From the IMG/VR virus record IMGVR_UViG_3300027770_001980, positions 62,001-126,000 of that record: a stretch of 64,000 nucleotides of DNA; one strand, 5' to 3'. Every line of letters starts with the position of its first letter. Position 1 is the stretch's first letter. This document shows positions 1-64,000 of this stretch, in pieces. The notes below the pieces were generated by a model, which saw only the letters and a program-made list of their open reading frames with translations, was not told where the DNA came from and made no database searches. The translations under genes were made by a program, and so were the position numbers.

Positions 1-1
1 G

Positions 2-586
2 CGTTTGGGTCTAAACTACAACAAAATTGATACTACTCTTACAGGGTCTGATAGCAAGACCAAACAAGATAAACAGGCAGTGGGTCTATACAGCATCTAC
101 AAAACTGACGGCGATATTGTAATGGTGAATAATTTTAACTATGGACAAAATGACATCAGCAATAGTCGTAGCGTAGGCGGATTGTTCAACAATGCCTATA
201 CAACAACGGGAAGTGATTTATGGGTTAACCACAGAGTTTATGCTCCTGAAATTGACAATGCAATTCGTCCTTTTGCTGGATATTCTGTAATACATTCAGA
301 AACAAATGGTTACAAAGAGTCCGGTAGTGTACAAAGTGCAAGAACAGTGGGCAGCACCAGCAGCGATACTGGATATGCAGAAGCAGGCGTTCGTGTTAGC
401 AAAAGAATCAACGATTTTGCTGTAACAGGCGAATTTGCTATGAATTCTGATACAAAAGTTACTGCTGAAGCAGGTATTACATATTCTCCATACAAAGATA
501 TGAGTGTTGGTTTATATGGAACTACCCAACAAGGGCTTGAAAATAAGACAGATACGTGGGCTTTAAAAGGTGTAATGAGATTTTAA
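2..586 (+). CDS. Autotransporter-like outer-membrane beta-barrel domain, C-terminal part (5' truncated by window edge)
   Basis: Frame is open back to position 2; alternating aromatic/hydrophobic beta-strand pattern; ends WALKGVMRF with the terminal Phe typical of outer-membrane barrels. Confidence 0.6.
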   Translation, partial: RLGLNYNKIDTTLTGSDSKTKQDKQAVGLYSIYKTDGDIVMVNNFNYGQNDISNSRSVGGLFNNAYTTTGSDLWVNHRVYAPEIDNAIRPFAGYSVIHSETNGYKESGSVQSARTVGSTSSDTGYAEAGVRVSKRINDFAVTGEFAMNSDTKVTAEAGITYSPYKDMSVGLYGTTQQGLENKTDTWALKGVMRF

Positions 587-597
587 TCCAAAAGATA

Positions 598-604
598 ATA
601 AATA
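598..604 (+). promoter_or_regulatory. Putative T4-like late promoter core (ATAAATA)
   Basis: ATAAATA about 25 nt upstream of the ATG at 630; same motif recurs before other late-type genes; T4 late consensus is TATAAATA. Confidence 0.45.
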
Positions 605-629
605 TCAGTACACTTAACTGGAGTACACT

Positions 630-1196
630 ATGGCCGACGAAGAAGTCAAAATGAGCGCAAGCGAGAAGAAAAAAGAAGATTGGATGAATTCAAAATGGCG
701 TCCAATGATGGGCTGGATGTACATGTCCGTATGTACTTTTGATTTTGTACTTGCACCTGTTATGTGGAGTCTATTACAAAGTCTAAGCCACGGATCTGTG
801 CAAACACAATGGCAACCATTGACGTTACAAGGTGCTGGTTTATTCCACATCGCAATGGGTGCTGTTCTTGGTATTGCTGCACACGGTCGTACACAGGAAA
901 AACTAAATGGTGCTAACAACGGTGGAATGCAACTCCCTTCTAATGCAGGAACTACATATGTTCCACCGGGAGCAACACCACAAGCAGGAGGTATGAACAA
1001 TGGCGGATTCAATGTACAAACAAGCAGTCCGTCAGCATTTGGCTCTCAGGCAGCAGGAGGAGTTAGCAACTCCGGTGGATTTGGCGCATCAGCACCAACA
1101 GGCTTTAATAGCAATCCAGGCTTTGGACCGCCTGCGGTTACTACAGGATTTGGAGGAAAACCAGCACCTGTACAACCACCACAACCTTTACTATAA
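630..1196 (+). CDS. Holin-like membrane protein (3TM/GTA-holin family-like) with Gly/Pro-rich low-complexity tail
   Basis: WRPMMGWMYMSVCTFDFVLAPV hydrophobic segment with WRP motif, second hydrophobic segment FHIAMGAVLGIAA; GGAG SD upstream. Confidence 0.6.
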   Translation: MADEEVKMSASEKKKEDWMNSKWRPMMGWMYMSVCTFDFVLAPVMWSLLQSLSHGSVQTQWQPLTLQGAGLFHIAMGAVLGIAAHGRTQEKLNGANNGGMQLPSNAGTTYVPPGATPQAGGMNNGGFNVQTSSPSAFGSQAAGGVSNSGGFGASAPTGFNSNPGFGPPAVTTGFGGKPAPVQPPQPLL

Positions 1197-1205
1197 GGAG
1201 TAGGT

Positions 1206-1328
1206 ATGTTAGAAACATTATTTTGGATCATCGTTGGAGCATTTATAGGATGGAATTTTCCACAACCTGCTTATGCTAAAATGCTACAAGAAAAATACTT
1301 ACAAAAGTATATAGATAAATTTAAATAG
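1206..1328 (+). CDS. Small membrane protein, 40 aa (not in ORF track)
   Basis: AAGGAG SD then ATG; translates MLETLFWIIVGAFIGWNFPQPAYAKMLQEKYLQKYIDKFK*; fills the gap between 1196 and 1337. Confidence 0.7.
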   Translation: MLETLFWIIVGAFIGWNFPQPAYAKMLQEKYLQKYIDKFK

Positions 1329-1336
1329 GAGTTGGT

Positions 1337-1546
1337 ATGAATAAACTATTAGAAATATTGTTATTAAGCATGGTAGTCAGCACAGCATATGCTGGTGGCG
1401 AGATGAAAGAAGTATGCCACGATAAAATGGACAAGGCCGGCAAGCCTGTAATGAAGAACGGTCAGCCCGTTCAAGAGTGTAAGAAAATCAAAGTGCATAA
1501 GAAATTAGAAGGCACCGCGGTTCCAGAGGATAAGAAAAAGAAATAA
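1337..1546 (+). CDS. Small secreted/periplasmic protein with signal peptide
   Basis: AGGAG SD; N-terminal MNKLLEILLLSMVVSTAYA signal-like sequence with AYA cleavage motif; two Cys; Lys-rich. Confidence 0.65.
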   Translation: MNKLLEILLLSMVVSTAYAGGEMKEVCHDKMDKAGKPVMKNGQPVQECKKIKVHKKLEGTAVPEDKKKK

Positions 1547-1552
1547 AAGTTC

Positions 1553-1581
1553 TTGACATCACTCGGAAGGTATAGTATAAT
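1553..1581 (+). promoter_or_regulatory. Consensus sigma70-type promoter for dnaJ-def-clpA
   Basis: TTGACA (1553-1558), 17-bp spacer, TATAAT (1576-1581). Confidence 0.85.
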
Positions 1582-1599
1582 TACTACTATACCTTTTTT
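1567..1599 (+). terminator. Hairpin plus T-run (intrinsic terminator or operator) overlapping the -10 box
   Basis: Perfect 11-bp inverted repeat AAGGTATAGTA (1567-1577) / TACTATACCTT (1585-1595), 7-nt loop, T-run to 1599. Confidence 0.55.
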
Positions 1600-1604
1600 C
1601 TATT

Positions 1605-2426
1605 ATGGATCATTATACAACTTTAGGCGTTGACAGAAACGCAGGACCAGAAGACATCAAGCAGGCCTATCGAAAATTGGCCATGAAACATCACCCTGAC
1701 CGAAATGGCGGAGATGATAGCAAATTCAAACAACTACAGGAAGCATACGATACCTTGAGTGATCCGGGCAAACGTCAACAATACGACAACCCAATGCCAC
1801 AAGGTTTCCACGGTGGACCTCCTCCGGGATTTGAAGACATGTTCTCACATATGTTTGGAGGAAATCATCCATTTGGCGACATATTTGGACGTAGGCCACA
1901 ACCTGTGAGAAACAGGAATTTGAATATGCAAACAGATATTACCTTTGAAGAGTCATTCTTTGGTAAGAATCTCATTGCCACTATCCAACTACCGTCGGGT
2001 AGAGATCAAGTATTAGAAGTCAAAATACCAGCAGGTGTTGCCGACGGAACTACTTTACGTTTAGCAGGTATGGGTGACGATAGCATAGGAAATATGCCAA
2101 GAGGTGACATTCATCTAACAGTACGTGTGGCTCCGCATCCTGAATATCAAAGACAAGGTGACGATCTGGTTCGATCACTATCTATCAATTGTTTAGATGC
2201 GATACTTGGTAAAACAGTAACATTCGAAACTATCGATCGTCGTAGATTAGAGATCAACATAACACCAGGTACGCAACATGGTCAAACATTAGCAGTACAA
2301 GGTTATGGTATGCCGAATATGTCTAACAGTTATATGAAAGGACGATTGCTATTAAATATCAATATCACCATTCCGACTAATTTAAATCAGAGACAAAAAG
2401 ATCTCATTAGACAGGCCTTAGTATGA
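1605..2426 (+). CDS. dnaJ: DnaJ-class J-domain co-chaperone (CbpA-like, no zinc finger)
   Basis: J domain with HPD (KHHPDRNGG), G/F-rich linker, C-terminal DnaJ_C domain (RLAGMG, GDIHLTV, GRLLLNI); no CxxCxGxG repeats. Confidence 0.92.
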   Translation: MDHYTTLGVDRNAGPEDIKQAYRKLAMKHHPDRNGGDDSKFKQLQEAYDTLSDPGKRQQYDNPMPQGFHGGPPPGFEDMFSHMFGGNHPFGDIFGRRPQPVRNRNLNMQTDITFEESFFGKNLIATIQLPSGRDQVLEVKIPAGVADGTTLRLAGMGDDSIGNMPRGDIHLTVRVAPHPEYQRQGDDLVRSLSINCLDAILGKTVTFETIDRRRLEINITPGTQHGQTLAVQGYGMPNMSNSYMKGRLLLNINITIPTNLNQRQKDLIRQALV

Positions 2427-2923
2427 AGATAGTTAAATTTCCCGACGCTATACTACGTAAGAGTATGCCAGCATTTGATTTCAATAATCCCGTCATGGAT
2501 CCAGTCAAACTTGAAACAGACATGATTGACGCTATGCTGGCATTAGATGGTATAGGTCTTGCTGCTAATCAAGTGGGTATTGAAACCCGTGTGTTTGTTA
2601 TGGGACACAGAGATAATCCAGACGCAGCACAGGCATTCTTCAATCCGGTTGTTACTGATAATACAGAAGATATTGCCGATATGGAGGAAGGCTGCTTGAG
2701 TTTTCCTGGAATCTATGTTAAAGTTAAGAGACCTACAAAAATCAAAGCACGTTGGCAGAACAGCCAGGGTGAATTTGAGGAAGGTGAGTTTGATGGATAT
2801 AACTGTAAGTGCTTCTTACACGAATACGACCATCTTGAAGGAATCGTGTTCCAAGATAGAGTTAGCACTCTGAAATGGGCCATGGCAGTAAAGAAAACTA
2901 AACAAAAGAGAAAACACAAATAA
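2423..2923 (+). CDS. def: Peptide deformylase
   Basis: All three PDF motifs: GIGLAANQ, EGCLS, HEYDH. Confidence 0.95.
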   Translation: MKIVKFPDAILRKSMPAFDFNNPVMDPVKLETDMIDAMLALDGIGLAANQVGIETRVFVMGHRDNPDAAQAFFNPVVTDNTEDIADMEEGCLSFPGIYVKVKRPTKIKARWQNSQGEFEEGEFDGYNCKCFLHEYDHLEGIVFQDRVSTLKWAMAVKKTKQKRKHK

Positions 2924-5205
2924 TGCTACAACCAAATAAAGACCTCGAAGATATTTTTGAATCAGCCGTTGGATATGCTAACGAGCATCGTCATGAATAC
3001 CTTACATTGGAACACTTCTTATATGGTATGGTGAAGAACGAACAGTTTGCAAAACTATTGACAAACTTTGGTGCTAAAGTAGATACGATAATCTCCGATC
3101 TTGAAACATTCATTAATGAAAATTTAAAAGAAATCGTCAACGATAGCGTAGATCGTCCTAAGAAAACTGCCACTGTTGATCGTATGCTACATCGTGCATA
3201 CAATACAGCATTATTCTCCGGAAGAAAAATAATTGAACCTGTGGACTGCTTTATCAGCATTTTCGCAGAGAAGAAAAGTCATGCATGTTACTTCGTAAGA
3301 AAAGCCAATATTGATAAAGACAAATTTATTAGTTATGTGCAGAAAGAGCAAGTAGAAGATGTTGAGGAAGAAGGTGAAAAACCGGTCAATCCTCAAGTTG
3401 AACGTATGCTTAATCAATTCTGTGTCAATCTATCTGCTCGTGCTAAAGGTAAGAAGATTGATCCTGTTATTGGGCGCGAGAAAGAACTCGAAGAAGTTGA
3501 ATTAGTATTGGCCCGTAGAAATAAATCTAACGTGATGCTGATTGGTGATCCGGGTGTGGGTAAGACTGCTATTGCTGAAGGACTTGCACGTAAGATACAC
3601 GAAGGTGCTGTTCCTAAATTCATCCAAGAACATACTGTTTACAGTCTCGATATTAGTGCATTGTTAGCAGGCAGCAAGTATCGTGGAGACTTTGAAGAAC
3701 GTCTTAAAATGGTAATTGGTGCTCTCGAGAAGAAAAAGAACTGTATCTTGTTCATTGATGAGGCACATATGATGAGTGGTGCTGGTGCCAGTAGTGGTGG
3801 CAGTAATGATATGGCCAATATGCTTAAACCAGCATTGAGCAAGGGCACTATCAAAGTGGTAGCCAGCACAACATGGGAAGAATATCGCAAGCACTTTGAA
3901 AAGGATCGTGCTCTAATGCGTAGATTCCAACGTGTTACTGTTGATGAGCCAAATGAAGCAACCTGTATTAAGATCCTTAAAGGACTTAAGAAGTATTACG
4001 AGAAACATCACGGTGTTAAGATCACCAACCAAGCAATCACCGATGCTGTAACTTACTCTGTCAAGTATATGACTGATAAGAAACTGCCGGACAAGGCCAT
4101 CGATCTTATCGATTGTGCCAGTGCTCGCTTCAAGATCAAAGATGAGGAAAACGGTGTAGTGGATCACGATGAGATCATGTTTGAAGTGGCTAAGATCGCT
4201 AATCTTCCACTGGAACAGATCAATGCCAAAGAAGGTAGCAATCTTGCAGGACTCGAAAAAGGCATGCGTGGTAAAGTGTTCGGACAAGAGAAAGCGATCG
4301 AAACATTGCTGGACAAGATCTTTATTGCACAGGCAGGACTAAAAGCATTCAATAAACCCGTTGGTAGTTTCTTGTTTGTTGGCCCAACTGGTGTAGGTAA
4401 GACAGAAGTTGCTAAACAACTGGCTTCTAACATGGGAATCAAACTAATACGCTTTGATATGAGTGAATTCCAAGAGAAACACAGCGTGGCCAAGTTCATC
4501 GGTGCACCTCCTGGATATGTAGGCTTTGAAGATAACGCAGGACAACTGATCACTAACCTACAAGAAACACCAAACTGTGTGCTATTGTTAGATGAAGTTG
4601 AAAAAGCACATCCTGATGTTCTAACAGTCATGCTACAGTTGATGGACAATGGCTTTATCACCGGCAGCAATGGCAAGAAAGCAGACGGACGCAACGCTAT
4701 TATCATCATGACCAGTAACTTGGGTGCTGCTGATGCTGAAAAGAACGGTGTTGGATTTGGTAGTTTAGATCGCGATAGTGATCCTAAGGATGCTGTCAAC
4801 AAGTTCTTTGCACCTGAATTCCGCAATCGTTTAGATGGTATCATCAAGTTTGGTAAGTTGGATCAAACCAGCATGACTAAAGTGGTTAAGAAGTTTGTTG
4901 ATGATCTGAACGCATTGATCAAAGATAAGAATGTCAGTATTAAACCCAATGCAGAGGCTATTGAGTATCTGATCAAGAAAGGATTTGATAGCAAGATGGG
5001 TGCAAGACCACTACAGCGTACCATTGATGAATACATCAAGAAGCCATTGAGCAAGGAAATCTTGTTTGGCAAGTTGACTAACGGTGGAGTAGTTGAGATA
5101 TCTGTTGAGAAAGATCAACTAAAACTCAATGTGATTGAAGTATTGCCAGTTGAACGAGTTAAGGTAGTGGACAAAGATGCAGATACAGAAACTATCGTCC
5201 AGTAA
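2923..5205 (+). CDS. clpA: ATP-dependent Clp protease ATP-binding subunit (ClpA-like, two AAA+ domains)
   Basis: Clp N-domain (HEYLTLEH); Walker A GDPGVGKT and GPTGVGKT; FIDEAH and LLDEVEKAH Walker B; no ClpB middle domain. Confidence 0.93.
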   Translation: MLQPNKDLEDIFESAVGYANEHRHEYLTLEHFLYGMVKNEQFAKLLTNFGAKVDTIISDLETFINENLKEIVNDSVDRPKKTATVDRMLHRAYNTALFSGRKIIEPVDCFISIFAEKKSHACYFVRKANIDKDKFISYVQKEQVEDVEEEGEKPVNPQVERMLNQFCVNLSARAKGKKIDPVIGREKELEEVELVLARRNKSNVMLIGDPGVGKTAIAEGLARKIHEGAVPKFIQEHTVYSLDISALLAGSKYRGDFEERLKMVIGALEKKKNCILFIDEAHMMSGAGASSGGSNDMANMLKPALSKGTIKVVASTTWEEYRKHFEKDRALMRRFQRVTVDEPNEATCIKILKGLKKYYEKHHGVKITNQAITDAVTYSVKYMTDKKLPDKAIDLIDCASARFKIKDEENGVVDHDEIMFEVAKIANLPLEQINAKEGSNLAGLEKGMRGKVFGQEKAIETLLDKIFIAQAGLKAFNKPVGSFLFVGPTGVGKTEVAKQLASNMGIKLIRFDMSEFQEKHSVAKFIGAPPGYVGFEDNAGQLITNLQETPNCVLLLDEVEKAHPDVLTVMLQLMDNGFITGSNGKKADGRNAIIIMTSNLGAADAEKNGVGFGSLDRDSDPKDAVNKFFAPEFRNRLDGIIKFGKLDQTSMTKVVKKFVDDLNALIKDKNVSIKPNAEAIEYLIKKGFDSKMGARPLQRTIDEYIKKPLSKEILFGKLTNGGVVEISVEKDQLKLNVIEVLPVERVKVVDKDADTETIVQ

Positions 5206-5869
5206 GTTATTCTATAACAAATGGCCCTATAAGATCGAATGCGTGGTCAAAGGAGCCAGTAGGATTAGCCTTACCGGCATAGAAGAAACCAGATCTCTCT
5301 GTCTCGGACTGCGCCAGAATGCGACTCCCTATTGGAGTCTCAGTGCCCTGAACAAAGAGGAAATGTCTGATCTATTGGCGTTTACTTACGCGGTGGAACC
5401 ATTTGTGGGTCTCAAAGATCAGTTACAGATCAGATGCGAAAATAGTCACTACAATATTTTTTGTAAAGATCTGGTATTTCTGGAAACCATCCATAACGCT
5501 TTAGAACCCTGGGTTTATCGAGTAGTAGGTCCTACCACAGAAGAAGAGCGTGAATTCATGTTAGACAATGGATATAAGAAGATCCTGCGTGATACATTGC
5601 CCTATGGTGATTATCAATACAAAGTCTATTTCGAACCACTGTGGAATACGGCTGATCGACGGGATTTTTTTAAATGGGCTACACAGCGTCCGGACCTTTT
5701 CATCATAAAAACCGGTACTGAAAAATGGTTGCAGGGTTCGAGATGGGTGCATGACCCACATATGTATGTAAAAGATGCAAAAACCATGACCATGTTAGGG
5801 TTGAAGATCAGCGGTTATGTTAGACGAGTAGACGAATTCATACTACGGGAGAACTTAATGACGGCATAA
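5177..5869 (+). CDS. Hypothetical phage protein
   Basis: 230-aa ORF overlapping the clpA end; no motif recognised. Confidence 0.7.
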   Translation: MQIQKLSSSKLFYNKWPYKIECVVKGASRISLTGIEETRSLCLGLRQNATPYWSLSALNKEEMSDLLAFTYAVEPFVGLKDQLQIRCENSHYNIFCKDLVFLETIHNALEPWVYRVVGPTTEEEREFMLDNGYKKILRDTLPYGDYQYKVYFEPLWNTADRRDFFKWATQRPDLFIIKTGTEKWLQGSRWVHDPHMYVKDAKTMTMLGLKISGYVRRVDEFILRENLMTA

Positions 5870-5872
5870 ATA
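5866..5872 (+). promoter_or_regulatory. Putative late promoter core (ATAAATA)
   Basis: ATAAATA 7 nt before the ATG at 5880, at the start of a virion-like gene block. Confidence 0.55.
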
Positions 5873-5879
5873 CTTTATT

Positions 5880-6320
5880 ATGCCAGCATTAAGTCAATCC
5901 CTAACATTTAAAATCAATAACAGTGACACCGTATCTGTAAGTTATCCGAATACGGGTACCACAGCACTAATTTACACCAGCGAACGCATCAAGGGGGATG
6001 GGTATTTCGGTGGTAGCGACGGTGTTCATACCGTATTCTGGAGCGTGGCCGAGTTTGTAGGTACCATTGAAATACAAGGTACCTTAGCATCCGAGCCGGG
6101 TGATTCTGACTGGACCAGTGTAAGACTCACCGAACCTGGCACTAAATTCTATATTGACACCACTGGGTTAGTTACAGATGCAGGTGTTGATAGCACTCGA
6201 TATGTGTTTGAGACCACCGCTAACAAATCTTATAATTTCACTGGAAATTTTGTCTGGCTACGCGGTCGTATCAGTGAATTTGAGCAAGGTGTGATGAATG
6301 GCATCAGTATAAACAGGTAA
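5880..6320 (+). CDS. Hypothetical virion-associated protein
   Basis: 146-aa beta-rich ORF downstream of the putative late promoter; KGDGYFG motif. Confidence 0.55.
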   Translation: MPALSQSLTFKINNSDTVSVSYPNTGTTALIYTSERIKGDGYFGGSDGVHTVFWSVAEFVGTIEIQGTLASEPGDSDWTSVRLTEPGTKFYIDTTGLVTDAGVDSTRYVFETTANKSYNFTGNFVWLRGRISEFEQGVMNGISINR

Positions 6321-6330
6321 TGGAATCACT

Positions 6331-7875
6331 ATGGCAAAACAAACAATAAATGTAGGAAGTGGAGAATATGCAGGTGATGGTGAAAGCCTGCGTTCAGCAT
6401 TGGTTAAGACCAATGAAAATTTCGACGAAGTTTACACAAATATTGATATTATCAATACTGCTGGTTATATAACTATTGATTCAGTACCAACCAATGTAGG
6501 TGATTTTAACAATGATGTTGGTTACCTAACCACAGAAACATTACCTGCATATCCTACAGTACCAACCAATGTAGGTGATTTTAACAATGATGTCGGTTAC
6601 CTAACCACAGACACATTACCTGCAACACCAACTGATCGATTAACAGCAGGGACAACTGCTACATTAGTATTGCTTGATGACGGAACACTCAAACTTACAC
6701 ATCCCACCGAATGGTGGAGTGGTGCTTATTCTTTAGAGATACAAAAAGACGCAGGTAACTATCATACTTTTAAGAGTTCCTATGGGTTAAGTCTACAGGC
6801 AACACCTGTTCCTAATGGCTATGGACTTAATACAAACACTAACTTTGTAGATATTTTCCACGATGGCGTCAGTGTTAATGTAAATGATAACACTTGGGGA
6901 TTTGGAACAGATGGTAGTTTAGCATTTCCAACAGCGGGGGCAGAATGGCCTATAACAGAATATTATGTTCCTACTCTTATCGGTAAAGATCAAATATCTT
7001 TTGCTACATATAATGCTGAAAATAGCACAAGTTCATATGCCGTATCAACTCAGGATAACAAAAGTTGGGAAGTATTTGCTGAAGATGATGTGGTCGGTTA
7101 TGGTTCTGGATGGGCATATCTAAGGGTAGAATTACCCACAATAGATACCCCTCAAGTTAATATTGAAACCAGGAAAGGTATTGATGGTGTTGACTATACT
7201 TGGACATTTGACGCAGATGGCAAATTAACCACACCTGGACATATTATCCCTAATGCTGATCTCGCATACGATTTAGGCAGCACCTCCAGTCAATGGAGAA
7301 ACCTATACGTTGGAACAGGTTTAGTATTTGTTGCTAACACACTGACCGATATCGGCATCACATTTGCCGATGGTTCTAGACTTACTTCAAGCAATGGTAT
7401 TGGAAGAACATCAATCGGTGATACCTATGTATCAGGTGCTTTCCAACAATTAACAATAGCAGATGATGAAGGAACATTGATTACAATTGCTGGAGGAAAC
7501 AGCCTCTTTAGATTACCACAACTAACCGCAGACATGTTAGGTGCTGAATTTGAATTTTATTTCTCTGATGTTGCTGGACAAGTTTATATACAGAGTTATT
7601 ATACAGGTGTTAGAGAAACCACCGATGTCTTTAGAGGTTCGATATATGTTGGAGTAGACAACGCAACTACTGGTAAGCTGCACACAGCCACTGCAACAAC
7701 TTCAACTGCCTGTGTTTTATTCCTTGGACAACATCATGCCAAGGAAGGCAGTTATATTAAAGTTAAAGCTATTGCGTTTGACACAGTAGGTACTTGGATG
7801 TTTCAAGGCATGTGCGTAGGTGATACCGGACAAACTCCTAATAGTTCAGACCATCCTTTCCAAGATTATAACTAA
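6331..7875 (+). CDS. Fibre/baseplate-like structural protein with T4 gp9/gp10-like N-terminus
   Basis: N-terminus MAKQTINVGSGEYAGDGESLRSALVKTNENFDEVY resembles the gp9/gp10 N-terminal motif; WxFxxDGxLxxP fibre-type repeats; Thr/Gly-rich. Confidence 0.6.
   Translation: MAKQTINVGSGEYAGDGESLRSALVKTNENFDEVYTNIDIINTAGYITIDSVPTNVGDFNNDVGYLTTETLPAYPTVPTNVGDFNNDVGYLTTDTLPATPTDRLTAGTTATLVLLDDGTLKLTHPTEWWSGAYSLEIQKDAGNYHTFKSSYGLSLQATPVPNGYGLNTNTNFVDIFHDGVSVNVNDNTWGFGTDGSLAFPTAGAEWPITEYYVPTLIGKDQISFATYNAENSTSSYAVSTQDNKSWEVFAEDDVVGYGSGWAYLRVELPTIDTPQVNIETRKGIDGVDYTWTFDADGKLTTPGHIIPNADLAYDLGSTSSQWRNLYVGTGLVFVANTLTDIGITFADGSRLTSSNGIGRTSIGDTYVSGAFQQLTIADDEGTLITIAGGNSLFRLPQLTADMLGAEFEFYFSDVAGQVYIQSYYTGVRETTDVFRGSIYVGVDNATTGKLHTATATTSTACVLFLGQHHAKEGSYIKVKAIAFDTVGTWMFQGMCVGDTGQTPNSSDHPFQDYN
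6482..6624 (+). repeat. In-frame tandem duplication, 75-bp period, 2 copies
   Basis: Copies start at 6482 and 6557 and encode VPTNVGDFNNDVGYLTT(E/D)TLPA. Confidence 0.9.
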
Positions 7876-7881
7876 AATATC

Positions 7882-8241
7882 ATGAAACTTACAGAATTCT
7901 TTAATCAGCCTATACAAATAAGCAAACGCGGTCAAGACACCGAGGATGACAAGCGTGCCGACGAACTCTTCTGGTACATCATCGACCACGATAAACTACA
8001 CAAAGATTACTTCCACTCTATCGCTCGCAAAGTAAAAAAGATGAAAGAATTCACTCCCGAGCAAGTGTCGGAAATGTATATGCCTATGGTGATCAAAGGT
8101 TGTAAAGAATACTATCACGAAAAAGAATTAAAAGGCAAGTTAGGTAAGGAATTTCCTCAAGAAATGAGAGATGACATGTGCCATAGACTGCATGATCACT
8201 ATCGCGAAGATATTGAAAAAGATATATACAAGTTAGGATAA
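7882..8241 (+). CDS. Hypothetical protein with CTS-like N-terminus (MKLTEF)
   Basis: 119-aa ORF; N-terminal motif shared with four neighbouring genes. Confidence 0.7.
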   Translation: MKLTEFFNQPIQISKRGQDTEDDKRADELFWYIIDHDKLHKDYFHSIARKVKKMKEFTPEQVSEMYMPMVIKGCKEYYHEKELKGKLGKEFPQEMRDDMCHRLHDHYREDIEKDIYKLG

Positions 8242-8245
8242 CGCT

Positions 8246-11200
8246 GTGAACTTAACCGAACTATTTAGAAATCCTAAATTAGCCATCAACGAAGGTGGCA
8301 ATGTATCTAATCAAAGTCCAGGGTGGCAAGGAGTTCCGGGAGATCATCAGGCACAGGAACTTGATCTGCATGTCCATGATCGCGCCTATGTGCAAGATGT
8401 AGTAAGCCAACTATTACATACTATTAACGATGTATATGCTCAACAGCATCAAGAACCATTATGGCATGAGAATTCCGTAAAAACTCAAAAGTTCTTGAGT
8501 GGTAGCACTTTACAATTCATGGATAAGAATATTCCAGATGAAGAATTCATTCGTGTTAAACCTAAAGTAGGCGATATTGATACACAGGCGTCTGACCAAC
8601 ATGCTGATACAATCAAACAGTTCTTACAAAGCAATACAGGCAAGGCGTTTGGCAATGCCGTATTGTTAGGATTCACCCCGGGTAATAGTCAATGGGTTAG
8701 TCTATGGGAGATCAAATTAAAAGATCTACCTGTCAAGATACAGATCGACTTTGAATATGGAGCACATGAGAAGGAAACAGGATTACCTACAGAGTGGCAA
8801 TCATATAGTCATAGTAGTGCATGGGATGATATATCTCAAAACATCAAAGGTGTATTCCACAAATATTTAGATCGTGCATTGCCATACGCACAGGCCAGTA
8901 CCAAGTATGTGGCCCGTGTATTAAAGAAAAGCACCAAGATCTCCGATGCACCTGTTACAGATAGTGATTATAGTTTCGCTGTCAGTGGACCAGGCGGCGG
9001 TGGTGTTAGTCAGAAGTATGTGCCTTACAATGATCCTGCCACTGGGCAACCTATGGAGAAAGATGGAATTCCTGTCATGCAATTACTGGAACCCAGTGCA
9101 AGACAGTATGTTCAAAATCTCTCCCAACAATTTGAAATCTTCTTTGGACGCAAACCCAAAGGTAATGACCAAGAACTTAAAAACAGTTTCATTGGAACCA
9201 TACAACTAATCGCAAAATATTTAGATGAACAGAAGAAAGAAGAAATAGCAAGACGCTTCTTCAGCATATGTTTTGAACCAGGTAGTCAAATGATTACTCG
9301 TGGTGATCCGGCAAGAGATCGTGATATAAAATTTGCGGCTATCGATTGGATGTTGGAAAATATGAAGTTGGCTAATGCTGCTGGTTTGAGAAAAGAAGCA
9401 ATCGATATGGCCACTGCTTATGCTGCCGCTTTCCAAAATAAGGCCGCTAAACCAGTTAATGAAGAAGCACAGGTAAAAGCACAATTCCGTAAAGGTATGC
9501 CACACTTGCACGATCTTAAGCCTGCTGACTTGTTAGATCTATTAGACGAAATTCATGACGGAAACGGCAGATTTAAACTACAAAACATTCCTTTAAACGT
9601 CAAAGTAGACGGATTTGGTGGCAGATTTGGTAAGAATTCCGACGGTAAGCCTTTCATGGGCACCAGTAGAACAGAACCCAGATATGAACCAGGCTTCGTA
9701 GCGTATCATCAAAAGAAAGGCACCGTTGATCCGGAAATTTTAAACCGTGCTCAATTGTTTGATGACCTATTTGAGGAAATGATGAACGCTGTCCAATTAG
9801 TTGATAGCAAGTTAGGACCTGGATTTTTGGTCAACAAACAAGTCACATGTGAAGTATTGTATCTACCATTTGCTACAGAAACTCCAGAAGGTAAACTAAA
9901 GTTTGTTGGTATACATTATGACAAATTACCATCAGGTGTCAATCTTGCATTAGTTCCATTCCGTATCACAGATGCTACCACAGGTGAAGATTTACCTAAC
10001 TCAAACAAAATCGTCCAAGAATTAACCAGCGTAGGGCAGTCAGGTAGTGTCATGTTTATTGACAACAGCCTAACACAGAATGAAGCATTAGATGTTACAG
10101 CATTAGTTCCACCATTGGAAAACATTGAACAACTCAAAGGCATGTTGGCCAGCAACAAGTTAGAAGCCCGACGTCAAGTCAAGGCAGCATTGGAGCCAGT
10201 GGCAGCGGCATTAGAGAAGGCCATCATCGAAGATCCTAACATCATCGGTAAAGATTTATTAGGACAAGACTATGAAGGTATCGTTATCAACAGCCGCCTT
10301 GGTCCTATCAAAGTAACCAGTCAAGAACAGCGTGATGTTATCACTGCTAAAAATGCTGCTAAGACTAATGCAAGAACAGAGCGTCCAAGAGGCGAGGCTA
10401 AAACCGCAGTAGTTGCCATTGGTAGTTTCGTTGGACACATCGGCCACGAACAACTTTGGGACTATACAACTAAGAAAGCAGCAGCAGTAGGAGGTGATCC
10501 ATATTTGTTTATTGGCAATGCACAGGGCAAGGATGATCCTATTCCACCATCAGTTAAAGTTCAAACATGGCACAAACTGTATCCAGAATATGCTAAAAAT
10601 ATATCCACGGTGAATCAAGATGGCGGATCACTGCTACAAAAGATCAAACACGAATTAATCAATCCACTACCAGGCAAGCCTCCACGCTATGATAATGTCA
10701 TCATCATGGTAGGTGAAGATCAAGCAGGTCTCACTATGCCTCAAGCATTGATGAAGGCTGTTAACAAGTTCCAGGGTTACGAACATGTAAAAGTTACATT
10801 AGAACCGACACCGCGTGGTACAGGCATGAGTTTCACTCGACTACGCAACATCTTAAAAGATCCCAAGGCAACTCCAGATCAACAATTTGCTGAATGGTCT
10901 AAAGGGTTTGATGTGAGCAAATTAGGTGCAGACTGGATCTTACACCTTATGGATATAACAAGGAAAGGTATGGGAATACAACAACCACAGGCACCTGTTC
11001 CGCAGGCACAACCTACACCGTTAGCAGAACGCAGAGTATTAAATGCTCTAATCGAAGGTACCAGTATTGACAGCACACTACGAGCCATCATCAATGATGT
11101 TGGTGAACCTATTACCAATGTCTATGGCACGATGAAATTCCAAGCCAAGAAGTATATGGAAAATCACGGCGAACTCGGCCGTGGCTTTAGAATGGTAGCA

Positions 11201-13219
11201 GCAGGTGTTGGTGGTCGTTGGGTTCAAAATATGTATGTAGGTAGACTACAGAATGAACTATACGATCTATGCAAATACAATACTCGTAGAACTGTAGATC
11301 TACAAGAATTCCTACGCGGAGTCGAAACTGACGGTGAGTTAGAAATGAAGAGATCATTTGGCAACATCGCTAATAATCTACCTCCAATATTGGCCAAGTT
11401 AGGCGAACAAATCAACGCACCACAACTAACAAGAAATGCTCAGCGTTGGATGCAGAACAAAGCAGAATACGAACGATATCTAATGGATCTGGAAGCAGCA
11501 GGCGATGAGCCGGATGATATTCCTGTTAGAAGCAAGCCTCCAAAGAGTAATGCTGTCGGGCAACAGAATGCACAGGTTGATTCAATCATCAACAATGTGT
11601 TAGGTAAAGTTCCTAAAAGTATAGCAGGTGATATCCGTAATGCTATCGCTCGTGCTCCAAACAAATTGGCAGCATTGAAAGCGGAGTTAGATCGTCACAA
11701 TATCAATATGGCAGAAGACAATGATGTTATGTCACGCATGGCTCGAGATCTAACTGGTCCAGGTGCTCCTGATGCGAAACGCAGAGCCCAACGCGATCAA
11801 CAGCGTCAGCAGGATCGTGCTCAAAGTGATGGCAGAGATCATGGCCCTAAATGGGATGTAGAGGAAGGCGAACAAGATCCACAGTCAGAATTAAAACTGA
11901 TTAACCAAAAACTCAAAGATGCGTATAAACAAGTTCGTAACAATTCTTCTGTGTCAATAGGTTGGTACATGTCAGAGGTAAAAGCATTAAAAGCACGCCG
12001 CGAAGAATTGATTAAACAATTAAGACAAGGTGTGGCGGAGGCCGGTAGTCCTGCTCAACAGGCAGCAATAGCCATTTCTATGAAGAAAGCAGGAAAGAAA
12101 CCAAAAAGTGAAGATATCTCATTAAACGAACTATCAGGATACGGCGGTGATAAAAAATATGAGCACTTAGGCACTCATAAAAGATATGAGGTTTATGTCA
12201 CTAAACAAAAATTTAATAATTTATACTTTATTGCAATTGCCGAGAATACAAGAACGTTAGAGTCAAAATTTAAAGCAAAAGGTAACACTCCACAAGAAGC
12301 AGTGAATAATTTAAAATTAGAAATTGATAAAGAAATCGATGTTGCTACCAAAGTCAGTGGACAGGCTATATTAGATTTTAATGTTGATTTTGTAAAAGAT
12401 ATATTAGAAATGAGTTCCGATACATTCTACGCTAAAATAGTAGCGGGGCCAAGATTAGTTATAGCAGGACCTGAAATGATGGAATATCCTGAAATAATGC
12501 GTGATGAAGGATTTAAGCCAAGTGCTATTAGAACATATAAGGGTGGCGAGGGGACTACAAAACTTCCAGGAGTTCCGCTAAGTTCTAAATCAGCAGCGTC
12601 CGCAAATCTTATTGCCAATGGTAGATATGTGTTAGGAAATGAAGAACTCGATAAAGACGGCAATAGAGTATTTGAGTTAAACTTTGATAGTGTGGTACAG
12701 GCGTCAAACGATAAAATGAGACTAAGGGCACCTGCTCTTACTGTAGGAACCAATAGATCTCAAGGTGTGTCAGAGGCTCCTAAAAGTGCTGCGGTTAGAT
12801 TAGGCAATGCTATCAAGCGTGTGCAAGGTACAACAGCAGCAAGCCAAGCAAGATCTGTTATCCCTTCAAGTATCCCTAAACCAGAACCCAAGAAGGATGA
12901 GAAAACTAATGAGAGAATGATGCCAGCCAGTATGTTCGCAGGCAGCAAAAAGAACAAACTCGGACCAGCAGGACAATGGAAGAACACCGGACCTAAAAAG
13001 AACAAACCAGCACAGGCCGGTGATTTAGTTGGCGGTATGGAGGAAAGTTTAAAAGATTCCAACCCTTGCTGGAAAGGCTATCACCCTGTGGGTACCAAGA
13101 AAAAGTCAGGTAAAACTGTTCCAAACTGTGTACCAGTGAGCGAGAATGTTGAAAACATTATGGATGCTCTGATTAACAAGATCGTAGTAAATGAAGCAAT
13201 TCAGAATAACCGTAAATGA
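8246..13219 (+). CDS. 1657-aa modular polyprotein: Pol-beta-like NTase, ligase-like KxDG domain, HIGH-motif nucleotidyltransferase and several small modules
   Basis: GTG start MNLTEL; SGS...GDID (8498-8581); NVKVDG (9602-9613) and later YEGIVI; HIGH (10436-10447) with GED and R..GMSFTRLR; C-terminal CWKGY...GKTVPNCVP module. Confidence 0.65.
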   Translation: MNLTELFRNPKLAINEGGNVSNQSPGWQGVPGDHQAQELDLHVHDRAYVQDVVSQLLHTINDVYAQQHQEPLWHENSVKTQKFLSGSTLQFMDKNIPDEEFIRVKPKVGDIDTQASDQHADTIKQFLQSNTGKAFGNAVLLGFTPGNSQWVSLWEIKLKDLPVKIQIDFEYGAHEKETGLPTEWQSYSHSSAWDDISQNIKGVFHKYLDRALPYAQASTKYVARVLKKSTKISDAPVTDSDYSFAVSGPGGGGVSQKYVPYNDPATGQPMEKDGIPVMQLLEPSARQYVQNLSQQFEIFFGRKPKGNDQELKNSFIGTIQLIAKYLDEQKKEEIARRFFSICFEPGSQMITRGDPARDRDIKFAAIDWMLENMKLANAAGLRKEAIDMATAYAAAFQNKAAKPVNEEAQVKAQFRKGMPHLHDLKPADLLDLLDEIHDGNGRFKLQNIPLNVKVDGFGGRFGKNSDGKPFMGTSRTEPRYEPGFVAYHQKKGTVDPEILNRAQLFDDLFEEMMNAVQLVDSKLGPGFLVNKQVTCEVLYLPFATETPEGKLKFVGIHYDKLPSGVNLALVPFRITDATTGEDLPNSNKIVQELTSVGQSGSVMFIDNSLTQNEALDVTALVPPLENIEQLKGMLASNKLEARRQVKAALEPVAAALEKAIIEDPNIIGKDLLGQDYEGIVINSRLGPIKVTSQEQRDVITAKNAAKTNARTERPRGEAKTAVVAIGSFVGHIGHEQLWDYTTKKAAAVGGDPYLFIGNAQGKDDPIPPSVKVQTWHKLYPEYAKNISTVNQDGGSLLQKIKHELINPLPGKPPRYDNVIIMVGEDQAGLTMPQALMKAVNKFQGYEHVKVTLEPTPRGTGMSFTRLRNILKDPKATPDQQFAEWSKGFDVSKLGADWILHLMDITRKGMGIQQPQAPVPQAQPTPLAERRVLNALIEGTSIDSTLRAIINDVGEPITNVYGTMKFQAKKYMENHGELGRGFRMVAAGVGGRWVQNMYVGRLQNELYDLCKYNTRRTVDLQEFLRGVETDGELEMKRSFGNIANNLPPILAKLGEQINAPQLTRNAQRWMQNKAEYERYLMDLEAAGDEPDDIPVRSKPPKSNAVGQQNAQVDSIINNVLGKVPKSIAGDIRNAIARAPNKLAALKAELDRHNINMAEDNDVMSRMARDLTGPGAPDAKRRAQRDQQRQQDRAQSDGRDHGPKWDVEEGEQDPQSELKLINQKLKDAYKQVRNNSSVSIGWYMSEVKALKARREELIKQLRQGVAEAGSPAQQAAIAISMKKAGKKPKSEDISLNELSGYGGDKKYEHLGTHKRYEVYVTKQKFNNLYFIAIAENTRTLESKFKAKGNTPQEAVNNLKLEIDKEIDVATKVSGQAILDFNVDFVKDILEMSSDTFYAKIVAGPRLVIAGPEMMEYPEIMRDEGFKPSAIRTYKGGEGTTKLPGVPLSSKSAASANLIANGRYVLGNEELDKDGNRVFELNFDSVVQASNDKMRLRAPALTVGTNRSQGVSEAPKSAAVRLGNAIKRVQGTTAASQARSVIPSSIPKPEPKKDEKTNERMMPASMFAGSKKNKLGPAGQWKNTGPKKNKPAQAGDLVGGMEESLKDSNPCWKGYHPVGTKKKSGKTVPNCVPVSENVENIMDALINKIVVNEAIQNNRK
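12026..12040 (+). repeat. Recurrent module-junction motif CAAGGTGTGGCGGAG (QGVAE)
   Basis: First 14 nt identical to 14839-14852; related copies at 12761-12775 (CAAGGTGTGTCAGAG) and 15148-15162 (AGAGGTGTGGAGGAA). Confidence 0.7.
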
Positions 13220-13451
13220 TATTCCGCAAAGTAGTGAAGATGACTGCTACTTGTCTCCAGAAGATCCTATACACGAACTAAAAGCCACATCTATCATGGG
13301 TGGATTGGGTGGGCAAGAACGGCTGGCAGCATACAAGGCCACATTGAGACAGCCTGTTGTAGGCAGCAATAAAGGGCAGATACAACGAGAGCAGAACATC
13401 AAACCCGGAACTGAGGAATGGTTCGAACTTTGGTTTGGTCGTAATAAATAA
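13191..13451 (+). CDS. Hypothetical protein
   Basis: 86-aa ORF overlapping the previous stop; ends IKPGTEEWFELWF. Confidence 0.65.
   Translation: MKQFRITVNDIPQSSEDDCYLSPEDPIHELKATSIMGGLGGQERLAAYKATLRQPVVGSNKGQIQREQNIKPGTEEWFELWFGRNK
13444..13450 (+). promoter_or_regulatory. Putative late promoter core (ATAAATA)
   Basis: ATAAATA 7 nt before the Dps ATG. Confidence 0.5.
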
Positions 13452-13457
13452 CATATC

Positions 13458-13898
13458 ATGGAACAATTAACACAAATCGCCAAGGTTGCTTTTGCCAGTG
13501 AATTCAGTTTCGCACTAAAAGCACAGAATTTCCACTGGAATGTAGAAGGTAGTGACTTCTTGGAATATCATCAATTGTTTGAAATGATATACAGCGAAGT
13601 ATACGGCAGCATTGATGACTTTGCTGAAAATCTACGCAAGTTAGGAACTTATGCTCCTGCCAGTTTATCACGATTCAACATGTTAACACAGGTTGGCGAT
13701 GAAACTGAAATACTACCATTAGAGGCCATGGTGAAAGAATTATTGATGGATAATGAGAAGATGATACTTATCCTGAAGAAAACATATGCTGCCAGTGAAG
13801 CAGCAGGTGAGCCTGGATTTAGTAACTTCTTGGCAGATCGCATTGATGGTCATCGCAAGCATGGTTGGATGTTGCGTGCCAGTAGCCGAGGTCAATAA
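13458..13898 (+). CDS. dps: Dps / ferritin-like DNA-protection protein
   Basis: FHWNVEGSDFLEYHQLFE, DDFAENLRKLG and HRKHGWML match Dps ferroxidase-centre motifs. Confidence 0.9.
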   Translation: MEQLTQIAKVAFASEFSFALKAQNFHWNVEGSDFLEYHQLFEMIYSEVYGSIDDFAENLRKLGTYAPASLSRFNMLTQVGDETEILPLEAMVKELLMDNEKMILILKKTYAASEAAGEPGFSNFLADRIDGHRKHGWMLRASSRGQ

Positions 13899-14263
13899 TG
13901 CGGGCACTTGAATTTATTACCGAAAAGAAAAATGGTAAACTTTCCAAGAGACAACAGCAACCCACAAGAGGTGCTAATGTCTACAGCGACGGTGAACAAG
14001 TAAGTGGTGATTATACCTCTTACAGGTTAGGTATGGCAGTAGCAGGGGCAGACGGCAAGACTCCGGTGAAAATAGATTCAAAAAGTTGGGTTGGCAAAAA
14101 GAAAACTACACATCCTTATTCAGAGGTAGAACAAGATATGTTAAAAGATGCCTACAAAGCAGTAGGTGCAAAATATACCGACCTTAACCACGGCGATATG
14201 ACCAGCAAAGAGTTAGAAGGAACAAACACAGTAAGTCCTGTAGCAAATTGGAATAAACAATGA
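13898..14263 (+). CDS. Hypothetical protein with CTS-like N-terminus (MRALEFITE)
   Basis: TAATG-coupled to dps; N-terminus resembles T4 internal-protein CTS MKTYQEFIAE. Confidence 0.7.
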   Translation: MRALEFITEKKNGKLSKRQQQPTRGANVYSDGEQVSGDYTSYRLGMAVAGADGKTPVKIDSKSWVGKKKTTHPYSEVEQDMLKDAYKAVGAKYTDLNHGDMTSKELEGTNTVSPVANWNKQ

Positions 14264-16017
14264 ACAACGAATTTAAACAAATATCAAAAGGCGATATAAC
14301 TCGTTATGTATTAGAAAGTGGCAGCAGCGGTGGCACCAGTTCGGGAAGTGTTGCCAGTGTCAGTATGCCCATAGGCGGTACACGCAAGCGAGGTGCTAAT
14401 CTAATCGCACAAGAAGCAGATAAGAAAACAGTTCCAGCAACTACTCCAAGAAACTTCGTTGCCAAAAATGCCAAATCAAGTGGTGCCGGTGCTCACAAAG
14501 ATAAAAAGAAAGCAGCCAAGCAAGGTCAAGAAAAACATAAGAAACCTTTTATGGAAGACCATAGTACCGCCTCAGGCGGATGGGGTAAAGGCAGCTACGA
14601 TACATATACCGCAGGCAATCATGGACGCGGAGTTGCTGAAGATGAAAGAGACCACCCTGATCATGAAATACAAATGGCCAGTAGTGAACTACTAAGTATT
14701 GCCAAGAATGCTGAAGAATTGTTAGGCTTAGTACGTCGCTATAGCGAACAGGAAGGGCTTGATGCTTGGCAACAAAGTAAAATTACCAAAGCAGCCGACT
14801 ATTTGAATAGTGTGCTACAAAGCGTCAACGGTGAACAGCAAGGTGTGGCGGAAGGCTCTGAAACATCACAACAGCAACAAGTTCGTGCTGCAATTACTAA
14901 AGGCATGGAAAAATGGGATAGTAATAATAAGTCTACATATCAGAGTCAACCAACTAAAACTAATTATATGCCACCCAGCGGTTACGCTAGCGATTCATTG
15001 ACAGGAGTAGATTCCATTGATCCTGATGGTACCGTGGTCATATCTCTTGGAAATACTGGTGCCGAAGCCACAATTAAAAAATTAGCAACATTAGGTGGTA
15101 TGCCCGGCATTAAAACTAGACAACTGCAATCACCAACCGTTTCATCTAGAGGTGTGGAGGAAGGTGAGGGAAAACGCTGTATGCAATGTGGCATGACTAA
15201 CTGTACATGCCCACCGGGTAAATGCAAATGCAAACCCGTTGCAGGATGGATCCCAAACAAGGGATTTAAGAAAGATGTAGACGAAAGTTGGGATGATATT
15301 AAAAAGTTTGGCAAGAAGGCCGCAGTTGCAGGTGCTATAGGACTCGGCATTGGTGCCGCACATGCCGGCGGATGGTCACCCTCCGATGTTCCAGCAGGCG
15401 GACATAATCAACTGCCGGACATCGTTGCCCATGTTAAGTTTAAAGTGGGTGACAAGGAAGTTAGCAAAGAGATCAATTTAGGATCACACTATCGCTCACC
15501 AGGTGAGGCAGGTAAAGAACTTGAGAACTTTTTAAAGTCTAAAGGGATAAAATTCTACGAATATAGTCTTGAAAGAGTTAAACCAAAGGACGACGATAAG
15601 ATGGATAGTTCCCCTGCTACCGGCGATATGAAAGGTAGCATGGATACTAAAGAACCTGCTGCTACTGGCCCATCTACAGACAACTATATGGCCAAAGATA
15701 ACGATCCAGAACACGGACCGTCAATGGGCGGAAAGTTTGTTAAAGAAGGTGCAAAGGTCGATCGTCAGGCCAAGCATATTACTGCCAGTATGATGAAGAA
15801 AGGCAAGAGCAAGAAAGATGCAGAATCTATTGCTTGGGCACATATCAAACATCCTAAGAACGAAAGCGCAGATCCATACTTTGAATCACTACAATCTATG
15901 GTTGAGAGACAACTGGAACCTAACATGGAATTAGATACATGGATTGATAATTTCCAACATGCTGATCCAAATAAGTATCACCAATTTAAAAATAAGACCC
16001 CAGAAAAAAAAAAGTAA
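14260..16017 (+). CDS. Modular low-complexity polyprotein with repeated Glu-terminated junctions (GVAE/GVEE/VDE/VKE)
   Basis: 585-aa ORF of short Lys/Gly-rich modules; contains a six-Cys module and an internal signal-peptide-like segment; possible -1 extension to 16070. Confidence 0.65.
   Translation: MNNEFKQISKGDITRYVLESGSSGGTSSGSVASVSMPIGGTRKRGANLIAQEADKKTVPATTPRNFVAKNAKSSGAGAHKDKKKAAKQGQEKHKKPFMEDHSTASGGWGKGSYDTYTAGNHGRGVAEDERDHPDHEIQMASSELLSIAKNAEELLGLVRRYSEQEGLDAWQQSKITKAADYLNSVLQSVNGEQQGVAEGSETSQQQQVRAAITKGMEKWDSNNKSTYQSQPTKTNYMPPSGYASDSLTGVDSIDPDGTVVISLGNTGAEATIKKLATLGGMPGIKTRQLQSPTVSSRGVEEGEGKRCMQCGMTNCTCPPGKCKCKPVAGWIPNKGFKKDVDESWDDIKKFGKKAAVAGAIGLGIGAAHAGGWSPSDVPAGGHNQLPDIVAHVKFKVGDKEVSKEINLGSHYRSPGEAGKELENFLKSKGIKFYEYSLERVKPKDDDKMDSSPATGDMKGSMDTKEPAATGPSTDNYMAKDNDPEHGPSMGGKFVKEGAKVDRQAKHITASMMKKGKSKKDAESIAWAHIKHPKNESADPYFESLQSMVERQLEPNMELDTWIDNFQHADPNKYHQFKNKTPEKKK
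14839..14853 (+). repeat. Recurrent module-junction motif CAAGGTGTGGCGGAA (QGVAE)
   Basis: 14-nt exact match to 12026-12039 in a different gene. Confidence 0.7.
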
Positions 16018-16066
16018 TGGCCACAGCGGCCTTGTATAAAGCAAGACAGCCCAAGGTGAAGAAACA

Positions 16067-16849
16067 ATGAGACTAGATGAGTTTGATCAAGAAGACTACG
16101 AGATACGCAATCTAAAGAAGTTAGATGGTATCTTGGTCACACTCTGCAAATTGGTCATTGAAGGCCAAAAGAGAGATAAAGAACGCTATGGTATGGTCGC
16201 TGCCGCTGTATTAGATCCTGACAATAATTTGGTCATGGGATTAAATTATATGCAAGGCGATTTACATGTCCACGCTGAAAAAGCGGCCATGGAAGCCTAC
16301 GATAGAAAATACGGAGATATTCCAGAAGGCAGTATTCTTCTTACTACATTGAGTCCTTGCAGTGAATTCAGTGACGAAACTGCACAAGAAAGACACGGGG
16401 ATAGTTGTACCGATCTAATTAATAATTCCATCATACGAAAAGTCTATTGCGGGTTTATGGATCCAAGCCAAGGTGATGACGAGCACGAAGAAAGAGAATT
16501 CACTCTACAAGAAACTAACAATACCAATATTAGAACATTATGTGAAAAGTTTGCTGATACATTCTTGGAAGATGAGTTGAATGAATCTGCTGCTTGGCAT
16601 CGTAAGGCAGGTAAGAATAAAACAGGTGGGCTCAATCGTAAAGGCGTTATGAGTTATCGTAGAGAGCACCCTGGCAGTAAACTACAAACCGCAGTAACCA
16701 CTAAACCCAGTAAATTGAAACCGGGTAGCAAGGCTGCTAAACGCCGTAAATCATTCTGTGCTAGAATGGGCGGCGTTGATGGTCCTATGAAAAAAGATAA
16801 CGGTGAGCCCACACGGAAAGCATTGGCACTAAGAAAGTGGAACTGCTAA
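16067..16849 (+). CDS. Zn-dependent cytidine/RibD-type deaminase domain fused to a basic C-terminal phage module
   Basis: MRLDEF N-terminus; HVHAE and TTLSPC...C deaminase motifs; after LNE a basic module (AAWHRKAGKN...RRKSFCARM...WNC) like DUF6321 of T4-like phages. Confidence 0.7.
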   Translation: MRLDEFDQEDYEIRNLKKLDGILVTLCKLVIEGQKRDKERYGMVAAAVLDPDNNLVMGLNYMQGDLHVHAEKAAMEAYDRKYGDIPEGSILLTTLSPCSEFSDETAQERHGDSCTDLINNSIIRKVYCGFMDPSQGDDEHEEREFTLQETNNTNIRTLCEKFADTFLEDELNESAAWHRKAGKNKTGGLNRKGVMSYRREHPGSKLQTAVTTKPSKLKPGSKAAKRRKSFCARMGGVDGPMKKDNGEPTRKALALRKWNC

Positions 16850-17457
16850 TGCGTATCAATGAACTACTTGAAAGTGCAGGTGATTTACCAAGCGATCCCG
16901 GTCCTAGAGAATTTATTAGTAATAAATTTCATGTTAAATTTACCAACGATGCTCTTTTAGTTTACGATGGCGGTGAACTTGTTTATAAAAGGCCAGGAAA
17001 TTTCTCAAACCCAACTAGGCAAAATGCGTCAAATGCAAAAGGTGTCACTAATACCCTGTGGAGGGCTAAACACGATCCAGCATATAAAAATCTAGCCAGT
17101 TCTCCTTACTTGGTTATAAAACCAAGTGACGTTCATAAAGCAGCCGACAAAAAAGGTATACCGTGGGATAAAGATAGGAAATTTTTTAATTTATCAAAAA
17201 AACTAACAGGTAAAGGTCATTTAGATAACATGACCCCAGAAGAACTTAGAATAATGTTTGATTACTTAACTAAGATAAAAGTTAGAGAAAACTTTGCTGA
17301 CGGTCGGCATCCTGAGGATAAGGGCGACTCAAAGCGTTATCATGTTCCTACCAAAGGTAGTGTCAGTAGTTTGAGAAAGTTTGCTAAAAATCATTCAGGT
17401 CGGGCAGCACAATTGGCACACTGGGCTGCCAATATGAAAGCAGGTAAAAAGAAATAA
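16849..17457 (+). CDS. Hypothetical modular protein with CTS-like N-terminus (MRINEL)
   Basis: Start refined to the ATG overlapping the previous TAA (TAATG at 16847-16851); C-terminal module begins VRE-NFADG. Confidence 0.65.
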   Translation: MRINELLESAGDLPSDPGPREFISNKFHVKFTNDALLVYDGGELVYKRPGNFSNPTRQNASNAKGVTNTLWRAKHDPAYKNLASSPYLVIKPSDVHKAADKKGIPWDKDRKFFNLSKKLTGKGHLDNMTPEELRIMFDYLTKIKVRENFADGRHPEDKGDSKRYHVPTKGSVSSLRKFAKNHSGRAAQLAHWAANMKAGKKK

Positions 17458-17999
17458 TGTTTAATTTTATAAAATATGTAGTTGAAGGCAAAGAGATCAA
17501 AACACTCGAACAAGTGAAGTTATCCTATGCCCGTGATGCTCTGGAACCTGTACTAAGTGAAGATGCTATAGATTATCATTATGGCAAACTATATAAAACT
17601 TATGTTAATCGCTACAACAATGGCGAAGGTGATCCAGACTTCAACGAAGCCGGTGCATTCTTACACAGTATGTATTTTCCACAATTACAAGTTCCAGACG
17701 AAACCAATGATCCATTCGGTGCATCTAAAGAGTTTATTGATCAACATTGGAAATCATTTGAAAACTTTAAAGAAGAATTTACCAAAGTTGCTATGGCCAT
17801 ACAAGGTAGCGGATGGGTCTATCTTGCTCGTAATGGTGAGATCAAAACCATTGTCAATCACCAAATCAAGAATGATATCATACTGCTGATAGATTGGTGG
17901 GAGCATGCCTTTAATATCGATTATCTTGCAGACAAGAAAGGTTATCTAACTAACCATTGGAAAATCATCAACTGGAATTTAATTAACGAGAGATTATAA
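17457..17999 (+). CDS. sod: Fe/Mn superoxide dismutase (compact)
   Basis: DALEP, YHYGKLYKTY, FLH, QGSGW and DWWEHA; the four metal ligands (H, H, D, H) are present. Confidence 0.88.
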   Translation: MFNFIKYVVEGKEIKTLEQVKLSYARDALEPVLSEDAIDYHYGKLYKTYVNRYNNGEGDPDFNEAGAFLHSMYFPQLQVPDETNDPFGASKEFIDQHWKSFENFKEEFTKVAMAIQGSGWVYLARNGEIKTIVNHQIKNDIILLIDWWEHAFNIDYLADKKGYLTNHWKIINWNLINERL

Positions 18000-18007
18000 A
18001 ATAACCA

Positions 18008-18036
18008 TTGACACCGCTCCTTGTTTAGTATATACT
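18008..18036 (+). promoter_or_regulatory. sigma70-type promoter upstream of the replication block
   Basis: TTGACA (18008-18013), 17 bp, TATACT (18031-18036). Confidence 0.75.
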
Positions 18037-18056
18037 TACTTACAAGGAGATTTTTT

Positions 18057-18329
18057 ATGGGCAAAGCATTTGGAGAGCCTGAACAGGCTAAAATTAAACA
18101 GATAGTAGCAGAAGGAATTACAGTTCTGCAGGAAATTCAGGATCTTACAGAAGGATTAAAGGAAACTATTGCCGCAGTAGCAGAGGAACTCGAGGTTAAG
18201 CCCAGTGTAATCAAAAAAGCAATACGCATTGCACAAAAAGATCAATGGGATCAAGTTTGGAAAGAGTTTGATGATTTAGAAACAATCGTGGATATCTCCG
18301 GACATTCACATCGCCGCACTGATGAATGA
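18057..18329 (+). CDS. Small coiled-coil DNA-binding protein (T4 DsbA/GapR-like)
   Basis: Start refined to ATG 18057 after AAGGAG; helical pattern EIQDLTEGLKETIAAVAEELEVKPSVIKKAIRIA. Confidence 0.5.
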   Translation: MGKAFGEPEQAKIKQIVAEGITVLQEIQDLTEGLKETIAAVAEELEVKPSVIKKAIRIAQKDQWDQVWKEFDDLETIVDISGHSHRRTDE

Positions 18330-18615
18330 GATCTTCAAAAATGTCGCTGAATGGATCAGGAAAGATTATAAAGTTTACCCTTTACGTTTTATCCTGGAGA
18401 CTACGGCTTGGGCGATTAGCATCGGATGTAGTGTTACTATGGCACTCACTGTACCTACACCGCCTCTTATTATCCTGTATCCTATTTTTATTAGCCAGTG
18501 CTGTATATACGCTTGGGCTGCTCACAGCCGTCGATCTTTTGGTATGCTGGCTAACTACGCATTGTTAGTCACTATCGATAGCGTGGGCTTGTTCAGGATG
18601 CTAAATAATTTATGA
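18322..18615 (+). CDS. Small multi-pass membrane protein
   Basis: 97 aa with three hydrophobic segments. Confidence 0.65.
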   Translation: MNEIFKNVAEWIRKDYKVYPLRFILETTAWAISIGCSVTMALTVPTPPLIILYPIFISQCCIYAWAAHSRRSFGMLANYALLVTIDSVGLFRMLNNL

Positions 18616-18624
18616 GTAAGGTCG

Positions 18625-18679
18625 GATCAGCCATAATTGATCACAAAGACGGTCAGTGAGCCATAAAATCACGAGGAGG
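18625..18679 (+). promoter_or_regulatory. Tandem hairpins with shared GCCATAA loop directly before the polymerase SD (putative translational operator)
   Basis: GATCA-GCCATAAT-TGATC (18625-18642) and GTGA-GCCATAAAA-TCAC (18656-18672), then GAGGAGG (18673-18679). Confidence 0.5.
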
Positions 18680-18686
18680 AAAATAT

Positions 18687-21356
18687 ATGTCATATGTTGA
18701 CGCAATGTGGGATCGCGACAAAGATGTCGTTAAAGTCGTTGAACGCGATCCAAAAAAAGGAAGAATATTTCAGGAATATCCTGCCAAATATATCTTTTAT
18801 TATCTTGACCCCAAGGGCAAGTATAAATCAATCCACGGTGAAAGTCTTAGTAAAGTCACTTGTAGAAATAACAAGGACTTCCAGAAAGAACTCCGTATCC
18901 ATGGCGATCGTAAACTTTACGAAAGCGATATCAAACCAGCATTCCGCTGTTTAGAAGATAACTATCTCGGTGCAGATGCACCCAAACTTCATGTGGCGTT
19001 TTTCGACATTGAGGTGGACTTTGATCCCGAGCGTGGCTATAGCACCCCAGAAGATGCTTTCATGCCAATCACTGCGATCGCTGTTCACCTACAATGGTTA
19101 GACACACTGGTATGTTTTGCTGTTCCACCGAAGACGCTGACAATGGAACAAGCCAAGGAACAAGTCAAAGACTTTCCTAATACTATATTGTTTGAAACAG
19201 AAGCGGAAATGTTAGATGCATTTCTAAATCTAATTGAAGATGCTGATGTATTAAGCGGATGGAATAGTGAAGGATTTGATATTCCTTACACAGTTAATCG
19301 TGTTACCAAAGTATTAAGCAAAGAAGATACACGCAGATTTTGCTTGTGGGATCAATTTCCAAAGAAGAGAGAATATGAGAAATATGGGAAACAGGCTATT
19401 ACTTATGATCTTATTGGTCGCGTTCATTTGGACAGTCTCGAACTGTACCGGAAATATACATACGAGGAACGCCACACCTATAGGCTCGATGCCATCGGAG
19501 AGATGGAGATAGGTGAGAGCAAGACTGTATACGAAGGCACACTTGATCAACTATACAACAAAGACTTCCGCAAGTTTATCGAATACAATAGGCAAGATAC
19601 TGCTCTATTGGACAAGTTAGATAAGAAACTAAAATTCCTGGATCTTGCCAACACACTGGCACATGAATGTACCGTGTTGCTACAGACTACAATGGGTGCT
19701 GTGGCCGTGACGGAACAGGCTATCGTTAATGAAGCACATCACCGTGGACTTATCGTTCCGAGCCGTTTAAAGCGTGATGAAAATGATAACAATCAAGCGG
19801 CAGGTGCTTATGTAGCATATCCTAAAAAAGGTCTACATGACTGGATTGGTAGTATAGATATTAACAGTCTATATCCCAGTGCTATTCGTGCGTTGAATAT
19901 GGGTCCGGAAACAATTGTCGGACAATTAAAACAAACCAACACCGATCAGTTTATCCATGAGCAAATGGTATTGCATAAGAAATCATTTGCGGCTGCGTGG
20001 GAGAACAAATTTGGTAGTGAAGAATACGAAGCAGTGATGCGACAGGATCGTGCTTATGAAGTCACAATTGATTGGGAAAACGGTGAACAGGATATCCTAA
20101 GTGCAGCGGAAGCATATAGACTAATTTATGAAAGTCATAAGCCCTGGATGTTGAGTGCTAATGGTACTATCTTTACACACGAAACAGAAGGTATTATTCC
20201 GGGTTTGCTGGCTCGCTGGTATAGTGAGCGTAAGGATATGCAGAAGAAACTTAAAGCGGCAATTGATGCTGGCAATAAGGTCGAAGAGGAATATTGGGAT
20301 AAACGACAACTGGTCAAGAAGATTAACTTGAACAGTCTGTATGGTGCTATCTTGAATCCGGGTTGCAGATTCTTTGACAAGCGTATCGGACAATCAACTA
20401 CATTAGTAGGTAGACAGATCGCCCGTCATATGGCAGGTAAAGTAAATGAGATCATCACAGGTGAGTTTGACCATGTTGGAAAAGCCATCATCTACGGTGA
20501 CACTGATAGTTGTTATTTTTCCGCATATAACTCTTTGAAGGTTGATATCCAAAAGAAACTTATTCCTTGGGATAAGGATGTGGTGATACAACTGTACGAT
20601 AACATTGCAGATACTGTCAATGATACTTTTCCACAGTTCATGTTAGATGCTTTCCACTGTCCAAAGAGTCGTGGTGCTGTTATCAAAGGTGGGCGTGAAA
20701 TTGTTGCCAGCAAAGGACTGTTCATTACCAAGAAGCGTTATGCTGTATTGTACTATGACAAGGATGGCAAGAGATACGATAGCGAAACTAAACCCGGTAA
20801 GATCAAGGCCATGGGCTTGGATTTGAAGCGTAGCGATACCCCGGAATTTATGCAGAACTTCTTGAGTGAGGTTTTGAATAAAGTGCTGAACGGTTCAGAG
20901 GAAGCAGAGATTTTAGATATGATCAATGAGTTCCGAATCGAATTCAAAGCAAGACCAGGGTGGGAGAAGGGTAGTCCAAAAAGAGCAAATAACATTGCCG
21001 AATACGACGCTGAAGAAAAGAAGAAAGGCAAAACTAATATGCCTGGACATGTCCGTGCCAGTATCAATTGGAATACTCTTAAACGCATGAACGGTGACAA
21101 ATACAGCACCAACATCGTTGATGGTATGAAAGTTATCGTATGTAAGATGAAGGAAAATCCACTTGGGTATACCAGCGTAGCGTATCCGGTCGATGAACTT
21201 CGTTTACCTAAGTGGTTCCAAGAACTACCATTTGATCATGCTGAAATGGAACATGTTATCATCAATAACAAACTGGATAACCTTATCGGTGTTCTGGAAT
21301 GGGATCTCGAATCCACTACACAAACAAATACATTTAATTCGTTATTCAGTTTTTGA
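18687..21356 (+). CDS. Family B DNA polymerase (T4 gp43-like) with 3'-5' exonuclease
   Basis: Exo motifs FFDIEV, GWNSEGFD, YNRQD; Pol motifs DINSLYPS, KINLNSLYG, YGDTDS, KKRY; C-terminal NSLFSF resembles a clamp-binding peptide; no intein-sized insertion. Confidence 0.97.
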   Translation: MSYVDAMWDRDKDVVKVVERDPKKGRIFQEYPAKYIFYYLDPKGKYKSIHGESLSKVTCRNNKDFQKELRIHGDRKLYESDIKPAFRCLEDNYLGADAPKLHVAFFDIEVDFDPERGYSTPEDAFMPITAIAVHLQWLDTLVCFAVPPKTLTMEQAKEQVKDFPNTILFETEAEMLDAFLNLIEDADVLSGWNSEGFDIPYTVNRVTKVLSKEDTRRFCLWDQFPKKREYEKYGKQAITYDLIGRVHLDSLELYRKYTYEERHTYRLDAIGEMEIGESKTVYEGTLDQLYNKDFRKFIEYNRQDTALLDKLDKKLKFLDLANTLAHECTVLLQTTMGAVAVTEQAIVNEAHHRGLIVPSRLKRDENDNNQAAGAYVAYPKKGLHDWIGSIDINSLYPSAIRALNMGPETIVGQLKQTNTDQFIHEQMVLHKKSFAAAWENKFGSEEYEAVMRQDRAYEVTIDWENGEQDILSAAEAYRLIYESHKPWMLSANGTIFTHETEGIIPGLLARWYSERKDMQKKLKAAIDAGNKVEEEYWDKRQLVKKINLNSLYGAILNPGCRFFDKRIGQSTTLVGRQIARHMAGKVNEIITGEFDHVGKAIIYGDTDSCYFSAYNSLKVDIQKKLIPWDKDVVIQLYDNIADTVNDTFPQFMLDAFHCPKSRGAVIKGGREIVASKGLFITKKRYAVLYYDKDGKRYDSETKPGKIKAMGLDLKRSDTPEFMQNFLSEVLNKVLNGSEEAEILDMINEFRIEFKARPGWEKGSPKRANNIAEYDAEEKKKGKTNMPGHVRASINWNTLKRMNGDKYSTNIVDGMKVIVCKMKENPLGYTSVAYPVDELRLPKWFQELPFDHAEMEHVIINNKLDNLIGVLEWDLESTTQTNTFNSLFSF

Positions 21357-21368
21357 ATAAAATATTTG

Positions 21369-21397
21369 TTGACTTTTTCTCTAAATCTAAATAAACT
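21369..21397 (+). promoter_or_regulatory. Putative sigma70-type promoter
   Basis: TTGACT (21369-21374), 17 bp, TAAACT (21392-21397). Confidence 0.5.
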
Positions 21398-21415
21398 AAC
21401 ACAAAGGAAATTATT

Positions 21416-22150
21416 ATGAAATCTATTCTACAAGACATCGTTGCACACACAAACAAATTGGGCTTTCTTAACATCGTTAAAGTCACAGGCACAGATGAAA
21501 AAACTCTAATCGACAGCATGGCAGATGACCGTAGCGTTATCATGTATGCAGAAACTGCTAACCCACACGCAGACATGATCGGTACATATGGCATGCCGCA
21601 ACTTGAAAAACTACGCTATCTTTTAGATGGTAAGGAATATCAAGATGGTGCTAAGATCGAAGTAGTCACTGCTGAACGCAATGGCGAAACTGTTCCAGTT
21701 GGTCTCCACTTTGAAAACAAAGACGGCGACTTCAAGAATGACTATCGCTTTATGAATCAAGACATTATCAATGAGAAATTGAAAACTGTCAAGTTCCGTG
21801 GCGTCAAGTGGGATGTTGAAGTTGAGCCCACAGTAAATGCTATCCAGCGTTTCCAATTCCAAGCAGGTGCCAACACTGAACATACAACTTTCTTAGCCAA
21901 GACAGATGGCGGCAATTTGAAGTTTACATTTGGCGATGTCAGCAGTCACGGTGGTGAATTTATTTTCTCAACTGGTGTCACAGGAAATCTAAATAAAGGA
22001 TGGACTTGGCCAGTAAACAATGTGTTGAGTATTTTGAAAATCGCAGATGCCAATAACGCAAAGATCAGTTTCAGCAACGAAGGTGCTATGCAGATCACTT
22101 TAGACAGCGGCATTGCCACTTACAAGTATATCATTCCAGCACAAGCATGA
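21416..22150 (+). CDS. Probable DNA polymerase sliding clamp (gp45-like)
   Basis: 244 aa directly after polB; beta-rich, size fits a clamp; C-terminal GAMQITLDSGIATYKYIIPA typical of clamp-fold ends; inferred mostly from context. Confidence 0.6.
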   Translation: MKSILQDIVAHTNKLGFLNIVKVTGTDEKTLIDSMADDRSVIMYAETANPHADMIGTYGMPQLEKLRYLLDGKEYQDGAKIEVVTAERNGETVPVGLHFENKDGDFKNDYRFMNQDIINEKLKTVKFRGVKWDVEVEPTVNAIQRFQFQAGANTEHTTFLAKTDGGNLKFTFGDVSSHGGEFIFSTGVTGNLNKGWTWPVNNVLSILKIADANNAKISFSNEGAMQITLDSGIATYKYIIPAQA

Positions 22151-22521
22151 TAAAGAATGTGTATAGTAGTGGACCATATTTGACGGCTCACAATAACAAT
22201 GCCAGCAACTATGTGAACAACTTTAGCGGAGCACAGGGGCTGGGTAACATGCGATTCAACACCACAACTCAAAGCATAGAAGTGTATGATGGACAGATGT
22301 GGCAACCTTTCCGAATGAGTGATATCGATGTGAGTCTAACACCAGATGCTGTAGATGCCATTGGTTGGGTAAATCAAAAGCGTGTAGAAGAACTTGCAAT
22401 GGAGGCATTAGCATCAACCAATACCGCCGTGAAAATCGCTTTGGACAATTTAAAGAAAGCAAAAGAACAATTAGATGTTACAATAATACTAAGCAAAGAA
22501 CACAATGAATCCACCAGTTAA
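22147..22521 (+). CDS. Hypothetical protein
   Basis: 124 aa, ATGA-coupled; C-terminal coiled coil. Confidence 0.65.
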   Translation: MIKNVYSSGPYLTAHNNNASNYVNNFSGAQGLGNMRFNTTTQSIEVYDGQMWQPFRMSDIDVSLTPDAVDAIGWVNQKRVEELAMEALASTNTAVKIALDNLKKAKEQLDVTIILSKEHNESTS

Positions 22522-24058
22522 CCTGTCACCATTTCAAAGAGACTATGCTGTCTATTTGCCAGCAATCAGCAGTTTCTACAGCACATACATCGCTAAACAA
22601 AGATTAGATGATTTCGTTCCTAAGGATCGTATCCCTAAAGGATTTGATCGTGGTATCGAAGGTATGAACTTCTTAAACGAAGAACAAGGATACTTTACCT
22701 ACAAGTATGGTCTATACTCTGCAGGTCATGCACAGTTAGATATCCAAAAGAGTCTGATACAGGAAAGTATGATACACGGTCGTGATCATGCCAACACTAT
22801 GATATTAGGTGATTCAGGTGGATACCAAATTGGTAAGGGTATTCTCAAATTTGATTGGTTAGACTTTGAAGGCAAGGCAGCAAACAAAACTCGTGATGAT
22901 ATTATCGCTTGGTTAGAACTAACTGCCGATTGGTCAATGATGTTGGATGTGCCTATCTGGGCCTGTGATAAGAACAATCAAGCAAGAACTGGTTTAACAA
23001 GCCCAGAAGATTGTTTACAGAAAACTCGTTTCAATAACGAATACTTCTTGAAGAATCGAATGGGTAAGACCAAGTGGTTGAATGTGTTACAAGGCAGTGA
23101 TTGGCATAGCGCACAGTCTTGGTATGAAGGTGTTAAAGAATTTAGTGACCCTGCTGTATGGGGAGATAAGGCAGCAGAGGGTTGGGCAATGGGTGGTGTT
23201 AATATGAGTAAGATGGACATCACTTTAAAGCGTTTGATGATCATGCGGGAGGAAGGCATGCTCACAGGCAAGAACTGGATCCACTTCTTGGGTACAGCAC
23301 AGTTAGATTGGGCTTGCTATCTAACTTCAATTCAACGACAAATCAGGAAACATATTAATGAAGAAATTACCATATCTTTTGACTGCGCCTCACCGTTTGT
23401 CGCAACAGCACACGGACTCGTTTACACAAACGCAATCCACACATCGAAAAAGTTCAGTGTTGTTATGGAAAAAGCCCCAGACAACAAAGCACTTGCAGGA
23501 AGCGACATCCCATTCCCATTCGAATCAGAAATTGGCCGCAGACTTGTAATGGGTGATATCTGTCACTATGCTCCAGGCATGTTGAACAAGATCAAGAAAG
23601 AAGGCAAGACATCGTGGGATAGTTTCGCCTACTCATTGTATATGGCACATAATGTCCAATGTCATATTGAAGCTGTACAGAGAGCCAATCACTATGCTGA
23701 CATTGAAAGCACACGATTCAAACCAGACTGGCGTTCGTGGAAGAAACTCAACGCTAAAGAACTATCAAGCGATCAGTTTAGCGAATGGGTTCCACGCAAT
23801 GTATTGTATTTCGATCGCTTTGTTGAAGAATTGTTCGATACTAAAACATTAACAGAAGCAATGGACATGTTAGAGCATCCGACTGCCAAAGCATTCTTGA
23901 TCAGTATCGCAGGTGCTCGTAATACAACCAATGGACAGAACGACAACATGTTTGGCGGGTTGTTTGATGTTGAAGAAGTTACACGAGCAGATGAAGTGGA
24001 TCTGTCCGATGCCAATGACTCTGCATTACAGAAATTAAGTGACGATCTTGGAGAGTAA
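22505..24058 (+). CDS. tRNA-guanine transglycosylase-fold protein, DpdA-like (7-deazaguanine insertion)
   Basis: TGT motifs in order: GDSGGYQ, MLDVP, VLQG, AMGG, HFLGT, SFDCASP; neighbours are QueD-like and QueE genes; canonical CxCxxC zinc cluster not seen. Confidence 0.8.
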   Translation: MNPPVNLSPFQRDYAVYLPAISSFYSTYIAKQRLDDFVPKDRIPKGFDRGIEGMNFLNEEQGYFTYKYGLYSAGHAQLDIQKSLIQESMIHGRDHANTMILGDSGGYQIGKGILKFDWLDFEGKAANKTRDDIIAWLELTADWSMMLDVPIWACDKNNQARTGLTSPEDCLQKTRFNNEYFLKNRMGKTKWLNVLQGSDWHSAQSWYEGVKEFSDPAVWGDKAAEGWAMGGVNMSKMDITLKRLMIMREEGMLTGKNWIHFLGTAQLDWACYLTSIQRQIRKHINEEITISFDCASPFVATAHGLVYTNAIHTSKKFSVVMEKAPDNKALAGSDIPFPFESEIGRRLVMGDICHYAPGMLNKIKKEGKTSWDSFAYSLYMAHNVQCHIEAVQRANHYADIESTRFKPDWRSWKKLNAKELSSDQFSEWVPRNVLYFDRFVEELFDTKTLTEAMDMLEHPTAKAFLISIAGARNTTNGQNDNMFGGLFDVEEVTRADEVDLSDANDSALQKLSDDLGE

Positions 24059-24059
24059 T

Positions 24060-24566
24060 ATGAATAGAGAAGGACACGAAAACGCAGAATTTTTCTACGG
24101 TACAGAAGTAGAACATACACCAGCATTTGGAATGCCCACATTGTTTGTGGTTGGCGTTCAAAAAGAAGAACGGATCGGGCATCGCATAAATGGACGGCGT
24201 CATATCTATTTTGGTGCCAATCAAAGTTTTCCCAATCCAAATATAAATGATGCTGAGGCATGGAAACCCTGGGAAGACATGATTCGATGCTTTCTCGATC
24301 GAGACTATCTATGTACCCTGGATATAGATGTCAAATGCGCTGAAGGATTGTTGGAAAGTGGACTTTGTGAATATCATAATTTCATTCCAATGATTTCGGT
24401 GAAATTGCCCTATTTACAACAGTTGGGATATAATGCTATAATTAAACTTGACGACAAAGACTTCAAGTCAACTAACCCCGGTGTGTGGTGTCACAACCTA
24501 CACAATTTATTAACTCGTGAGACCTTTACAGATTGGTCTAAATATACGAAAGATGAAGTATTATAA
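24060..24566 (+). CDS. Hypothetical protein linked to the DpdA-like gene
   Basis: Start refined to ATG 24060; motifs FFYGTEVEHTPA, HIYFGANQSF, NPGVWCH. Confidence 0.7.
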   Translation: MNREGHENAEFFYGTEVEHTPAFGMPTLFVVGVQKEERIGHRINGRRHIYFGANQSFPNPNINDAEAWKPWEDMIRCFLDRDYLCTLDIDVKCAEGLLESGLCEYHNFIPMISVKLPYLQQLGYNAIIKLDDKDFKSTNPGVWCHNLHNLLTRETFTDWSKYTKDEVL

Positions 24567-25120
24567 TGGTAAAAAGAATTTCAGTTGGAACACAGTTACC
24601 AGAAAAAAGACATGACAATGATCATGGATTTATAGTAGAAGATATAATGGAAGCTCTCGGTAACAAAGTCGATCGAGTTGGGACGGTGGATCTTCCAAAA
24701 TACGACAGAGATATAAAAACTCACGATATTTTTAGTGATGCATCTTGGACTGTAGGATCAATAACTATAGAAAATATGGATCGTCAAAAATGGAAAAATA
24801 CTTCTATATTTAAAAAAGTTCAGGTTCAAGAACAAGTTGAAATTAACACAGTTTTTAATCATGTACAAAAAGCCCGCAAAATAGATATGCGTGATGAAGA
24901 GGTACAAAGAAAATTTAAAGAAGATTATAAACATATTCGAAAAGAAATTCAGGACGGATCATCGTCTAAAAATATAACAGGACCAAACGGATACTTTGTA
25001 GGTGATAGATACGGACATGAAAATTCTGTTAAAATTAGAATACCACATTCTACAATGAAGAAAATTATTAGTATATCTAATACTAAAAAACAACGTAAAA
25101 AATTATTTGAAGAGGTATAA
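24566..25120 (+). CDS. Putative PD-(D/E)XK (MutH/Sau3AI-like) endonuclease, possibly a free-standing homing endonuclease
   Basis: GFIVE...VDLPKYDRDIKT fits E...D-x(n)-[D/E]xK; visibly AT- and Lys-richer than flanking genes. Confidence 0.45.
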   Translation: MVKRISVGTQLPEKRHDNDHGFIVEDIMEALGNKVDRVGTVDLPKYDRDIKTHDIFSDASWTVGSITIENMDRQKWKNTSIFKKVQVQEQVEINTVFNHVQKARKIDMRDEEVQRKFKEDYKHIRKEIQDGSSSKNITGPNGYFVGDRYGHENSVKIRIPHSTMKKIISISNTKKQRKKLFEEV

Positions 25121-25123
25121 CTA

Positions 25124-25510
25124 ATGAACAATGATTTATCAATGATATGGGTGAGATTTCAGAAGGAAGGAATCCATTGCTACCCTGCTGCCGCAACTGA
25201 TCCTATGTTAGCCACAGGCGACGAATATGATGTCAGTTTCCTCGCAACACCACATAGACACATTTTCCATTTTCAAGTCAATATTCAAGTATTTGATGAT
25301 GATCGTGACATTGAATTTATCCAGTTTAAGCGTTGGCTCGAAAAGTGCTATAGCAATGGTACTCTTGAACTCAACCATAAATCTTGTGAAATGATTGCTC
25401 GTGAACTTAATACGACAATCACTGCAAGGTATCCGGGTCGACAGACCCTTATCAGTGTAAGCGAAGACGACGAAAACGGCGCTTCAATTATATTCCGTAA
25501 TCAACCCTAA
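25124..25510 (+). CDS. queD: QueD-like 6-carboxy-tetrahydropterin synthase (T-fold)
   Basis: GIHCY, HRHIFHF, SCEMIA and C-terminal VSEDDENGA resemble the PTPS/QueD fold. Confidence 0.7.
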   Translation: MNNDLSMIWVRFQKEGIHCYPAAATDPMLATGDEYDVSFLATPHRHIFHFQVNIQVFDDDRDIEFIQFKRWLEKCYSNGTLELNHKSCEMIARELNTTITARYPGRQTLISVSEDDENGASIIFRNQP

Positions 25511-25526
25511 TATTAGGAAACACAAA

Positions 25527-25763
25527 ATGGCACAGCCAAACTATATTCAAAAAACCCTTAAAATGAAACCCGAGGTATCTAAGATCTTTGATGATCTTGA
25601 TGCTTGGATAGATCATTGCCGGTTTAATCTTCTTCCCTACAATGAGAAGGATCTTTATCGATCCAATGACTATCGTAGGTTCCAGCAAGAGCAAGAATAT
25701 CTACAACGCAAAGCTCGTCGTGAAGCATCGGGTAAACCCCAACGTGAATATCAGGACCAATAA
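25527..25763 (+). CDS. Hypothetical protein
   Basis: 78-aa ORF with AGGA SD. Confidence 0.65.
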   Translation: MAQPNYIQKTLKMKPEVSKIFDDLDAWIDHCRFNLLPYNEKDLYRSNDYRRFQQEQEYLQRKARREASGKPQREYQDQ

Positions 25764-26938
25764 TGCGTAAACTATATTACATGGGGCTTGAACCCTACAA
25801 AGCAAGGTACACTCTGCAATTGCAAGAGTGGAATACTAGTGTGTTTGATAAAAGAGGCATCGATTATGTTGTTGTGCCCGGGGAAACACTTAGTAATGAC
25901 CAAGCAATTGTAACAGGTCAAGTATTAGATGCACATGGTCGTACATACTACGGTATGAGCCAACTGATGAACTTGATCCGCATGATGAAAGCAGGAGAAC
26001 TAAACCATGAAGATGTTATCTATTTTGAGGACATGTTTCAGCCCGGCATCGAGAGCCTGCCTTATATTATGGATCAAATTGATCCTGGCCTTCGTCCCCG
26101 TATTTTTGTGCGGTGTCTTGCTCAGTCCATTGATCCTGATGATTTCGTTCATGTGTGGGGAATGGCGGGATGGATGGGACACTACGAGAAAATGGTGGAT
26201 AGCTTTGTTAGCGGTGTTTTGGCCACCAATGAGGAAATGGTAGCACACATGAAGATTGCAGGTTGGAAGGCTCCGATCTACAATATCTCAGGCTTGGCAT
26301 TTGGCAAAGCAGAAGTTCAGAGTCGTGTGGCCAGTATCCGACCATTCCATTCACGCAAACATCGTGTGGTGTTCTCGGCACGATGGGATCAGGAGAAACA
26401 ACCTGACTTCTACATGGACTTGATTGAAGCATGGAATGACCAACCAGGATTGGAACCGGTTGAGTTCTGTGTGTGCAGTGGTGGTAAACTAAAATCAAAT
26501 AGTGATAGCTATATGCAACGCACTCGTGACTTGGTTGCACGAGGATTGCTAACAATCTACGAGGATTTAGAAAAGAATGAATACTACAACATTGTTAATG
26601 ATAGTCGGGTTGTATTTAACTGTGCGTTACAAGATTGGGTTTCAAACACAGTCAGTGAGGCTGATGCACTCGGATGCAATGTGCTATACCCTGCTTATCG
26701 TAGCTTCCCTGAAACTTTTGCCAATGACCATACTCGTCTGTATGTGCCTTGGAGCATCGGCGATGCTATGGATAAGTTGGAATCGTTATTGGACACACCA
26801 CATCCAAACATGGGCGCAATCAGCGACTACAACGACGGAACAATCGACCGAATCATTGACATCTTGCAAGGCGACGGAGAAGACCTGTTGCGTATGAGCA
26901 CTGACTACAGAAAATACACCCGTGAATCAAAATACTAA
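25763..26938 (+). CDS. GT-B fold glycosyltransferase (GT4/phage glucosyltransferase-like)
   Basis: VVFSARWDQEKQPD, FNCALQDWVSNTVSEADALGCNVLYPAYRSFPE (GT4-like E-x7-E-type region). Confidence 0.75.
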   Translation: MRKLYYMGLEPYKARYTLQLQEWNTSVFDKRGIDYVVVPGETLSNDQAIVTGQVLDAHGRTYYGMSQLMNLIRMMKAGELNHEDVIYFEDMFQPGIESLPYIMDQIDPGLRPRIFVRCLAQSIDPDDFVHVWGMAGWMGHYEKMVDSFVSGVLATNEEMVAHMKIAGWKAPIYNISGLAFGKAEVQSRVASIRPFHSRKHRVVFSARWDQEKQPDFYMDLIEAWNDQPGLEPVEFCVCSGGKLKSNSDSYMQRTRDLVARGLLTIYEDLEKNEYYNIVNDSRVVFNCALQDWVSNTVSEADALGCNVLYPAYRSFPETFANDHTRLYVPWSIGDAMDKLESLLDTPHPNMGAISDYNDGTIDRIIDILQGDGEDLLRMSTDYRKYTRESKY

Positions 26939-27932
26939 ACGAGTAATCATAACAGGTGCGATGGGCTTTATCGGTAGTCATACCGCTAAGGCCTTTCAGC
27001 GAGCTGGCTATTATGTAATTGGCATTGACCGTGCATTGACTATTCCAGACGCCGCAAGATTTCTCAATGAAATGATCATAGATGATTTTGTTGACATTGC
27101 TGCAAAAGTTGCCAAAATAAACAACATCAACACTATCATACATATTGCAGGAACCAGTTTAGTTGGTCCCAGCATTGATAATCCTGGTGAATACTACAAT
27201 AATAATGTTGCCAAGACTAATCTTATGTTAGATGAACTGTCTCAACAGGGGTGGAAAGGCACTATTATATTCAGCAGCAGTGCAGCGACATATGGTAATG
27301 AATGTAGTGTTCCTATCGTTGAAGAGGCACAGGGTATTCCAGTCAGTCCATATGGGCACAGTAAGAAAATGTGTGAATATGTTATTGAAAGTCATTCACA
27401 TGCATACGGACACAAAGGCATCGCATTGAGATATTTCAATGCATGTGGATGTGACCCAGATAATGAACTTGGTAACAATTGGGATGATACACATTTAATT
27501 CCCAGAGTAGTTCAAAGTGCATTAGAGAGAACTACATTGACTATCAATGGTAATGATTTTCCAACCAATGATGGAACCTGTATAAGAGATTATCTACATG
27601 TATCAGACATAGCAGATGCTCATGTTAAGGCTGTAGAACTTGCTAATAAACTCGACAGTGGCATATTTAAAGCATATAATTTAGGAACAGGTGTAGGCAT
27701 AAGCAATCTTGAAATAGTACAGGCTGTATCTAATGCAGGACTTAAAGTTGATTATAAATTTGGTCCAAAGAGATTCGGTGATCCAGCTGAGTTGATTGCC
27801 AATCCAACACAGTTTATGTCTAATACAGGATGGGATCCTAAATATAGTAAATTAGAAACTATTGTATCCACTACTGTTAAATGGATGGAAAATTTAGATA
27901 TTCAAATTATAAAAGCAGAATTTATTGCTTAG
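26922..27932 (+). CDS. galE: UDP-glucose 4-epimerase / NDP-sugar epimerase
   Basis: TGAMGFIGSH Rossmann motif, FSSSAATYG, SPYGHSK (YxxxK), LRYFNACG, RDYLHVSDIADAH. Confidence 0.92.
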   Translation: MNQNTKRVIITGAMGFIGSHTAKAFQRAGYYVIGIDRALTIPDAARFLNEMIIDDFVDIAAKVAKINNINTIIHIAGTSLVGPSIDNPGEYYNNNVAKTNLMLDELSQQGWKGTIIFSSSAATYGNECSVPIVEEAQGIPVSPYGHSKKMCEYVIESHSHAYGHKGIALRYFNACGCDPDNELGNNWDDTHLIPRVVQSALERTTLTINGNDFPTNDGTCIRDYLHVSDIADAHVKAVELANKLDSGIFKAYNLGTGVGISNLEIVQAVSNAGLKVDYKFGPKRFGDPAELIANPTQFMSNTGWDPKYSKLETIVSTTVKWMENLDIQIIKAEFIA

Positions 27933-28827
27933 TGAATTTCATTATCTTTTGATCTCTTTTTGAAACACAGGATATCATTGTACATTGATCAGGTTCAGTT
28001 GGCAATTTCAATCTGTTAAGATTGCTTTGTTGTTTTTCAGCATCTGAAAATAATTCTTTGATATTTGTCCATATATTTCCCAAAGGTTTATTGTTACAAT
28101 CACTGCCTGATACCCAACCCAAGTGAGAAATATTTAAAGACTCAATTCCAGTATTGCATAAAATTCCTGTATAACTAGGATTTGAACTATAGGTATCTTT
28201 ATATCGTTGATCATGTGTTGTTGATTTAAAGTATTTTTGTTCACTAACTAACTCTTCTCCGCGAATTATTCTTAATTGTTTTTCTGTATAAGGAAACATT
28301 CCACCAACAGTCGATGCATGATTATACAAGATACATTTGCTCACAGATATTCCAAATTCATTTTCTACCTCTAATGCGCGAGCCATGTCATCATCAAAGA
28401 AATCAGGACGAATTGGAACCATAACATTTATTTCTTTTTCTTTTTTTTGAAATAATTGTATAATAAACCTGATAAGAGGGTATTGTTGCCAATAATGATA
28501 TGTTAAATGCAATACTGTTACTCGAGTTTCCATTGCCCACCAATCAACCCAAAGTTTTCCACCATTTGTGTGTAACTCGATTCTTCCATCATTTTCATTG
28601 CACACTCTGAGTAAGACAGGAAAATCAATGAGATCCAACGGTTCACCCCCGTTGAAAGTCCAATGTACTGTTCTCCCTAAAGACCGATAATGAGAAATAA
28701 TCTCCAAAGCAACTGCCGTGTATTCTCCAATGCTATGTTCTAAAAGCCCTCCTCTAATTTGCGAGGGACAATAGGAACATTCAGAAGTACAATGGTTGTG
28801 TAAATTCCATACTACATCGGTGATCAT
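27922..28827 (-). CDS. Radical SAM protein (antisense to surrounding genes)
   Basis: CTSECSYC (CxxxCxxC), FNGGEP, HTNG; C-terminal Cys (CNTG, GSDC, CTMISC) suggests a SPASM/twitch-like domain. Confidence 0.85.
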   Translation of the reverse strand: MITDVVWNLHNHCTSECSYCPSQIRGGLLEHSIGEYTAVALEIISHYRSLGRTVHWTFNGGEPLDLIDFPVLLRVCNENDGRIELHTNGGKLWVDWWAMETRVTVLHLTYHYWQQYPLIRFIIQLFQKKEKEINVMVPIRPDFFDDDMARALEVENEFGISVSKCILYNHASTVGGMFPYTEKQLRIIRGEELVSEQKYFKSTTHDQRYKDTYSSNPSYTGILCNTGIESLNISHLGWVSGSDCNNKPLGNIWTNIKELFSDAEKQQSNLNRLKLPTEPDQCTMISCVSKRDQKIMKFTKQ

Positions 28828-28842
28828 TTTTTCTAAATAGTG

Positions 28843-28870
28843 TTGACTTTTCTAAATACAAGTGTATAAT
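28843..28870 (+). promoter_or_regulatory. sigma70-type promoter for queE
   Basis: TTGACT (28843-28848), 16 bp, TATAAT (28865-28870). Confidence 0.65.
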
Positions 28871-28888
28871 TACTTATCGAGGATTAAT

Positions 28889-29734
28889 ATGTCAAAGATT
28901 AAGATAGCAGAACTTTTCTACTCTATACAGGGCGAGGGTAGATATATGGGGGTGCCCAGTGTGTTCCTTAGAACTTTTGGATGTAATTTCCGCTGTGCAG
29001 GCTTCGGTATGCCGCGGGGAGAACTAAGTGAAGAAGCCAATAATATCAATCCGATAGAATTTAAAACATATAACGAACTCCCGCTTGTTAGCACAGGATG
29101 TGATAGTTATGCCAGTTGGGATCCACGTTTTAAAGATCTCAGTCCACTACTTACTACAGATGCTATTGCCGACGCCATTGTGGATACACTACCGTACAAA
29201 GAATGGCGTGACGAACATCTTGTAATCACAGGTGGCGAGCCTTTGTTGGGTTGGCAACGTGCTTATCCAGATTTGCTCGATCATCCCAAGATGGCAGGAC
29301 TTAAAGAAATTACATTTGAAACAAATGGCACTCAGAAACTTGACCCCAGATTCTATGAGTTTCTAAAAGCATGGCGTAACGATTCTCCTATTGAAAGAGA
29401 AATCACATTCTCGGTAAGTGCTAAACTTCCTTGCTCAGGTGAGAAGTGGGATGAAGCAATCTTACCCAAGGTTGTTTGTGAATACGAAGAAGTTGGCACA
29501 GCATATCTAAAGTTTGTTATTGCTAACGAACAAGACTTTGCAGATGCAGAATGTGCTATTGCCGCGTATCGTCGTCCAGGATTTAAAGGACATGTTTATC
29601 TAATGCCAGTAGGCGGTGTGGAAAGTGTCTATACGATGAACAATCGTAATGTAGCATTGTTGGCAATGAAACACGGACTACGCTACAGTGATCGACTCCA
29701 AGTGCCACTGTTTAAGAACGAGTGGGGAACTTAA
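28889..29734 (+). CDS. queE: 7-carboxy-7-deazaguanine synthase (radical SAM)
   Basis: ELFYSIQGEGRYMGVPSVFLRTFGCNFRC...GCDS, VITGGEP, FETNG, SDRLQ; start refined to ATG 28889 after GAGG. Confidence 0.93.
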   Translation: MSKIKIAELFYSIQGEGRYMGVPSVFLRTFGCNFRCAGFGMPRGELSEEANNINPIEFKTYNELPLVSTGCDSYASWDPRFKDLSPLLTTDAIADAIVDTLPYKEWRDEHLVITGGEPLLGWQRAYPDLLDHPKMAGLKEITFETNGTQKLDPRFYEFLKAWRNDSPIEREITFSVSAKLPCSGEKWDEAILPKVVCEYEEVGTAYLKFVIANEQDFADAECAIAAYRRPGFKGHVYLMPVGGVESVYTMNNRNVALLAMKHGLRYSDRLQVPLFKNEWGT

Positions 29735-29737
29735 ATA

Positions 29738-29830
29738 ATGTTCTTCTGGGGATTTTTACTTGGATATATAACAGCAGTATTCTATATGGCACATCGCGCT
29801 AATGTAAATGCCAGAGTGGACAGAGAATAA
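29738..29830 (+). CDS. 30-aa single-pass membrane peptide (not in ORF track)
   Basis: MFFWGFLLGYITAVFYMAHRANVNARVDRE*; fills the gap between queE and the next ATG at 29832. Confidence 0.55.
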   Translation: MFFWGFLLGYITAVFYMAHRANVNARVDRE

Positions 29831-29831
29831 T

Positions 29832-30092
29832 ATGCCCATGGATGATTTAACAGATGTAGTATCGCAATCACATCGATCTACAGATTGGGGGATACATTTT
29901 GTTAATAATTGGCATCTACATTTCTGCTTATTGCCAAGAAGGTGCCTCTTTACTGACAAGACAATCTGGTTTGAGAAATGTTATAAAGGCAGTAGATCAA
30001 TTGAAGGGTTAGCCGGAGAGAAACCTCTCGTTGTAGAATACTACATAGACAAGTTTGAATTTATAAAATGGAATTTAAAGGGAAAACCATGA
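29832..30092 (+). CDS. Hypothetical protein
   Basis: Start refined to ATG 29832; FCLLPRRC...IWF pattern. Confidence 0.6.
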   Translation: MPMDDLTDVVSQSHRSTDWGIHFVNNWHLHFCLLPRRCLFTDKTIWFEKCYKGSRSIEGLAGEKPLVVEYYIDKFEFIKWNLKGKP

Positions 30093-30685
30093 ATATTACA
30101 CCGTTGTTTGCCATACCCGTTGGTATTTCTAATATCGGAAGAGCGTGGACTGAAGAAGAAATATCATTTTTTAAAAATTTAGAACTACATGGAAATGTAG
30201 GAAATAAGGTTTCTGTTAATAAAAAAGTATTAGAACACTTAGAAGATATAAAAGGTTTTATATTAAATTCCGTTAAGCGTTATGTAGAAACAACTGATCC
30301 ATTACCAGATGATATAGAAATATATATAACACAATCGTGGATAAATCTTACAGAGGAAAAAGAATATCATCACGCTCATACTCATCCTAACAGCATAATA
30401 AGTGGAGTACTTTATATAAACGCCGATAGAGAGGTTGATAAAATAGTGGTTCATAATGAAAGAAGAAAAAGAATTCTTAAATATAAACCAGTCAGTTGGA
30501 ATCCATTTAATAGTGAAGTATGGCGTTTTAATGTTGGTACTGGAGACCTAATAATGTTTCCTTCGGAACTTAAACATGAAGTTGAAAATAAAGTTGGAAG
30601 TAATTTCCGAGTGAGTTTATCCTTTAACACATTTTTAAAAGGTAAGATTGGAGATGAACACGAATTGACAGAATTAATATTATAA
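30089..30685 (+). CDS. 2OG-Fe(II) oxygenase (TIGR02466-like)
   Basis: SWIN...HHAHTHPNSIISGVLY, FPSELKHEV, RVSLSFN; ATGA-coupled start at 30089. Confidence 0.85.
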   Translation: MNITPLFAIPVGISNIGRAWTEEEISFFKNLELHGNVGNKVSVNKKVLEHLEDIKGFILNSVKRYVETTDPLPDDIEIYITQSWINLTEEKEYHHAHTHPNSIISGVLYINADREVDKIVVHNERRKRILKYKPVSWNPFNSEVWRFNVGTGDLIMFPSELKHEVENKVGSNFRVSLSFNTFLKGKIGDEHELTELIL

Positions 30686-30695
30686 AGAGAATACC

Positions 30696-31130
30696 ATGAT
30701 TGAATTTATTAAAAAAATGTTTAGTGGCAACAATAAAGAAGCAGTATTCGCGGCTCCCAAGTTGTCCGAACCAACGGTAAATCCGGAAATACCAAAAGAG
30801 AAGAAACCACGCAAACCAAAAAAAGTAGTCGAATTATCTCCAAAAGAAGCAGCAACCAAACGTGGTGAACCCTGGGTAGCGGTTTTGGATACTCATGTAA
30901 ACAAAGATAATATTCGTAATGGCTTCTTTGAACTTGACTGGAATGAGTTTTTTGTGCTACAATTACGAAGCAATGGGTTTCAAGGTGAAACCGAAGAAGC
31001 CGTTGTTGACCAATGGTTCCAGGAACTATGTAGAAATATCGGAAGTGAAGCGGATATTAATATGGACCGAAGAGGTAGCGGTTTTATTAATGTCAATAAT
31101 TTAGGTAATGGAAAATCGGAGATTTCATAA
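30696..31130 (+). CDS. Hypothetical protein
   Basis: 144 aa; EPWVAVL...GFFELDWNE...VDQWF. Confidence 0.7.
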   Translation: MIEFIKKMFSGNNKEAVFAAPKLSEPTVNPEIPKEKKPRKPKKVVELSPKEAATKRGEPWVAVLDTHVNKDNIRNGFFELDWNEFFVLQLRSNGFQGETEEAVVDQWFQELCRNIGSEADINMDRRGSGFINVNNLGNGKSEIS

Positions 31131-31741
31131 TGAATTTGTCAACTGATAGTTCTGATTATGATGTGTTATATCGTGCTGCGGCTTCTATTAAAGATATAGA
31201 TGGCGCTATTTGCGAGATTGGTACACGCCTCGGTGGGAGTTTGCAATATATTGTTGAAGGTCTATTGGCAGCAAATGATCTAAATCGCAATGTTGTTTGT
31301 TTAGATCCATATGGAAATATTGATTTCTACGATAGCGAATATAGTAAATCCAAATCTGATTACACTAATGATATGCGTAATACTGCGATGGCAAATATTT
31401 ACGAATATCTAAAAGATAAACCCGTTAATGTAGTATTATTGTGTTTAGAAGATAAGGAATACTTTAATAGATTCCAAGACGGATTTCCTTTCTATCAAGA
31501 GCATAAACAAATCGTCAATCAATATAGTCTTGTTTTCTTCGACGGCCCCCACGTGAGTAATTCAGTTCTTGAAGAAATTCAATTTTTCTATCCAAGATCT
31601 GTAGTAGGTACAAAATTTGTATTTGACGATATCAACAAATATAATCATCAACCCATACACGACAATTTAATCAGTAATGATTTCCAACTTATCAATTTTG
31701 GTAACAATCAAGTCAAATCCTGCTATATTAAAATCAAATGA
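31130..31741 (+). CDS. Class I SAM-dependent methyltransferase (Methyltransf_24/TylF-like)
   Basis: CEIGTRLGGS motif I, VFFDGPH, FVFDD. Confidence 0.8.
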   Translation: MNLSTDSSDYDVLYRAAASIKDIDGAICEIGTRLGGSLQYIVEGLLAANDLNRNVVCLDPYGNIDFYDSEYSKSKSDYTNDMRNTAMANIYEYLKDKPVNVVLLCLEDKEYFNRFQDGFPFYQEHKQIVNQYSLVFFDGPHVSNSVLEEIQFFYPRSVVGTKFVFDDINKYNHQPIHDNLISNDFQLINFGNNQVKSCYIKIK

Positions 31742-32730
31742 ACAAAACATATATTCTCGTAGATACAGCAAATACTTTCTTCCGTGCGAGACACGCTACT
31801 CGCGGGGATCTCAATGATAAGATTGGAATGAGCCTTGCGACTGTATTAGGTAGTGTTCGCAAGGCATGGCGTGACTTTAAAGGTGATCACGTTATCTTCT
31901 TTTTAGAAGGTCGCAGTTGGCGAAAGGATGTATATGCTCCTTATAAACGTCAACGAACTGAAGCCCGTGCTGCTCAAAGCCCGCGTGAAGCTGAAGAAGA
32001 CCGTGTATTTTGGGAAACATTTGATCAGTTTAAAGATTACATTACTAACAAGACTAATTGCACAGTACTGCAACATGAACGTTTAGAAGCAGATGATTTA
32101 ATCGCAGGATGGATTCAAGGTCACCCAACTGATAACCATATTATTATTTCAACAGATGGCGACTTTGCACAATTGATCGCACCCAACGTCAAGCAATATA
32201 ATGGTGTCATGCAGATCACAACCACACATCTTGGATACTTCGATGAAAAAGGTAAGTATGTCATTGATAAAAAGACTAAACTGCCAAAAGGCATCCCGGA
32301 TCCAGAATGGCTACTATTCGAGAAATGTATGCGTGGCGACACCTCCGACAACATCTTTAGTGCTTATCCGGGAGTACGTGAGAAGGGGACAAAGAATAAG
32401 GTTGGTCTCCGTGAGGCCTTTGCCGATCGAGCAAGCCGCGGATATAATTGGAACAACATGATGTTGCAGCGTTGGACCGACCACGAAGGTGTTGAACATC
32501 GTGTGTTAGACGACTATCAACGTAATGTTGTTCTTTGCGATTTGACAGCACAGCCTGAAGATGTTAAAGTTATTATGAAAGAAACAATCGAAACTGCTAC
32601 TCGAGCAGAAAAGAGTATTCCACAAGTTGGAGTAAGATTGCTCAAATTATGCTCCGAATATGATCTAAACAAGATCAGCGAACAGGTTCAAAGTTATGCA
32701 GAACCATTAAATGCAAGGTATATAGCATGA
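31738..32730 (+). CDS. rnh: 5'-3' exonuclease / RNase H (T4 Rnh, FEN-like)
   Basis: LVDTAN, EADDLIA, STDGDFAQL, GDTSDNI. Confidence 0.92.
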   Translation: MNKTYILVDTANTFFRARHATRGDLNDKIGMSLATVLGSVRKAWRDFKGDHVIFFLEGRSWRKDVYAPYKRQRTEARAAQSPREAEEDRVFWETFDQFKDYITNKTNCTVLQHERLEADDLIAGWIQGHPTDNHIIISTDGDFAQLIAPNVKQYNGVMQITTTHLGYFDEKGKYVIDKKTKLPKGIPDPEWLLFEKCMRGDTSDNIFSAYPGVREKGTKNKVGLREAFADRASRGYNWNNMMLQRWTDHEGVEHRVLDDYQRNVVLCDLTAQPEDVKVIMKETIETATRAEKSIPQVGVRLLKLCSEYDLNKISEQVQSYAEPLNARYIA

Positions 32731-33209
32731 ATGCAACAATTTCAAAAGTATTGATTCCTAATAAAGAATGGATCATTGAGAATTCAGGTAAGAAGATCGG
32801 ATCTATTGCTAAGAATAAGAAAGGGTATGTATTCTTACGTAACGGAAAAATGGCAGAACTCAAGAGTTACAAGGATGTAGTCGATACTTTGGCCACTGTT
32901 GATAAGAAGAAGTTCCAAACATTTGAAATTGAACCACTTACCCATACAATCTATAACTATCCATGTAGATGCAAACCATATAATCCTTTGTATGATGTTA
33001 AGAATAAGTTGCCCTTATATACAAAGAACTTGAAAAGCAAGAGTAGATACTGTGCAGGTTACTATGTTATACAGTTTCAGAAGGGTTGGCTACGTAGTTT
33101 CTGCCCTAAATTGATCACACTTGAACGCAATCCGTATCAAGGTCCGTTTAAAACTTCACAGGAAATGAAGAATGTATTAAACACGTTAAATAAAACATGC
33201 GACAATTAA
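32727..33209 (+). CDS. Hypothetical protein
   Basis: 160 aa; KSRYCAGYY...CPKLITL. Confidence 0.7.
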   Translation: MNATISKVLIPNKEWIIENSGKKIGSIAKNKKGYVFLRNGKMAELKSYKDVVDTLATVDKKKFQTFEIEPLTHTIYNYPCRCKPYNPLYDVKNKLPLYTKNLKSKSRYCAGYYVIQFQKGWLRSFCPKLITLERNPYQGPFKTSQEMKNVLNTLNKTCDN

Positions 33210-33403
33210 ACACAATTCCTATAGAAGATTTTCTTGATAAGGCAAGAATAGCCATCAAAACCAATCAAAAATCATTGAATTTAACCATAAAAGAAGTAAC
33301 TGATCTACAGAATAGTTTATCAGTAGTAATGACAAGGTTAGCAGGCAAGGTAGATCAGTCTGTTTCCAGTGTTGAAGTTAAAATGGACGGTGGTAGGTTT
33401 TAG
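33197..33403 (+). CDS. Hypothetical protein
   Basis: 68-aa ORF ending MDGGRF. Confidence 0.6.
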   Translation: MRQLNTIPIEDFLDKARIAIKTNQKSLNLTIKEVTDLQNSLSVVMTRLAGKVDQSVSSVEVKMDGGRF

Positions 33404-33412
33404 GTAAATCCG

Positions 33413-33419
33413 ATAAATA
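33413..33419 (+). promoter_or_regulatory. Putative late promoter core (ATAAATA)
   Basis: Intergenic ATAAATA upstream of GGAG SD and the start at 33447. Confidence 0.45.
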
Positions 33420-33446
33420 TATACGCATATTTGGAGTGTATATATC

Positions 33447-33746
33447 GTGAGCAGACCTAAACCTAATGTATTATTGGAAATAACAAATAAGAAGTCATAC
33501 AAGACCGATCAGGTATTAGAGTCTGATGCTGTTTGGTCTGTATTCTATCAAGATAAACCAATCAATCTAAAGACCAGTAGCGTAGTAGCACAAGAAATGG
33601 GACCAAAGTATAAGAAAGTATCATTTGCCAATAGTGGACACGCATTTAATCTTGCGGAAAAACTAAACAAAATGTTTACCACAACTGAATTTTCCGTCTA
33701 CAAACTAACAACTGGTGAGAAAATCACCGATGAACCAAAAACTTAA
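33447..33746 (+). CDS. Hypothetical protein
   Basis: 99 aa; MSRPKP...GPKYKKVSFANSGHAFNLA. Confidence 0.7.
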   Translation: MSRPKPNVLLEITNKKSYKTDQVLESDAVWSVFYQDKPINLKTSSVVAQEMGPKYKKVSFANSGHAFNLAEKLNKMFTTTEFSVYKLTTGEKITDEPKT

Positions 33747-34110
33747 AATCACCAAAATAGTAGCAGAACAATTAGCACTGCCTACTGACGATGAATATTT
33801 GGATAGGCTTCGCCATGTATTTTGGACAAACCCCAGACTCAAGAAAAAAGGCGGTCTCGGCCTAACCGAACAGGGGTTTGAAAGCCTACAGAAAGCCGAT
33901 ATTAAATCACATAGAGTGGTATTTGAAGAAACAATGTTTCTTACAAACTCTTTGTTGATATGGATGGACAACAACATCGACTGTCCGTTTTACTTGACCC
34001 ACAAAGAGATCTATCTTTTTGGAGAAAGGATGGCTATACAACTTATACTGTTCTCCGGAAATCTCCAAAAACTACAAAGAGCACAGAAAAGATACGCTGA
34101 AATCACTTGA
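33730..34110 (+). CDS. Hypothetical protein
   Basis: Start probably the ATG of MNQKLKIT; LGLTEQG, IDCPFYL. Confidence 0.6.
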   Translation: MNQKLKITKIVAEQLALPTDDEYLDRLRHVFWTNPRLKKKGGLGLTEQGFESLQKADIKSHRVVFEETMFLTNSLLIWMDNNIDCPFYLTHKEIYLFGERMAIQLILFSGNLQKLQRAQKRYAEIT

Positions 34111-34135
34111 CAGCGACCGTAGATCTGTGTATAAT
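34107..34135 (+). promoter_or_regulatory. Consensus sigma70-type promoter for the MoxR-like ATPase
   Basis: TTGACA (34107-34112), 17 bp, TATAAT (34130-34135). Confidence 0.88.
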
Positions 34136-34197
34136 TAACGTATTGAAGCAAACAAGACCGCTACAATATCTAATTAACTTTTTAGAAAGACTACACT

Positions 34198-35280
34198 ATG
34201 GCAGAAGCAATCAGCACTAACCGTACAGTTACTCCTAACCAAGCAAAACGAAGTATCCGCAAGTGCGTTAAAATCCAACGTCCTGTGTTCATGTGGGGCC
34301 CTCCCGGTATTGGCAAATCCGATATCGTTAAACAAATTGGCGACGAGCAAGGCCGCGATGTTATTGACGTTCGTTTGAGCCTGTGGGAACCCACTGACAT
34401 CAAAGGTATCCCGTATTACAACAGTACCGAAAACACCATGACTTGGGCACCCCCTGCAGAACTGCCCACTGATCCCGAGTCTACTGCTATCCTGTTCTTG
34501 GATGAGTTGAATTCTGCTGCTCCTGCAACCCAAGCGGCTGCATTCCAATTGGTGCTGAACCGCCGCGTTGGTACTTATGTGCTACCTAAAGGTGTTAGCA
34601 TTGTGGCTGCTGGTAACCGCGAGGGCGATAAAGGTGTTACTTACCGCATGCCTGCTCCGTTGGCGAACCGTTTCGTTCACGTTGAACTCAAGTCCGACTA
34701 CGAAGATTGGCAAGAATGGGCTGTTAAGAACAAGATTCACGAGCAAGTTGTTGGTTATGTTGGCTTTGCTAAACAAGACTTGTATGACTTTGATCCAAAG
34801 TCCGCAAGCCGTGCGTTCGCTACTCCACGTTCGTGGTCTTTTGTTAGCGAATTGCTACACGATGACGACTTGGATGACAGCACTTTGACCGATTTGGTTG
34901 CAGGTGCAATTGGTGAAGGATTGGCAATTAAGTTTATGGCACACCGTCGTGTTGCTAAACAGATGCCTAACCCAACACATATTTTGAACGGTACTGTTAC
35001 TACTTGCAAGATCAAAGAAATCTCTGCGATGTATTCTTTGAGCATTAGCCTGTGCTATGAATTGCAGGATGCATATGAGAAGAAAGCCAAAGATTGGGAT
35101 GCCCAGGCAGATCGTTTCTTTGCGTTCATTATGGATAACTTCCCAACTGAACTGACTGTTATGGCATCTAAAGTGGCATTGACTACTTACAAACTGCCGT
35201 TTGATGCATCCAAGTTGAAACACTTCGATCGCTTCCATGACAAATACGGCAAGTATATTTTGGTCGCAATGGAAAGTTAA
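34198..35280 (+). CDS. MoxR/dynein-like AAA+ ATPase
   Basis: WGPPGIGKS Walker A, LFLDELN Walker B, AAGNR, LANRF, ATPRSW. Confidence 0.9.
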   Translation: MAEAISTNRTVTPNQAKRSIRKCVKIQRPVFMWGPPGIGKSDIVKQIGDEQGRDVIDVRLSLWEPTDIKGIPYYNSTENTMTWAPPAELPTDPESTAILFLDELNSAAPATQAAAFQLVLNRRVGTYVLPKGVSIVAAGNREGDKGVTYRMPAPLANRFVHVELKSDYEDWQEWAVKNKIHEQVVGYVGFAKQDLYDFDPKSASRAFATPRSWSFVSELLHDDDLDDSTLTDLVAGAIGEGLAIKFMAHRRVAKQMPNPTHILNGTVTTCKIKEISAMYSLSISLCYELQDAYEKKAKDWDAQADRFFAFIMDNFPTELTVMASKVALTTYKLPFDASKLKHFDRFHDKYGKYILVAMES

Positions 35281-35302
35281 AAAAGGCCCGCAAGGGCCTT
35301 TT
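35281..35302. terminator. Intrinsic (bidirectional) terminator
   Basis: AAAAGGCCC-GCAA-GGGCCTTTT: 9-bp stem with GNRA tetraloop, immediately after the ATPase stop. Confidence 0.9.
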
Positions 35303-35306
35303 CTAC

Positions 35307-35335
35307 TTGCTCTTTTGATAAATTTAGTGTATAAT
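35307..35335 (+). promoter_or_regulatory. sigma70-type promoter for the VWA gene
   Basis: TTGCTC (35307-35312), 17 bp, TATAAT (35330-35335). Confidence 0.7.
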
Positions 35336-35361
35336 ATACACTTACACTGAAAGGATATGCT

Positions 35362-36627
35362 ATGTCTAAAGTAATGAAACAAGAACGCACTAAGAAAGAT
35401 TGGACTGATCGCCAATTTACTGAATCTGAAAAAAATAAAATTATTGAAAAACTGATCACCGCCCGTGTGGGCTTGCTGTTGAAGCATCCGTTCTTTGGTA
35501 ATCTTGCTACACGCATGAAGTTGGTTGATGCCAGCGATTGGTGTAGCACATTGGCTACAGATGGCCGCACCTTCTATTACAATAACGGCTTCGTGCATAA
35601 GTTGACTCCTAAAGAAGCAGAGTTTGGCTTTGCTCACGAAGTATTGCACAATGTATTTGATCACATGGGTCGTCGTGATCATCGTGATCCCCAACTGTCA
35701 AACATTGCCGCAGACTATGCTGCTAACCAAATTCTTAAAGACGAACATATTGGTATGGTGCCTAACTTCATTAAAATCTTCCAAGATGACAAATATCGTG
35801 GTTTGAGTTATGAAGAAATCTATGCCCTGCTTGAAGAAAAAGCCATCAAGATTGACTTAAGCCAACTTGGTGAACTATTGGACGATCACTTAGATGGCGA
35901 CGACGAAGGCGAAGGCGGTGGTGACAAGGATGGGGAAGATGTTGACGGAAGTGGTAAAGGTCGTCCTCGTCTAACCGCAGAAGAAAAGCGTCAGATCCGT
36001 GAGGAAATGAAAGAGGCTGTATTAGCGGCTGCACAATCTGCAGGTGCTGGACGAGTGCCAGCAGGTATCCGTCGTATGATCAGTGACTTCACTGAGCCTA
36101 AAATGGACTGGCGTCAAATCCTGCGTATGAATATCCAAAGTATCTTCAAGAGCAATTTTAGTTTCGCTCGACCTAATCGTAAGAGCCAACATTGCGGTGC
36201 TATACTGCCCGGAATGATGAATGAAGAAACTATCGATGTGTCAGTTGCTATTGACATGAGTGGTAGTATTTCAGATGCTATGGCTAAAGACTTCATCAGC
36301 GAAGTCAAAGGCATCATGGACGAATACAAGGACTTCCGTTTGGATCTGTGGTGCTTTGATACCCAAGTTTACAACTATGCTCGATTCACACCGGATGCTG
36401 CTGATGACATTTTGAGTTACGAAGTCAAAGGTGGTGGCGGTACTGACTTTGATGTTAACTTTGAATTCATGAAGAACGAAGATATCGTTCCTAAGAAGTT
36501 CATCATGTTTACAGATGGATATCCTTGCGGTAGTTGGGGTGACGAGGATTACTGTGATTCATTGTTTGTTATTCACGGTAATGAATCCATAATTTCACCC
36601 TTCGGCCAGACTGCTTATTATAAATAA
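35362..36627 (+). CDS. Metallopeptidase (HExxH) plus VWA domain protein (DUF2201-like)
   Basis: TLATDG, AHEVLH, acidic Gly linker, VAIDMSGS MIDAS, GGGGTDF, FTDG. Confidence 0.9.
   Translation: MSKVMKQERTKKDWTDRQFTESEKNKIIEKLITARVGLLLKHPFFGNLATRMKLVDASDWCSTLATDGRTFYYNNGFVHKLTPKEAEFGFAHEVLHNVFDHMGRRDHRDPQLSNIAADYAANQILKDEHIGMVPNFIKIFQDDKYRGLSYEEIYALLEEKAIKIDLSQLGELLDDHLDGDDEGEGGGDKDGEDVDGSGKGRPRLTAEEKRQIREEMKEAVLAAAQSAGAGRVPAGIRRMISDFTEPKMDWRQILRMNIQSIFKSNFSFARPNRKSQHCGAILPGMMNEETIDVSVAIDMSGSISDAMAKDFISEVKGIMDEYKDFRLDLWCFDTQVYNYARFTPDAADDILSYEVKGGGGTDFDVNFEFMKNEDIVPKKFIMFTDGYPCGSWGDEDYCDSLFVIHGNESIISPFGQTAYYK
36619..36626 (+). promoter_or_regulatory. T4 late promoter consensus TATAAATA
   Basis: Exact TATAAATA overlapping the VWA stop, 13 nt before the ATG at 36640. 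Confidence 0.55.
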
Positions 36628-36639
36628 AGTAGGTAGATA

Positions 36640-36930
36640 ATGTCTCTAAGTAGAGGAACGGTAAATGCTTTGTCGGTATTAGGATTAAGGAAACTATCCT
36701 TCATACCCGAGCATTTTACCAAACTTAAAATAGAACACCGATTTGATGTTAAAGACATTGAGCATTGGATCGAATACCACTTGGATGGTAGATATGCTAT
36801 CCGAGACAGTTATGGGTTGGACGATAACAGGAAACTCGTTACTATTACAGAAATAGGAATGGAAGACCCGAAAGAACTAACCATGCTGGCATTAGGATGT
36901 CAATTTTTAATTAAAAATAAGGAATTTTAA
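36640..36930 (+). CDS. Hypothetical protein
   Basis: 96 aa; IEHWIEYHLDGRY...IGMEDPKE. Confidence 0.65.
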   Translation: MSLSRGTVNALSVLGLRKLSFIPEHFTKLKIEHRFDVKDIEHWIEYHLDGRYAIRDSYGLDDNRKLVTITEIGMEDPKELTMLALGCQFLIKNKEF

Positions 36931-36931
36931 A

Positions 36932-37168
36932 ATGGAAGAACAAACACAAGTAGGCGCACAAGATGGCGCACCCGTTGCTCCAACTCCACCGGAACTAACT
37001 CTCACTGATCTCGCAAATCTGCGTTCAGTTGTTGAAGTAGCAGTTCGCCGTGGTGCATTCGCAGCAAATGAAGTATCAGCAGTTGGTGCAACATATGACA
37101 AAATCAATGCATTCTTAAATGCAGCGATGCCTCCGAAAACTGAAGAACAACCTGCAGCCACAGAATAA
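36932..37168 (+). CDS. Hypothetical protein
   Basis: 78 aa; LTLTDL...RGAFAANE..VG..YDKI..FL. Confidence 0.7.
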   Translation: MEEQTQVGAQDGAPVAPTPPELTLTDLANLRSVVEVAVRRGAFAANEVSAVGATYDKINAFLNAAMPPKTEEQPAATE

Positions 37169-37181
37169 AAAGGAGATTAGC

Positions 37182-37838
37182 ATGGCAAGAGAAATAAAGC
37201 ATATAGGGAAGATGAAAAACAATTCTGCAAGGGTTGCAGTTGTTTATAGAACTCTACCCGACGAGCATACTAATGCATTGGTTATAGGAACAAACGGTCT
37301 TACCGATTCCTATCATGATGCATTTATGAGTTTGCTCGAAAGTGATTCGGGACAACAAGCCAACGAATTAGCTGATGTATTAGCAGTACGCCGATTCCCC
37401 GATGGAACCGCCATGCTACAATATTTGCATGTCAATGGTCACTTGAAAAAAGTTCCAACCGATATGGTAATCATGACGCCCAACACACAGGCATCTATTC
37501 CTTTAGATAAACTCAATCAGATGATTGCTGATCAGAAGGGTGTAAGTATCGAAGATCTTGCAGTATCTGATGAATCGTCGAAAAAAGATAAGAAGACTAA
37601 GCCTATTAAAGAGGAAATCATTGTACCGGACGAAGTAATTATTCAGGATACAAAGAAATCTGTAATAGTTGAATCCTCTGATGAGATTTCCGATCCAGAA
37701 GTCATTGCTAAACAGTATCGTGCCAAGGCTGACAAGTTAGCCAAGGATGCTGCTAATTTCCGTAGAATGGCAGATGCGATTGATCCACCTAAGGTTAAAG
37801 CACCGGCTAAGTCCAAGAAAGCAGTTGAAACTGTCTAA
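37182..37838 (+). CDS. Hypothetical protein
   Basis: Start refined to ATG 37182 after AAGGAG. Confidence 0.7.
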   Translation: MAREIKHIGKMKNNSARVAVVYRTLPDEHTNALVIGTNGLTDSYHDAFMSLLESDSGQQANELADVLAVRRFPDGTAMLQYLHVNGHLKKVPTDMVIMTPNTQASIPLDKLNQMIADQKGVSIEDLAVSDESSKKDKKTKPIKEEIIVPDEVIIQDTKKSVIVESSDEISDPEVIAKQYRAKADKLAKDAANFRRMADAIDPPKVKAPAKSKKAVETV

Positions 37839-38716
37839 TGACAAATCCAGAAACTGCTTATCTCAATGCTCTACAAGACATATTAGAGACAGGTGAACAT
37901 CGTCCCGATCGCACAGGCGTAGGGACCATCAGTAAGTTTGGACTACAGTTAAAGTTTGATCTACAACAAGGATTTCCAGCCATTACCACAAAACGGTTGG
38001 CTTGGAAATCTGTTGTTAGTGAATTACTTTGGTTTATAGAAGGCAGCGGTGATGAGAATCGTCTAAAAGAAATTCTACACGGTAGCCGCAATACTAAAGA
38101 AAACACGATCTGGACAGGTAATGCCAATGCAGACTATTGGCAACCGAAGGCTCGATTCAAAGGTGACCTTGGTAGAGTATATGGAGTGCAATGGCGTTCA
38201 TGGCGTGCTCCAGTGTTTGGTGCCAATCGTATGGGTGTCAAACATATCGATCAACTACAACAGTTGATAAACGGTATCAATAAAGATCCATATGGACGCA
38301 GACATATCATCAGTGCATGGAACCCAGGTGAATTAGATCTAATGGCATTACCACCATGTCACATGATGGCCCAATTCTATGTCAGCAATGGCCGATTGAG
38401 TTGCCACATGTATCAGCGTAGTGCAGATTTTGGATTAGGTGTGCCGTTTAACATTGCGAGTTATGCATTGTTTACGCATATGATTGCACAGAATTGTAAT
38501 TTAAGAGTAGGTGAACTTATTATTTCGTTTGGAGATGCTCATATCTATGAGAATCATATTGACCAGGTAAAAGAGCAACTAACTAGAGTACCGTTGTTAT
38601 TTCCGACTCTCAAACTAAATCCAGCAATTGATCATATTACAAAGTTCACAATGAATGATATTGAACTTCTTAACTATCAGTGTCATTCAACTATAAAAAT
38701 GCCAATGGCAGTTTAA
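37838..38716 (+). CDS. thyA: Thymidylate synthase
   Basis: RPDRTGVGT, VYGVQWR, ALPPCH, YQRSAD, VPFNIASY, GDAHIYENH. Confidence 0.97.
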   Translation: MTNPETAYLNALQDILETGEHRPDRTGVGTISKFGLQLKFDLQQGFPAITTKRLAWKSVVSELLWFIEGSGDENRLKEILHGSRNTKENTIWTGNANADYWQPKARFKGDLGRVYGVQWRSWRAPVFGANRMGVKHIDQLQQLINGINKDPYGRRHIISAWNPGELDLMALPPCHMMAQFYVSNGRLSCHMYQRSADFGLGVPFNIASYALFTHMIAQNCNLRVGELIISFGDAHIYENHIDQVKEQLTRVPLLFPTLKLNPAIDHITKFTMNDIELLNYQCHSTIKMPMAV

Positions 38717-38758
38717 TATATTAAAAGGTACTCCTAGTATGCGTATGCTAAATAATAT

Positions 38759-39334
38759 GTGGACAATAAAACAATATATCATATACATCATATAATTCCA
38801 AAACATATGGGCGGCACAGATGAGCCGTCTAATTTAATACGGCTCACTATAGAAGAGCATGCCGAGGCGCATCGATTACTGTTCGAGCAATATAAAAGCA
38901 AATTTGATTATATTGCCTATATGGTATTATCTAAACAAATCGGGCACGAGGAAGCAAACTATATAAAACTATTAGGTCCAAAAAACTGGACCAAAGAAGG
39001 TAAACAAAAACTTTCCGATATAGGAAAAACTCGAATAGGAGAGAAAAATGCGTTCTATGGTAAACGGCACACAGAAGAGACAAAGCAGCGACAACGAGAA
39101 AACTGCAATAAGTGGATTAAAGGAATAGATCCAGTATTACTTCCTTATACGAAACACTATCAAATAATCTATCCAAATGGTACAATTAAACAAGTTGCAG
39201 GATTAAAAATTATTTCAGAAGAGTTTAACGTTAGTATTCCTAACATTTATGCCACTATAAAAAGAATTGCAAAAGGAAAAATACCAAATAAAGGTGTATT
39301 TTCCGGAATCGTAATTCAAGAAATAGTAGTTTAA
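38759..39334 (+). CDS. HNH homing endonuclease with NUMOD3-like DNA-binding motif
   Basis: HHIIPKHMGGTDEPSNLIRLTIEEHAEAH (HNH); FYGKRHTEETKQ (NUMOD3-like); free-standing after thyA. Confidence 0.85.
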   Translation: MDNKTIYHIHHIIPKHMGGTDEPSNLIRLTIEEHAEAHRLLFEQYKSKFDYIAYMVLSKQIGHEEANYIKLLGPKNWTKEGKQKLSDIGKTRIGEKNAFYGKRHTEETKQRQRENCNKWIKGIDPVLLPYTKHYQIIYPNGTIKQVAGLKIISEEFNVSIPNIYATIKRIAKGKIPNKGVFSGIVIQEIVV

Positions 39335-40614
39335 ACTACTAATACTTCAATAACCGCAAAGCCTTCGAAGTTATCTTCGAGGGCTTTTGCTATTACAGCA
39401 TTTGGACTATCGCCTTCCTTGAATGCCTCAGCGTGACCACACCGTGTGCTACTAACTAACAAATCACCCTTTAGTATAGTGCCCACAACCTGGCAAGGAA
39501 CGCGGCCTTTTAAGGCAATATAGGGGTGAGTTTCGTCGGATCCTGCCTCGGAATTCATCATATAACCTGGGTTTTTAGACACAATTCCTGCCACTGCGGT
39601 GTTAGCACGAGTTTCAGTAACTGTAACTTCTTTATCGCCACCTATTACTAAAACGGTTCCGGGTGAATATATATCATCTGCCGCATATCTTTCAGCAAGA
39701 TCTGCATATAACGCACTGGTAGCGACACCCTCGAATCTGGTTGCCTTGACAAAGTTGGTAGAAGGATTATATGTAAATCCATAATCAACACTTACCGTTG
39801 CATTAGAGTTGGAAGTAGTATTTAGGAATGCCACTGGTTTATATAAATTAGCAGAAGAAACTGAATAATCCAATGTGCCAGACTTAGTTGCAAAGTTTGC
39901 ATTTATAGAATGGGCGGCTGTTCCCCACATTATTATTCCATCGGAATACGCATTAGATCCATCTACTGTAGCAGAAACCCCAGTAGTAGGATGAGCCCCA
40001 ATTAGATTAATACCTTTGTATAATTTAAGAGCAGGAGATTGAGCAACATAGATAGGATAAGTACCTGATGCATCTGCATATACTTCATATTCTTGATTAG
40101 AGACAACCGATACCACATCGGCGCCTATAACAGCCTTGATATTGTAAATAGGAGTTGATGGATCAGCAACATCTTTTTCAAAATCTCCTCTCCATCCTGC
40201 TTGCTTATCTGCACCAGTAGGTGGTCCGATTAAAACATAGTCAGTACCATTATATGCAAATAGTTGTTCGCCGGCGGTATAGTACCATAGATCCCCCAAT
40301 GAAGGTGTTTTTCCACCATCTAAATACGGGTTCACCTCGGTGATTTCTAAGTTAGCAATACCTTTCCAGTTTGACGAATTATAAACATTCAATTTTTTAT
40401 TAGCGGAATCATACCAAATTTGACCTTCAATTGGTTTAGATGGTTCTGTTGTATTAGCAAAGTTTTCTAATAATCTTATAAAATTCTCATTTTGAAACTC
40501 GCCGTATCCAGCATAGTTACGACCTAAAAACTTTAAATCTGTGGTTTGATCTATAGAGGCATCTTGTACTGTTACCAATATAGATCCGTTAGTTTTGTTT
40601 AAAATATATGCCAT
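39331..40614 (-). CDS. Tail fibre-like protein with C-terminal chaperone-like domain
   Basis: N-terminal GRNYAGYGE...LLENFA...P..PIEGQIWYD; C-terminal ADLAERY...PGTVLVIGG...IALKGRVPCQV. Confidence 0.75.
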   Translation of the reverse strand: MAYILNKTNGSILVTVQDASIDQTTDLKFLGRNYAGYGEFQNENFIRLLENFANTTEPSKPIEGQIWYDSANKKLNVYNSSNWKGIANLEITEVNPYLDGGKTPSLGDLWYYTAGEQLFAYNGTDYVLIGPPTGADKQAGWRGDFEKDVADPSTPIYNIKAVIGADVVSVVSNQEYEVYADASGTYPIYVAQSPALKLYKGINLIGAHPTTGVSATVDGSNAYSDGIIMWGTAAHSINANFATKSGTLDYSVSSANLYKPVAFLNTTSNSNATVSVDYGFTYNPSTNFVKATRFEGVATSALYADLAERYAADDIYSPGTVLVIGGDKEVTVTETRANTAVAGIVSKNPGYMMNSEAGSDETHPYIALKGRVPCQVVGTILKGDLLVSSTRCGHAEAFKEGDSPNAVIAKALEDNFEGFAVIEVLVV

Positions 40615-40625
40615 TTAAATTTACC

Positions 40626-41606
40626 TTAAATTTTTACAACATTGGTATATTCACCAATACCAGAATCATAATATAAATCATATGATTTCCAAGCATTCAT
40701 AGTTGGATGTATAGGATCTACTATAAGATGAAATCTTCTTACCGTGATAGCATAACCAGTATGATAACATGTAACTTTTGCATCGGATCCAATTGGATAT
40801 CCTACCTCGTCGGTTAATGCATTAGTGGATGTACTAAAAACCTTAGCAAGAAAACTACCAATAGCAACATTTGCGGTTGTAATGTTTCCAGGTAAGGCCG
40901 GGTTACCATAAGAAGTTATATCATAAAATGCCGTCAATGTTTGAACAGGAGGTAATTGCCTAACACCATTAATATAAAGATCGCCTTTAACATCAAAATC
41001 ATTAATGACAGTAACACCCGATACTACAGTAGTAGTAGATGCCACATTAAAATAAGTATCAGAGTCTGATGATTTCATTGTAAACGGAGAAGTGGTTATC
41101 AACCCTACAGCATTACCATATGAATACAGTACCCCAACTGTTTGTGGATAATTTGTATCATCCTCTCTAATAGTTGAGCTCGGTGGTTCTACTCCAAACT
41201 TTCCAGATAATCCTGATACAGCAGGACCGACTAATTTGTAATCATTATCATAATAAACATTCAATTGACTGTTTATTGTATCATACCATAAATCACCTTC
41301 TGCAGATACTGTTGGAATTGTTCCACTTACTTCTACACCATAAGGTGAACTAAAATATTCACCATTATAAACTTTTAATTGGCCTGTATCAGAATTGTAC
41401 CAAAGTTGTCCAGCTTGCGGACTTCTCGGTTCTTCATTGTATGAAAAATTTGTTAAGAGTCTAACGAAGTTTTGAGATACATATTGCCCGTAGTCATTGA
41501 CATTTTTTCCAATCAGATCTAAACTGGTTGTACTACTATCAACATCGCCTGTGGCTATTGTTGTTAATATAGTTGTACCGTCGTTATTATATATAATGTA
41601 TGCCAT
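40626..41606 (-). CDS. Tail/baseplate fibre-like protein (paralogous N-terminus)
   Basis: GKNVNDYGQ...LLTNFS...P.SPQAGQLWYN. Confidence 0.7.
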   Translation of the reverse strand: MAYIIYNNDGTTILTTIATGDVDSSTTSLDLIGKNVNDYGQYVSQNFVRLLTNFSYNEEPRSPQAGQLWYNSDTGQLKVYNGEYFSSPYGVEVSGTIPTVSAEGDLWYDTINSQLNVYYDNDYKLVGPAVSGLSGKFGVEPPSSTIREDDTNYPQTVGVLYSYGNAVGLITTSPFTMKSSDSDTYFNVASTTTVVSGVTVINDFDVKGDLYINGVRQLPPVQTLTAFYDITSYGNPALPGNITTANVAIGSFLAKVFSTSTNALTDEVGYPIGSDAKVTCYHTGYAITVRRFHLIVDPIHPTMNAWKSYDLYYDSGIGEYTNVVKI

Positions 41607-41610
41607 GATT

Positions 41611-42588
41611 TTATGTCTTTATGATATATGTTAAATAGATGCTCGATGTAATCCTTGTAGATGTTGTCATATCTGGAGTTTTAAAAGTTCCAGAGCCGGC
41701 AGTACCATATGTAGTTCCTATCACATTATAAAGATCAGGATATGCTGTTGTCGAGACAGTACTATGATCGCACCTTAAATATCCAGACGGAATTGAAGAT
41801 GAATTTCCATAACCAATAATCATTCCAGTTACAACTAAATTTGGAGATATGTCTGTAGAAACTTTAGTAGTGGTAATAACATCAGATGCTTGTATAAGAA
41901 CACCCGGAGATAATTCTAAAGCAGATGCTTTTTCTGCTAATCCATTATATTTTGAAACTACTTTATTTGTTAGATTTGTGCCAATTTTTATTGTCGCAAA
42001 TCCATCAATTACAGTTCTTGGAGTAAATGCATTATAGGAAATAATTTCAACAACACTACCATTAGCCCAATTTTTAATAATAGGATAACTAACGCCGGTG
42101 GTACTGGTAGCAGAAGTTACTTCACTACCGGTTTTATTGATCCCACTTAAAAAATGAGGGCCAACAATAGTCCAACTATTATTATTTCTAATTTTTAATT
42201 GATTACTGGCGGTATCAACCCATATATCGCCATTTGAAATATCAGAATTTTCATTATTCAAAGTCGGGTCGTCGCTTTGTTTATATATTCCGCTTGTTGA
42301 TGGCCATATATTGGCCTTTCCGTTATAAACTCTTAAAACAGGTTTTGTTACATCACTTGTATCATACCATAATTGCCCTTTAACCGGGTTTGAAGGTTTG
42401 GATGCACCTGAAAAATTTTCTAATAGTTTTAAAAAATTTTGTGCTATAGGACGTCCAAAATTTTTATAACCGGCTCCTACTAATTCTAAACTGGTTGAAT
42501 AATTATTAAGTCCAGTGCCCTCAGCCGTTGAATAAACTATTACCTTAGAGCTGGTACTTGTATCTGAAAAGTTTAATGTATATGACAT
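41611..42588 (-). CDS. Tail fibre-like protein with C-terminal phage tail-collar domain
   Basis: GAGYKNFG...LLENFS...PVKGQLWYD; collar motif GMIIGY...PSGYLRCD...YPDLYNVIGTTYG...FKTPDM. Confidence 0.8.
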   Translation of the reverse strand: MSYTLNFSDTSTSSKVIVYSTAEGTGLNNYSTSLELVGAGYKNFGRPIAQNFLKLLENFSGASKPSNPVKGQLWYDTSDVTKPVLRVYNGKANIWPSTSGIYKQSDDPTLNNENSDISNGDIWVDTASNQLKIRNNNSWTIVGPHFLSGINKTGSEVTSATSTTGVSYPIIKNWANGSVVEIISYNAFTPRTVIDGFATIKIGTNLTNKVVSKYNGLAEKASALELSPGVLIQASDVITTTKVSTDISPNLVVTGMIIGYGNSSSIPSGYLRCDHSTVSTTAYPDLYNVIGTTYGTAGSGTFKTPDMTTSTRITSSIYLTYIIKT

Positions 42589-42590
42589 GA

Positions 42591-43235
42591 TTAAATTCCA
42601 GTACTAATACTTTGTATTCTTATAGTATAATCAATTTGAATCATCCTGTTCAAGGATTTCTGAACAGGGTGAAATATAACATGAGTCAATAAAATACCCA
42701 TATTTGGACCATCTACCGAATAGGATCTTAATCCTAATTCATCAAATATATAATCTGTGGTACTTGATGTACCTGTGTCAAACGCCGATTGATCATTTGG
42801 CTCACCAAAATCTAATAAACAACTTACAAGAACATCGGTGTAGGCGGTTCCCGTAAGATGTCTTGTTTCCATAAAATTTCTGGCAGGATCTATAGAAGAA
42901 TTTCTTTTAGAATCAACTGTTTTGTAATAAGTTTGATTATATAAAGCTGCATCACTACCTACTGTATTAGGGGTAAGATATGTGATAATTCCTGTGGGGT
43001 CAACACGAGAGCCTCCGTTACCAAACATCATTTCAGCAATCGGTCCATTATCTTGATTTGAAATACTTTGTGCTAATGCTATTGAAAAGTTTTCATAATG
43101 AATAGCATTTCTCTTGTCAACAAATACTTCTTTTGTGGTAGGATCAAATATTTTGATGTGTCCTTGAACACTGACTCCACCTTTTTCAGTAGGCTTTATA
43201 TCTTTAGGTATATTATTCATGTTTTTATTATCCAT
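42591..43235 (-). CDS. Baseplate/tail structural protein
   Basis: Start refined to ATG 43235, just downstream of a minus-strand ATAAATA; NAIHYEN, FDELGL, FHPVQKSLNR. Confidence 0.65.
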   Translation of the reverse strand: MDNKNMNNIPKDIKPTEKGGVSVQGHIKIFDPTTKEVFVDKRNAIHYENFSIALAQSISNQDNGPIAEMMFGNGGSRVDPTGIITYLTPNTVGSDAALYNQTYYKTVDSKRNSSIDPARNFMETRHLTGTAYTDVLVSCLLDFGEPNDQSAFDTGTSSTTDYIFDELGLRSYSVDGPNMGILLTHVIFHPVQKSLNRMIQIDYTIRIQSISTGI

Positions 43236-43240
43236 AACGG

Positions 43241-43247
43241 TATTTAT
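43241..43247 (-). promoter_or_regulatory. Putative late promoter core (ATAAATA, minus strand)
   Basis: TATTTAT on + strand, 5 nt before the refined start. Confidence 0.5.
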
Positions 43248-43266
43248 CTTTGTATCTTCTGGCAAC

Positions 43267-46200
43267 TTATCCACCATAATAGTATCTATCAGGTAGTACA
43301 GCTTCTTTTTCACGCATAAAGATTGCCTGTGTAGCAGTACTATTAATTAGTGAAACTTGCTTGGTGCCTGACCAAATTGAACCTTTTTTCTGTACAATAG
43401 TAATATCTGTATTAATTCCATTGGTGTCTGAAATATTTAACACTAATGTTCTCGTAGAGGTATTAATTGTAAATTCAGGTGGTAATGTTACTAAACTGGT
43501 ATCAGAAGGATCATAAGAGATAGATGTATCATGATATACCAATGAGCTCTTACGCAATTGTCTTCCTCCATAATATACAGTGACTTGATCAACTGCATTA
43601 ATTCCGCTGGTAAGAACAATACCGTCTCCAATAATGCTATTGGTCACAGTGCTAATAATATATGTTGTAGCTGTTGTAGAAGTAGTTTGTACTAATGTTG
43701 TTTCAGAAGAATACGGTAATATCTGTAATCTACTTTGATCAATTACCTTTGTTCCTACATCGGAGTAAGATGTAGCTCCAGTACCCATTGTACTTCTTCT
43801 TAGTTGACGTAGAACATTTCCATCTTTACGGAAATATTCAATACGCTCTCCATCAATTAACACTACTCCAGGATCATTTGTTAACGGATCCGGCGAATAT
43901 AAACCTGTAGGGTCAACAACATGTATTTCTGTAGATGTATCATCAAATGATTCTGATAAAGTAGTTGAATAAAATTCAGATAGTCTATGGAAATCCAGTG
44001 TACCTGACATATCTTCGAACATTCTGAATCCAAGTATCTGAGATCCATAATTCAAAGGATTAATAGTTGTGATAATTACTGTATCTCCAGTACCAACAGA
44101 AATATCGTTGCTAATTTTTATAGTTTTAGAATCTTCCAATATTTCATAGTCAAATCTTGCTGTTAAAGGAACACCATTAACATATACCCAAACATAATTG
44201 TCATTTAATGCCGGTAGAGACAATGTAAATCTTCTAAGTGGAGTTCCATCAAACTCTTCGGTTCGTATCATCATGTTATCGTGATCTGTAAAAGATAGAA
44301 CACGTATGTTATTATTCTCAATAGCATTTGCAAATATTAATGTATCTCCTTCAATGGTAAAATCATATTCGCCATCAATTAATCCTACTATTGCAACTAC
44401 ATCACCGTTTCTTAATAATCCATCTACAATTGTTATTGTGTTATTAGCTGAATTGAAAGAATACTCAAATCCAGAACGCAACATCACACCGTTGGCATAT
44501 ACAAATACAGTATCAGTGATATAACTATCAGGATCTCTGTTATGTTTGTTATCAATCTTGAATGTGCGTTGATTTCTTTGTATCTGATAATAACTGGTAG
44601 AAGGAGGTCTTAATCTTGTTACAGTAGTTGTACCTAATTCAACAATCACTTGTTCGCTAACAGGTTCCGCGGTTCCGGGTGCAATAGACATTGTAAATAC
44701 CGATTGTGGTGCTGGTAGATAAAATGTGATGTATTCCACAACATTGAAGTATAAAGCAGGATCCGACGGATATATGACTATCCATGGAGAATATGTTACT
44801 GTATCTATAGATTCAATTGAGTAATAGTTTCCATTTTTATAGATTTTCCAATCAGTTGTTAAATCAAAATCCAGATAATTATTTCCATTAATGATAAGAA
44901 CGTTCCATGGACTGTTTCCAAATCCTAAAGATGAAGCAATCAGTGGATTTGATATTTGCGCCAAATAATTCTCACCATTCCCAGGCGTGAACACTTCTTC
45001 ATGTATTCTATTAAACTTTGTATATTCAGATTCAAAGAACCATGCTTGGATGGTATGAGAATAACCAGTATCTGGTAAAAGATATACTTTCACACAGGCT
45101 CGTTTATTAGTAGGACTAACTTGTTCTATCATATAACCATATTGAGAAGATGTAGCGACTTCACTAATTTCTTGTCCATCTACCAATACATATGCACTAC
45201 GGACATCATTTATGCTGGCTAAACTTTCTACGGTTGCCGACGGCCCGGTTGCTGTAACCATCTTATGATCAAGAACAGAATAGTCGCCTCCTACTGTTAT
45301 TATTGTATATCCTGCTCTTCCTGTTACAGATTGGATGTTACAATAAATGGTGTTTCCTTCCATATAGTATTGATTAAGGCCGGTGAAAGAATTTCCATCA
45401 GCGACACGATCAAATATACTTCCATTAAAATGTACAGTTACGAATGCAGATCCATCAATTGGCATAGTTAATGTATAATAATTATAGGAAACAGTATTTG
45501 ATATTGGGAATGATCCAGAATACACCATAGCATAAGAGTTTGATGCTTTAGTGTAAACATTAATTCCCAATGTATCCAATACAGTTCCTGCTACACATTC
45601 CTCTGGTGCATAACCGTTTTGGATATTCAAGAATGCATCTCCATCTATAGTGTAATCGACTGGATTTACTTCAAATGTGCTTGAAATTTCTCGACTGGTG
45701 GCATCTGTGTAAAATACAGTAGGCAAATAATCTGTTTTCCAGAATTCAACTATTGGATCAGAATATAGCTTGATATCCATATAATAACTTGGATCAGTTA
45801 AATTATAAAATTCAATAATAATATTACCATTGACATTCTCCATCGGCCACCAGTACTCCTGTGCAGGAATAGGTCCATTAACAGGATCGCCTATTGGCAT
45901 AAACGTGCCTTCGTTATTTTTACGAATTTCGATTTTACTCACTTCTTTAAATAGAATTAAAATTTCAAAGAAATAAGTAGATGTGTCTGTTACAAAAGTT
46001 TCTTTTATATTATCTAATAAACTTGTTCCTGTTGTTACATTTTTTAATACCGAAGAAATAATCAACGTGGCGGTTGACGAAGGATACGAAGTTACTGTAG
46101 AAAGAACTGTAGTTGCAGTTACAATAAATTTGTCTGTATCAATTACTGACCTAACTGTGTATATTCCATTAAATCCAGCATCATCTATACCACTTATCGT

Positions 46201-49200
46201 GATCCTATCTCCTATCACAATTGCACCATTGAATTCTTCTCTGGTTTTAAAAGTGATATTCGTTCCTGTATTAGTAGATGTTGATTTCGCGTATCCAATA
46301 TCGTATGTTGGTTTACTTATTGTTACAGATTTTTCTATTTCATCTATAGAAACTACTACAGTTGTATCTCTAATACGTTTATCTGATGAATTTAGAATAG
46401 TAATTTCACTACCGGTAACAATTCCATCAACTGTATCTAAATATAAAACAGATGAGTCAGGAGTTATTGATCTAATTAGTTTAGTAGCGACATAGTCGCC
46501 AATTATATCACTCCACGCAGTATCTGTATCATATTGCCCATATCCACTAACTGTATCCCAAGCTGGAGAATAGTTAAAAGGAAGACCTTGTACAACAGAT
46601 CCAGGATATTCAATACCGGACATTAAAGACGATAGAGCAAATGTTCCAGTATGGAACTTTTCAATCATATCAACTGCATTATATAAATTAAAACTCTTAT
46701 TGTATGTGATCTTAAATTCTTGATCACGGTTAGGAACATAATTTAAAAATACAAATCTGGAATACTTTTTAGTGTATCCGCTGTCTGTTATAGCATAATA
46801 CTCAATAGTATAATCAGATGAAAGTACTAATCTTCCATCTAAAAGAGGAATAATATTTAACTTATCAGTATCTGCCAACCAAGACAACACATACTTATTT
46901 TCATTACCCGAACATATAAATGTATCAGAAACAGTTTCTACTATCATAGATGGTAAAGAAGTAGTTCTGTTAAATCGTAACCCAATCTTATTTTTTCTAA
47001 TAGGAGACTCATCAAATACCGCAACCGCAGTAGCGGAAGTAGTAACATTTGGGCCGCCGCCTGAGATAGTTATAGTTGGAGTTGAAGTATAACCACTACC
47101 TGGATCTGTTACCAATATTTGATATATAGACCCTGCTCGTATATATGCCTCAGCAGTAGCACCCGACCCATTGCCGCCGTTAATAGTTACTGTTGGACGT
47201 TGTGTATATCCGACACCTTTATTACCCACACGTACGGATCCAATAATATATTGGTAATTATCTTTCCAATATTTCCATGGAGTTTCATTTATCTTATCAT
47301 TGTCTACAGTAACTATTTCATAACTTTGTGTTAATGTATTATAAAAGGAAGGCATATCAAAATCTATAGAAGAAGCAGTAAACTGATCATCAAGATAGGT
47401 ATATCTTGATTTATAACTTCTTATATGCGAATGATATGGTTTAACTTCTTTAACATATTCTTCAAAGTAGTTTTCATTATCCAATTTGTAAACAGGTCGT
47501 TGATCTAACGATCCTATGGTATTAGTGATATCAATGAATGACGTTTTAAATGTCCAATCAAGCAATTTTTGTTCGGTTAATGCATATCTAACCGCAGTGA
47601 AGAATAATAGATTCCAATTAACTTTTAAATCATTTATAAAGATATCTTTTTTCAATGCTGTTAATATGTAAAAAACTTCAAGGTCAGGAATTTGATCATA
47701 TAGTGTTTCATCTAATGTTGCAACATCGTATGAGTATCGTGAATCTTTATAATTCCATAGACTTTCAGAAATCTGAATGGTTCCATTTTCTCTATATACT
47801 ATATCAAACTCCGGAGCAAAATTGCCCACCTTATCCGAAGATATTTTTTCAAGTATTGCATAATATCCATCGCCGATATTATTAATCTTAACATAATCGC
47901 CAACATTAGCTTCGTACAACAATGACAACGAAGATGCAGATGCAATAACATAACTATAATCTTTAAACTTATTAAATGTGTCACTTGCCCAATCTGCTTT
48001 ATTCCAGTATAAAGGAGTATTGTAAGTTTGATTCTTGATTCTGGTCCAGTTATTATCAACATCGTTATTATAATTGAACGCATGTTTTGTCCAACGTCCA
48101 CCATAATCCGCGTTATAGGAAACAATAACAGTATGAGGTCTTACTACCAATACCGGCGCTGATGTGAACCCTGACCCTGGATTTTCAATTGATACATCTA
48201 CAACTTTACCATCGCTGTTAATTGTGGTTACTAATTTAGCACCAGATTGATCAGCAAGAACAGTTACTGATGGGGCTAACATATATGCAAATCCACCATT
48301 CAATATACTAACAGAAACTATTTTTCCATTTTCAATATTACATTCTAAAAATGCACGCTGTAATAGATTTGTATCCACAGAATCGAGAGAATTTATATCA
48401 GAAACGATTTCGTCGTACTCACCATCTAATATATTAGGTATAGGTTCTTTTTCATTTAAATTATCAAAACTAAAGTATTTTTCAAGTATTAAATTTTTTA
48501 TCAATACAGAATTTGCAAAATCTACTATGTTTCTTAAAGCAATCAATCTGTCTTTAAATAAAGTTTGTTGTGGACGTATTCCAATACCATATCTATTTCT
48601 TGATGTTAAAGATAAGTCAGGAACATTGTTTCCTAAGAAATCATGTCCAAGCAAACTATCAAATAACTTTTTCTCTAAGAACGGTGTAGGCGATGCTTTA
48701 TCATCTCCCTCGGCAATTAATAACCATTCTGTGTGTCTTGGTATATCGTTGTCAATACGATCAATTGCTATATTAACACTAATGCGCTCTCCAACTAATG
48801 AAGGCTGGATATTAGCAAATGCTACGCTATCTGCGGATAGTATTTCTGCAAACTTTAACCCATTAGATAATGGATCTGCAATTAGCCTCGATACCTGATA
48901 GCTGCTTATTCTTCTATTTTTAACGGAAGGTACAGTTACCTTATTTTTTACCCAGAAATAATAAACATTTTCAAAAGAATTAGTGACTTTATTAAACACC
49001 TGTTTTACAGAAATACTGCTATTAGCAGGATATTTAGGTTGCCCACTTATTCCCTTAGTTAATCCATCGTTACTATCTGCCTTTGCAGCCCATTCGCTTG
49101 GCATAAGATCAGATTTTACCCATTCATATACATCGATAGTGGATCCAGGAAATGTTCGACTCCAATTATTTTTTCTGAATAAATCATCTCCCTGCTCATA

Positions 49201-52200
49201 CCACATATATTTTACTGTACTGAGATCCCACCAAAGTTCTCCAACATGATCATCAATCCAACTGGTTGTAGAATCAACAATATTGTTCGCAAGTCCAATT
49301 GAATAAACCGCAGGATCAAATGCCGATCTATATTTTAATTCTTGCTCTGCTATACCTGCTATTTTTCCCTTTACTGGGTCTATGATTTCGAGATAATCAA
49401 TTACTTCTTCTGTCTGAAGATCTATCGTAGATATTTTCTTGATTGTAGATATATCTACTAAATCTTCTTGTTCTCTTGATAAATTCCAACTGTTAATTGT
49501 CTTGTCAATTTTATCAAATTGATACACTGTGGAATCGTCGTCGCCCGATATTGCAGTCGAAGGTGCTCCGATTAATATTCTATCATTTGTAACAGCAATA
49601 GAGGATCCGTATTTACTACTGGTTAAAATTGACGAATCACTTAACTCATCTGCAGGAATAAAATAACCTTCAAGATTATTATAAATGTATACCACTCCAG
49701 AATCTGGTATTGTATCAATAAACTGTGTCGTACCACCATCAAAGGTAGTCTCACCAGATTTCTGATCAAAATCAAATCTTGAGATATTGGCATTATTAAT
49801 ACCCAAGGAACTTATGGCCAATATTTTATTATCTTCACTAATTGAAATTGTAAAACCAAATTTTAAATTATAACTATTCACTGGATTACCAATGATCTGA
49901 TACAATGTAGCAATCGTGCCATTAAATTTATAAACAGCAACCTTACCATAGGACTCATCCGGTGATTTAGAATTTACTGAAGATATAAAAATAAATGTTC
50001 CATCTGGAGAAACTGTAACCTCTTCGCCGAACACAGCACTTGTTCCAAACGGTGATGATATAGTCTGTATCCAATCCAAGTCTTTATTAAATAATTGTAC
50101 AACACCAATAGTAGATGTATTAATCACGTGGTAAGGAGCACTTACGGCAAAAATATTACCTACTTTATCACCTGATATTTTGTATCCAAATTGACTTCCG
50201 TTGCTAAGTGATCCATGAGGAGAAAGAGTAATACCATGTGAATGTGCTGAGATACTTATTGATAAATTATTATCGATAAAATATGCATAAACCTTACCAG
50301 TAGTATTAGATGGTCCTGGGGTTCCAACTAATAGAACAGTTGAAGTTGATGCTTTTGATGCCACATAGACAGAATGTCCAAATCTACTATTATTAGTTGG
50401 GTATGGATTTAATAGTACTGCTTCGGTAGAAGCCTGACTAAGGATTACTTTATTTGTACCTGTTCCTACTGTTCTTCTACTACCTATCTTAACTAATCCC
50501 TCAGATGTATATCCTCTTACATTGCCTGTACCCGAACTGGTGGTTACTACTCCTGTTGGAGAATTAGGACCACGTACACTGCTGGCAGCAGGTGCTCCTG
50601 TAATATAAAATCCTTTGTTATAATCATATGTTAAAGAATACCCGAACTCGCAAGACGTATCCATAGTACAATAAGTATGGATAGAATCATTTAAGGTATA
50701 TTCGAATTGTTTAGAAAGAATACCTGTGATATTGTTTTTTGTGAATACCCAAGTTGAAGTGGTTCCGGGAGAAGATATAAGAACAGTATTATCATCATCA
50801 GATGCATAAATTGCTGTTCCTAATTTTTGTCCCAATGGTTGTTTCACCGTATCAAAAGAATTTGCTACCTTCTGATAATTGTTTAATTTTTCATAAACTT
50901 TCCATTTTCCATCTTCGCCGCTGTCTATCCAAATTTTTTCATCATACCGAACTCTTAGTACATCTCTAATACCGGCCAATTTTGCCGAGTTAGAATATCT
51001 TGCTTCTTCAAATTTAAATAGAGCACCATAACTTAATAAAGCAGCATCTGTTATTGTTGTTAATACAGATGCTACAGTAATCTGATCCAATCTTGGAATA
51101 TCTTTTACTATATATATTCCATCTACCTGAACATTAAATCTTACAATAGAAATTATATCGCCTATTGATAGATTATGATTGATATCAGTAGTGAAAGTAA
51201 TATCTGCGCCTGGTGAACTTACATATACACCTGCTACCTTGGCAGGTTGTTTGGAATATCTATAAACAGTCCATCCACCATTTTCTAAAAATCCTAACCA
51301 TACCGTGTTACCTTCTTGAATTAAAGAATTATTAGCAATATCTAATAAACTATTTTTGTTATATGCGGTAACGGTAACATCATCCTGCCTTACATAACCT
51401 GCAATCGGTAACTCCATATTAGTATCAGAGTATGTACCATTATACAAATTAAAAGTTGATGTAGTAATATAATTAGAAGGTTTTAATAATAAAGATGACG
51501 ATAGTACATAATTAATTAAAGGATTTGAACTTGAGGGAATAGTATCTATTAGTTTAGTTACATATGGATTTTCTGTAGAAATACCTTCTACCAATACAAA
51601 TTCAATTTCATTATAAGAACTGAATCCACCGTATTCTCCCACCCTAAATGCCCAGTCTTCCTTAAAGGAGATTTCGCCATTGCGAGTAAATTTACCGGCT
51701 TTTGATAATTTATCTATAGCGTTCTTGGTTCCTTTTTCCTTGATAAACCCTTGATAGAATTTATATTGGCTAACAGGATTTGTAAAAATATTATTCAAAT
51801 AAGTACGCGGGGTGTATCCTATTAGGTGTTGAGCCAACTGCTGTTGTGTGGAATCAAAATTATCAATGTCTAAACTGTAGAAATCTTCAAATTGATTAAT
51901 AGTATAGTCAAAATTAGGAAGTAAATTAGATTCAGGCTTGCTATTTAATTTGTCCCATTTAGCAAAATCAAATGTGGCATCATTACGAATTTTCTGATTA
52001 GACTCGTAATATGCACTATTGTATCTTACTAAATCGCCTGGCAAATAAGTGTGATAGGATTTCCAGTCAGTAATAGAAACCTTATCATAAACAAAACCAG
52101 GACTTGACAAATCGCCATTCCACCCTTTAGTTCTAAACCCAGAGATTTTCATCCTACGTTGCTTATATCCTGTTTCTATATCATATATAGTATCATTAAA

Positions 52201-55200
52201 AATAGTGTGATTATTAAACACCATTCCGTGTTCTTTTTGTACTGAATTTAATTTGGCAAAAAATATACCTTCGTAGGTATCAATTGTGCTAATGATACAA
52301 ACACCGTCTTCTCGAGATAATCTAAATTTATCAGATGGAAAAGATTTTCCATCTGCTTTTAATAAACTATACTCATATTTTCCGTTAGAAATATCATCTA
52401 CAACAGAATCAGGGAATGAATATTTTAAATAATCAGCAAATGGACTCAATGTAATAAGATGTCCGTCTGCCCAATTTTGAGTGCTCCAATATAAGAATTC
52501 TTTGGCGGTATATCTCCAATCCATTATTTCATTTAATTCAGGATTGAATTCATCAAATATAAAACCTTGTTGTTCAAGTCGAGCACCATACCCCACTAAT
52601 ACATCATACACTTCTTGTACAGTAGAATAACTGCTACCATATGGAACCCTGGTAACTGTTGATTCAAATCTCGAAGATAATTCTACGGTTGCTCCTCCCT
52701 TTGATGGCAAGGAAGGTAATTGATAAAATAAAGTAGTATCAAATGTTGATTGTGCTGTGTGTCCAACCTTTACTCGATAAAATCTTCCATTGTATCTTAA
52801 GAGTTGTCCTTGCTTATAATATCTCGAGTTATTAGATTCTGTAGAAGTGAGAGCATCCTCCAATAATCCATTATTTGAATTATTAACTGTATTATTCCAT
52901 TCAGTAAATGTTTCAGACTTTCCACCCACTGTTAATGCACCCGAAGTTCCTTGAAGAATGGGTTTTAGTATTTCAAAATAAGAGTTGAATTTATCGTAAC
53001 CCTTGATTATAAATTTGCCTTCGTATTTCTGTAATATAACGCCGGATATGCTGGCAGATACAATTGGATTGCTAACATTTAATAACAATGTATAATCTTC
53101 AGGCGGAAGCAATGCACCTTGTGCTTGTGATAACGGATCAACAGAATCTATTAATATCTGTAATTTATCTTTACTGGCAAACCCGCCGAGTTTATGGAAT
53201 AGATTAAAATTCAAATATGTTAAATCTTCTTTCAAGGAATTTATGTAATTAGAATCTTTCTGTAATCCTTTTTCAACAACATACACTCCAAATCCTGAAG
53301 TTTGTACATCACCTTCGACTAATAATTTTTTAGGACTTAGATATAAATCATCTTGTAAATAGGTCAATTGTTTTAAAATATTCAATTGAGTTCTACTGGT
53401 GTCATACATAGACGTTGTATACTCAGTTGGATTTAATAATGCTGCAAGAGCATTTAAAGCAAATGGCCAATAACTACTTCTGCGCCATGCGGTTTCCGCA
53501 GGACTGTAATCACCAAACTTCCAATTAGATTGCTTATCTAAATCTCCCAATAGAGTATCAAGTGTTGGAGTTAATAAATTTCCATAACGATCAACTGGAA
53601 TATAAGATGAGAAGGATGGGCGGGCATGGTCAATATCTACAACAGGATCAAGATATGGTTCGTTGGTATATCCATTGATAATAGCCGATATTAATGCAGC
53701 TCTCTTATCGAGATCAATCCAACTATAATAATCATCCCACCATAATGGCTTAACTGAATATCCTAATATCTCCCAAGGATGTGTGTGAGGGCGATCGGTG
53801 TCGTAGAAATATTTGTATATTCCTCTCCAATAACCGGTAACATATTCACCTGATAATTTAACAGGTGCTGTACCAAATGGTATATTATCCAATGATATAA
53901 CAGGATTTCCAATTGGTGTAACCGTATGTGAATATATAGAGTTATCTACCAATGTTCGATCTTGTAATACTAAAAGTACAGTTGCATAAGGATCATTAAT
54001 AGCCGCAGATGGAAAACCATTTTCATTTTCAGCCTGTACTGCTGTAAACTTATATTTAGGTGGGGTAAAATCTTGTGTGTATACTGCGATGCCTTTTACC
54101 ACACGTAGATTGCTCATGTATCCCCAGAAATTTCCAAAACCGGCGCTGGTCGATTCTACAAGACTTCCAATAATGGCCTTAGAACCGTTGGCACACAATG
54201 ACATAGACTCTGGTTTATTTGCTGTGGCAACTAATGTTCCATCCATGAATAATCCAATAATAGAACCACTACGGACCATCGCTGCATGGTACCATGTTTC
54301 ATTTTGAATATCTACATCAACATGCCATATAACATTACTTGGATCAATAAATTCTTCTTCTGCTCCGTTATAGTAACCTAACCCAAATTCCAATCCTCCG
54401 GTATTAAACACCGATCCAATAATAACTCTAACTCCTGGAATTTCTGCAGTATATATGTACACCCATGCTTCTATCGTGAAATCACCTGTACCAAAATTTA
54501 AAGCTGATGTAGAAGGAATAGTTAGATATGAAGATCCATCTAAGTATATACTTGAATTTCTATCATCGCCTTCTGGTGATACAAAAGGAGATATATAACC
54601 GCCTAAAGGATAAGGAAAAACAATATGATCGTAATCTGAATTATCTACAAATTGATTATCTTGTAATGTTAAAAGAACTGTATTAGCAGCATTAGTAATT
54701 GCTGCCGATGGAAAACCATTCTCGTTAGATTTTTGTGTAATTGCTAATGGATTAGTTGGTACTGAAAAATCGTCAATGTATAATGCTATACCCTTAACGA
54801 CACGGACATCTTTTATCCTGCCCCAGAAGTTGGCACCCCATGCAGTATCGCCTATCCATGTTTGATCATTATCTCCACTTAGACTTAAAGAAGAATCATC
54901 AATCGAATATCCAACAAGAATACCGTCTAAGAAAATCTGAACCATGGATCCATGACGTGATAATGCAACATGATACCATTTATTATCTTGTATAGCGGTT
55001 TCATTAGTAGTGTGTACTGTCAATCCATTTACATAAAACAAAGTGTTTCCTGTTGCGCCACCAATTCCAAATACTAATCCGTCAAATACCGGAGAACCTA
55101 TAATGCATCGATATCCTGGTATATTCGAAGTGTATACATAAATCTTTGCTTCTATAGTAAAATCTCCTGTACCAAAATTTAATTCAGTAGAGGAGGTGGT

Positions 55201-58176
55201 GGCGGTTGGAATTAATACAAGTGATTCACCATACCCGCCACTAAACAATATAGATGATTCGCTGGCAGGAATATCAATATCCATTTCTCCTTTATAATTC
55301 CAAGTAAATGGATTTCCTTCGTTAAATGTATTATTGGTTACAGCATCAATACTGTATGCGCCTGTCCAATTAATAAAATCTTTATTCAACAAATCTATCG
55401 CATCGGAAGGAAGATATTTGTCAGTTCTAAATGCTCCAGGGACAACATGCGTTACATCAAATACCGATGAATCATATTTGACCTTGATATTGTTATAAAT
55501 TCTTTTCTCATATTCAAGAATAATAGCATCTCTAAAATCACCATACGATTTTATCACACTGCCGTCATGACCAACAATAAATGTTACAGGATCTCCTACA
55601 TAAGAAGTATCACTATACATCATTGGCTCATATGCAGGATATAATCCTAATTTAGTCGGTGTTGCTGGTATGAAACATCCAAGTGTGTTATGATAGTAAT
55701 GTATTGCAATAGTATCGCCTGTAGTAAGTGGTACATCTGGGTCAATTAATATGCGCTGATCTATCGAATTGATATAATAATCTTTATCTAATAGTAATTG
55801 TACATTATTATGATAGACCAGAATAGATTGAAAACTTAACTTGGTTATATCAAACTCTGTGCCTATAGGAAATATATCATATACATTTGTGATTGTGTAT
55901 TCTCTTATGATCCTATCGTATCCATAACCTAACATATCAGATCTATAATAAGGGGATCTAGAATCCTTACTGACATTCATTTCAATCAAGGCCATGTCAA
56001 GTGCATCTACAGCAGGTATACTACCATCAATATTAGAGATAACCCTAATAAGATTCATTTTAAATTGATTGTATTGATCAGATGCTAACCGTATAGCATC
56101 AACTACATTATGTTCTTTCTTTCCAAGGAATGTTTGAGCAAATGCAATAGGATTTCGATTAATAATTAATCTGGTTCCATACTTGGTGTAATCATCCAAA
56201 TCTCTTAAATTGCCGGTTCCTGGAAAATTTCCAACAAAATTGGAATTCTTTTCAACCATAGACTTTAAATGATCTTCAAGTTCACTTAGGGTCATATGTG
56301 TTATAGGACCGTTTAATGGATTGTTGGTAAGGCTTAATGGTGTTTTATAAAACCCATTGCTATTAGGCTTGGTATCAGATGTTATTTCTAATGTAACAGT
56401 ATCATTAACCGTTAATGGTTGGTTAAAATTCACAGTTAATGTAGATGTATTAACTGTTGATATCCTAAATTTATCATTAACAAGTGCTGTAACTGATATA
56501 GTATTTGCTCGGTTAAATGATCTAATTGTTAATGTAGATGTACTCTCATTAACCGTTTGAATTTCAACCACAGGTATTTTATAATCCTCAGCAGTTGTCC
56601 ATAAATTGACTGGAACACTACCCGTTTCATCATTTATCTTGATATATGTAATTCCGGTAGTACTGGTAGTAGTTACATTATTAGAATTAGTAGTTGCTAA
56701 AATGTCTGTCATGAAATAGTTTTTAAAGACAAAACTTCCAATGCCAACACTATTTTGATACTTTACAGAAAATCCTAAAACATTATCATATACTGTACCA
56801 ATTTCATATCCAAATATCTTAGAGCCGATAAGATCGGTATTATAATAATTTTTATCACTATAGCTGTTCAGATCTTCGTCAAACAAATCAAACAGAGGTG
56901 CTTGATTTAGAGTAGTATGCTGCTGAGACTTTTCCCATTTATAAGTAAGGTCGCTCTGAACTTTATAGTTCCAGCTGGTACCGGAATTATTATTTCCAAA
57001 ATTAACCTCAACTGATTCAAACTCTGAAGAGGTGTGTACTAATTCTAAATGAAGAGTTGGGCTATTGGTTGTGGTATCAAAATATACACTATATACATTT
57101 CCTCTAACAGAAAGATCTTGAGCAGCATTAAATACTACCCGTTGACCTTTCTCCAGCAATACTCCATCAATATAATAACCGACTGTTCCATCAACTTCGA
57201 CTAATGGATTTGTTGTAACTGTATCCAGAAGATCGATGTTTTTAATTCCAGTAACACCAAAGTTATATAATTGTAAATTAGGTTTAAATTCTACAATTGG
57301 TCGTTTGGCTCGTGAATCTAACGGATATATTACCGATGCTTCATTATTAATTTCAGCGGCGAGACGAATTATCTCTCCGTGAAACCATCTGTTATATCTT
57401 GTCCAAGGATTTAAATCACGGCTTGAACGATTGATTGTTACATACTCCGGAGTTACTGGTAATCTACCATTGCCATCAAATGGATACGCATCAAATAAAT
57501 CGCCATCAAATGTTTCATTATATACTAATGCCACTGATTCGTTTACAACTAAATTATCCGCAAGAATTAGATATATACTTTTTCCAACACCTTCAACATA
57601 ATATTCTTTATCTTGATATGTAGTATCAGTGACTTGTAGAGAAAATTTAATTTTCATGCCGTTGGATAAATCGTACCCATTAGGCATATTATATGATGCC
57701 ATACCAATAATTTCATTTTCTACATCAACTGCGGCATCGATGATAACAGTATCAGGTCCGTTGGGTAACCAATAATATTGTGTATAGTTTATTAGTTTAT
57801 CCCAATCTATATATGGATCATAGGAATAGAATTTTGTTCTGAAAAGTCTGTCAATGTCACCAACTTTACCACCTTGTATACTAATCTCATTAATGATATC
57901 ATCAAATGCTACAACATCTGTGATGCTTCCTGCAGAATCTTTAAAGACTAATGCAGGGTCTAAAGAATAATTTGTTCTTAGAGATGAGTCTTCTGGAAGA
58001 TAATAATCTTTAGTAGAATCATAATTAGGAGTTGTTTTTGAACCTATGAACCCGTCAATGCGTTCAATCTCTGGTGTTTGGATTAATGGATCAAACGTTG
58101 ATGATAGAAATTTTGAATTTTTATCTGACTGAAGGTTATCCGGTAGAAATTTAACTGATTTTTTATTTGATGCCAT
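43267..58176 (-). CDS. Giant (4969 aa) baseplate wedge-like structural protein with two internal LamG domains
   Basis: Uninterrupted 14.9-kb ORF directly downstream of the gp6-like gene; GxGYTxxPTVTIxGG repeats; WWDLS, YEWVKS, YFWVK motifs; beta-rich. Confidence 0.8.
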   Translation of the reverse strand: MASNKKSVKFLPDNLQSDKNSKFLSSTFDPLIQTPEIERIDGFIGSKTTPNYDSTKDYYLPEDSSLRTNYSLDPALVFKDSAGSITDVVAFDDIINEISIQGGKVGDIDRLFRTKFYSYDPYIDWDKLINYTQYYWLPNGPDTVIIDAAVDVENEIIGMASYNMPNGYDLSNGMKIKFSLQVTDTTYQDKEYYVEGVGKSIYLILADNLVVNESVALVYNETFDGDLFDAYPFDGNGRLPVTPEYVTINRSSRDLNPWTRYNRWFHGEIIRLAAEINNEASVIYPLDSRAKRPIVEFKPNLQLYNFGVTGIKNIDLLDTVTTNPLVEVDGTVGYYIDGVLLEKGQRVVFNAAQDLSVRGNVYSVYFDTTTNSPTLHLELVHTSSEFESVEVNFGNNNSGTSWNYKVQSDLTYKWEKSQQHTTLNQAPLFDLFDEDLNSYSDKNYYNTDLIGSKIFGYEIGTVYDNVLGFSVKYQNSVGIGSFVFKNYFMTDILATTNSNNVTTTSTTGITYIKINDETGSVPVNLWTTAEDYKIPVVEIQTVNESTSTLTIRSFNRANTISVTALVNDKFRISTVNTSTLTVNFNQPLTVNDTVTLEITSDTKPNSNGFYKTPLSLTNNPLNGPITHMTLSELEDHLKSMVEKNSNFVGNFPGTGNLRDLDDYTKYGTRLIINRNPIAFAQTFLGKKEHNVVDAIRLASDQYNQFKMNLIRVISNIDGSIPAVDALDMALIEMNVSKDSRSPYYRSDMLGYGYDRIIREYTITNVYDIFPIGTEFDITKLSFQSILVYHNNVQLLLDKDYYINSIDQRILIDPDVPLTTGDTIAIHYYHNTLGCFIPATPTKLGLYPAYEPMMYSDTSYVGDPVTFIVGHDGSVIKSYGDFRDAIILEYEKRIYNNIKVKYDSSVFDVTHVVPGAFRTDKYLPSDAIDLLNKDFINWTGAYSIDAVTNNTFNEGNPFTWNYKGEMDIDIPASESSILFSGGYGESLVLIPTATTSSTELNFGTGDFTIEAKIYVYTSNIPGYRCIIGSPVFDGLVFGIGGATGNTLFYVNGLTVHTTNETAIQDNKWYHVALSRHGSMVQIFLDGILVGYSIDDSSLSLSGDNDQTWIGDTAWGANFWGRIKDVRVVKGIALYIDDFSVPTNPLAITQKSNENGFPSAAITNAANTVLLTLQDNQFVDNSDYDHIVFPYPLGGYISPFVSPEGDDRNSSIYLDGSSYLTIPSTSALNFGTGDFTIEAWVYIYTAEIPGVRVIIGSVFNTGGLEFGLGYYNGAEEEFIDPSNVIWHVDVDIQNETWYHAAMVRSGSIIGLFMDGTLVATANKPESMSLCANGSKAIIGSLVESTSAGFGNFWGYMSNLRVVKGIAVYTQDFTPPKYKFTAVQAENENGFPSAAINDPYATVLLVLQDRTLVDNSIYSHTVTPIGNPVISLDNIPFGTAPVKLSGEYVTGYWRGIYKYFYDTDRPHTHPWEILGYSVKPLWWDDYYSWIDLDKRAALISAIINGYTNEPYLDPVVDIDHARPSFSSYIPVDRYGNLLTPTLDTLLGDLDKQSNWKFGDYSPAETAWRRSSYWPFALNALAALLNPTEYTTSMYDTSRTQLNILKQLTYLQDDLYLSPKKLLVEGDVQTSGFGVYVVEKGLQKDSNYINSLKEDLTYLNFNLFHKLGGFASKDKLQILIDSVDPLSQAQGALLPPEDYTLLLNVSNPIVSASISGVILQKYEGKFIIKGYDKFNSYFEILKPILQGTSGALTVGGKSETFTEWNNTVNNSNNGLLEDALTSTESNNSRYYKQGQLLRYNGRFYRVKVGHTAQSTFDTTLFYQLPSLPSKGGATVELSSRFESTVTRVPYGSSYSTVQEVYDVLVGYGARLEQQGFIFDEFNPELNEIMDWRYTAKEFLYWSTQNWADGHLITLSPFADYLKYSFPDSVVDDISNGKYEYSLLKADGKSFPSDKFRLSREDGVCIISTIDTYEGIFFAKLNSVQKEHGMVFNNHTIFNDTIYDIETGYKQRRMKISGFRTKGWNGDLSSPGFVYDKVSITDWKSYHTYLPGDLVRYNSAYYESNQKIRNDATFDFAKWDKLNSKPESNLLPNFDYTINQFEDFYSLDIDNFDSTQQQLAQHLIGYTPRTYLNNIFTNPVSQYKFYQGFIKEKGTKNAIDKLSKAGKFTRNGEISFKEDWAFRVGEYGGFSSYNEIEFVLVEGISTENPYVTKLIDTIPSSSNPLINYVLSSSLLLKPSNYITTSTFNLYNGTYSDTNMELPIAGYVRQDDVTVTAYNKNSLLDIANNSLIQEGNTVWLGFLENGGWTVYRYSKQPAKVAGVYVSSPGADITFTTDINHNLSIGDIISIVRFNVQVDGIYIVKDIPRLDQITVASVLTTITDAALLSYGALFKFEEARYSNSAKLAGIRDVLRVRYDEKIWIDSGEDGKWKVYEKLNNYQKVANSFDTVKQPLGQKLGTAIYASDDDNTVLISSPGTTSTWVFTKNNITGILSKQFEYTLNDSIHTYCTMDTSCEFGYSLTYDYNKGFYITGAPAASSVRGPNSPTGVVTTSSGTGNVRGYTSEGLVKIGSRRTVGTGTNKVILSQASTEAVLLNPYPTNNSRFGHSVYVASKASTSTVLLVGTPGPSNTTGKVYAYFIDNNLSISISAHSHGITLSPHGSLSNGSQFGYKISGDKVGNIFAVSAPYHVINTSTIGVVQLFNKDLDWIQTISSPFGTSAVFGEEVTVSPDGTFIFISSVNSKSPDESYGKVAVYKFNGTIATLYQIIGNPVNSYNLKFGFTISISEDNKILAISSLGINNANISRFDFDQKSGETTFDGGTTQFIDTIPDSGVVYIYNNLEGYFIPADELSDSSILTSSKYGSSIAVTNDRILIGAPSTAISGDDDSTVYQFDKIDKTINSWNLSREQEDLVDISTIKKISTIDLQTEEVIDYLEIIDPVKGKIAGIAEQELKYRSAFDPAVYSIGLANNIVDSTTSWIDDHVGELWWDLSTVKYMWYEQGDDLFRKNNWSRTFPGSTIDVYEWVKSDLMPSEWAAKADSNDGLTKGISGQPKYPANSSISVKQVFNKVTNSFENVYYFWVKNKVTVPSVKNRRISSYQVSRLIADPLSNGLKFAEILSADSVAFANIQPSLVGERISVNIAIDRIDNDIPRHTEWLLIAEGDDKASPTPFLEKKLFDSLLGHDFLGNNVPDLSLTSRNRYGIGIRPQQTLFKDRLIALRNIVDFANSVLIKNLILEKYFSFDNLNEKEPIPNILDGEYDEIVSDINSLDSVDTNLLQRAFLECNIENGKIVSVSILNGGFAYMLAPSVTVLADQSGAKLVTTINSDGKVVDVSIENPGSGFTSAPVLVVRPHTVIVSYNADYGGRWTKHAFNYNNDVDNNWTRIKNQTYNTPLYWNKADWASDTFNKFKDYSYVIASASSLSLLYEANVGDYVKINNIGDGYYAILEKISSDKVGNFAPEFDIVYRENGTIQISESLWNYKDSRYSYDVATLDETLYDQIPDLEVFYILTALKKDIFINDLKVNWNLLFFTAVRYALTEQKLLDWTFKTSFIDITNTIGSLDQRPVYKLDNENYFEEYVKEVKPYHSHIRSYKSRYTYLDDQFTASSIDFDMPSFYNTLTQSYEIVTVDNDKINETPWKYWKDNYQYIIGSVRVGNKGVGYTQRPTVTINGGNGSGATAEAYIRAGSIYQILVTDPGSGYTSTPTITISGGGPNVTTSATAVAVFDESPIRKNKIGLRFNRTTSLPSMIVETVSDTFICSGNENKYVLSWLADTDKLNIIPLLDGRLVLSSDYTIEYYAITDSGYTKKYSRFVFLNYVPNRDQEFKITYNKSFNLYNAVDMIEKFHTGTFALSSLMSGIEYPGSVVQGLPFNYSPAWDTVSGYGQYDTDTAWSDIIGDYVATKLIRSITPDSSVLYLDTVDGIVTGSEITILNSSDKRIRDTTVVVSIDEIEKSVTISKPTYDIGYAKSTSTNTGTNITFKTREEFNGAIVIGDRITISGIDDAGFNGIYTVRSVIDTDKFIVTATTVLSTVTSYPSSTATLIISSVLKNVTTGTSLLDNIKETFVTDTSTYFFEILILFKEVSKIEIRKNNEGTFMPIGDPVNGPIPAQEYWWPMENVNGNIIIEFYNLTDPSYYMDIKLYSDPIVEFWKTDYLPTVFYTDATSREISSTFEVNPVDYTIDGDAFLNIQNGYAPEECVAGTVLDTLGINVYTKASNSYAMVYSGSFPISNTVSYNYYTLTMPIDGSAFVTVHFNGSIFDRVADGNSFTGLNQYYMEGNTIYCNIQSVTGRAGYTIITVGGDYSVLDHKMVTATGPSATVESLASINDVRSAYVLVDGQEISEVATSSQYGYMIEQVSPTNKRACVKVYLLPDTGYSHTIQAWFFESEYTKFNRIHEEVFTPGNGENYLAQISNPLIASSLGFGNSPWNVLIINGNNYLDFDLTTDWKIYKNGNYYSIESIDTVTYSPWIVIYPSDPALYFNVVEYITFYLPAPQSVFTMSIAPGTAEPVSEQVIVELGTTTVTRLRPPSTSYYQIQRNQRTFKIDNKHNRDPDSYITDTVFVYANGVMLRSGFEYSFNSANNTITIVDGLLRNGDVVAIVGLIDGEYDFTIEGDTLIFANAIENNNIRVLSFTDHDNMMIRTEEFDGTPLRRFTLSLPALNDNYVWVYVNGVPLTARFDYEILEDSKTIKISNDISVGTGDTVIITTINPLNYGSQILGFRMFEDMSGTLDFHRLSEFYSTTLSESFDDTSTEIHVVDPTGLYSPDPLTNDPGVVLIDGERIEYFRKDGNVLRQLRRSTMGTGATSYSDVGTKVIDQSRLQILPYSSETTLVQTTSTTATTYIISTVTNSIIGDGIVLTSGINAVDQVTVYYGGRQLRKSSLVYHDTSISYDPSDTSLVTLPPEFTINTSTRTLVLNISDTNGINTDITIVQKKGSIWSGTKQVSLINSTATQAIFMREKEAVLPDRYYYGG
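53880..55260 (-). repeat. Tandem pair of LamG/concanavalin-A-like domains (about 680-700 bp period; boundaries approximate)
   Basis: LNFGTGDFTIEA, WYH(V/A)A and NENGFPSAAI each occur twice; DNA similarity e.g. CCTGTACCAAAATTTAA near 54485 and 55166. Confidence 0.8.
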
Positions 58177-58177
58177 G

Positions 58178-61100
58178 TTAATTTCCGGTGGTTGTTATAA
58201 TTGAGGATGAAGATTTCAATTGCGATGCGGTGATAGAATCAATAATTTCAATATCAGATATCTTCGCACCACTGATAAACAATTCATTTGAAAGACATGC
58301 TACCTCATATAGACTTCCAAATCCATTATTGGCCACTGGAACAATAATTAAATTCAATATATAAGGTGTAAGATTATTCATAATATAAGTTGACAATTCA
58401 CTAAAGTGAAAACTCTGGCCAAACTCCCAATTTTCTAATGCAAAAAACTCATTAATGGACTGTAGTATTTGTGTTTTCAAATCGTTATCTGTGGTAATCT
58501 TTTCTGGATTTTTAACTGCTTTAAACTTAGCCTGAAGATTAACATCGGCACCTGAACCAAATAATAATTTATATGCTACTGGATGAAAAACTATTTCATC
58601 ACTGATAGATTTTATATTGTTTAGATTAGGAAGATAGTTTTGTCCTAACCCTTGACTTGTTGGTAACAATGGCTCCTTAGAACCGTTACCGCTCAACCAA
58701 CTTCTATAATCGTTGTCATATGAATTAGTTAAAACATATATATCAATAATATTTGACTTACCCGGGTCTAATCTTCTTTCATGCCCACTATTATGTTGGT
58801 ATTGGAATTTTATATTTGACCGACCGGATCTTCCAAAATATTGATCTGTATAAACTAATGAAGAAGTAAGTGAAGACCAATACTTGACAATATTTAACAA
58901 TGGATCATAGAAATAAAATAAATCGCCATTATTAACTGTATTACTATCTTTATATACCAAGAAGTCGGCTTCGGTTTGTAAAGGAATTATTTCAGTATAA
59001 GTTAATGAATAACTTGCTTTGTCAGAAGATTTTTCAAAATATACAAATTGAGATTCTGCAATAGCATTAAATGCATCCGGGTCAGATATTTGTCCGGTGT
59101 TGGTAGCATCGTAGAAACTAACCTTGATTTTTTTAGGCTCAACATATCCATCATATTCAATCACAGGACCATCAATTTGCCAAAGATAATCGTGTCCTAA
59201 ACCAACAACACTATTAGTAGATGTAGAATTTACAGAAAGAACAGTAATCTTATCTTTAATGACAGAGTTGGTGGTGAAGTCAAAATTTATAGTTGATTCA
59301 TCATTAAAGAATGCTGTCTGTTCTTCGCTTTCAAAGAAGTAATATAATGTTCTATATCGAACTTCATAATTTTTACCTGTCCATACAAATGCAACTAACC
59401 AGCTGGAATCCTTTCCTTGATCGATTGCATTAAATTGATTGGTTAGACTAAATGGATCCAATAAATTTAAATTCGAATTTAATATAAATTGCCAATCTCT
59501 GGTGACTTTATCAATAGTCAATCCAAAATTCCTTCTGTTCATACAGATATTGGTTATCTCGTTTTCAATTGAATAACTTAAGATACTATTATATTTGTAA
59601 ATAACTTCACTTGGTATTGCGCCTTGTGGTACCACTATTGAAAAAATCACAGGACCTGTACCGTCTGAAAGATTACCAACACCGTAATTAGATCCATCTC
59701 CGATTATTTGTTTAATTGTAGCCCATATATATGGACGGCCACCTGTTGGAATAACTCCAGAGTTTGGTAGTGTTTTTAATTTATTTTTCTGATCAAAGTA
59801 TTTTCCAGATGGTGGTAAAAACTTTATAATAGATCCGTTTACCAAATACATCAATACAGATTGAGAATATGTTCCTATTGGAAGAGGAATACCCAACTGA
59901 CTGAAGTATCCTCTACTTTCTTCAGAAATAACATTTGTTTGATTCCATGACAATCCAAAAGAAGATAAAGATATTCTAGGATAGTTTTCAAGATAGAAAG
60001 ATCTCAACGCAGTTAAAGAGATAATAGGGTCTAATTGATTTTTAATAACTGCAAGGACTTGATTCCTACTTGAGAATTCAAATTCAAATTTGCTGATATT
60101 TTCTTCTTTGTACAATATCCCATCATCTGCAAATATGTTTGTCTTGCTGTATTGTCCGCTGATATCGCTTAAATCAAAATACTTACTAAGTCCGCTGGTT
60201 ACCCTGGCGATGCTTTTTATCTTCAATATATCGGCACCGGCATTCAAAGGTGCGATATTATAATCTTCACCTGTAACCATTCTATTTTGTGTGTAATAGG
60301 TTTGAGGTGCTTTGGTCTGTATACTAAGATTAGATTCAGGGCCTGCACTATTGTTAACAGTATATTCAAGACTTAATGTAAGTTTCAATACATGATTTTG
60401 CCCTGAGGAATTTAGATAAGGAATATTAACTTGTATTCCACTCATTTGCTCGGGTTTGATAACGTAATTCAAACCATTACTTTGTCTGTAGAAAAATCTA
60501 AAATCACCTTTTGGAAGATCTCCAAACACACCGTCGGCAAAATTTAAATCAATTTGATCTTGATCACGTGTACTGACAGAATATAATGATCTTATGTTTT
60601 GATTGATACTATTGTATATAACATTATTTCCTACCAATGATGCTACCTGTGTCCATAGGGTTGAAAAATTACCATTCTTGTCTAATTGCCATAACCATAC
60701 ATCTGTATCATTGATGTTAGGTGTATTGACTCCTATTATTTCATTAGGAACTGGAGTGTCTACACTAAATCTGGAGACCGATAAAGTTCCTTGTTTAAAG
60801 TGTGCAAAAAATCCGGTATTAGCACTGCCGCTTCCTTGATTATCATTTTTATACATTAAACTGAAGAAATTTCCAGGACTTGGGGCCTCTTCGTATATAA
60901 CAGTGTTTCCTGCAAATGTTGAAGGTACTATTTCAAAACTCATCGGTGTACCATTGATATTTTTACTAAAATTAAAAATAGGAACATCAGCATTAGAACT
61001 ATGTATTCTATATTGTTCTGTAATGATAGAATCAATACTATCACGAGACTCAGGATTACCAAAATTAGTAATCATGGCAGAATTCATTATATTAATAAAT

Positions 61101-61561
61101 TGCTGATACCAATCTGTATTTGTTGGATCATTCCATCCTATTACAGTATTTGAAAGATTAGTACCATTGGAATCAAAAACGCTATCGGAAGTTGCAACTG
61201 CTGTGAGCTTTAGAAACCCATTGGCAGGAACATTTCTTTTTGGATTGTAACTGATTAATTGTGCAAGTCTTAATATACTATCCCGACGTTGTGCAGTTTC
61301 TAAAAAGTTTTCACGTGCATTTAAATCTATACGGAAACTTAGATTTTGACCCAAGTATGCGATAACATCAATTAAGGCAATGAATTCACTGCTATCAATA
61401 TAATCGTTAAATTCTTCAGGGTATTTTTCCCTAATGTAGGTAATCATTGTACGACGAAGAGTTTCAAAGTCGTAGCTCTTGAAGTCGGCATTCTTAAAAG
61501 ATTGATATACTTTTTTCCAATCTTCGCCAACCAGTAATTTTGTGTTTGTTGATGGTATCAT
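58178..61561 (-). CDS. Baseplate wedge protein, T4 gp6-like
   Basis: SYDFETLRRTMITYIR...NDYIDSSEFIALIDVIAYLGQNLSFRIDLNARENFLETAQRRDSILRLAQLISYNPKR; YTQNRMVTGEDY. Confidence 0.88.
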   Translation of the reverse strand: MIPSTNTKLLVGEDWKKVYQSFKNADFKSYDFETLRRTMITYIREKYPEEFNDYIDSSEFIALIDVIAYLGQNLSFRIDLNARENFLETAQRRDSILRLAQLISYNPKRNVPANGFLKLTAVATSDSVFDSNGTNLSNTVIGWNDPTNTDWYQQFINIMNSAMITNFGNPESRDSIDSIITEQYRIHSSNADVPIFNFSKNINGTPMSFEIVPSTFAGNTVIYEEAPSPGNFFSLMYKNDNQGSGSANTGFFAHFKQGTLSVSRFSVDTPVPNEIIGVNTPNINDTDVWLWQLDKNGNFSTLWTQVASLVGNNVIYNSINQNIRSLYSVSTRDQDQIDLNFADGVFGDLPKGDFRFFYRQSNGLNYVIKPEQMSGIQVNIPYLNSSGQNHVLKLTLSLEYTVNNSAGPESNLSIQTKAPQTYYTQNRMVTGEDYNIAPLNAGADILKIKSIARVTSGLSKYFDLSDISGQYSKTNIFADDGILYKEENISKFEFEFSSRNQVLAVIKNQLDPIISLTALRSFYLENYPRISLSSFGLSWNQTNVISEESRGYFSQLGIPLPIGTYSQSVLMYLVNGSIIKFLPPSGKYFDQKNKLKTLPNSGVIPTGGRPYIWATIKQIIGDGSNYGVGNLSDGTGPVIFSIVVPQGAIPSEVIYKYNSILSYSIENEITNICMNRRNFGLTIDKVTRDWQFILNSNLNLLDPFSLTNQFNAIDQGKDSSWLVAFVWTGKNYEVRYRTLYYFFESEEQTAFFNDESTINFDFTTNSVIKDKITVLSVNSTSTNSVVGLGHDYLWQIDGPVIEYDGYVEPKKIKVSFYDATNTGQISDPDAFNAIAESQFVYFEKSSDKASYSLTYTEIIPLQTEADFLVYKDSNTVNNGDLFYFYDPLLNIVKYWSSLTSSLVYTDQYFGRSGRSNIKFQYQHNSGHERRLDPGKSNIIDIYVLTNSYDNDYRSWLSGNGSKEPLLPTSQGLGQNYLPNLNNIKSISDEIVFHPVAYKLLFGSGADVNLQAKFKAVKNPEKITTDNDLKTQILQSINEFFALENWEFGQSFHFSELSTYIMNNLTPYILNLIIVPVANNGFGSLYEVACLSNELFISGAKISDIEIIDSITASQLKSSSSIITTTGN

Positions 61562-61575
61562 AATATTCTATACCG

Positions 61576-61582
61576 TATTTAT
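61576..61582 (-). promoter_or_regulatory. Putative late promoter core (ATAAATA, minus strand)
   Basis: TATTTAT 14 nt upstream of the gp6-like start. Confidence 0.5.
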
Positions 61583-61603
61583 TGTGCAGATTAAGTAGGT
61601 ATA

Positions 61604-62041
61604 TTATTGTACACTCAATCCAATTTCTTGATTAAATGATAATCTAAGTTGAGAAGTTTGATTAGTATTTTTCATTGCCAACGTAATTTCAATTAAGTAT
61701 CCTTGGGGATATTCATTGATTAAAATCTGTAATGGATGAACCCTGGGGTCTGACTTACATATAGCTGTTATATCTTTTGAAATAATTTCTCTCACCTTAG
61801 GTGTTAATGGTTCCATTAATAGATCCCATATAACACATCCAAATGAAGGATTCATCACACGCTGGCCCTTACGAGTATTAAAATGATTAATAATGTCTTG
61901 TTTAACCAAATCAAAATCATATAGTTTAGATGATCTATTAGCAGGATTCAAGGTACTGAAACCTTTATAATATTGGAATAAAGTATCAGGATGTTGTTCG
62001 CTATAGCTAACAGGATTTAGTTCGATGTTTTTGTAAGGCAT
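61604..62041 (-). CDS. Baseplate wedge protein, T4 gp25-like
   Basis: YKGFST...DFDLVKQDIINHFNTRKGQRVMNPSFGCVIWDLLMEP...DPRV. Confidence 0.9.
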   Translation of the reverse strand: MPYKNIELNPVSYSEQHPDTLFQYYKGFSTLNPANRSSKLYDFDLVKQDIINHFNTRKGQRVMNPSFGCVIWDLLMEPLTPKVREIISKDITAICKSDPRVHPLQILINEYPQGYLIEITLAMKNTNQTSQLRLSFNQEIGLSVQ

Positions 62042-62043
62042 AT

Positions 62044-62050
62044 TATATTT
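62044..62050 (-). promoter_or_regulatory. Putative late promoter core (ATAAATA, minus strand)
   Basis: TATTTAT 2 nt upstream of the gp25-like ATG. Confidence 0.45.
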
Positions 62051-62071
62051 ATTAGAGTAAAAAATGTCTAA

Positions 62072-64000
62072 TTAATCAATCGCAGGTTTACGTTTTCCAG
62101 GATTGTCTCCTCCTGTTTTAATAGGGTTACCATCTCGATCGGTAATGATACCACCGTTCCTATCTTTCCATACATTATCCGGCACAGGCTTGGCCGGGGT
62201 AGGGCCGTTGAGTTGCCCTAAGAAGCATTCGTAATATCCACGTTTCTTACGATGTATATCTTCGGTACAAAATCCCACTGCTTTATATCCTTCTTCAAAA
62301 TAATCCGATCCCGGATTAGTATTAAGTTTCTGTAAACGTGGATGAGATGTAAAATATAATACCGCAATTATTCCTGCATATTTAGGATCATTAACTGAAG
62401 TTGGATTATCAAGCAATTCTGTATCAACTGTTGAGTGTCCTCCCATATATAATAATTTACTAAATTTAGCGTAGTTACCCCTACCGGTCAATTGAATATA
62501 TCCACGCCCTATATATTTTCCACCATCTCCTGGTTGTGTATTTCCTAATCCTGCACCTTTCTTGGTATTATATCCATACAAAATTTCAGGTAGGCTATTA
62601 TTAGGATTTCCTGCATACTGTTGTGCCAATGCCTGATCACCTTTGAATACACTTGGGAATACAGCTAACAATCTATCTGCCTTATAACTAAATCCTTCAG
62701 TTACTGTTTTCCATCCGCTCTCTCCGCCGGCGATGGCTAATATAGTCGCCACCATATAAGGACTGGTTATGTTTAATTTTTTACAGGCTGCTTTGATATC
62801 GGCAATACCATCTTGTGAGGATTTAGCATTGATATCTTTACCATAAACAATATCACAGGTATTAGGAAGCACATCGGGCTTATTAGCAGGCTCCCCTGTC
62901 TGAGAAGCGGCAGAGGCTTCCGAAGGTGATACCCCAGCAGCAACACGGGGACTTGCAGGTACTTCCGGTGTAGCTGATTGTGCAGGTTGTGCAGGCACAG
63001 GTGGTGGACCCGGTTGTGCAGGTATTACCGGCCGAGCTGGTTTAGCTGGAATTGCTGGTGTATCTGCCGCAGTGACATCTGTAGCTGCTGGTGTAAATTG
63101 ATTAGGATTTATATTTTCATGCTGTGGCCAAGGTTCATGAGTTGGTACACGTTGCATAATGGATTTAATATCATCTGCTTTATAGAATACACCATTAGAC
63201 CATCCTTTACTAACCTGTCTGTTTGGTAGATTGAATATAGTTAACGGTGGTGGAATTTCAGCATTGTCAGCTACAGCTGGTGTACCTGCGATAGGTCCAT
63301 TTAGATGTATATTCGCACCTGTCGCTACAATATTTCCTGTTGCAGACAAATTGAGTTGAGAATTGGTACCAAGATTAACATTTTTTACTGCTGCAATATT
63401 TGTCGAGCCTTCTGAAGATAGTTTAGTATCTCTGTTGACATTTAAATTGTAATCGTTAGAAACTGATATCTTTACAGTATCACCTATTGTTTCATCGTGA
63501 GAACCCTTAACAACAATTTTTTGCTCTTTATCTACCAGCAAGAAATTATAGCCGTTTATGTTGGTTTCCATATTTTCGCCTGCCTTGACATGTATATGTC
63601 GACCTGCTTCAAAATTAATATCTCTATCAGCACGGAAATTAAAATCATTTTCAGAATGTATGCTGATACTATCTTTAGCATAGATATCAATTTTACCATT
63701 AGATGTTAGTTCTATCCATGCGGTGCCTTTACTATTTGCAATATATATTAAATCCTGACTATTGTGCATTAATATCTGATGACCTGTTCTGGTACGTATC
63801 CTAACCAATTCGTTCTGTCCATTAACATCTCCGTCATCCATGACAAATGTAGTTCCTCCCAATCTACTCACAGGGGCACTGGTTTTTCCTGGACTATCTT
63901 GATTACCTTCATTTGAGCTATATCCTATTTGACCACGTTTTGCACCAGAGCTGGTATCTAATGGGCCTGGTGTAGATATTCCAAATACCCCACTTGGAAC
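62072..64000 (-). CDS. Baseplate hub/puncturing protein, T4 gp5-like, with C-terminal GH19 (chitinase-like) muramidase; 5' truncated
   Basis: Frame is open to 64000 (VPSGVFGISTPGP...); MDDGD...RIRTRTGHQILMH; beta-helix repeats; Pro/Ala linker; GES...E and YIGRGYIQLTGRGNY GH19 motifs. Confidence 0.85.
   Translation of the reverse strand, partial: VPSGVFGISTPGPLDTSSGAKRGQIGYSSNEGNQDSPGKTSAPVSRLGGTTFVMDDGDVNGQNELVRIRTRTGHQILMHNSQDLIYIANSKGTAWIELTSNGKIDIYAKDSISIHSENDFNFRADRDINFEAGRHIHVKAGENMETNINGYNFLLVDKEQKIVVKGSHDETIGDTVKISVSNDYNLNVNRDTKLSSEGSTNIAAVKNVNLGTNSQLNLSATGNIVATGANIHLNGPIAGTPAVADNAEIPPPLTIFNLPNRQVSKGWSNGVFYKADDIKSIMQRVPTHEPWPQHENINPNQFTPAATDVTAADTPAIPAKPARPVIPAQPGPPPVPAQPAQSATPEVPASPRVAAGVSPSEASAASQTGEPANKPDVLPNTCDIVYGKDINAKSSQDGIADIKAACKKLNITSPYMVATILAIAGGESGWKTVTEGFSYKADRLLAVFPSVFKGDQALAQQYAGNPNNSLPEILYGYNTKKGAGLGNTQPGDGGKYIGRGYIQLTGRGNYAKFSKLLYMGGHSTVDTELLDNPTSVNDPKYAGIIAVLYFTSHPRLQKLNTNPGSDYFEEGYKAVGFCTEDIHRKKRGYYECFLGQLNGPTPAKPVPDNVWKDRNGGIITDRDGNPIKTGGDNPGKRKPAID

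What the first reader, a model, noticed from the sequence alone, without database searches (positions are those of the whole stretch)
12026..15162. DNA-level conserved junction motif (C/A)(A/G)AGGTGTG(G/T)(C/A)(G/A)GA(A/G): possible cassette insertion or recombination site
Seen: four junctions use the same GGT-GTG codons: 12026 CAAGGTGTGGCGGAG, 14839 CAAGGTGTGGCGGAA (14 nt identical, in two different genes), 12761 CAAGGTGTGTCAGAG and 15148 AGAGGTGTGGAGGAA. A fifth GVAE at 14626 uses different codons (GGA GTT GCT GAA). GTG and GCG are G-ending codons in a genome that mostly prefers A/T-ending codons. The segments ending in these motifs (about 12110-12760 and 14854-15147) look like self-contained inserts. 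Inference: the motif is a DNA element that seeds in-frame acquisition or shuffling of protein cassettes while also encoding the protease site, i.e. an integron-like, protein-level cassette array.
Basis: partly seen in the sequence, partly recalled or inferred. Interest (0 to 1): 0.75.

Follow-up and report, generated by a model that had tools for sequence, protein, structure and literature searches.

The report
In-frame cassette adapter in jumbo phages
A conserved 18-19-base DNA "adapter", always read as the peptide QGVAE-G, separates small protein modules inside long genes of freshwater jumbo phages and marks exactly where those modules are swapped between genes and between phages.

Summary
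The four motif copies sit at the stated coordinates (expected 0.01 by dinucleotide shuffling, 0.09 by codon shuffling). In 54 distinct QGVAE-type sites from the window and 33 related IMG/VR loci the codons are GGT 52/54, GTG 44/54 (background 13%) and GCG 42/51 (background 7%). The preceding codon is NAG whatever the residue. The exact 17-mer occurs in more than 120 viral contigs, and its 11-base core is in frame on the coding strand in 266 of 267 cases.

Homology between phages starts and stops at the motif. Cassette B (14854-15147) is 99.1% identical to a cassette in phages whose other genes are 69-84% identical. Of 189 homology breakpoints, 49% fall on a motif against 4.9% expected. Strains in other lakes lack or replace both window cassettes, with breaks at the motifs.

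Best explanation: polyprotein-like arrays of small cassettes, joined by an adapter that is both a short homology for in-frame recombination and, by inference, a Glu-specific (T4 gp21-type) cleavage site.

The integron reading fails on three counts: no integrase or resolvase was found, the motif forms no hairpin, and the cassettes have no start or stop of their own. This is a new variant of motif-bounded module exchange (CdiA VENN, T4 gp38 glycine-rich motifs). Cleavage and the recombination enzyme are untested.

The parts
8246..13219 (+). Polyprotein-like gene P0001 (1657 aa). A large conserved N-terminal part (aa 1-1160, including a cytidylyltransferase-like stretch) is followed by junction, cassette A, junction and a C-terminal module.
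   Evidence: ORF and translation. PHROG domain hits. The orthologue in L002/L030 is 74% identical over aa 1-1160 and 83% over the C-terminal module, with a different module in between.
12026..12040 (+). Junction J1, CAA GGT GTG GCG GAG (QGVAE). It carries the canonical 11-mer GGTGTGGCGGA.
   Evidence: Contigs from sample X4 follow the window up to 12039 and then continue into unrelated sequence.
12041..12760 (+). Cassette A (aa 1266-1505). It consists of a basic mini-module, AGSPAQQAAIAISMKKAGKKPK, followed by a folded domain of about 215 aa of unknown function.
   Evidence: It occurs elsewhere as stand-alone proteins of about 220 aa that end where J2 sits here. AlphaFold2 mean pLDDT is 80.7, and Foldseek finds no match in PDB or AFDB. 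Contig depth is zero over 12116-12731 in X4 and over 12116-12577 in X7 while the flanks are covered. L002 carries a different 80-aa module at this place.
12761..12775 (+). Junction J2, CAA GGT GTG TCA GAG (QGVSE), a partly diverged copy of the adapter.
   Evidence: Homology to L002/L030 resumes exactly here: window aa 1509 aligns with L002 aa 1426.
12776..13219 (+). C-terminal module of P0001. It is basic and contains the CWKGYHPVGTKKKSGKTVPNCVP motif, a terminal module shared by many arrays.
   Evidence: PHROG 9737, 4359 and 727 hits. Homologues sit at the C-termini of many junction-bearing ORFs.
14260..16017 (+). Polyprotein-like gene P0002 (585 aa), with three QGVAE-type sites and one decayed site.
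14626..14640 (+). Drifted site, CGC GGA GTT GCT GAA (RGVAE). The peptide is kept while the nucleotides are not canonical.
   Evidence: The homologous HGRGVAE sites in L011, L016, L032, L055 and L102 also use ordinary codons. A strain indel, 14557-14646, ends 6 nt after this site.
14839..14853 (+). Junction J3, CAA GGT GTG GCG GAA (QGVAE). With the following GG it is the exact canonical 17-mer.
   Evidence: It is the left edge of the 99% identity block shared with L003, L004 and L005. Contigs in X2 and X4 have loose ends at 14837 and 14856.
14854..15147 (+). Cassette B (aa 199-296), a small module of unknown function.
   Evidence: The block 14837-15164 (328 bp) is 99.1% identical to L003/L004/L005, where its neighbouring modules are unrelated. 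Contig depth is zero in X4 over 14888-15041. Homologues exist as leader + QGVAE + cassette proteins (P0033).
15148..15162 (+). Junction J4, AGA GGT GTG GAG GAA (RGVEE).
   Evidence: It is the right edge of the 99% identity block.
15733..15750 (+). Decayed junction, AAG TTT GTT AAA GAA GGT (KFVKEG). It is positionally homologous to a canonical EQGVAEG junction in L023 and keeps V-x-E-G.
   Evidence: Sequence. Window V494-K-E-G aligns with L023 V365-A-E-G. HSPs to L001 and L023 break at 15745-15747.

Best explanation
P0001 and P0002 belong to a widespread class of polyprotein-like array genes in uncultured freshwater jumbo phages. In these genes, independently folding modules (median 78 aa) are strung together in one reading frame. 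The modules are separated by a nearly invariant adapter of 18-19 nt, (N)AG CAA GGT GTG GCG GAA G(G), always read as (x)QGVAE|G.

Shown:
- The adapter is conserved as nucleotides, not only as peptide.
- Homology tracts between genes, phages and samples begin and end on it.
- Because it always sits in the same frame, any exchange between two copies keeps the reading frame.

Inferred:
- The adapter serves as a short homology at which the phage's general recombination or replication machinery (a UvsX/RecA-like protein is encoded) exchanges, deletes and inserts cassettes during co-infection.
- Repeated exchange, and the preferential spread of cassettes with intact adapters, keeps the nucleotides canonical. 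Junctions that stop moving drift synonymously (HGRGVAE) or decay (KFVKEG).
- The peptide V-A-E|G is a cleavage site for a Glu-specific maturation protease of the T4 gp21 type.
- The array is therefore delivered as one precursor, possibly targeted to the prohead by a T4-CTS-like N-terminal leader, and then cut into many small proteins. This would resemble T4 internal proteins and Alt, plausibly a fast-evolving host-takeover or counter-defence arsenal.
For: Nucleotide-level constraint:
- In 54 distinct sites recruited by protein similarity, not by the motif, codons are GGT 52/54 (background 0.43), GTG 44/54 (0.13) and GCG 42/51 (0.07). Binomial p values range from 4e-17 to 5e-40.
- The codon before CAA is GAG 16 to GAA 0 for Glu, CAG 8 to CAA 3 for Gln and AAG 4 to AAA 1 for Lys, so 'AG' is kept while the residue varies. 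The codon after the motif varies freely.
- The exact 17-mer occurs in more than 120 IMG/VR stretches.
- 266 of 267 copies of the 11-base core lie in the G-V-A-E frame of a long ORF, and information content is confined to about positions -5 to +14.
- Five contigs of 260-343 kb each carry 4-6 copies, against 0-1 for the reversed control.
- Among 60 cassette-homologue pairs with saturated four-fold sites and a junction at the same edge, both keep the exact 11-mer in 42.

Recombination junction:
- Window 14837-15164 is 99.1% identical to L003/L004/L005, whereas other shared genes are 69-84% identical, and identity collapses at both motifs.
- 93 of 189 internal homology breakpoints lie on a motif, against a 4.9% null.
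- The L002 orthologues replace the modules between junctions.
- Samples X4 and X7 lack the cassettes, with loose ends at 12039, 14837 and 14856.
- 30-31 of 34 multi-member module families have non-homologous neighbours.

Modules are autonomous:
- Cassette A has stand-alone homologues.
- Its AlphaFold2 model is confident, mean pLDDT 80.7.

Protease site:
- A Peptidase_S77 prohead protease is encoded in the genome.
- The T4 rule is cleavage after Glu in L/I-X-E, and gp22 is cut at a Glu-Ala bond (PMC9026906).
- This phage's scaffold-like proteins are full of [LI]-A-E.
- Drifted and decayed junctions keep V-x-E.
- The AQQAAIAI mini-module is preceded by [LIV]-x-E|A in 8 of 9 contexts.
- Several proteins are simply leader + QGVAE + cassette: MRINEILVEQGVAEG, MRATEFIIEGVAEG and P0033. 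The T4 CTS, for comparison, is MKTYQEFIAE (PMC8442874).
- CTS-like N-termini occur in 61% of junction-bearing ORFs against 27% of controls.

Precedent: crossovers within small conserved motifs occur in T-even gp38 (PMC3157838) and between VENN-encoding sequences in cdiA (PMC3150448).
Against: - No cleavage, virion location or recombination event was observed directly.
- An adapter of 17-19 nt is short for RecA/UvsX-type homologous recombination, so an assisting nuclease or annealase may be needed.
- V at P3 is not the canonical L/I of T4 gp21.
- The array genes sit among replication and auxiliary genes (Dps, SOD, dCMP deaminase, PolB), not in the head module.
- CTS-like N-termini also occur in 27% of control ORFs, including a dCMP deaminase.
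- Two large contigs with the same adapter (G003, 99% complete, and G005) have no detectable S77 or S78 protease or related MCP.
- The protease-peptide complex prediction gave no answer.
- Whether the nucleotides are kept by turnover and gene conversion or by direct purifying selection is unresolved. Junctions with both flanks vertically inherited and diverged are too rare to test: only 6 pairs.
Confidence: 0.6

Rival explanations
1. A dedicated sequence-specific enzyme recognises the asymmetric 18-19-bp adapter and catalyses or triggers cassette insertion and excision. Candidates are a homing-type HNH or GIY-YIG nuclease, an unrecognised recombinase, or a template-switching activity. This would be a true 'protein-level integron'.
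For: The conserved tract of 18-19 bp is in the size range of homing-endonuclease sites and is shorter than efficient RecA-type homology. Its nucleotides are kept across two phage lineages with different local GC content (39% and 48%) and past synonymous saturation. The genome encodes six HNH proteins and one GIY-YIG protein.
Against: No tyrosine or serine recombinase was found. None of the nucleases is adjacent to the arrays. The motif has no dyad symmetry and no hairpin. No co-occurrence analysis was possible. Drifted junctions also bound indels.
Confidence: 0.2
2. The nucleotides are conserved for an RNA- or translation-level function, such as ribosome pausing at rare GUG and GCG codons or at an anti-Shine-Dalgarno-like AGGUG to let each module fold or be cut co-translationally, or an RNA-processing site. 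Recombination at the adapter would then be only a by-product of the identical sequence.
For: The motif is always on the coding strand and in one frame. It contains two rare codons and AGGUG, which is complementary to the 3' end of 16S rRNA (established knowledge).
Against: Pausing needs rarity, not an invariant 18-nt string that includes the common codons CAA, GGT and GAA. There is no flanking or structural conservation. There is no start codon at a usable distance for internal initiation (sequence). The window encodes no tRNA genes. The sharp breakpoints show that the DNA is used in exchange whatever else it does.
Confidence: 0.07
3. The adapter is a recombination junction and flexible linker but is not cleaved. 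The arrays would then act as intact multidomain ('polyvalent') proteins.
For: No protease domain was found within the arrays. Lineage G003/G005 lacks a detectable S77 or S78 protease. The polyvalent proteins of phages are often delivered unprocessed (PMC5512222).
Against: The peptide is conserved even where the DNA has drifted: HGRGVAE, FVKEG and [LIV]xE|A before the AQQAAIAI module. A linker after a 9-17-aa N-terminal leader has no obvious use. The match to the Glu-specific rule of the encoded protease also argues for cleavage.
Confidence: 0.25
4. The pattern is an artefact: chance plus codon bias, or chimeric metagenome assembly at a short repeat.
For: All the data are metagenomic assemblies, and repeats can mis-join contigs.
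Against: Shuffled nulls give 0.01-0.09 against 4 observed. The repeat is shorter than usual assembly k-mers. Identical arrays were assembled from three different metagenomes (L003, L004, L005). Independent contigs from X2, X3 and X7 span junctions J2, J3 and J4 of the window.
Confidence: 0.02

Closest known systems
CdiA-CT/CdiI (and Rhs) polymorphic toxin modules bounded by VENN-encoding sequence
   Same: A short conserved peptide-encoding DNA tract demarcates variable modules. Near-identical modules in different genomes have homology that begins at one motif copy and ends at the next: 99% over 1048 nt in E. coli (PMC3150448). That is the pattern seen here. Recombination between motif copies reloads modules in frame.
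   Different: In CdiA one variable C-terminal tip sits on a huge conserved protein and spare 'orphans' lie downstream as separate fragments with immunity genes. Here up to 6-7 cassettes sit in tandem inside one ORF, with no immunity genes and no DUF638 or RHS domains. The hosts here are phages, and the motif is proposed to be cut by a maturation protease.
T-even internal proteins with capsid targeting sequence (CTS, MKTYQEFIAE), processed by gp21
   Same: Both are diverse small proteins sharing only a short conserved leader that ends in a [LI]-x-E cleavage site. They are replaced by unrelated CTS-bearing proteins among relatives (PMC3012670, PMC9026906, PMC8442874). This genome has a gp21-family protease, and many array proteins start M[KR]xxEF[IV]xE.
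   Different: The T4 internal proteins are separate genes with one N-terminal site each. Here many cassettes are fused in one ORF with internal repeats of the site, and the site's nucleotides are conserved across very distant phages. Packaging was not shown here.
gp38 adhesin glycine-rich motifs (GRMs) of T-even phages
   Same: Small conserved in-frame motifs separate hypervariable segments, and crossovers within the motifs swap segments (PMC3157838).
   Different: The GRMs are structural core elements of a single domain. Here the adapters separate autonomous domains of unrelated families and are probably removed or cut.
Integron gene-cassette arrays
   Same: Both are arrays of exchangeable units bounded by a repeated site, drawing on a large and diverse pool: 173 module families among 215 internal modules.
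   Different: There is no IntI, no attC hairpin, and the cassettes are not complete ORFs.
Polyvalent proteins of phages and conjugative elements (Iyer et al. 2017)
   Same: Both are long multidomain proteins that combine many unrelated modules with extensive mosaicism, predicted to be delivered with the DNA and sometimes processed (PMC5512222).
   Different: None of their signature domains was detected. No conserved inter-domain nucleotide adapter was found in the passages of that paper that were read.

Membership tests
Integron | IntI-type tyrosine recombinase encoded with the array | tested here: not met
   PF00589 gives no match in the 221-kb record, while the control genomes all match. PF00239 also gives none. 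Caveat: the record is about 62% complete.
Integron | attC sites: imperfect inverted repeats that fold as hairpins | tested here: not met
   Conservation is confined to about 19 nt with no dyad symmetry. Folding 75 nt of DNA around the four junctions gives z-scores from -0.16 to +2.28.
Integron | Cassettes are complete promoterless ORFs | tested here: not met
   The cassettes are in-frame segments of one ORF without their own start or stop.
Integron | Exchangeable units bounded by a repeated site | tested here: met
T4-type capsid-targeted internal proteins | gp21-family (Peptidase_S77) prohead protease in the genome | tested here: met
   PF03420 matches at G000:147577-148005 with E 2.5e-26. phrog_207 matches with E 7e-58, next to the portal, scaffold-like and major capsid protein genes. 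It is not found in G003 or G005.
T4-type capsid-targeted internal proteins | Cleavage motif L/I-X-E, cut after Glu | tested here: inconclusive
   The junction is V-A-E|G, with Val rather than Leu or Ile at P3. Scaffold-like proteins of the same phage carry many [LI]-A-E. The rule is taken from PMC9026906.
T4-type capsid-targeted internal proteins | Short N-terminal capsid targeting sequence ending at a cleavage site | tested here: inconclusive
   61% of junction-bearing ORFs start M.{1,4}[ED][FLMI] and 62% have [LIV]xE in the first 16 aa, against 27% and 29% of controls. Some have the leader directly fused to QGVAE. It is not specific, because it is also seen on a dCMP deaminase.
T4-type capsid-targeted internal proteins | Protein present in virions in processed form | not testable with these tools
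   No isolate and no proteome are available. The complex prediction gave no answer.
Polymorphic toxin loci (CdiA VENN / Rhs) | Homology between modules begins and ends at DNA encoding a conserved peptide motif | tested here: met
   The comparison pattern is in PMC3150448.
Polymorphic toxin loci (CdiA VENN / Rhs) | CdiA (DUF638) or RHS-repeat scaffold with toxin-immunity pairs | tested here: not met
   Pfam finds no such domains in P0001, P0002 or their modules. No small immunity-like ORFs follow the cassettes.
Polyvalent proteins | Phage protein of 2-15 unrelated domains with mosaic evolution | tested here: met
Polyvalent proteins | Signature domains (MPTase peptidase, ART, ParB-like, PBECR and others) | tested here: not met
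   Pfam and PHROG scans of all modules give none.
Viral polyprotein with its own protease | Protease domain inside the polyprotein | tested here: not met
   Pfam and PHROG detect no peptidase family in P0001 or P0002. Most modules have no annotation, so an unrecognised protease cannot be excluded.

The most novel reading that the evidence does not exclude
The adapter is the recognition site of a dedicated, still unidentified enzyme system shared by at least two unrelated lineages of freshwater jumbo phages. That system would insert, excise and trade in-frame protein cassettes: a genuine 'integron for protein modules' that feeds a common pool of small injected effectors. The same 18-19 nt would be selected simultaneously as an enzyme site and as a protease site.
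Probability: 0.2. Interest if true: 0.92.

Novelty: new variant of a known kind. Interest (0 to 1): 0.78.

Why it matters
If the reading is right, these phages have a standard in-frame "plug" that lets any small protein module be moved between genes and between distantly related phages without breaking the reading frame, and then be released by proteolysis. That would be a compact way of evolving a host-takeover or counter-defence arsenal.

It extends the motif-bounded module exchange known from bacterial polymorphic toxins and T-even adhesins to tandem multi-cassette arrays.

It also has practical use. Searching metagenomes for one 17-mer retrieves hundreds of discrete, pre-delimited candidate effector modules: 215 internal modules in 173 families from only about 150 loci.

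The case further shows synonymous sites held fixed across phages whose other synonymous sites are saturated, which bears on how recombination signals can be embedded in coding sequence.

Tried and rejected
- Chance or codon bias: rejected.
- Assembly chimera: rejected, because independent samples span the junctions and three metagenomes give identical arrays.
- attC-like hairpin: rejected.
- Tyrosine or serine recombinase: none found.
- Internal translation start at the motif: rejected, because no start codon lies at a usable spacing (sequence).
- Shared promoter or late-promoter motif upstream of array genes: nothing enriched except a conserved upstream gene end.
- tRNA genes for the rare codons: none in the window.
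- Cultured-phage relatives: megablast finds none, and tblastn finds only distant hits to the N-terminal domain of P0001 in Campylobacter, Vibrio and Xanthomonas phages.
- Function of the cassettes: Pfam, PHROGs, ESM Atlas and Foldseek (PDB, AFDB clusters) gave nothing usable.
- Protease-junction peptide docking: no answer, and not counted as evidence either way.
- Synonymous test on vertically inherited junctions: only 6 usable pairs, so inconclusive.
- Literature: no paper combines GVAE with phage, and none combines prohead protease, polyprotein and shuffling. Repoila et al. 1994 could not be read, so it is cited only through reviews.
- Prokaryote genomes: the 21-mer occurs 9 times in 596 Gb. 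The low-GC hits look like phage contigs binned into MAGs and the high-GC hits look like chance.
Full report
**Setting.** The window is bases 62001-126000 of a single 221,356-bp IMG/VR viral record with 39% GC. CheckV estimates it to be 62% complete. Outside the window it carries a T4-type head module: portal, Peptidase_S77 prohead protease, a scaffold-like protein and a gp23-like major capsid protein. It also encodes a UvsX/RecA-like protein. The window itself holds PolB, a dCMP deaminase fused to DUF6321, Dps/ferritin, Fe/Mn superoxide dismutase, peptide deformylase, a ClpA/B-like AAA+ protein and, on the minus strand, tail genes. The sequence is found in lake, river and other freshwater metagenomes. 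It has no close cultured relative.

The degenerate 15-mer occurs four times, at 12026, 12761, 14839 and 15148. Dinucleotide shuffles expect 0.01, and there are no other copies in the genome. Two copies lie in ORF 8246-13219 (P0001, 1657 aa) and two in ORF 14260-16017 (P0002, 585 aa).
- The peptide [QR]GV[ASE]E occurs five times among about 259 ORFs, all in these two proteins.
- GTG is 14% of Val codons and GCG 7% of Ala codons.

**The motif is a general, nucleotide-level feature of a group of phages.** Protein-based searches of IMG/VR with P0002 and the tail of P0001 returned 33 loci. In these loci and the window there are 54 distinct QGVAE-type sites.
- Codons are GGT 52/54 (background in the same ORFs 0.43), GTG 44/54 (0.13), GCG 42/51 (0.07) and CAA 39/40. 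Binomial p values range from 4e-17 to 5e-40.
- The codon before CAA ends in AG whatever it encodes: Glu GAG 16 to GAA 0, Gln CAG 8 to CAA 3, Lys AAG 4 to AAA 1. The codon after GAA nearly always starts with G but is otherwise free.
- So the conserved object is a nucleotide string, (N)AG CAA GGT GTG GCG GAA G(G), of 18-19 nt.
- In those loci, 266 of 267 copies of the 11-mer core lie on the coding strand in the G-V-A-E frame of a long ORF (median 629 aa). Nothing outside about positions -5 to +14 is conserved.
- Five contigs of 260-343 kb carry 4-6 copies each, clustered and on one strand, against 0-1 for the reversed control pattern.
- In 596 Gb of prokaryote genomes a 21-mer version occurs only 9 times. 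The low-GC hits look like phage contigs in MAGs.

**Homology starts and stops on the motif.**
- The ORF L004 5365-7047 (also in L003 and L005, from three metagenomes) has five junctions. It contains the P0002 module 199-296 flanked by unrelated modules.
- At the DNA level, window 14837-15164 matches it at 99.1% over 328 bp. Identity is random to the left of the first motif and to the right of the second.
- Every other segment shared by these phages is 69-84% identical. The cassette therefore moved recently between distant phages.
- In an all-against-all comparison of 177 junction-bearing ORFs, 93 of 189 distinct internal homology breakpoints fall within the motif window, against 4.9% for random positions. 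Left ends pile up at -8 to +3 and right ends at +10 to +16.
- In the closest relative (L002/L030), the P0001 orthologue is 74% identical over aa 1-1160 and 83% over the C-terminal module. It has an 80-aa module where the window has the 245-aa cassette A, and homology resumes exactly at junction 12761. The P0002 orthologue diverges exactly after junction 14839.
- Contigs from four other samples show zero depth over 12116-12731 (X4) and 12116-12577 (X7) and over 14888-15041 (X4) while the flanks are covered. Contigs run into unrelated sequence at 12039, 14837 and 14856.
- Other contigs from X2, X3 and X7 span junctions J2, J3 and J4 as in the window, which argues against assembly chimeras.

**What the cassettes are.** Cutting the ORFs at the junctions gives 215 internal modules. 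Their median length is 78 aa (interquartile range 61-132) and they fall into 173 families. In 30-31 of the 34 families with several members, the neighbours differ between members.
- Cassette A has stand-alone homologues of about 220 aa (P0011, P0015, P0017) that end two or three residues before the place where junction J2 sits in the window.
- Its AlphaFold2 model is confident (mean pLDDT 80.7) with floppy ends. It has no Foldseek match in PDB or AFDB clusters.
- Cassette B homologues include P0033, which is a 17-residue leader, then QGVAE, then the cassette.
- No module has an informative Pfam or PHROG match.

**Peptide-level function.** The peptide is conserved where the DNA is not, in three settings.
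- The HGRGVAE site inside the conserved head of the P0002 family uses ordinary, varying codons in the window and in L011, L016, L032, L055 and L102.
- The window's KFVKEG at 15733-15750 is positionally homologous to a canonical EQGVAEG in L023 and keeps V-x-E-G.
- The common basic mini-module AQQAAIAI..KK..KPK is preceded by [LIV]-x-E|A in 8 of 9 contexts.

T4 gp21 cuts after Glu in L/I-X-E, cuts gp22 at a Glu-Ala bond, and removes the 10-residue capsid targeting sequence MKTYQEFIAE from internal proteins. The internal proteins vary among T4 relatives and keep only that leader. This phage encodes a gp21-family protease, and its scaffold-like proteins are full of [LI]-A-E.

Junction-bearing ORFs start with CTS-like leaders such as MRFTEFISE, MRAQEFITEG and MKLSEIIIEG, some fused directly to the junction (MRATEFIIEGVAEG, MRINEILVEQGVAEG). 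The rate is 61% against 27% in control ORFs. I therefore infer, but have not shown, that QGVAE|G is a maturation-protease site and that at least some arrays are capsid-targeted precursors.

Cautions on this inference:
- Val is not the canonical P3 residue.
- The leader-like pattern is not specific.
- The genes are not in the head module.
- A docking attempt gave no answer.
- Two large contigs with the same arrays and leaders (G003, 99% complete, locally 48% GC; and G005) have no detectable homologue of this major capsid protein or protease, and no S77 or S78 family hit. Either their protease is too diverged to see, as with phiKZ gp175, which also cuts after Glu, or the adapter does not depend on that protease.

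**How the nucleotides are kept.** Among 60 pairs of homologous cassettes whose four-fold sites are saturated (less than 50% identical) and which have a junction at the same edge, both keep the exact 11-mer in 42, one keeps it in 16 and neither in 2. That set is partly ascertained by the motif, but the unbiased set agrees. Two explanations are possible. One is direct purifying selection on the DNA. The other is turnover: junctions are constantly re-created by exchange between canonical copies, cassettes with intact adapters spread, and junctions that stop exchanging drift. I could not separate the two, because junctions with both flanks vertically inherited and diverged are almost absent: 6 pairs. 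That scarcity itself says junctions rarely stay put.

**Mechanism.** The adapter has no dyad symmetry, no flanking conservation and no hairpin potential. The record has no tyrosine or serine recombinase. So this is not an integron in the membership sense.

The simplest mechanism is short-homology recombination or template switching by the phage's own very active machinery during co-infection. This was shown experimentally for crossovers within small conserved motifs of T-even gp38 and proposed for VENN-encoding sequences in cdiA, where homology between orphan modules runs from one VENN sequence precisely to the next.

Because 17-19 nt is short, a nuclease that cuts at or near the adapter remains a live rival. 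Six HNH proteins and one GIY-YIG protein are encoded, none adjacent to the arrays. An RNA- or translation-level role for the string cannot be excluded, but it does not explain an invariant 18-mer made partly of common codons.

**Verdict.** The core of the inference, a DNA element bounding in-frame protein cassettes, is supported by independent lines of evidence. The integron analogy holds only functionally, and the protease role is plausible but untested. I found no description of this adapter in the searchable literature. I rate it a new variant of a known kind: motif-bounded module exchange, here as tandem in-frame arrays in jumbo phages.

Noticed in passing
window 8246-8275, 7882-7911, 16067-16096; many loci (e.g. 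L003 580, L106, L127): Many ORFs of these phages start with a leader resembling the T4 capsid targeting sequence, M-[KRN]-x-x-[ED]-[FLI]-...-[LIV]-x-E. Examples are MNLTELFRN.. (P0001), MKLTEFFNQ (ORF 7882) and MRLDEFDQE (dCMP deaminase). The pattern is enriched in junction-bearing ORFs (61% against 27%) but is not exclusive to them.
   Followed up: partly
window 12041-12106: A basic mini-module, AGSPAQQAAIAISMKKAGKKPK (weak DUF7230/phrog_1359-like family), recurs in 9 of 171 array ORFs. It sits right after a leader or a junction and is preceded by [LIV]-x-E|A in 8 of 9 contexts. It might be a targeting or DNA-binding helix.
   Followed up: partly
G003:C1:172000-184000 (L173) and G005:C1:130500-140500 (L174): A second jumbo-phage lineage (343 kb at 99% complete, and 262 kb) carries the same adapter and leaders. 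It has no detectable homologue of the window's major capsid protein or prohead protease and no S77 or S78 family hit. The adapter therefore crosses phage lineages and GC backgrounds (48% and 42% locally).
   Followed up: partly
window 15733-15750: A decayed junction, KFVKEG (AAG TTT GTT AAA GAA GGT), is positionally homologous to a canonical EQGVAEG in L023. Homology to L001 and L023 breaks here.
   Followed up: yes
window 14557-14646: A 90-nt segment is absent in contigs of samples X2 and X4 and in relatives L001 and L002. Its right edge lies 6 nt after the drifted RGVAE site, so non-canonical sites also bound indels.
   Followed up: partly
window 12904-12915: In samples X2 and X3, 315 nt replace these 12 nt inside the C-terminal module of P0001. 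This strain-level insertion is not at a junction.
   Followed up: no
window 16067-16849: A dCMP deaminase is fused to a very basic C-terminal DUF6321 domain. The same domain ends the five-junction array of L004, and PHROG families pair it with the C-terminal motif of P0001.
   Followed up: no
window 6282-6293 (ORF 5880-6320): A 12-nt partial adapter, GAGCAAGGTGTG (EQGV), lies in frame near the C-terminus of a virion-structural-like protein (phrog_14467). It could be a relic or chance.
   Followed up: no
window 2423-5205, 13458-13898, 17457-17999: An auxiliary gene set surrounds the arrays: peptide deformylase, a two-ring ClpA/B-like AAA+ ATPase (760 aa), a Dps/ferritin-like protein and an Fe/Mn superoxide dismutase.
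   Followed up: partly
window 40000-62000, ORF 43267-58176 (-): A block of lower GC (about 33% against about 40%) on the minus strand holds a 4969-aa ORF and an 1127-aa ORF next to a gp5-like baseplate protein (62072-63871). These are presumably giant tail or fibre proteins.
   Followed up: no
window 12947-13020: A short internal direct repeat (AAAAAGAACAAAC..., encoding KKNKLGPAG / KKNKPAQAG) lies in the basic C-terminal module of P0001.
   Followed up: no

Follow-up and report, generated by a model that had tools for sequence, protein, structure and literature searches.

A 64,000-nucleotide stretch of IMG/VR record IMGVR_UViG_3300027770_001980 (positions 62,001 to 126,000, hereafter the window), originating from a freshwater jumbo phage, encodes a family B DNA polymerase and a probable sliding clamp followed by a set of genes for replacing guanine in DNA with 7-deazaguanine (Table 1). 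All of the genes named in a preliminary description, which had been made from the sequence alone, lie at the stated coordinates on the plus strand, and the genes from 22147 to 27932 overlap or abut on one strand. The observation of a TGT/DpdA-like gene after polB and the clamp, followed by a QueD-like gene, a GT-B glycosyltransferase (GT), GalE and QueE, is therefore confirmed. That description did not mention the 175-, 184- and 78-aa ORFs or the minus-strand radical SAM gene between GalE and QueE.

Table 1. Features of the deazaguanine gene cluster and its flanks (positions within the window), with occurrence in related loci (of 80: IMG/VR loci chosen by similarity to the GT; of 53: loci carrying both the TGT-like gene and QueE, window included)
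Position	Strand	Length (aa)	Assignment	Occurrence
18687..21356	+		Family B DNA polymerase (context anchor)	
21416..22150	+	244	Probable sliding clamp (context anchor; identity not confirmed)	
22147..22521	+	124	ORF overlapping both neighbours, function unknown	40 of 80
22505..24058	+	517	TGT/DpdA-superfamily transglycosylase, divergent subfamily; predicted to insert the deazaguanine base	75 of 80
24039..24566	+	175	Conserved unknown	15 of 53
24566..25120	+	184	Basic ORF (pI 9.45), unknown, poorly conserved	4 of 80
25124..25510	+		DpdL (QueD paralog; proposed CDG decarboxylase)	78 of 80
25527..25763	+	78	ORF always found between DpdL and the GT in this lineage, function unknown	43 of 53 (same position)
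25763..26938	+		Virus-restricted GT-B (GT4-like, retaining-type) glycosyltransferase	
26922..27932	+		UDP-glucose 4-epimerase GalE (accessory sugar-nucleotide enzyme)	12 of 53
27922..28827	-		Radical SAM protein, function unknown (lineage-specific insertion)	1 of 80
28862..29734	+		QueE-like 7-carboxy-7-deazaguanine synthase	
30068..30685	+		2OG-Fe(II) oxygenase (possible tailoring enzyme; not conserved)	2 of 80
31130..31741	+		Methyltransferase, Methyltransf_24 / TylF-like (possible tailoring enzyme; not conserved)	1 of 80

Gene identities within the cluster

The polymerase matches PF00136 (3.2e-36) and PF03104 and is about 50% identical to the polymerase of Pseudomonas jumbo phage PA5oct (Wroclawvirus). 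The clamp candidate has no Pfam hit; it is 34% identical to PA5oct EST35_0314 and has the same position and size as the annotated sliding clamp of phage Phosso. The 517-aa protein returned no Pfam, NCBIfam, PHROG or PDB sequence match; it is nevertheless a tRNA-guanine-transglycosylase (TGT/DpdA) fold with the catalytic Asp motifs intact. An alignment of 49 family representatives showed invariant D103-S104-G106 (DSGGxQ), near-invariant D148 and invariant D293 (FDCASP, the TGT nucleophile motif). The AF2 model (pLDDT 91.9) gave TGT, QTRT1 or ArcTGT as all of its top 21 PDB fold matches (E 6.5e-7 to 1e-4). The protein is 40% identical to PA5oct EST35_0316, and profile alignment with hhalign gave 96-97% probability to ACP17-type DpdA but only 72% to DpdA3; it belongs to a divergent, unnamed subfamily.

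The gene previously described as QueD-like is DpdL, a QueD paralog rather than QueD itself. Its LATPHRHIF segment matches the published DpdL signature LxxxHRHxF (PMC10516641), tblastn comparison gave 58% identity to DpdL of phage ACP17 and 35% (E 2e-6) to DpdL of Cellulophaga phage phiST, and hhalign to the QueD family gave 92.6% probability; the protein also matches phrog_17812. DpdL is the proposed decarboxylase that converts 7-carboxy-7-deazaguanine (CDG) to 7-deazaguanine. The QueE-like protein matches phrog_2076 (5e-52) and, below the cut-off, TIGR03365 (1e-16); its only PDB hits are CDG synthases (QueE), and it is 49% identical to the annotated QueE of phage BUCT-ZZ01. GalE matches TIGR01179 at 297.8 bits, above the cut-off of 262.3, with GxxGxxG and YxxxK motifs present.

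The GT carries the invariant donor motifs RxxxEKQ and D/E-x7-E as well as the family-specific N-domain motifs LEPxxxRYT and SxDPxDF. Its AF2 model (pLDDT 76.5) has MshA and BshA as best PDB fold hits (E about 1e-11, TM about 0.6), the best viral fold hits include the ACP17 GT, and matches to PF13524 and PF00534 are weak. At the sequence level, the GT is 65.5% identical to the BUCT-ZZ01 GT, which lies in that phage's deazaguanine cluster.

Of the remaining ORFs, the 175-aa protein has a homolog just upstream of DpdA in ACP17 (L083:8239-8724; BLASTP 33% identity, E 2e-17), whereas Pfam, PHROG and NCBIfam searches gave no family hit for the 184-aa ORF. The radical SAM protein matches PF04055 at 2.3e-6, below the cut-off, and belongs to viral radical-SAM clusters. 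Downstream of QueE, the oxygenase matches PF13759 (3.3e-21) and TIGR02466, and the methyltransferase matches PF13578 (5.8e-8) and, weakly, PF05711. The absence of FolE, QueC and QueF from the window, as previously stated, holds as far as examined: family HMMs for FolE, QueD and the phosphoribosyltransferase found nothing in any window ORF of 50 aa or more, and Pfam scans of most of the larger ORFs gave no FolE, QueC or QueF. The related clusters were not searched for QueC. No queuosine-forming genes (QueA, QueG, QueH, QueC, QueF) were found.

Co-occurrence of the glycosyltransferase with deazaguanine genes

Failure of the GT and DpdA to co-occur in related genomes had been named in advance as an outcome that would refute a glycosylated deazaguanine base; the comparison instead showed that the GT family co-occurs with the deazaguanine genes in every related locus examined and in several unrelated cultured phage lineages. 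Of 80 IMG/VR loci chosen by the GT, 78 have DpdL and 75 have the TGT-like gene, with most misses at contig ends. Additionally, 7 of 7 MAG contigs, with GT identities from 21 to 74%, have DpdL directly upstream and a TGT-like gene. Among cultured phages, the GT lies beside DpdL and a TGT-like gene in PA5oct, ACP17, BUCT-ZZ01, X1/BUDD and BCSR5, and beside DpdL in Phosso, giving six further lineages from different virus families. Every full-length tblastn hit of three GT queries across 50,697 phage records is a DpdL-bearing phage, and among 185,579 species genomes the N-domain motifs occur in only 7 contigs, all MAGs, and are absent from cellular isolate genomes. The GT is more conserved than polB in the IMG/VR loci (median identity 81% against 58%), although selecting these loci by similarity to the GT inflates its apparent conservation; the GT, DpdL and QueE are the most conserved genes in the locus.

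Sugar-nucleotide genes are embedded in the same clusters. Between the GT and QueE, relatives carry FolE (46 of 53 loci), QueD (42), an RfaE-II/TagD-like nucleotidyltransferase (33), a kinase-like protein (15), GalE (12) and a DegT aminotransferase (5), with the sugar-activating genes located between FolE and QueD.

Comparison with characterized systems highlights both shared and distinct features. The DpdA3/DpdL system of phiST (Cui, Hutinet et al., NAR 2023; PMC10516641) likewise has QueE, DpdL with the LxxxHRHxF signature, a divergent TGT-like transglycosylase and no QueC, and lies next to the replication genes; however, phiST has a short (259 aa) DpdA3, a MazG, a P-loop ATPase and no GT, whereas the window encodes a 517-aa transglycosylase of another subfamily together with an inserted GT4-like enzyme and GalE. 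The PA5oct block is syntenic (polB, clamp, TGT-like, GT-like, DpdL at 55% identity, then QueE), and its deazaguanine system was predicted computationally (PMC7824862), but it has a distant GT paralog (about 22% identity), a half-length epimerase-like gene and a phosphoribosyltransferase, and no GalE. In T4-type and other 5-hmC / 5-hmU glycosylation systems, a GT-B enzyme using an NDP-sugar is also encoded beside base-modification genes and related phages carry varying sugar-tailoring genes, but those enzymes act on a hydroxymethyl pyrimidine in DNA, whereas the base here is a purine analogue with no known hydroxyl; T4 alpha-GT and beta-GT are not among the top 50 structural matches, and a cyanophage DNA alpha-GT ranks only 40th in the viral library. 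In eukaryotic tRNA, mannosyl- and galactosyl-queuosine provide a case in which a GT-B enzyme (QTMAN is GT4-type) decorates a 7-deazaguanine derivative inserted by a TGT; there, the acceptor is the cyclopentenediol of queuosine, while the target here is presumed to be DNA. A bacterial QTMAN-like cluster appeared among language-model look-alikes, which is a lead only. MshA and BshA share R/K and E-x7-E donor-site motifs with the GT, but are cellular thiol-biosynthesis enzymes with inositol-phosphate or malate acceptors, whereas the phage family has its own N-terminal acceptor domain motifs.

A possible sugar-bearing deazaguanine

The preliminary description had inferred that the phage may install CDG or preQ0 and then add a GalE-derived sugar, and this interpretation is partly supported by the present results. 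The GT is not a chance neighbour, its donor-site motifs are intact and a sugar step is tied to the pathway; no paper in the searched library reports a glycosylated deazaguanine in DNA. However, the likely precursor is the DpdL product, proposed to be 7-deazaguanine, rather than CDG or preQ0, and GalE is accessory, with relatives carrying other sugar-activating enzymes instead.

The favoured reading, held tentatively with a probability of roughly 0.45, is a DpdL-type 7-deazaguanine DNA-modification module of a PA5oct-like freshwater jumbo phage in which a virus-specific, retaining-type GT4-like glycosyltransferase is a built-in part. In this view, FolE and QueD, encoded elsewhere in the genome or supplied by the host, would provide CPH4, which QueE would convert to CDG and DpdL, by published proposal, would decarboxylate to 7-deazaguanine. 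The GT would then use an NDP-hexose to attach a sugar to the deazaguanine moiety, either on the free base before insertion or on the base once in DNA, with GalE interconverting UDP-Glc and UDP-Gal in this phage and an RfaE-II/TagD-like nucleotidyltransferase, a kinase-like protein or a DegT aminotransferase present instead in relatives. Finally, the 517-aa TGT/DpdA-like enzyme would exchange guanine in phage DNA for the modified base, protecting the DNA from restriction. The gene identities, folds, motifs and conserved co-location were demonstrated by this analysis, whereas every chemical step, the acceptor atom, the donor sugar and the presence of a sugar in virion DNA are inferences; no chemistry was tested, and no chemical data exist for this phage or for any GT-bearing relative. 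Experimental hints come from PA5oct, whose DNA resists restriction at G-containing sites and is sensed as modified G, with the base not yet identified (PMC12191111), and from ACP17, whose DpdA plus DpdL expressed without the GT gave no dDG in E. coli (PMC10516641). A difficulty is that 7-deazaguanine has no hydroxyl group, so an ordinary O-glycosylation has no obvious acceptor, and the reaction would need C- or N-glycosylation, an ester on CDG, or a still unknown hydroxylated intermediate. The closest solved structures are small-molecule GTs rather than DNA glucosyltransferases, which fits base-level glycosylation but does not show it. Also against this reading, FolE and QueD are missing from the window, and DpdL phages lacking the GT make plain dDG (phiST); phage VP1, whose DpdL and GT content was not examined here, also has only 7-deazaguanine. 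DpdL therefore does not need the GT, and phiST DpdA plus DpdL also failed in E. coli although phiST has no GT.

The leading alternative, considered unlikely, is that the final base is plain 7-deazaguanine (dDG) or another unglycosylated derivative and that the GT acts only transiently or indirectly, for example by glycosylating a pterin or CDG intermediate, much as cellular GT4 enzymes glycosylate small molecules, or by helping to form or deliver the base. The structural neighbours (the GT4 and GT20 enzymes MshA, BshA and OtsA) agree with this, as does the high conservation of the GT, DpdL and QueE, which is expected for enzymes acting on fixed small molecules. Furthermore, dDG is the proven product of the GT-less phiST cluster, and DpdA plus DpdL alone failed to give dDG in E. 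coli, where the authors suggested that other enzymes may be required. Against this alternative, phiST makes dDG without any member of this GT family. Additionally, the sugar-activating and sugar-tailoring genes vary between close relatives (GalE, DegT, RfaE-II-like and a second GT in BUCT-ZZ01), a pattern more typical of a displayed, diversifying glycan than of a transient intermediate.

Incorporation of the modified base before replication is also unlikely; here, a phosphoribosyltransferase and kinases would convert the free base to a (deoxy)nucleotide incorporated by polB, with the TGT-like and GT proteins acting on nucleotides rather than on DNA. An XGPRT-like phosphoribosyltransferase lies in the clusters of PA5oct, BUCT-ZZ01 and 4 of 7 MAG loci, P-loop kinase-like genes are found in relatives and in phiST (together with a MazG in phiST), and the cluster sits directly beside polB and the clamp. 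However, the window has no phosphoribosyltransferase or kinase of those families, the phosphoribosyltransferase is equally well explained as salvage of the guanine released by base exchange, all studied DpdA relatives act by base exchange on polynucleotides (PMC10516641), and the TGT catalytic residues are conserved. Least likely is that the GT and GalE modify host surface polysaccharide, virion proteins or another target and only happen to lie within an early or replication gene block. Phage GT4-like enzymes and GalE are common in surface-glycan and moron contexts (PMC7824862), GalE is not conserved in the cluster, and an outgroup GT in Xanthomonas phage PhiXhv-12 lies in a GlmS/deacetylase sugar context with no deazaguanine genes. 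The adjacency of the GT and DpdL across cultured lineages and metagenomic loci, the lack of any full-length family member among phages without DpdL in the records searched, and the placement of sugar-activating genes between FolE and QueD all argue against this reading. With a virus-only sugar-transferring enzyme located inside the deazaguanine gene set here and in at least six other phage lineages, these phages may make an undescribed sugar-bearing purine in DNA.

Identities of the enzymes in the deazaguanine block

Within the window, eight ORFs on the + strand overlap or abut one another, and a radical SAM gene on the opposite strand separates them from a further + strand ORF, which is QueE-like. 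Upstream of the block lie a family B DNA polymerase (PF00136 and PF03104) and a 244-aa ORF without a Pfam match, which is homologous to PA5oct EST35_0314 and occupies the position where phage Phosso has an annotated sliding clamp. Downstream of the QueE-like gene are a 2OG-Fe(II) oxygenase, a TylF-like methyltransferase and a FEN/RNase H. The genes named in the preliminary description were found, although one of them required a new identity (see below). A megablast of the region against 50,697 phage records returned no match, and a promoter and terminator scan gave counts no higher than in shuffled sequence.

Features of the window and of related loci, with their coordinates
Location	Strand	Feature	Remarks
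window:5-586	+	ORF at the window start	Matches an autotransporter beta-domain (PF03797, 2.5e-11), unusual for a phage
window:630-1196		3TM holin-like ORF	Follows the preceding ORF
window:1605-5205	+	Chaperone and proteostasis block encoded by the phage	DnaJ (1605-2426), peptide deformylase (2423-2923) and ClpB-like double AAA+ protein (2923-5205)
window:16067-17999	+	dCMP deaminase domain fused to DUF6321 (16067-16849) and Fe/Mn superoxide dismutase (17457-17999)	Just upstream of the polymerase
window:22147-27932	+	Eight ORFs	124 aa; 517 aa (TGT/DpdA-like); 175 aa; 184 aa; 128 aa (DpdL); 78 aa; 391 aa (GT); 336 aa (GalE)
window:27922-28827	-	Radical SAM gene, 301 aa, function unknown	Between GalE and the QueE-like gene; belongs to virus-only radical SAM clusters
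window:28862-29734	+	QueE-like ORF, 290 aa	
window:34198-36627	+	MoxR-type AAA ATPase followed by DUF2201 metallopeptidase/VWA protein	A known two-gene pairing
window:35638-35712		Faint tblastn hit of BUCT-ZZ01 QueD	Lies in the DUF2201 metallopeptidase/VWA gene; rejected as a QueD
window:37838-38716		Thymidylate synthase	
window:38759-39334		HNH/NUMOD3 homing-endonuclease-like ORF	
window:41611-42588		Tail-collar-domain protein	Near the giant ORF
window:43267-58176	-	Single giant ORF, 4969 aa	Followed by ORFs of 1127 aa and 599 aa, the latter with weak gp5-spike/DUF2345 matches; probably a tail or fibre module
L001:7093-7554 (BUCT-ZZ01 locus)		XGPRT-like phosphoribosyltransferase	Inside the deazaguanine cluster
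L002:13946-14380 (PA5oct locus)		XGPRT-like phosphoribosyltransferase	Inside the deazaguanine cluster; recurs in MAG loci L096-L099
L084:7385-8766 (phiST locus)		MazG-like NTP pyrophosphohydrolase and P-loop (AAA_18) ATPase flanking DpdL	The ATPase occupies the slot that the GT fills in ACP17 and PA5oct
L088:7188-8369 (Vibrio phage Bakedbeans locus)		DpdL fused to an N-terminal domain of about 270 aa, function unknown	The domain matches neither the 517-aa family nor phiST DpdA3 by hhalign

The 517-aa protein had no Pfam or NCBIfam hit at E <= 0.01, the curated TGT model PF01702 included, and no PHROG match; single-sequence searches of the PDB with this protein and with the 128-aa protein gave only chance hits. 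The protein belongs to a very large metagenomic family, with 6,360 of the 8,000 scored candidates significant and 861 clusters at 50% identity. In 49 diverse representatives, the invariant columns include D103-S104-G106 (DSGGxQ) and D293 (within FDCASP), and D148 is conserved in at least 90% of them, corresponding to the catalytic motifs of TGT. No conserved Cys cluster that could form the CxCxxC...H zinc site of canonical TGTs appears among the invariant columns. A family profile recovered only TGTs as a coherent set in the PDB, weakly (E about 0.4) but in register, with DSGG placed on TGT Asp102; the fold was therefore settled by an AF2 model (pLDDT 91.9), for which the top 21 Foldseek PDB hits are all bacterial TGT, human or mouse QTRT1, or archaeal ArcTGT (E from 6.5e-7 to 1e-4). 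An hhalign comparison to ACP17-type phage DpdA spans both motifs with 96-97% probability, whereas the relationship to phiST DpdA3 is only weak (72% probability). Combined, these results place the protein in a divergent subfamily of the TGT/DpdA superfamily; exchange of guanine in DNA, rather than tRNA, for a 7-deazaguanine base was not assayed, and only the genomic association with QueE and DpdL was seen. The closest cultured homolog is PA5oct EST35_0316 (40% identity), which lies in the same position after polB and the clamp.

The 128-aa protein, called QueD-like in the preliminary description, is DpdL, a QueD paralog. Its sequence reads ...FLATPHRHIFHF..., in which LATPHRHIF agrees exactly with the LxxxHRHxF signature that Cui, Hutinet et al. 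give for DpdL in place of the CxxxHGH of QueD (PMC10516641). By tblastn, the protein is 58% identical to ACP17 DpdL and 35% identical to phiST DpdL (E 2e-6), and the DpdL family aligns to the QueD family by hhalign with 92.6% probability (E 4e-7), although Pfam PTPS itself gave no hit. Those authors propose that DpdL decarboxylates CDG to 7-deazaguanine in phage phiST, whose DNA is fully dDG; this activity was not measured here and has not been demonstrated in the literature either.

The 336-aa protein is a UDP-glucose 4-epimerase, GalE, scoring 297.8 bits on TIGR01179 (above the equivalog cut-off of 262.3) and carrying the cofactor and catalytic motifs GxxGxxG (GAMGFIG) and YxxxK (YGHSK). The QueE-like protein matches phrog_2076 at 5e-52, is 49% identical to the annotated QueE of cyanophage BUCT-ZZ01, and in the PDB hits only CDG synthases, through the segment E.F.S.QGEG...P..F.R..GC. 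On the other side, NCBIfam QueE models are hit at 1e-16 but far below their cut-offs, and the third cluster Cys follows an insert of roughly 34 residues, leaving its agreement with the curated QueE models and radical-SAM core undecided. The radical SAM gene preceding it was found in only one (L042) of the 80 related loci.

The 391-aa glycosyltransferase (GT) has a predicted two-Rossmann GT-B fold (AF2 pLDDT 76.5), with 366 PDB matches at E <= 0.001; the top 50 listed are glycosyltransferases, including trehalose- and sucrose-phosphate synthases and glycogen synthase, led by the retaining GT4 enzymes MshA and BshA. Residues R207, E211, K212 and Q213, together with Q290 and E299, are invariant across members sharing 19-94% identity, whereas position 291 is D in the window subgroup and E elsewhere. 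The donor-site R207...K212 pair and the D/E291-x7-E299 motif are kept even across relatives sharing only 19-24% identity, as are the family-specific N-domain motifs LEPxxxRYT and SxDPxDF. The window protein does not pass a Pfam gathering threshold (18.6 bits on PF13524 against a cut-off of 25), while among 27 relatives 13 match PF13524 and 11 match PF00534 at E <= 0.01. Known phage DNA glycosyltransferases of the T4 alpha-GT/beta-GT type are not among the top 50 PDB matches, and a cyanophage 'DNA alpha-GT' ranks 40th in BFVD; kinship to DNA-acting enzymes is neither supported nor dismissed by these rankings, and the acceptor was not identified from sequence or model. Whole-protein pI did not discriminate DNA-binding from small-molecule GTs, because polB and the TGT-like protein are acidic too.

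HMMs built from 61 FolE sequences, 46 QueD sequences, and the phosphoribosyltransferase, nucleotidyltransferase and kinase families of related loci found nothing in the window, and Pfam scans of most of its larger ORFs showed no QueC or QueF. This phage must encode FolE and QueD elsewhere or use those of the host. Further along the window, GC content drops from about 0.41 to about 0.33 and the coding strand switches at about 40 kb.

Co-occurrence of the glycosyltransferase with deazaguanine genes

Whether the GT travels with DpdA-type genes in related genomes had been put forward beforehand as a point on which the proposed sugar step could fail, and the association was found. IMG/VR contains at least 599 relatives of the GT; among the best 80 loci, 78 have DpdL, 75 have the TGT-like gene and 55 have QueE within 10 kb, with most misses at contig ends. 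In the 52 of these loci carrying both the TGT-like gene and QueE, plus the window (53 in all), the usual order is TGT-like, small ORF, DpdL, 78-aa ORF, GT, FolE, an RfaE-II/TagD-like sugar- or polyol-phosphate nucleotidyltransferase, (kinase-like), QueD, QueE. The counts are FolE 46, nucleotidyltransferase 33, QueD 42, kinase-like 15, GalE 12 and DegT aminotransferase 5; sugar-activation genes are thus interleaved with the deazaguanine genes. Within the 80 loci, the GT is more conserved (median 81% identity) than DpdL (70%), QueE (68%), polB (58%) and the TGT-like gene (38%), although the loci were chosen by GT similarity and the comparison is biased in favor of the GT. IMG/VR scans with single distant GTs found only ACP17 itself (ACP17 GT query) or nothing (second BUCT-ZZ01 GT).

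A scan of 185,579 species genomes for the N-domain motifs of the family returned seven contigs, all MAGs. All seven carry DpdL directly upstream of the GT and a TGT-like gene; six have FolE, four have QueE and four have a phosphoribosyltransferase.

Among cultured phages, the GT family sits beside DpdL, and usually a TGT-like gene, in several lineages: PA5oct-like jumbo phages; Acidovorax phage ACP17 (order DpdA, GT, DpdL, QueE); Synechococcus phage BUCT-ZZ01, which has two GT paralogs, one of them 65.5% identical to the window GT although the phage is a T4-like cyanophage; Xanthomonas phages X1 and BUDD; Burkholderia phage BCSR5; and Sinorhizobium phage Phosso, where the GT sits beside DpdL but the homolog of the 517-aa gene lies about 170 kb from that cluster. 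A tblastn search with three divergent GTs against the 50,697 phage records returned full-length hits only in DpdL-bearing phages, the only other hits being partial matches to an outgroup GT that lies in a GlmS/deacetylase context. Conversely, 11 of the 29 DpdL-bearing records have no member of this GT family, including phiST, whose DNA carries plain dDG.

A possible sugar-bearing deazaguanine in phage DNA

Combined, these results identify the module with high confidence as a 7-deazaguanine DNA-modification system of the DpdL type, to which the GT is functionally tied. Systems of this type, DpdL and dDG are already published (PMC10516641), and Iyer et al. had noted a deazaguanine synthesis and incorporation system in PA5oct. 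What is new is a dedicated, virus-restricted GT4-like glycosyltransferase with variable sugar-nucleotide helpers, which distinguishes a large subgroup of these systems from the GT-less dDG systems. Full-text searches found no report of a glycosylated 7-deazaguanine in DNA and no report of a GT role in these clusters; a search on DpdL returned mostly unrelated acronyms, and the PA5oct omics paper says nothing about DNA modification.

The most economical reading is that the GT puts a sugar on the deazaguanine moiety, and a sugar-bearing deazaguanine as the end product is held tentatively, at a probability of about 0.45. The interpretation in the preliminary description, a glycosylated deazaguanine DNA base, is therefore supported in part; the genes, their motifs and their conserved arrangement come from the analysis itself, whereas the sugar step is inferred from them. 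The sugar could be added to the free base before TGT-like insertion, which is mildly favored by the small-molecule GT4 neighbors in structure space, and eukaryotic TGT enzymes accept bases with bulky 7-substituents such as queuine; it could also be added on DNA after insertion. The main weakness is chemical: 7-deazaguanine has no hydroxyl, the acceptor atom has not been identified, and the options are C7 or N-glycosylation, an ester on CDG, or an unknown hydroxylated intermediate. The sequencing runs holding the window are freshwater metagenomes represented only by contigs, with no nanopore run listed among them, and miscalls at G were not examined at the read level. Observations from relatives are consistent with this reading but not specific: PA5oct DNA resists several G-containing restriction sites and is targeted by nucleases that sense modified G, while its base is unidentified (PMC12191111), and ACP17 DpdA plus DpdL without the GT gave no dDG in E. 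coli (PMC10516641).

Other readings were weighed against the same observations. The XGPRT-like phosphoribosyltransferase that recurs in the clusters of relatives, and is absent from this window, can be read as salvage of the guanine released by base exchange, although this is an inference and the enzyme could instead make a deazapurine nucleotide, a sign of a nucleotide-level route. The GT was also considered as a cyanobacterial-type pterin glucosyltransferase; no such sequence was compared, but the N-domain motifs of the family are absent from cellular isolate genomes, leaving this as only a minor part of the alternative in which the GT acts transiently or indirectly in the pathway.

Implications for phage DNA hypermodification

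The gene set occurs in freshwater metagenomes worldwide and the family is abundant, with at least 8,000 significantly scoring candidates in each of two GT searches, and several cultured hosts are available. It is possible, though less likely than not, that these phages, including the cultured phages PA5oct, ACP17, BUCT-ZZ01, Phosso, X1/BUDD and BCSR5, carry a glycosylated 7-deazaguanine in their DNA, made by a dedicated virus-only GT4-like enzyme acting with DpdL and a TGT-like insertase. The linkage might be an unusual C- or N-glycosidic bond, because 7-deazaguanine lacks a hydroxyl, and the sugar may vary between lineages. Sugar decorations are so far known on pyrimidines (5-hmC, 5-hmU, 5-hydroxycytosine); this would be the first sugar-hypermodified purine described in DNA, and a sugar on a 7-deazapurine would open a new chemical class. 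It could also explain both the unidentified modified G of the therapeutic jumbo phage PA5oct and the failure to reconstitute dDG from ACP17 DpdA plus DpdL alone. Phage DNA hypermodifications supply enzymes for biotechnology, and they determine which restriction, CRISPR and glycosylase defenses a phage escapes or triggers.
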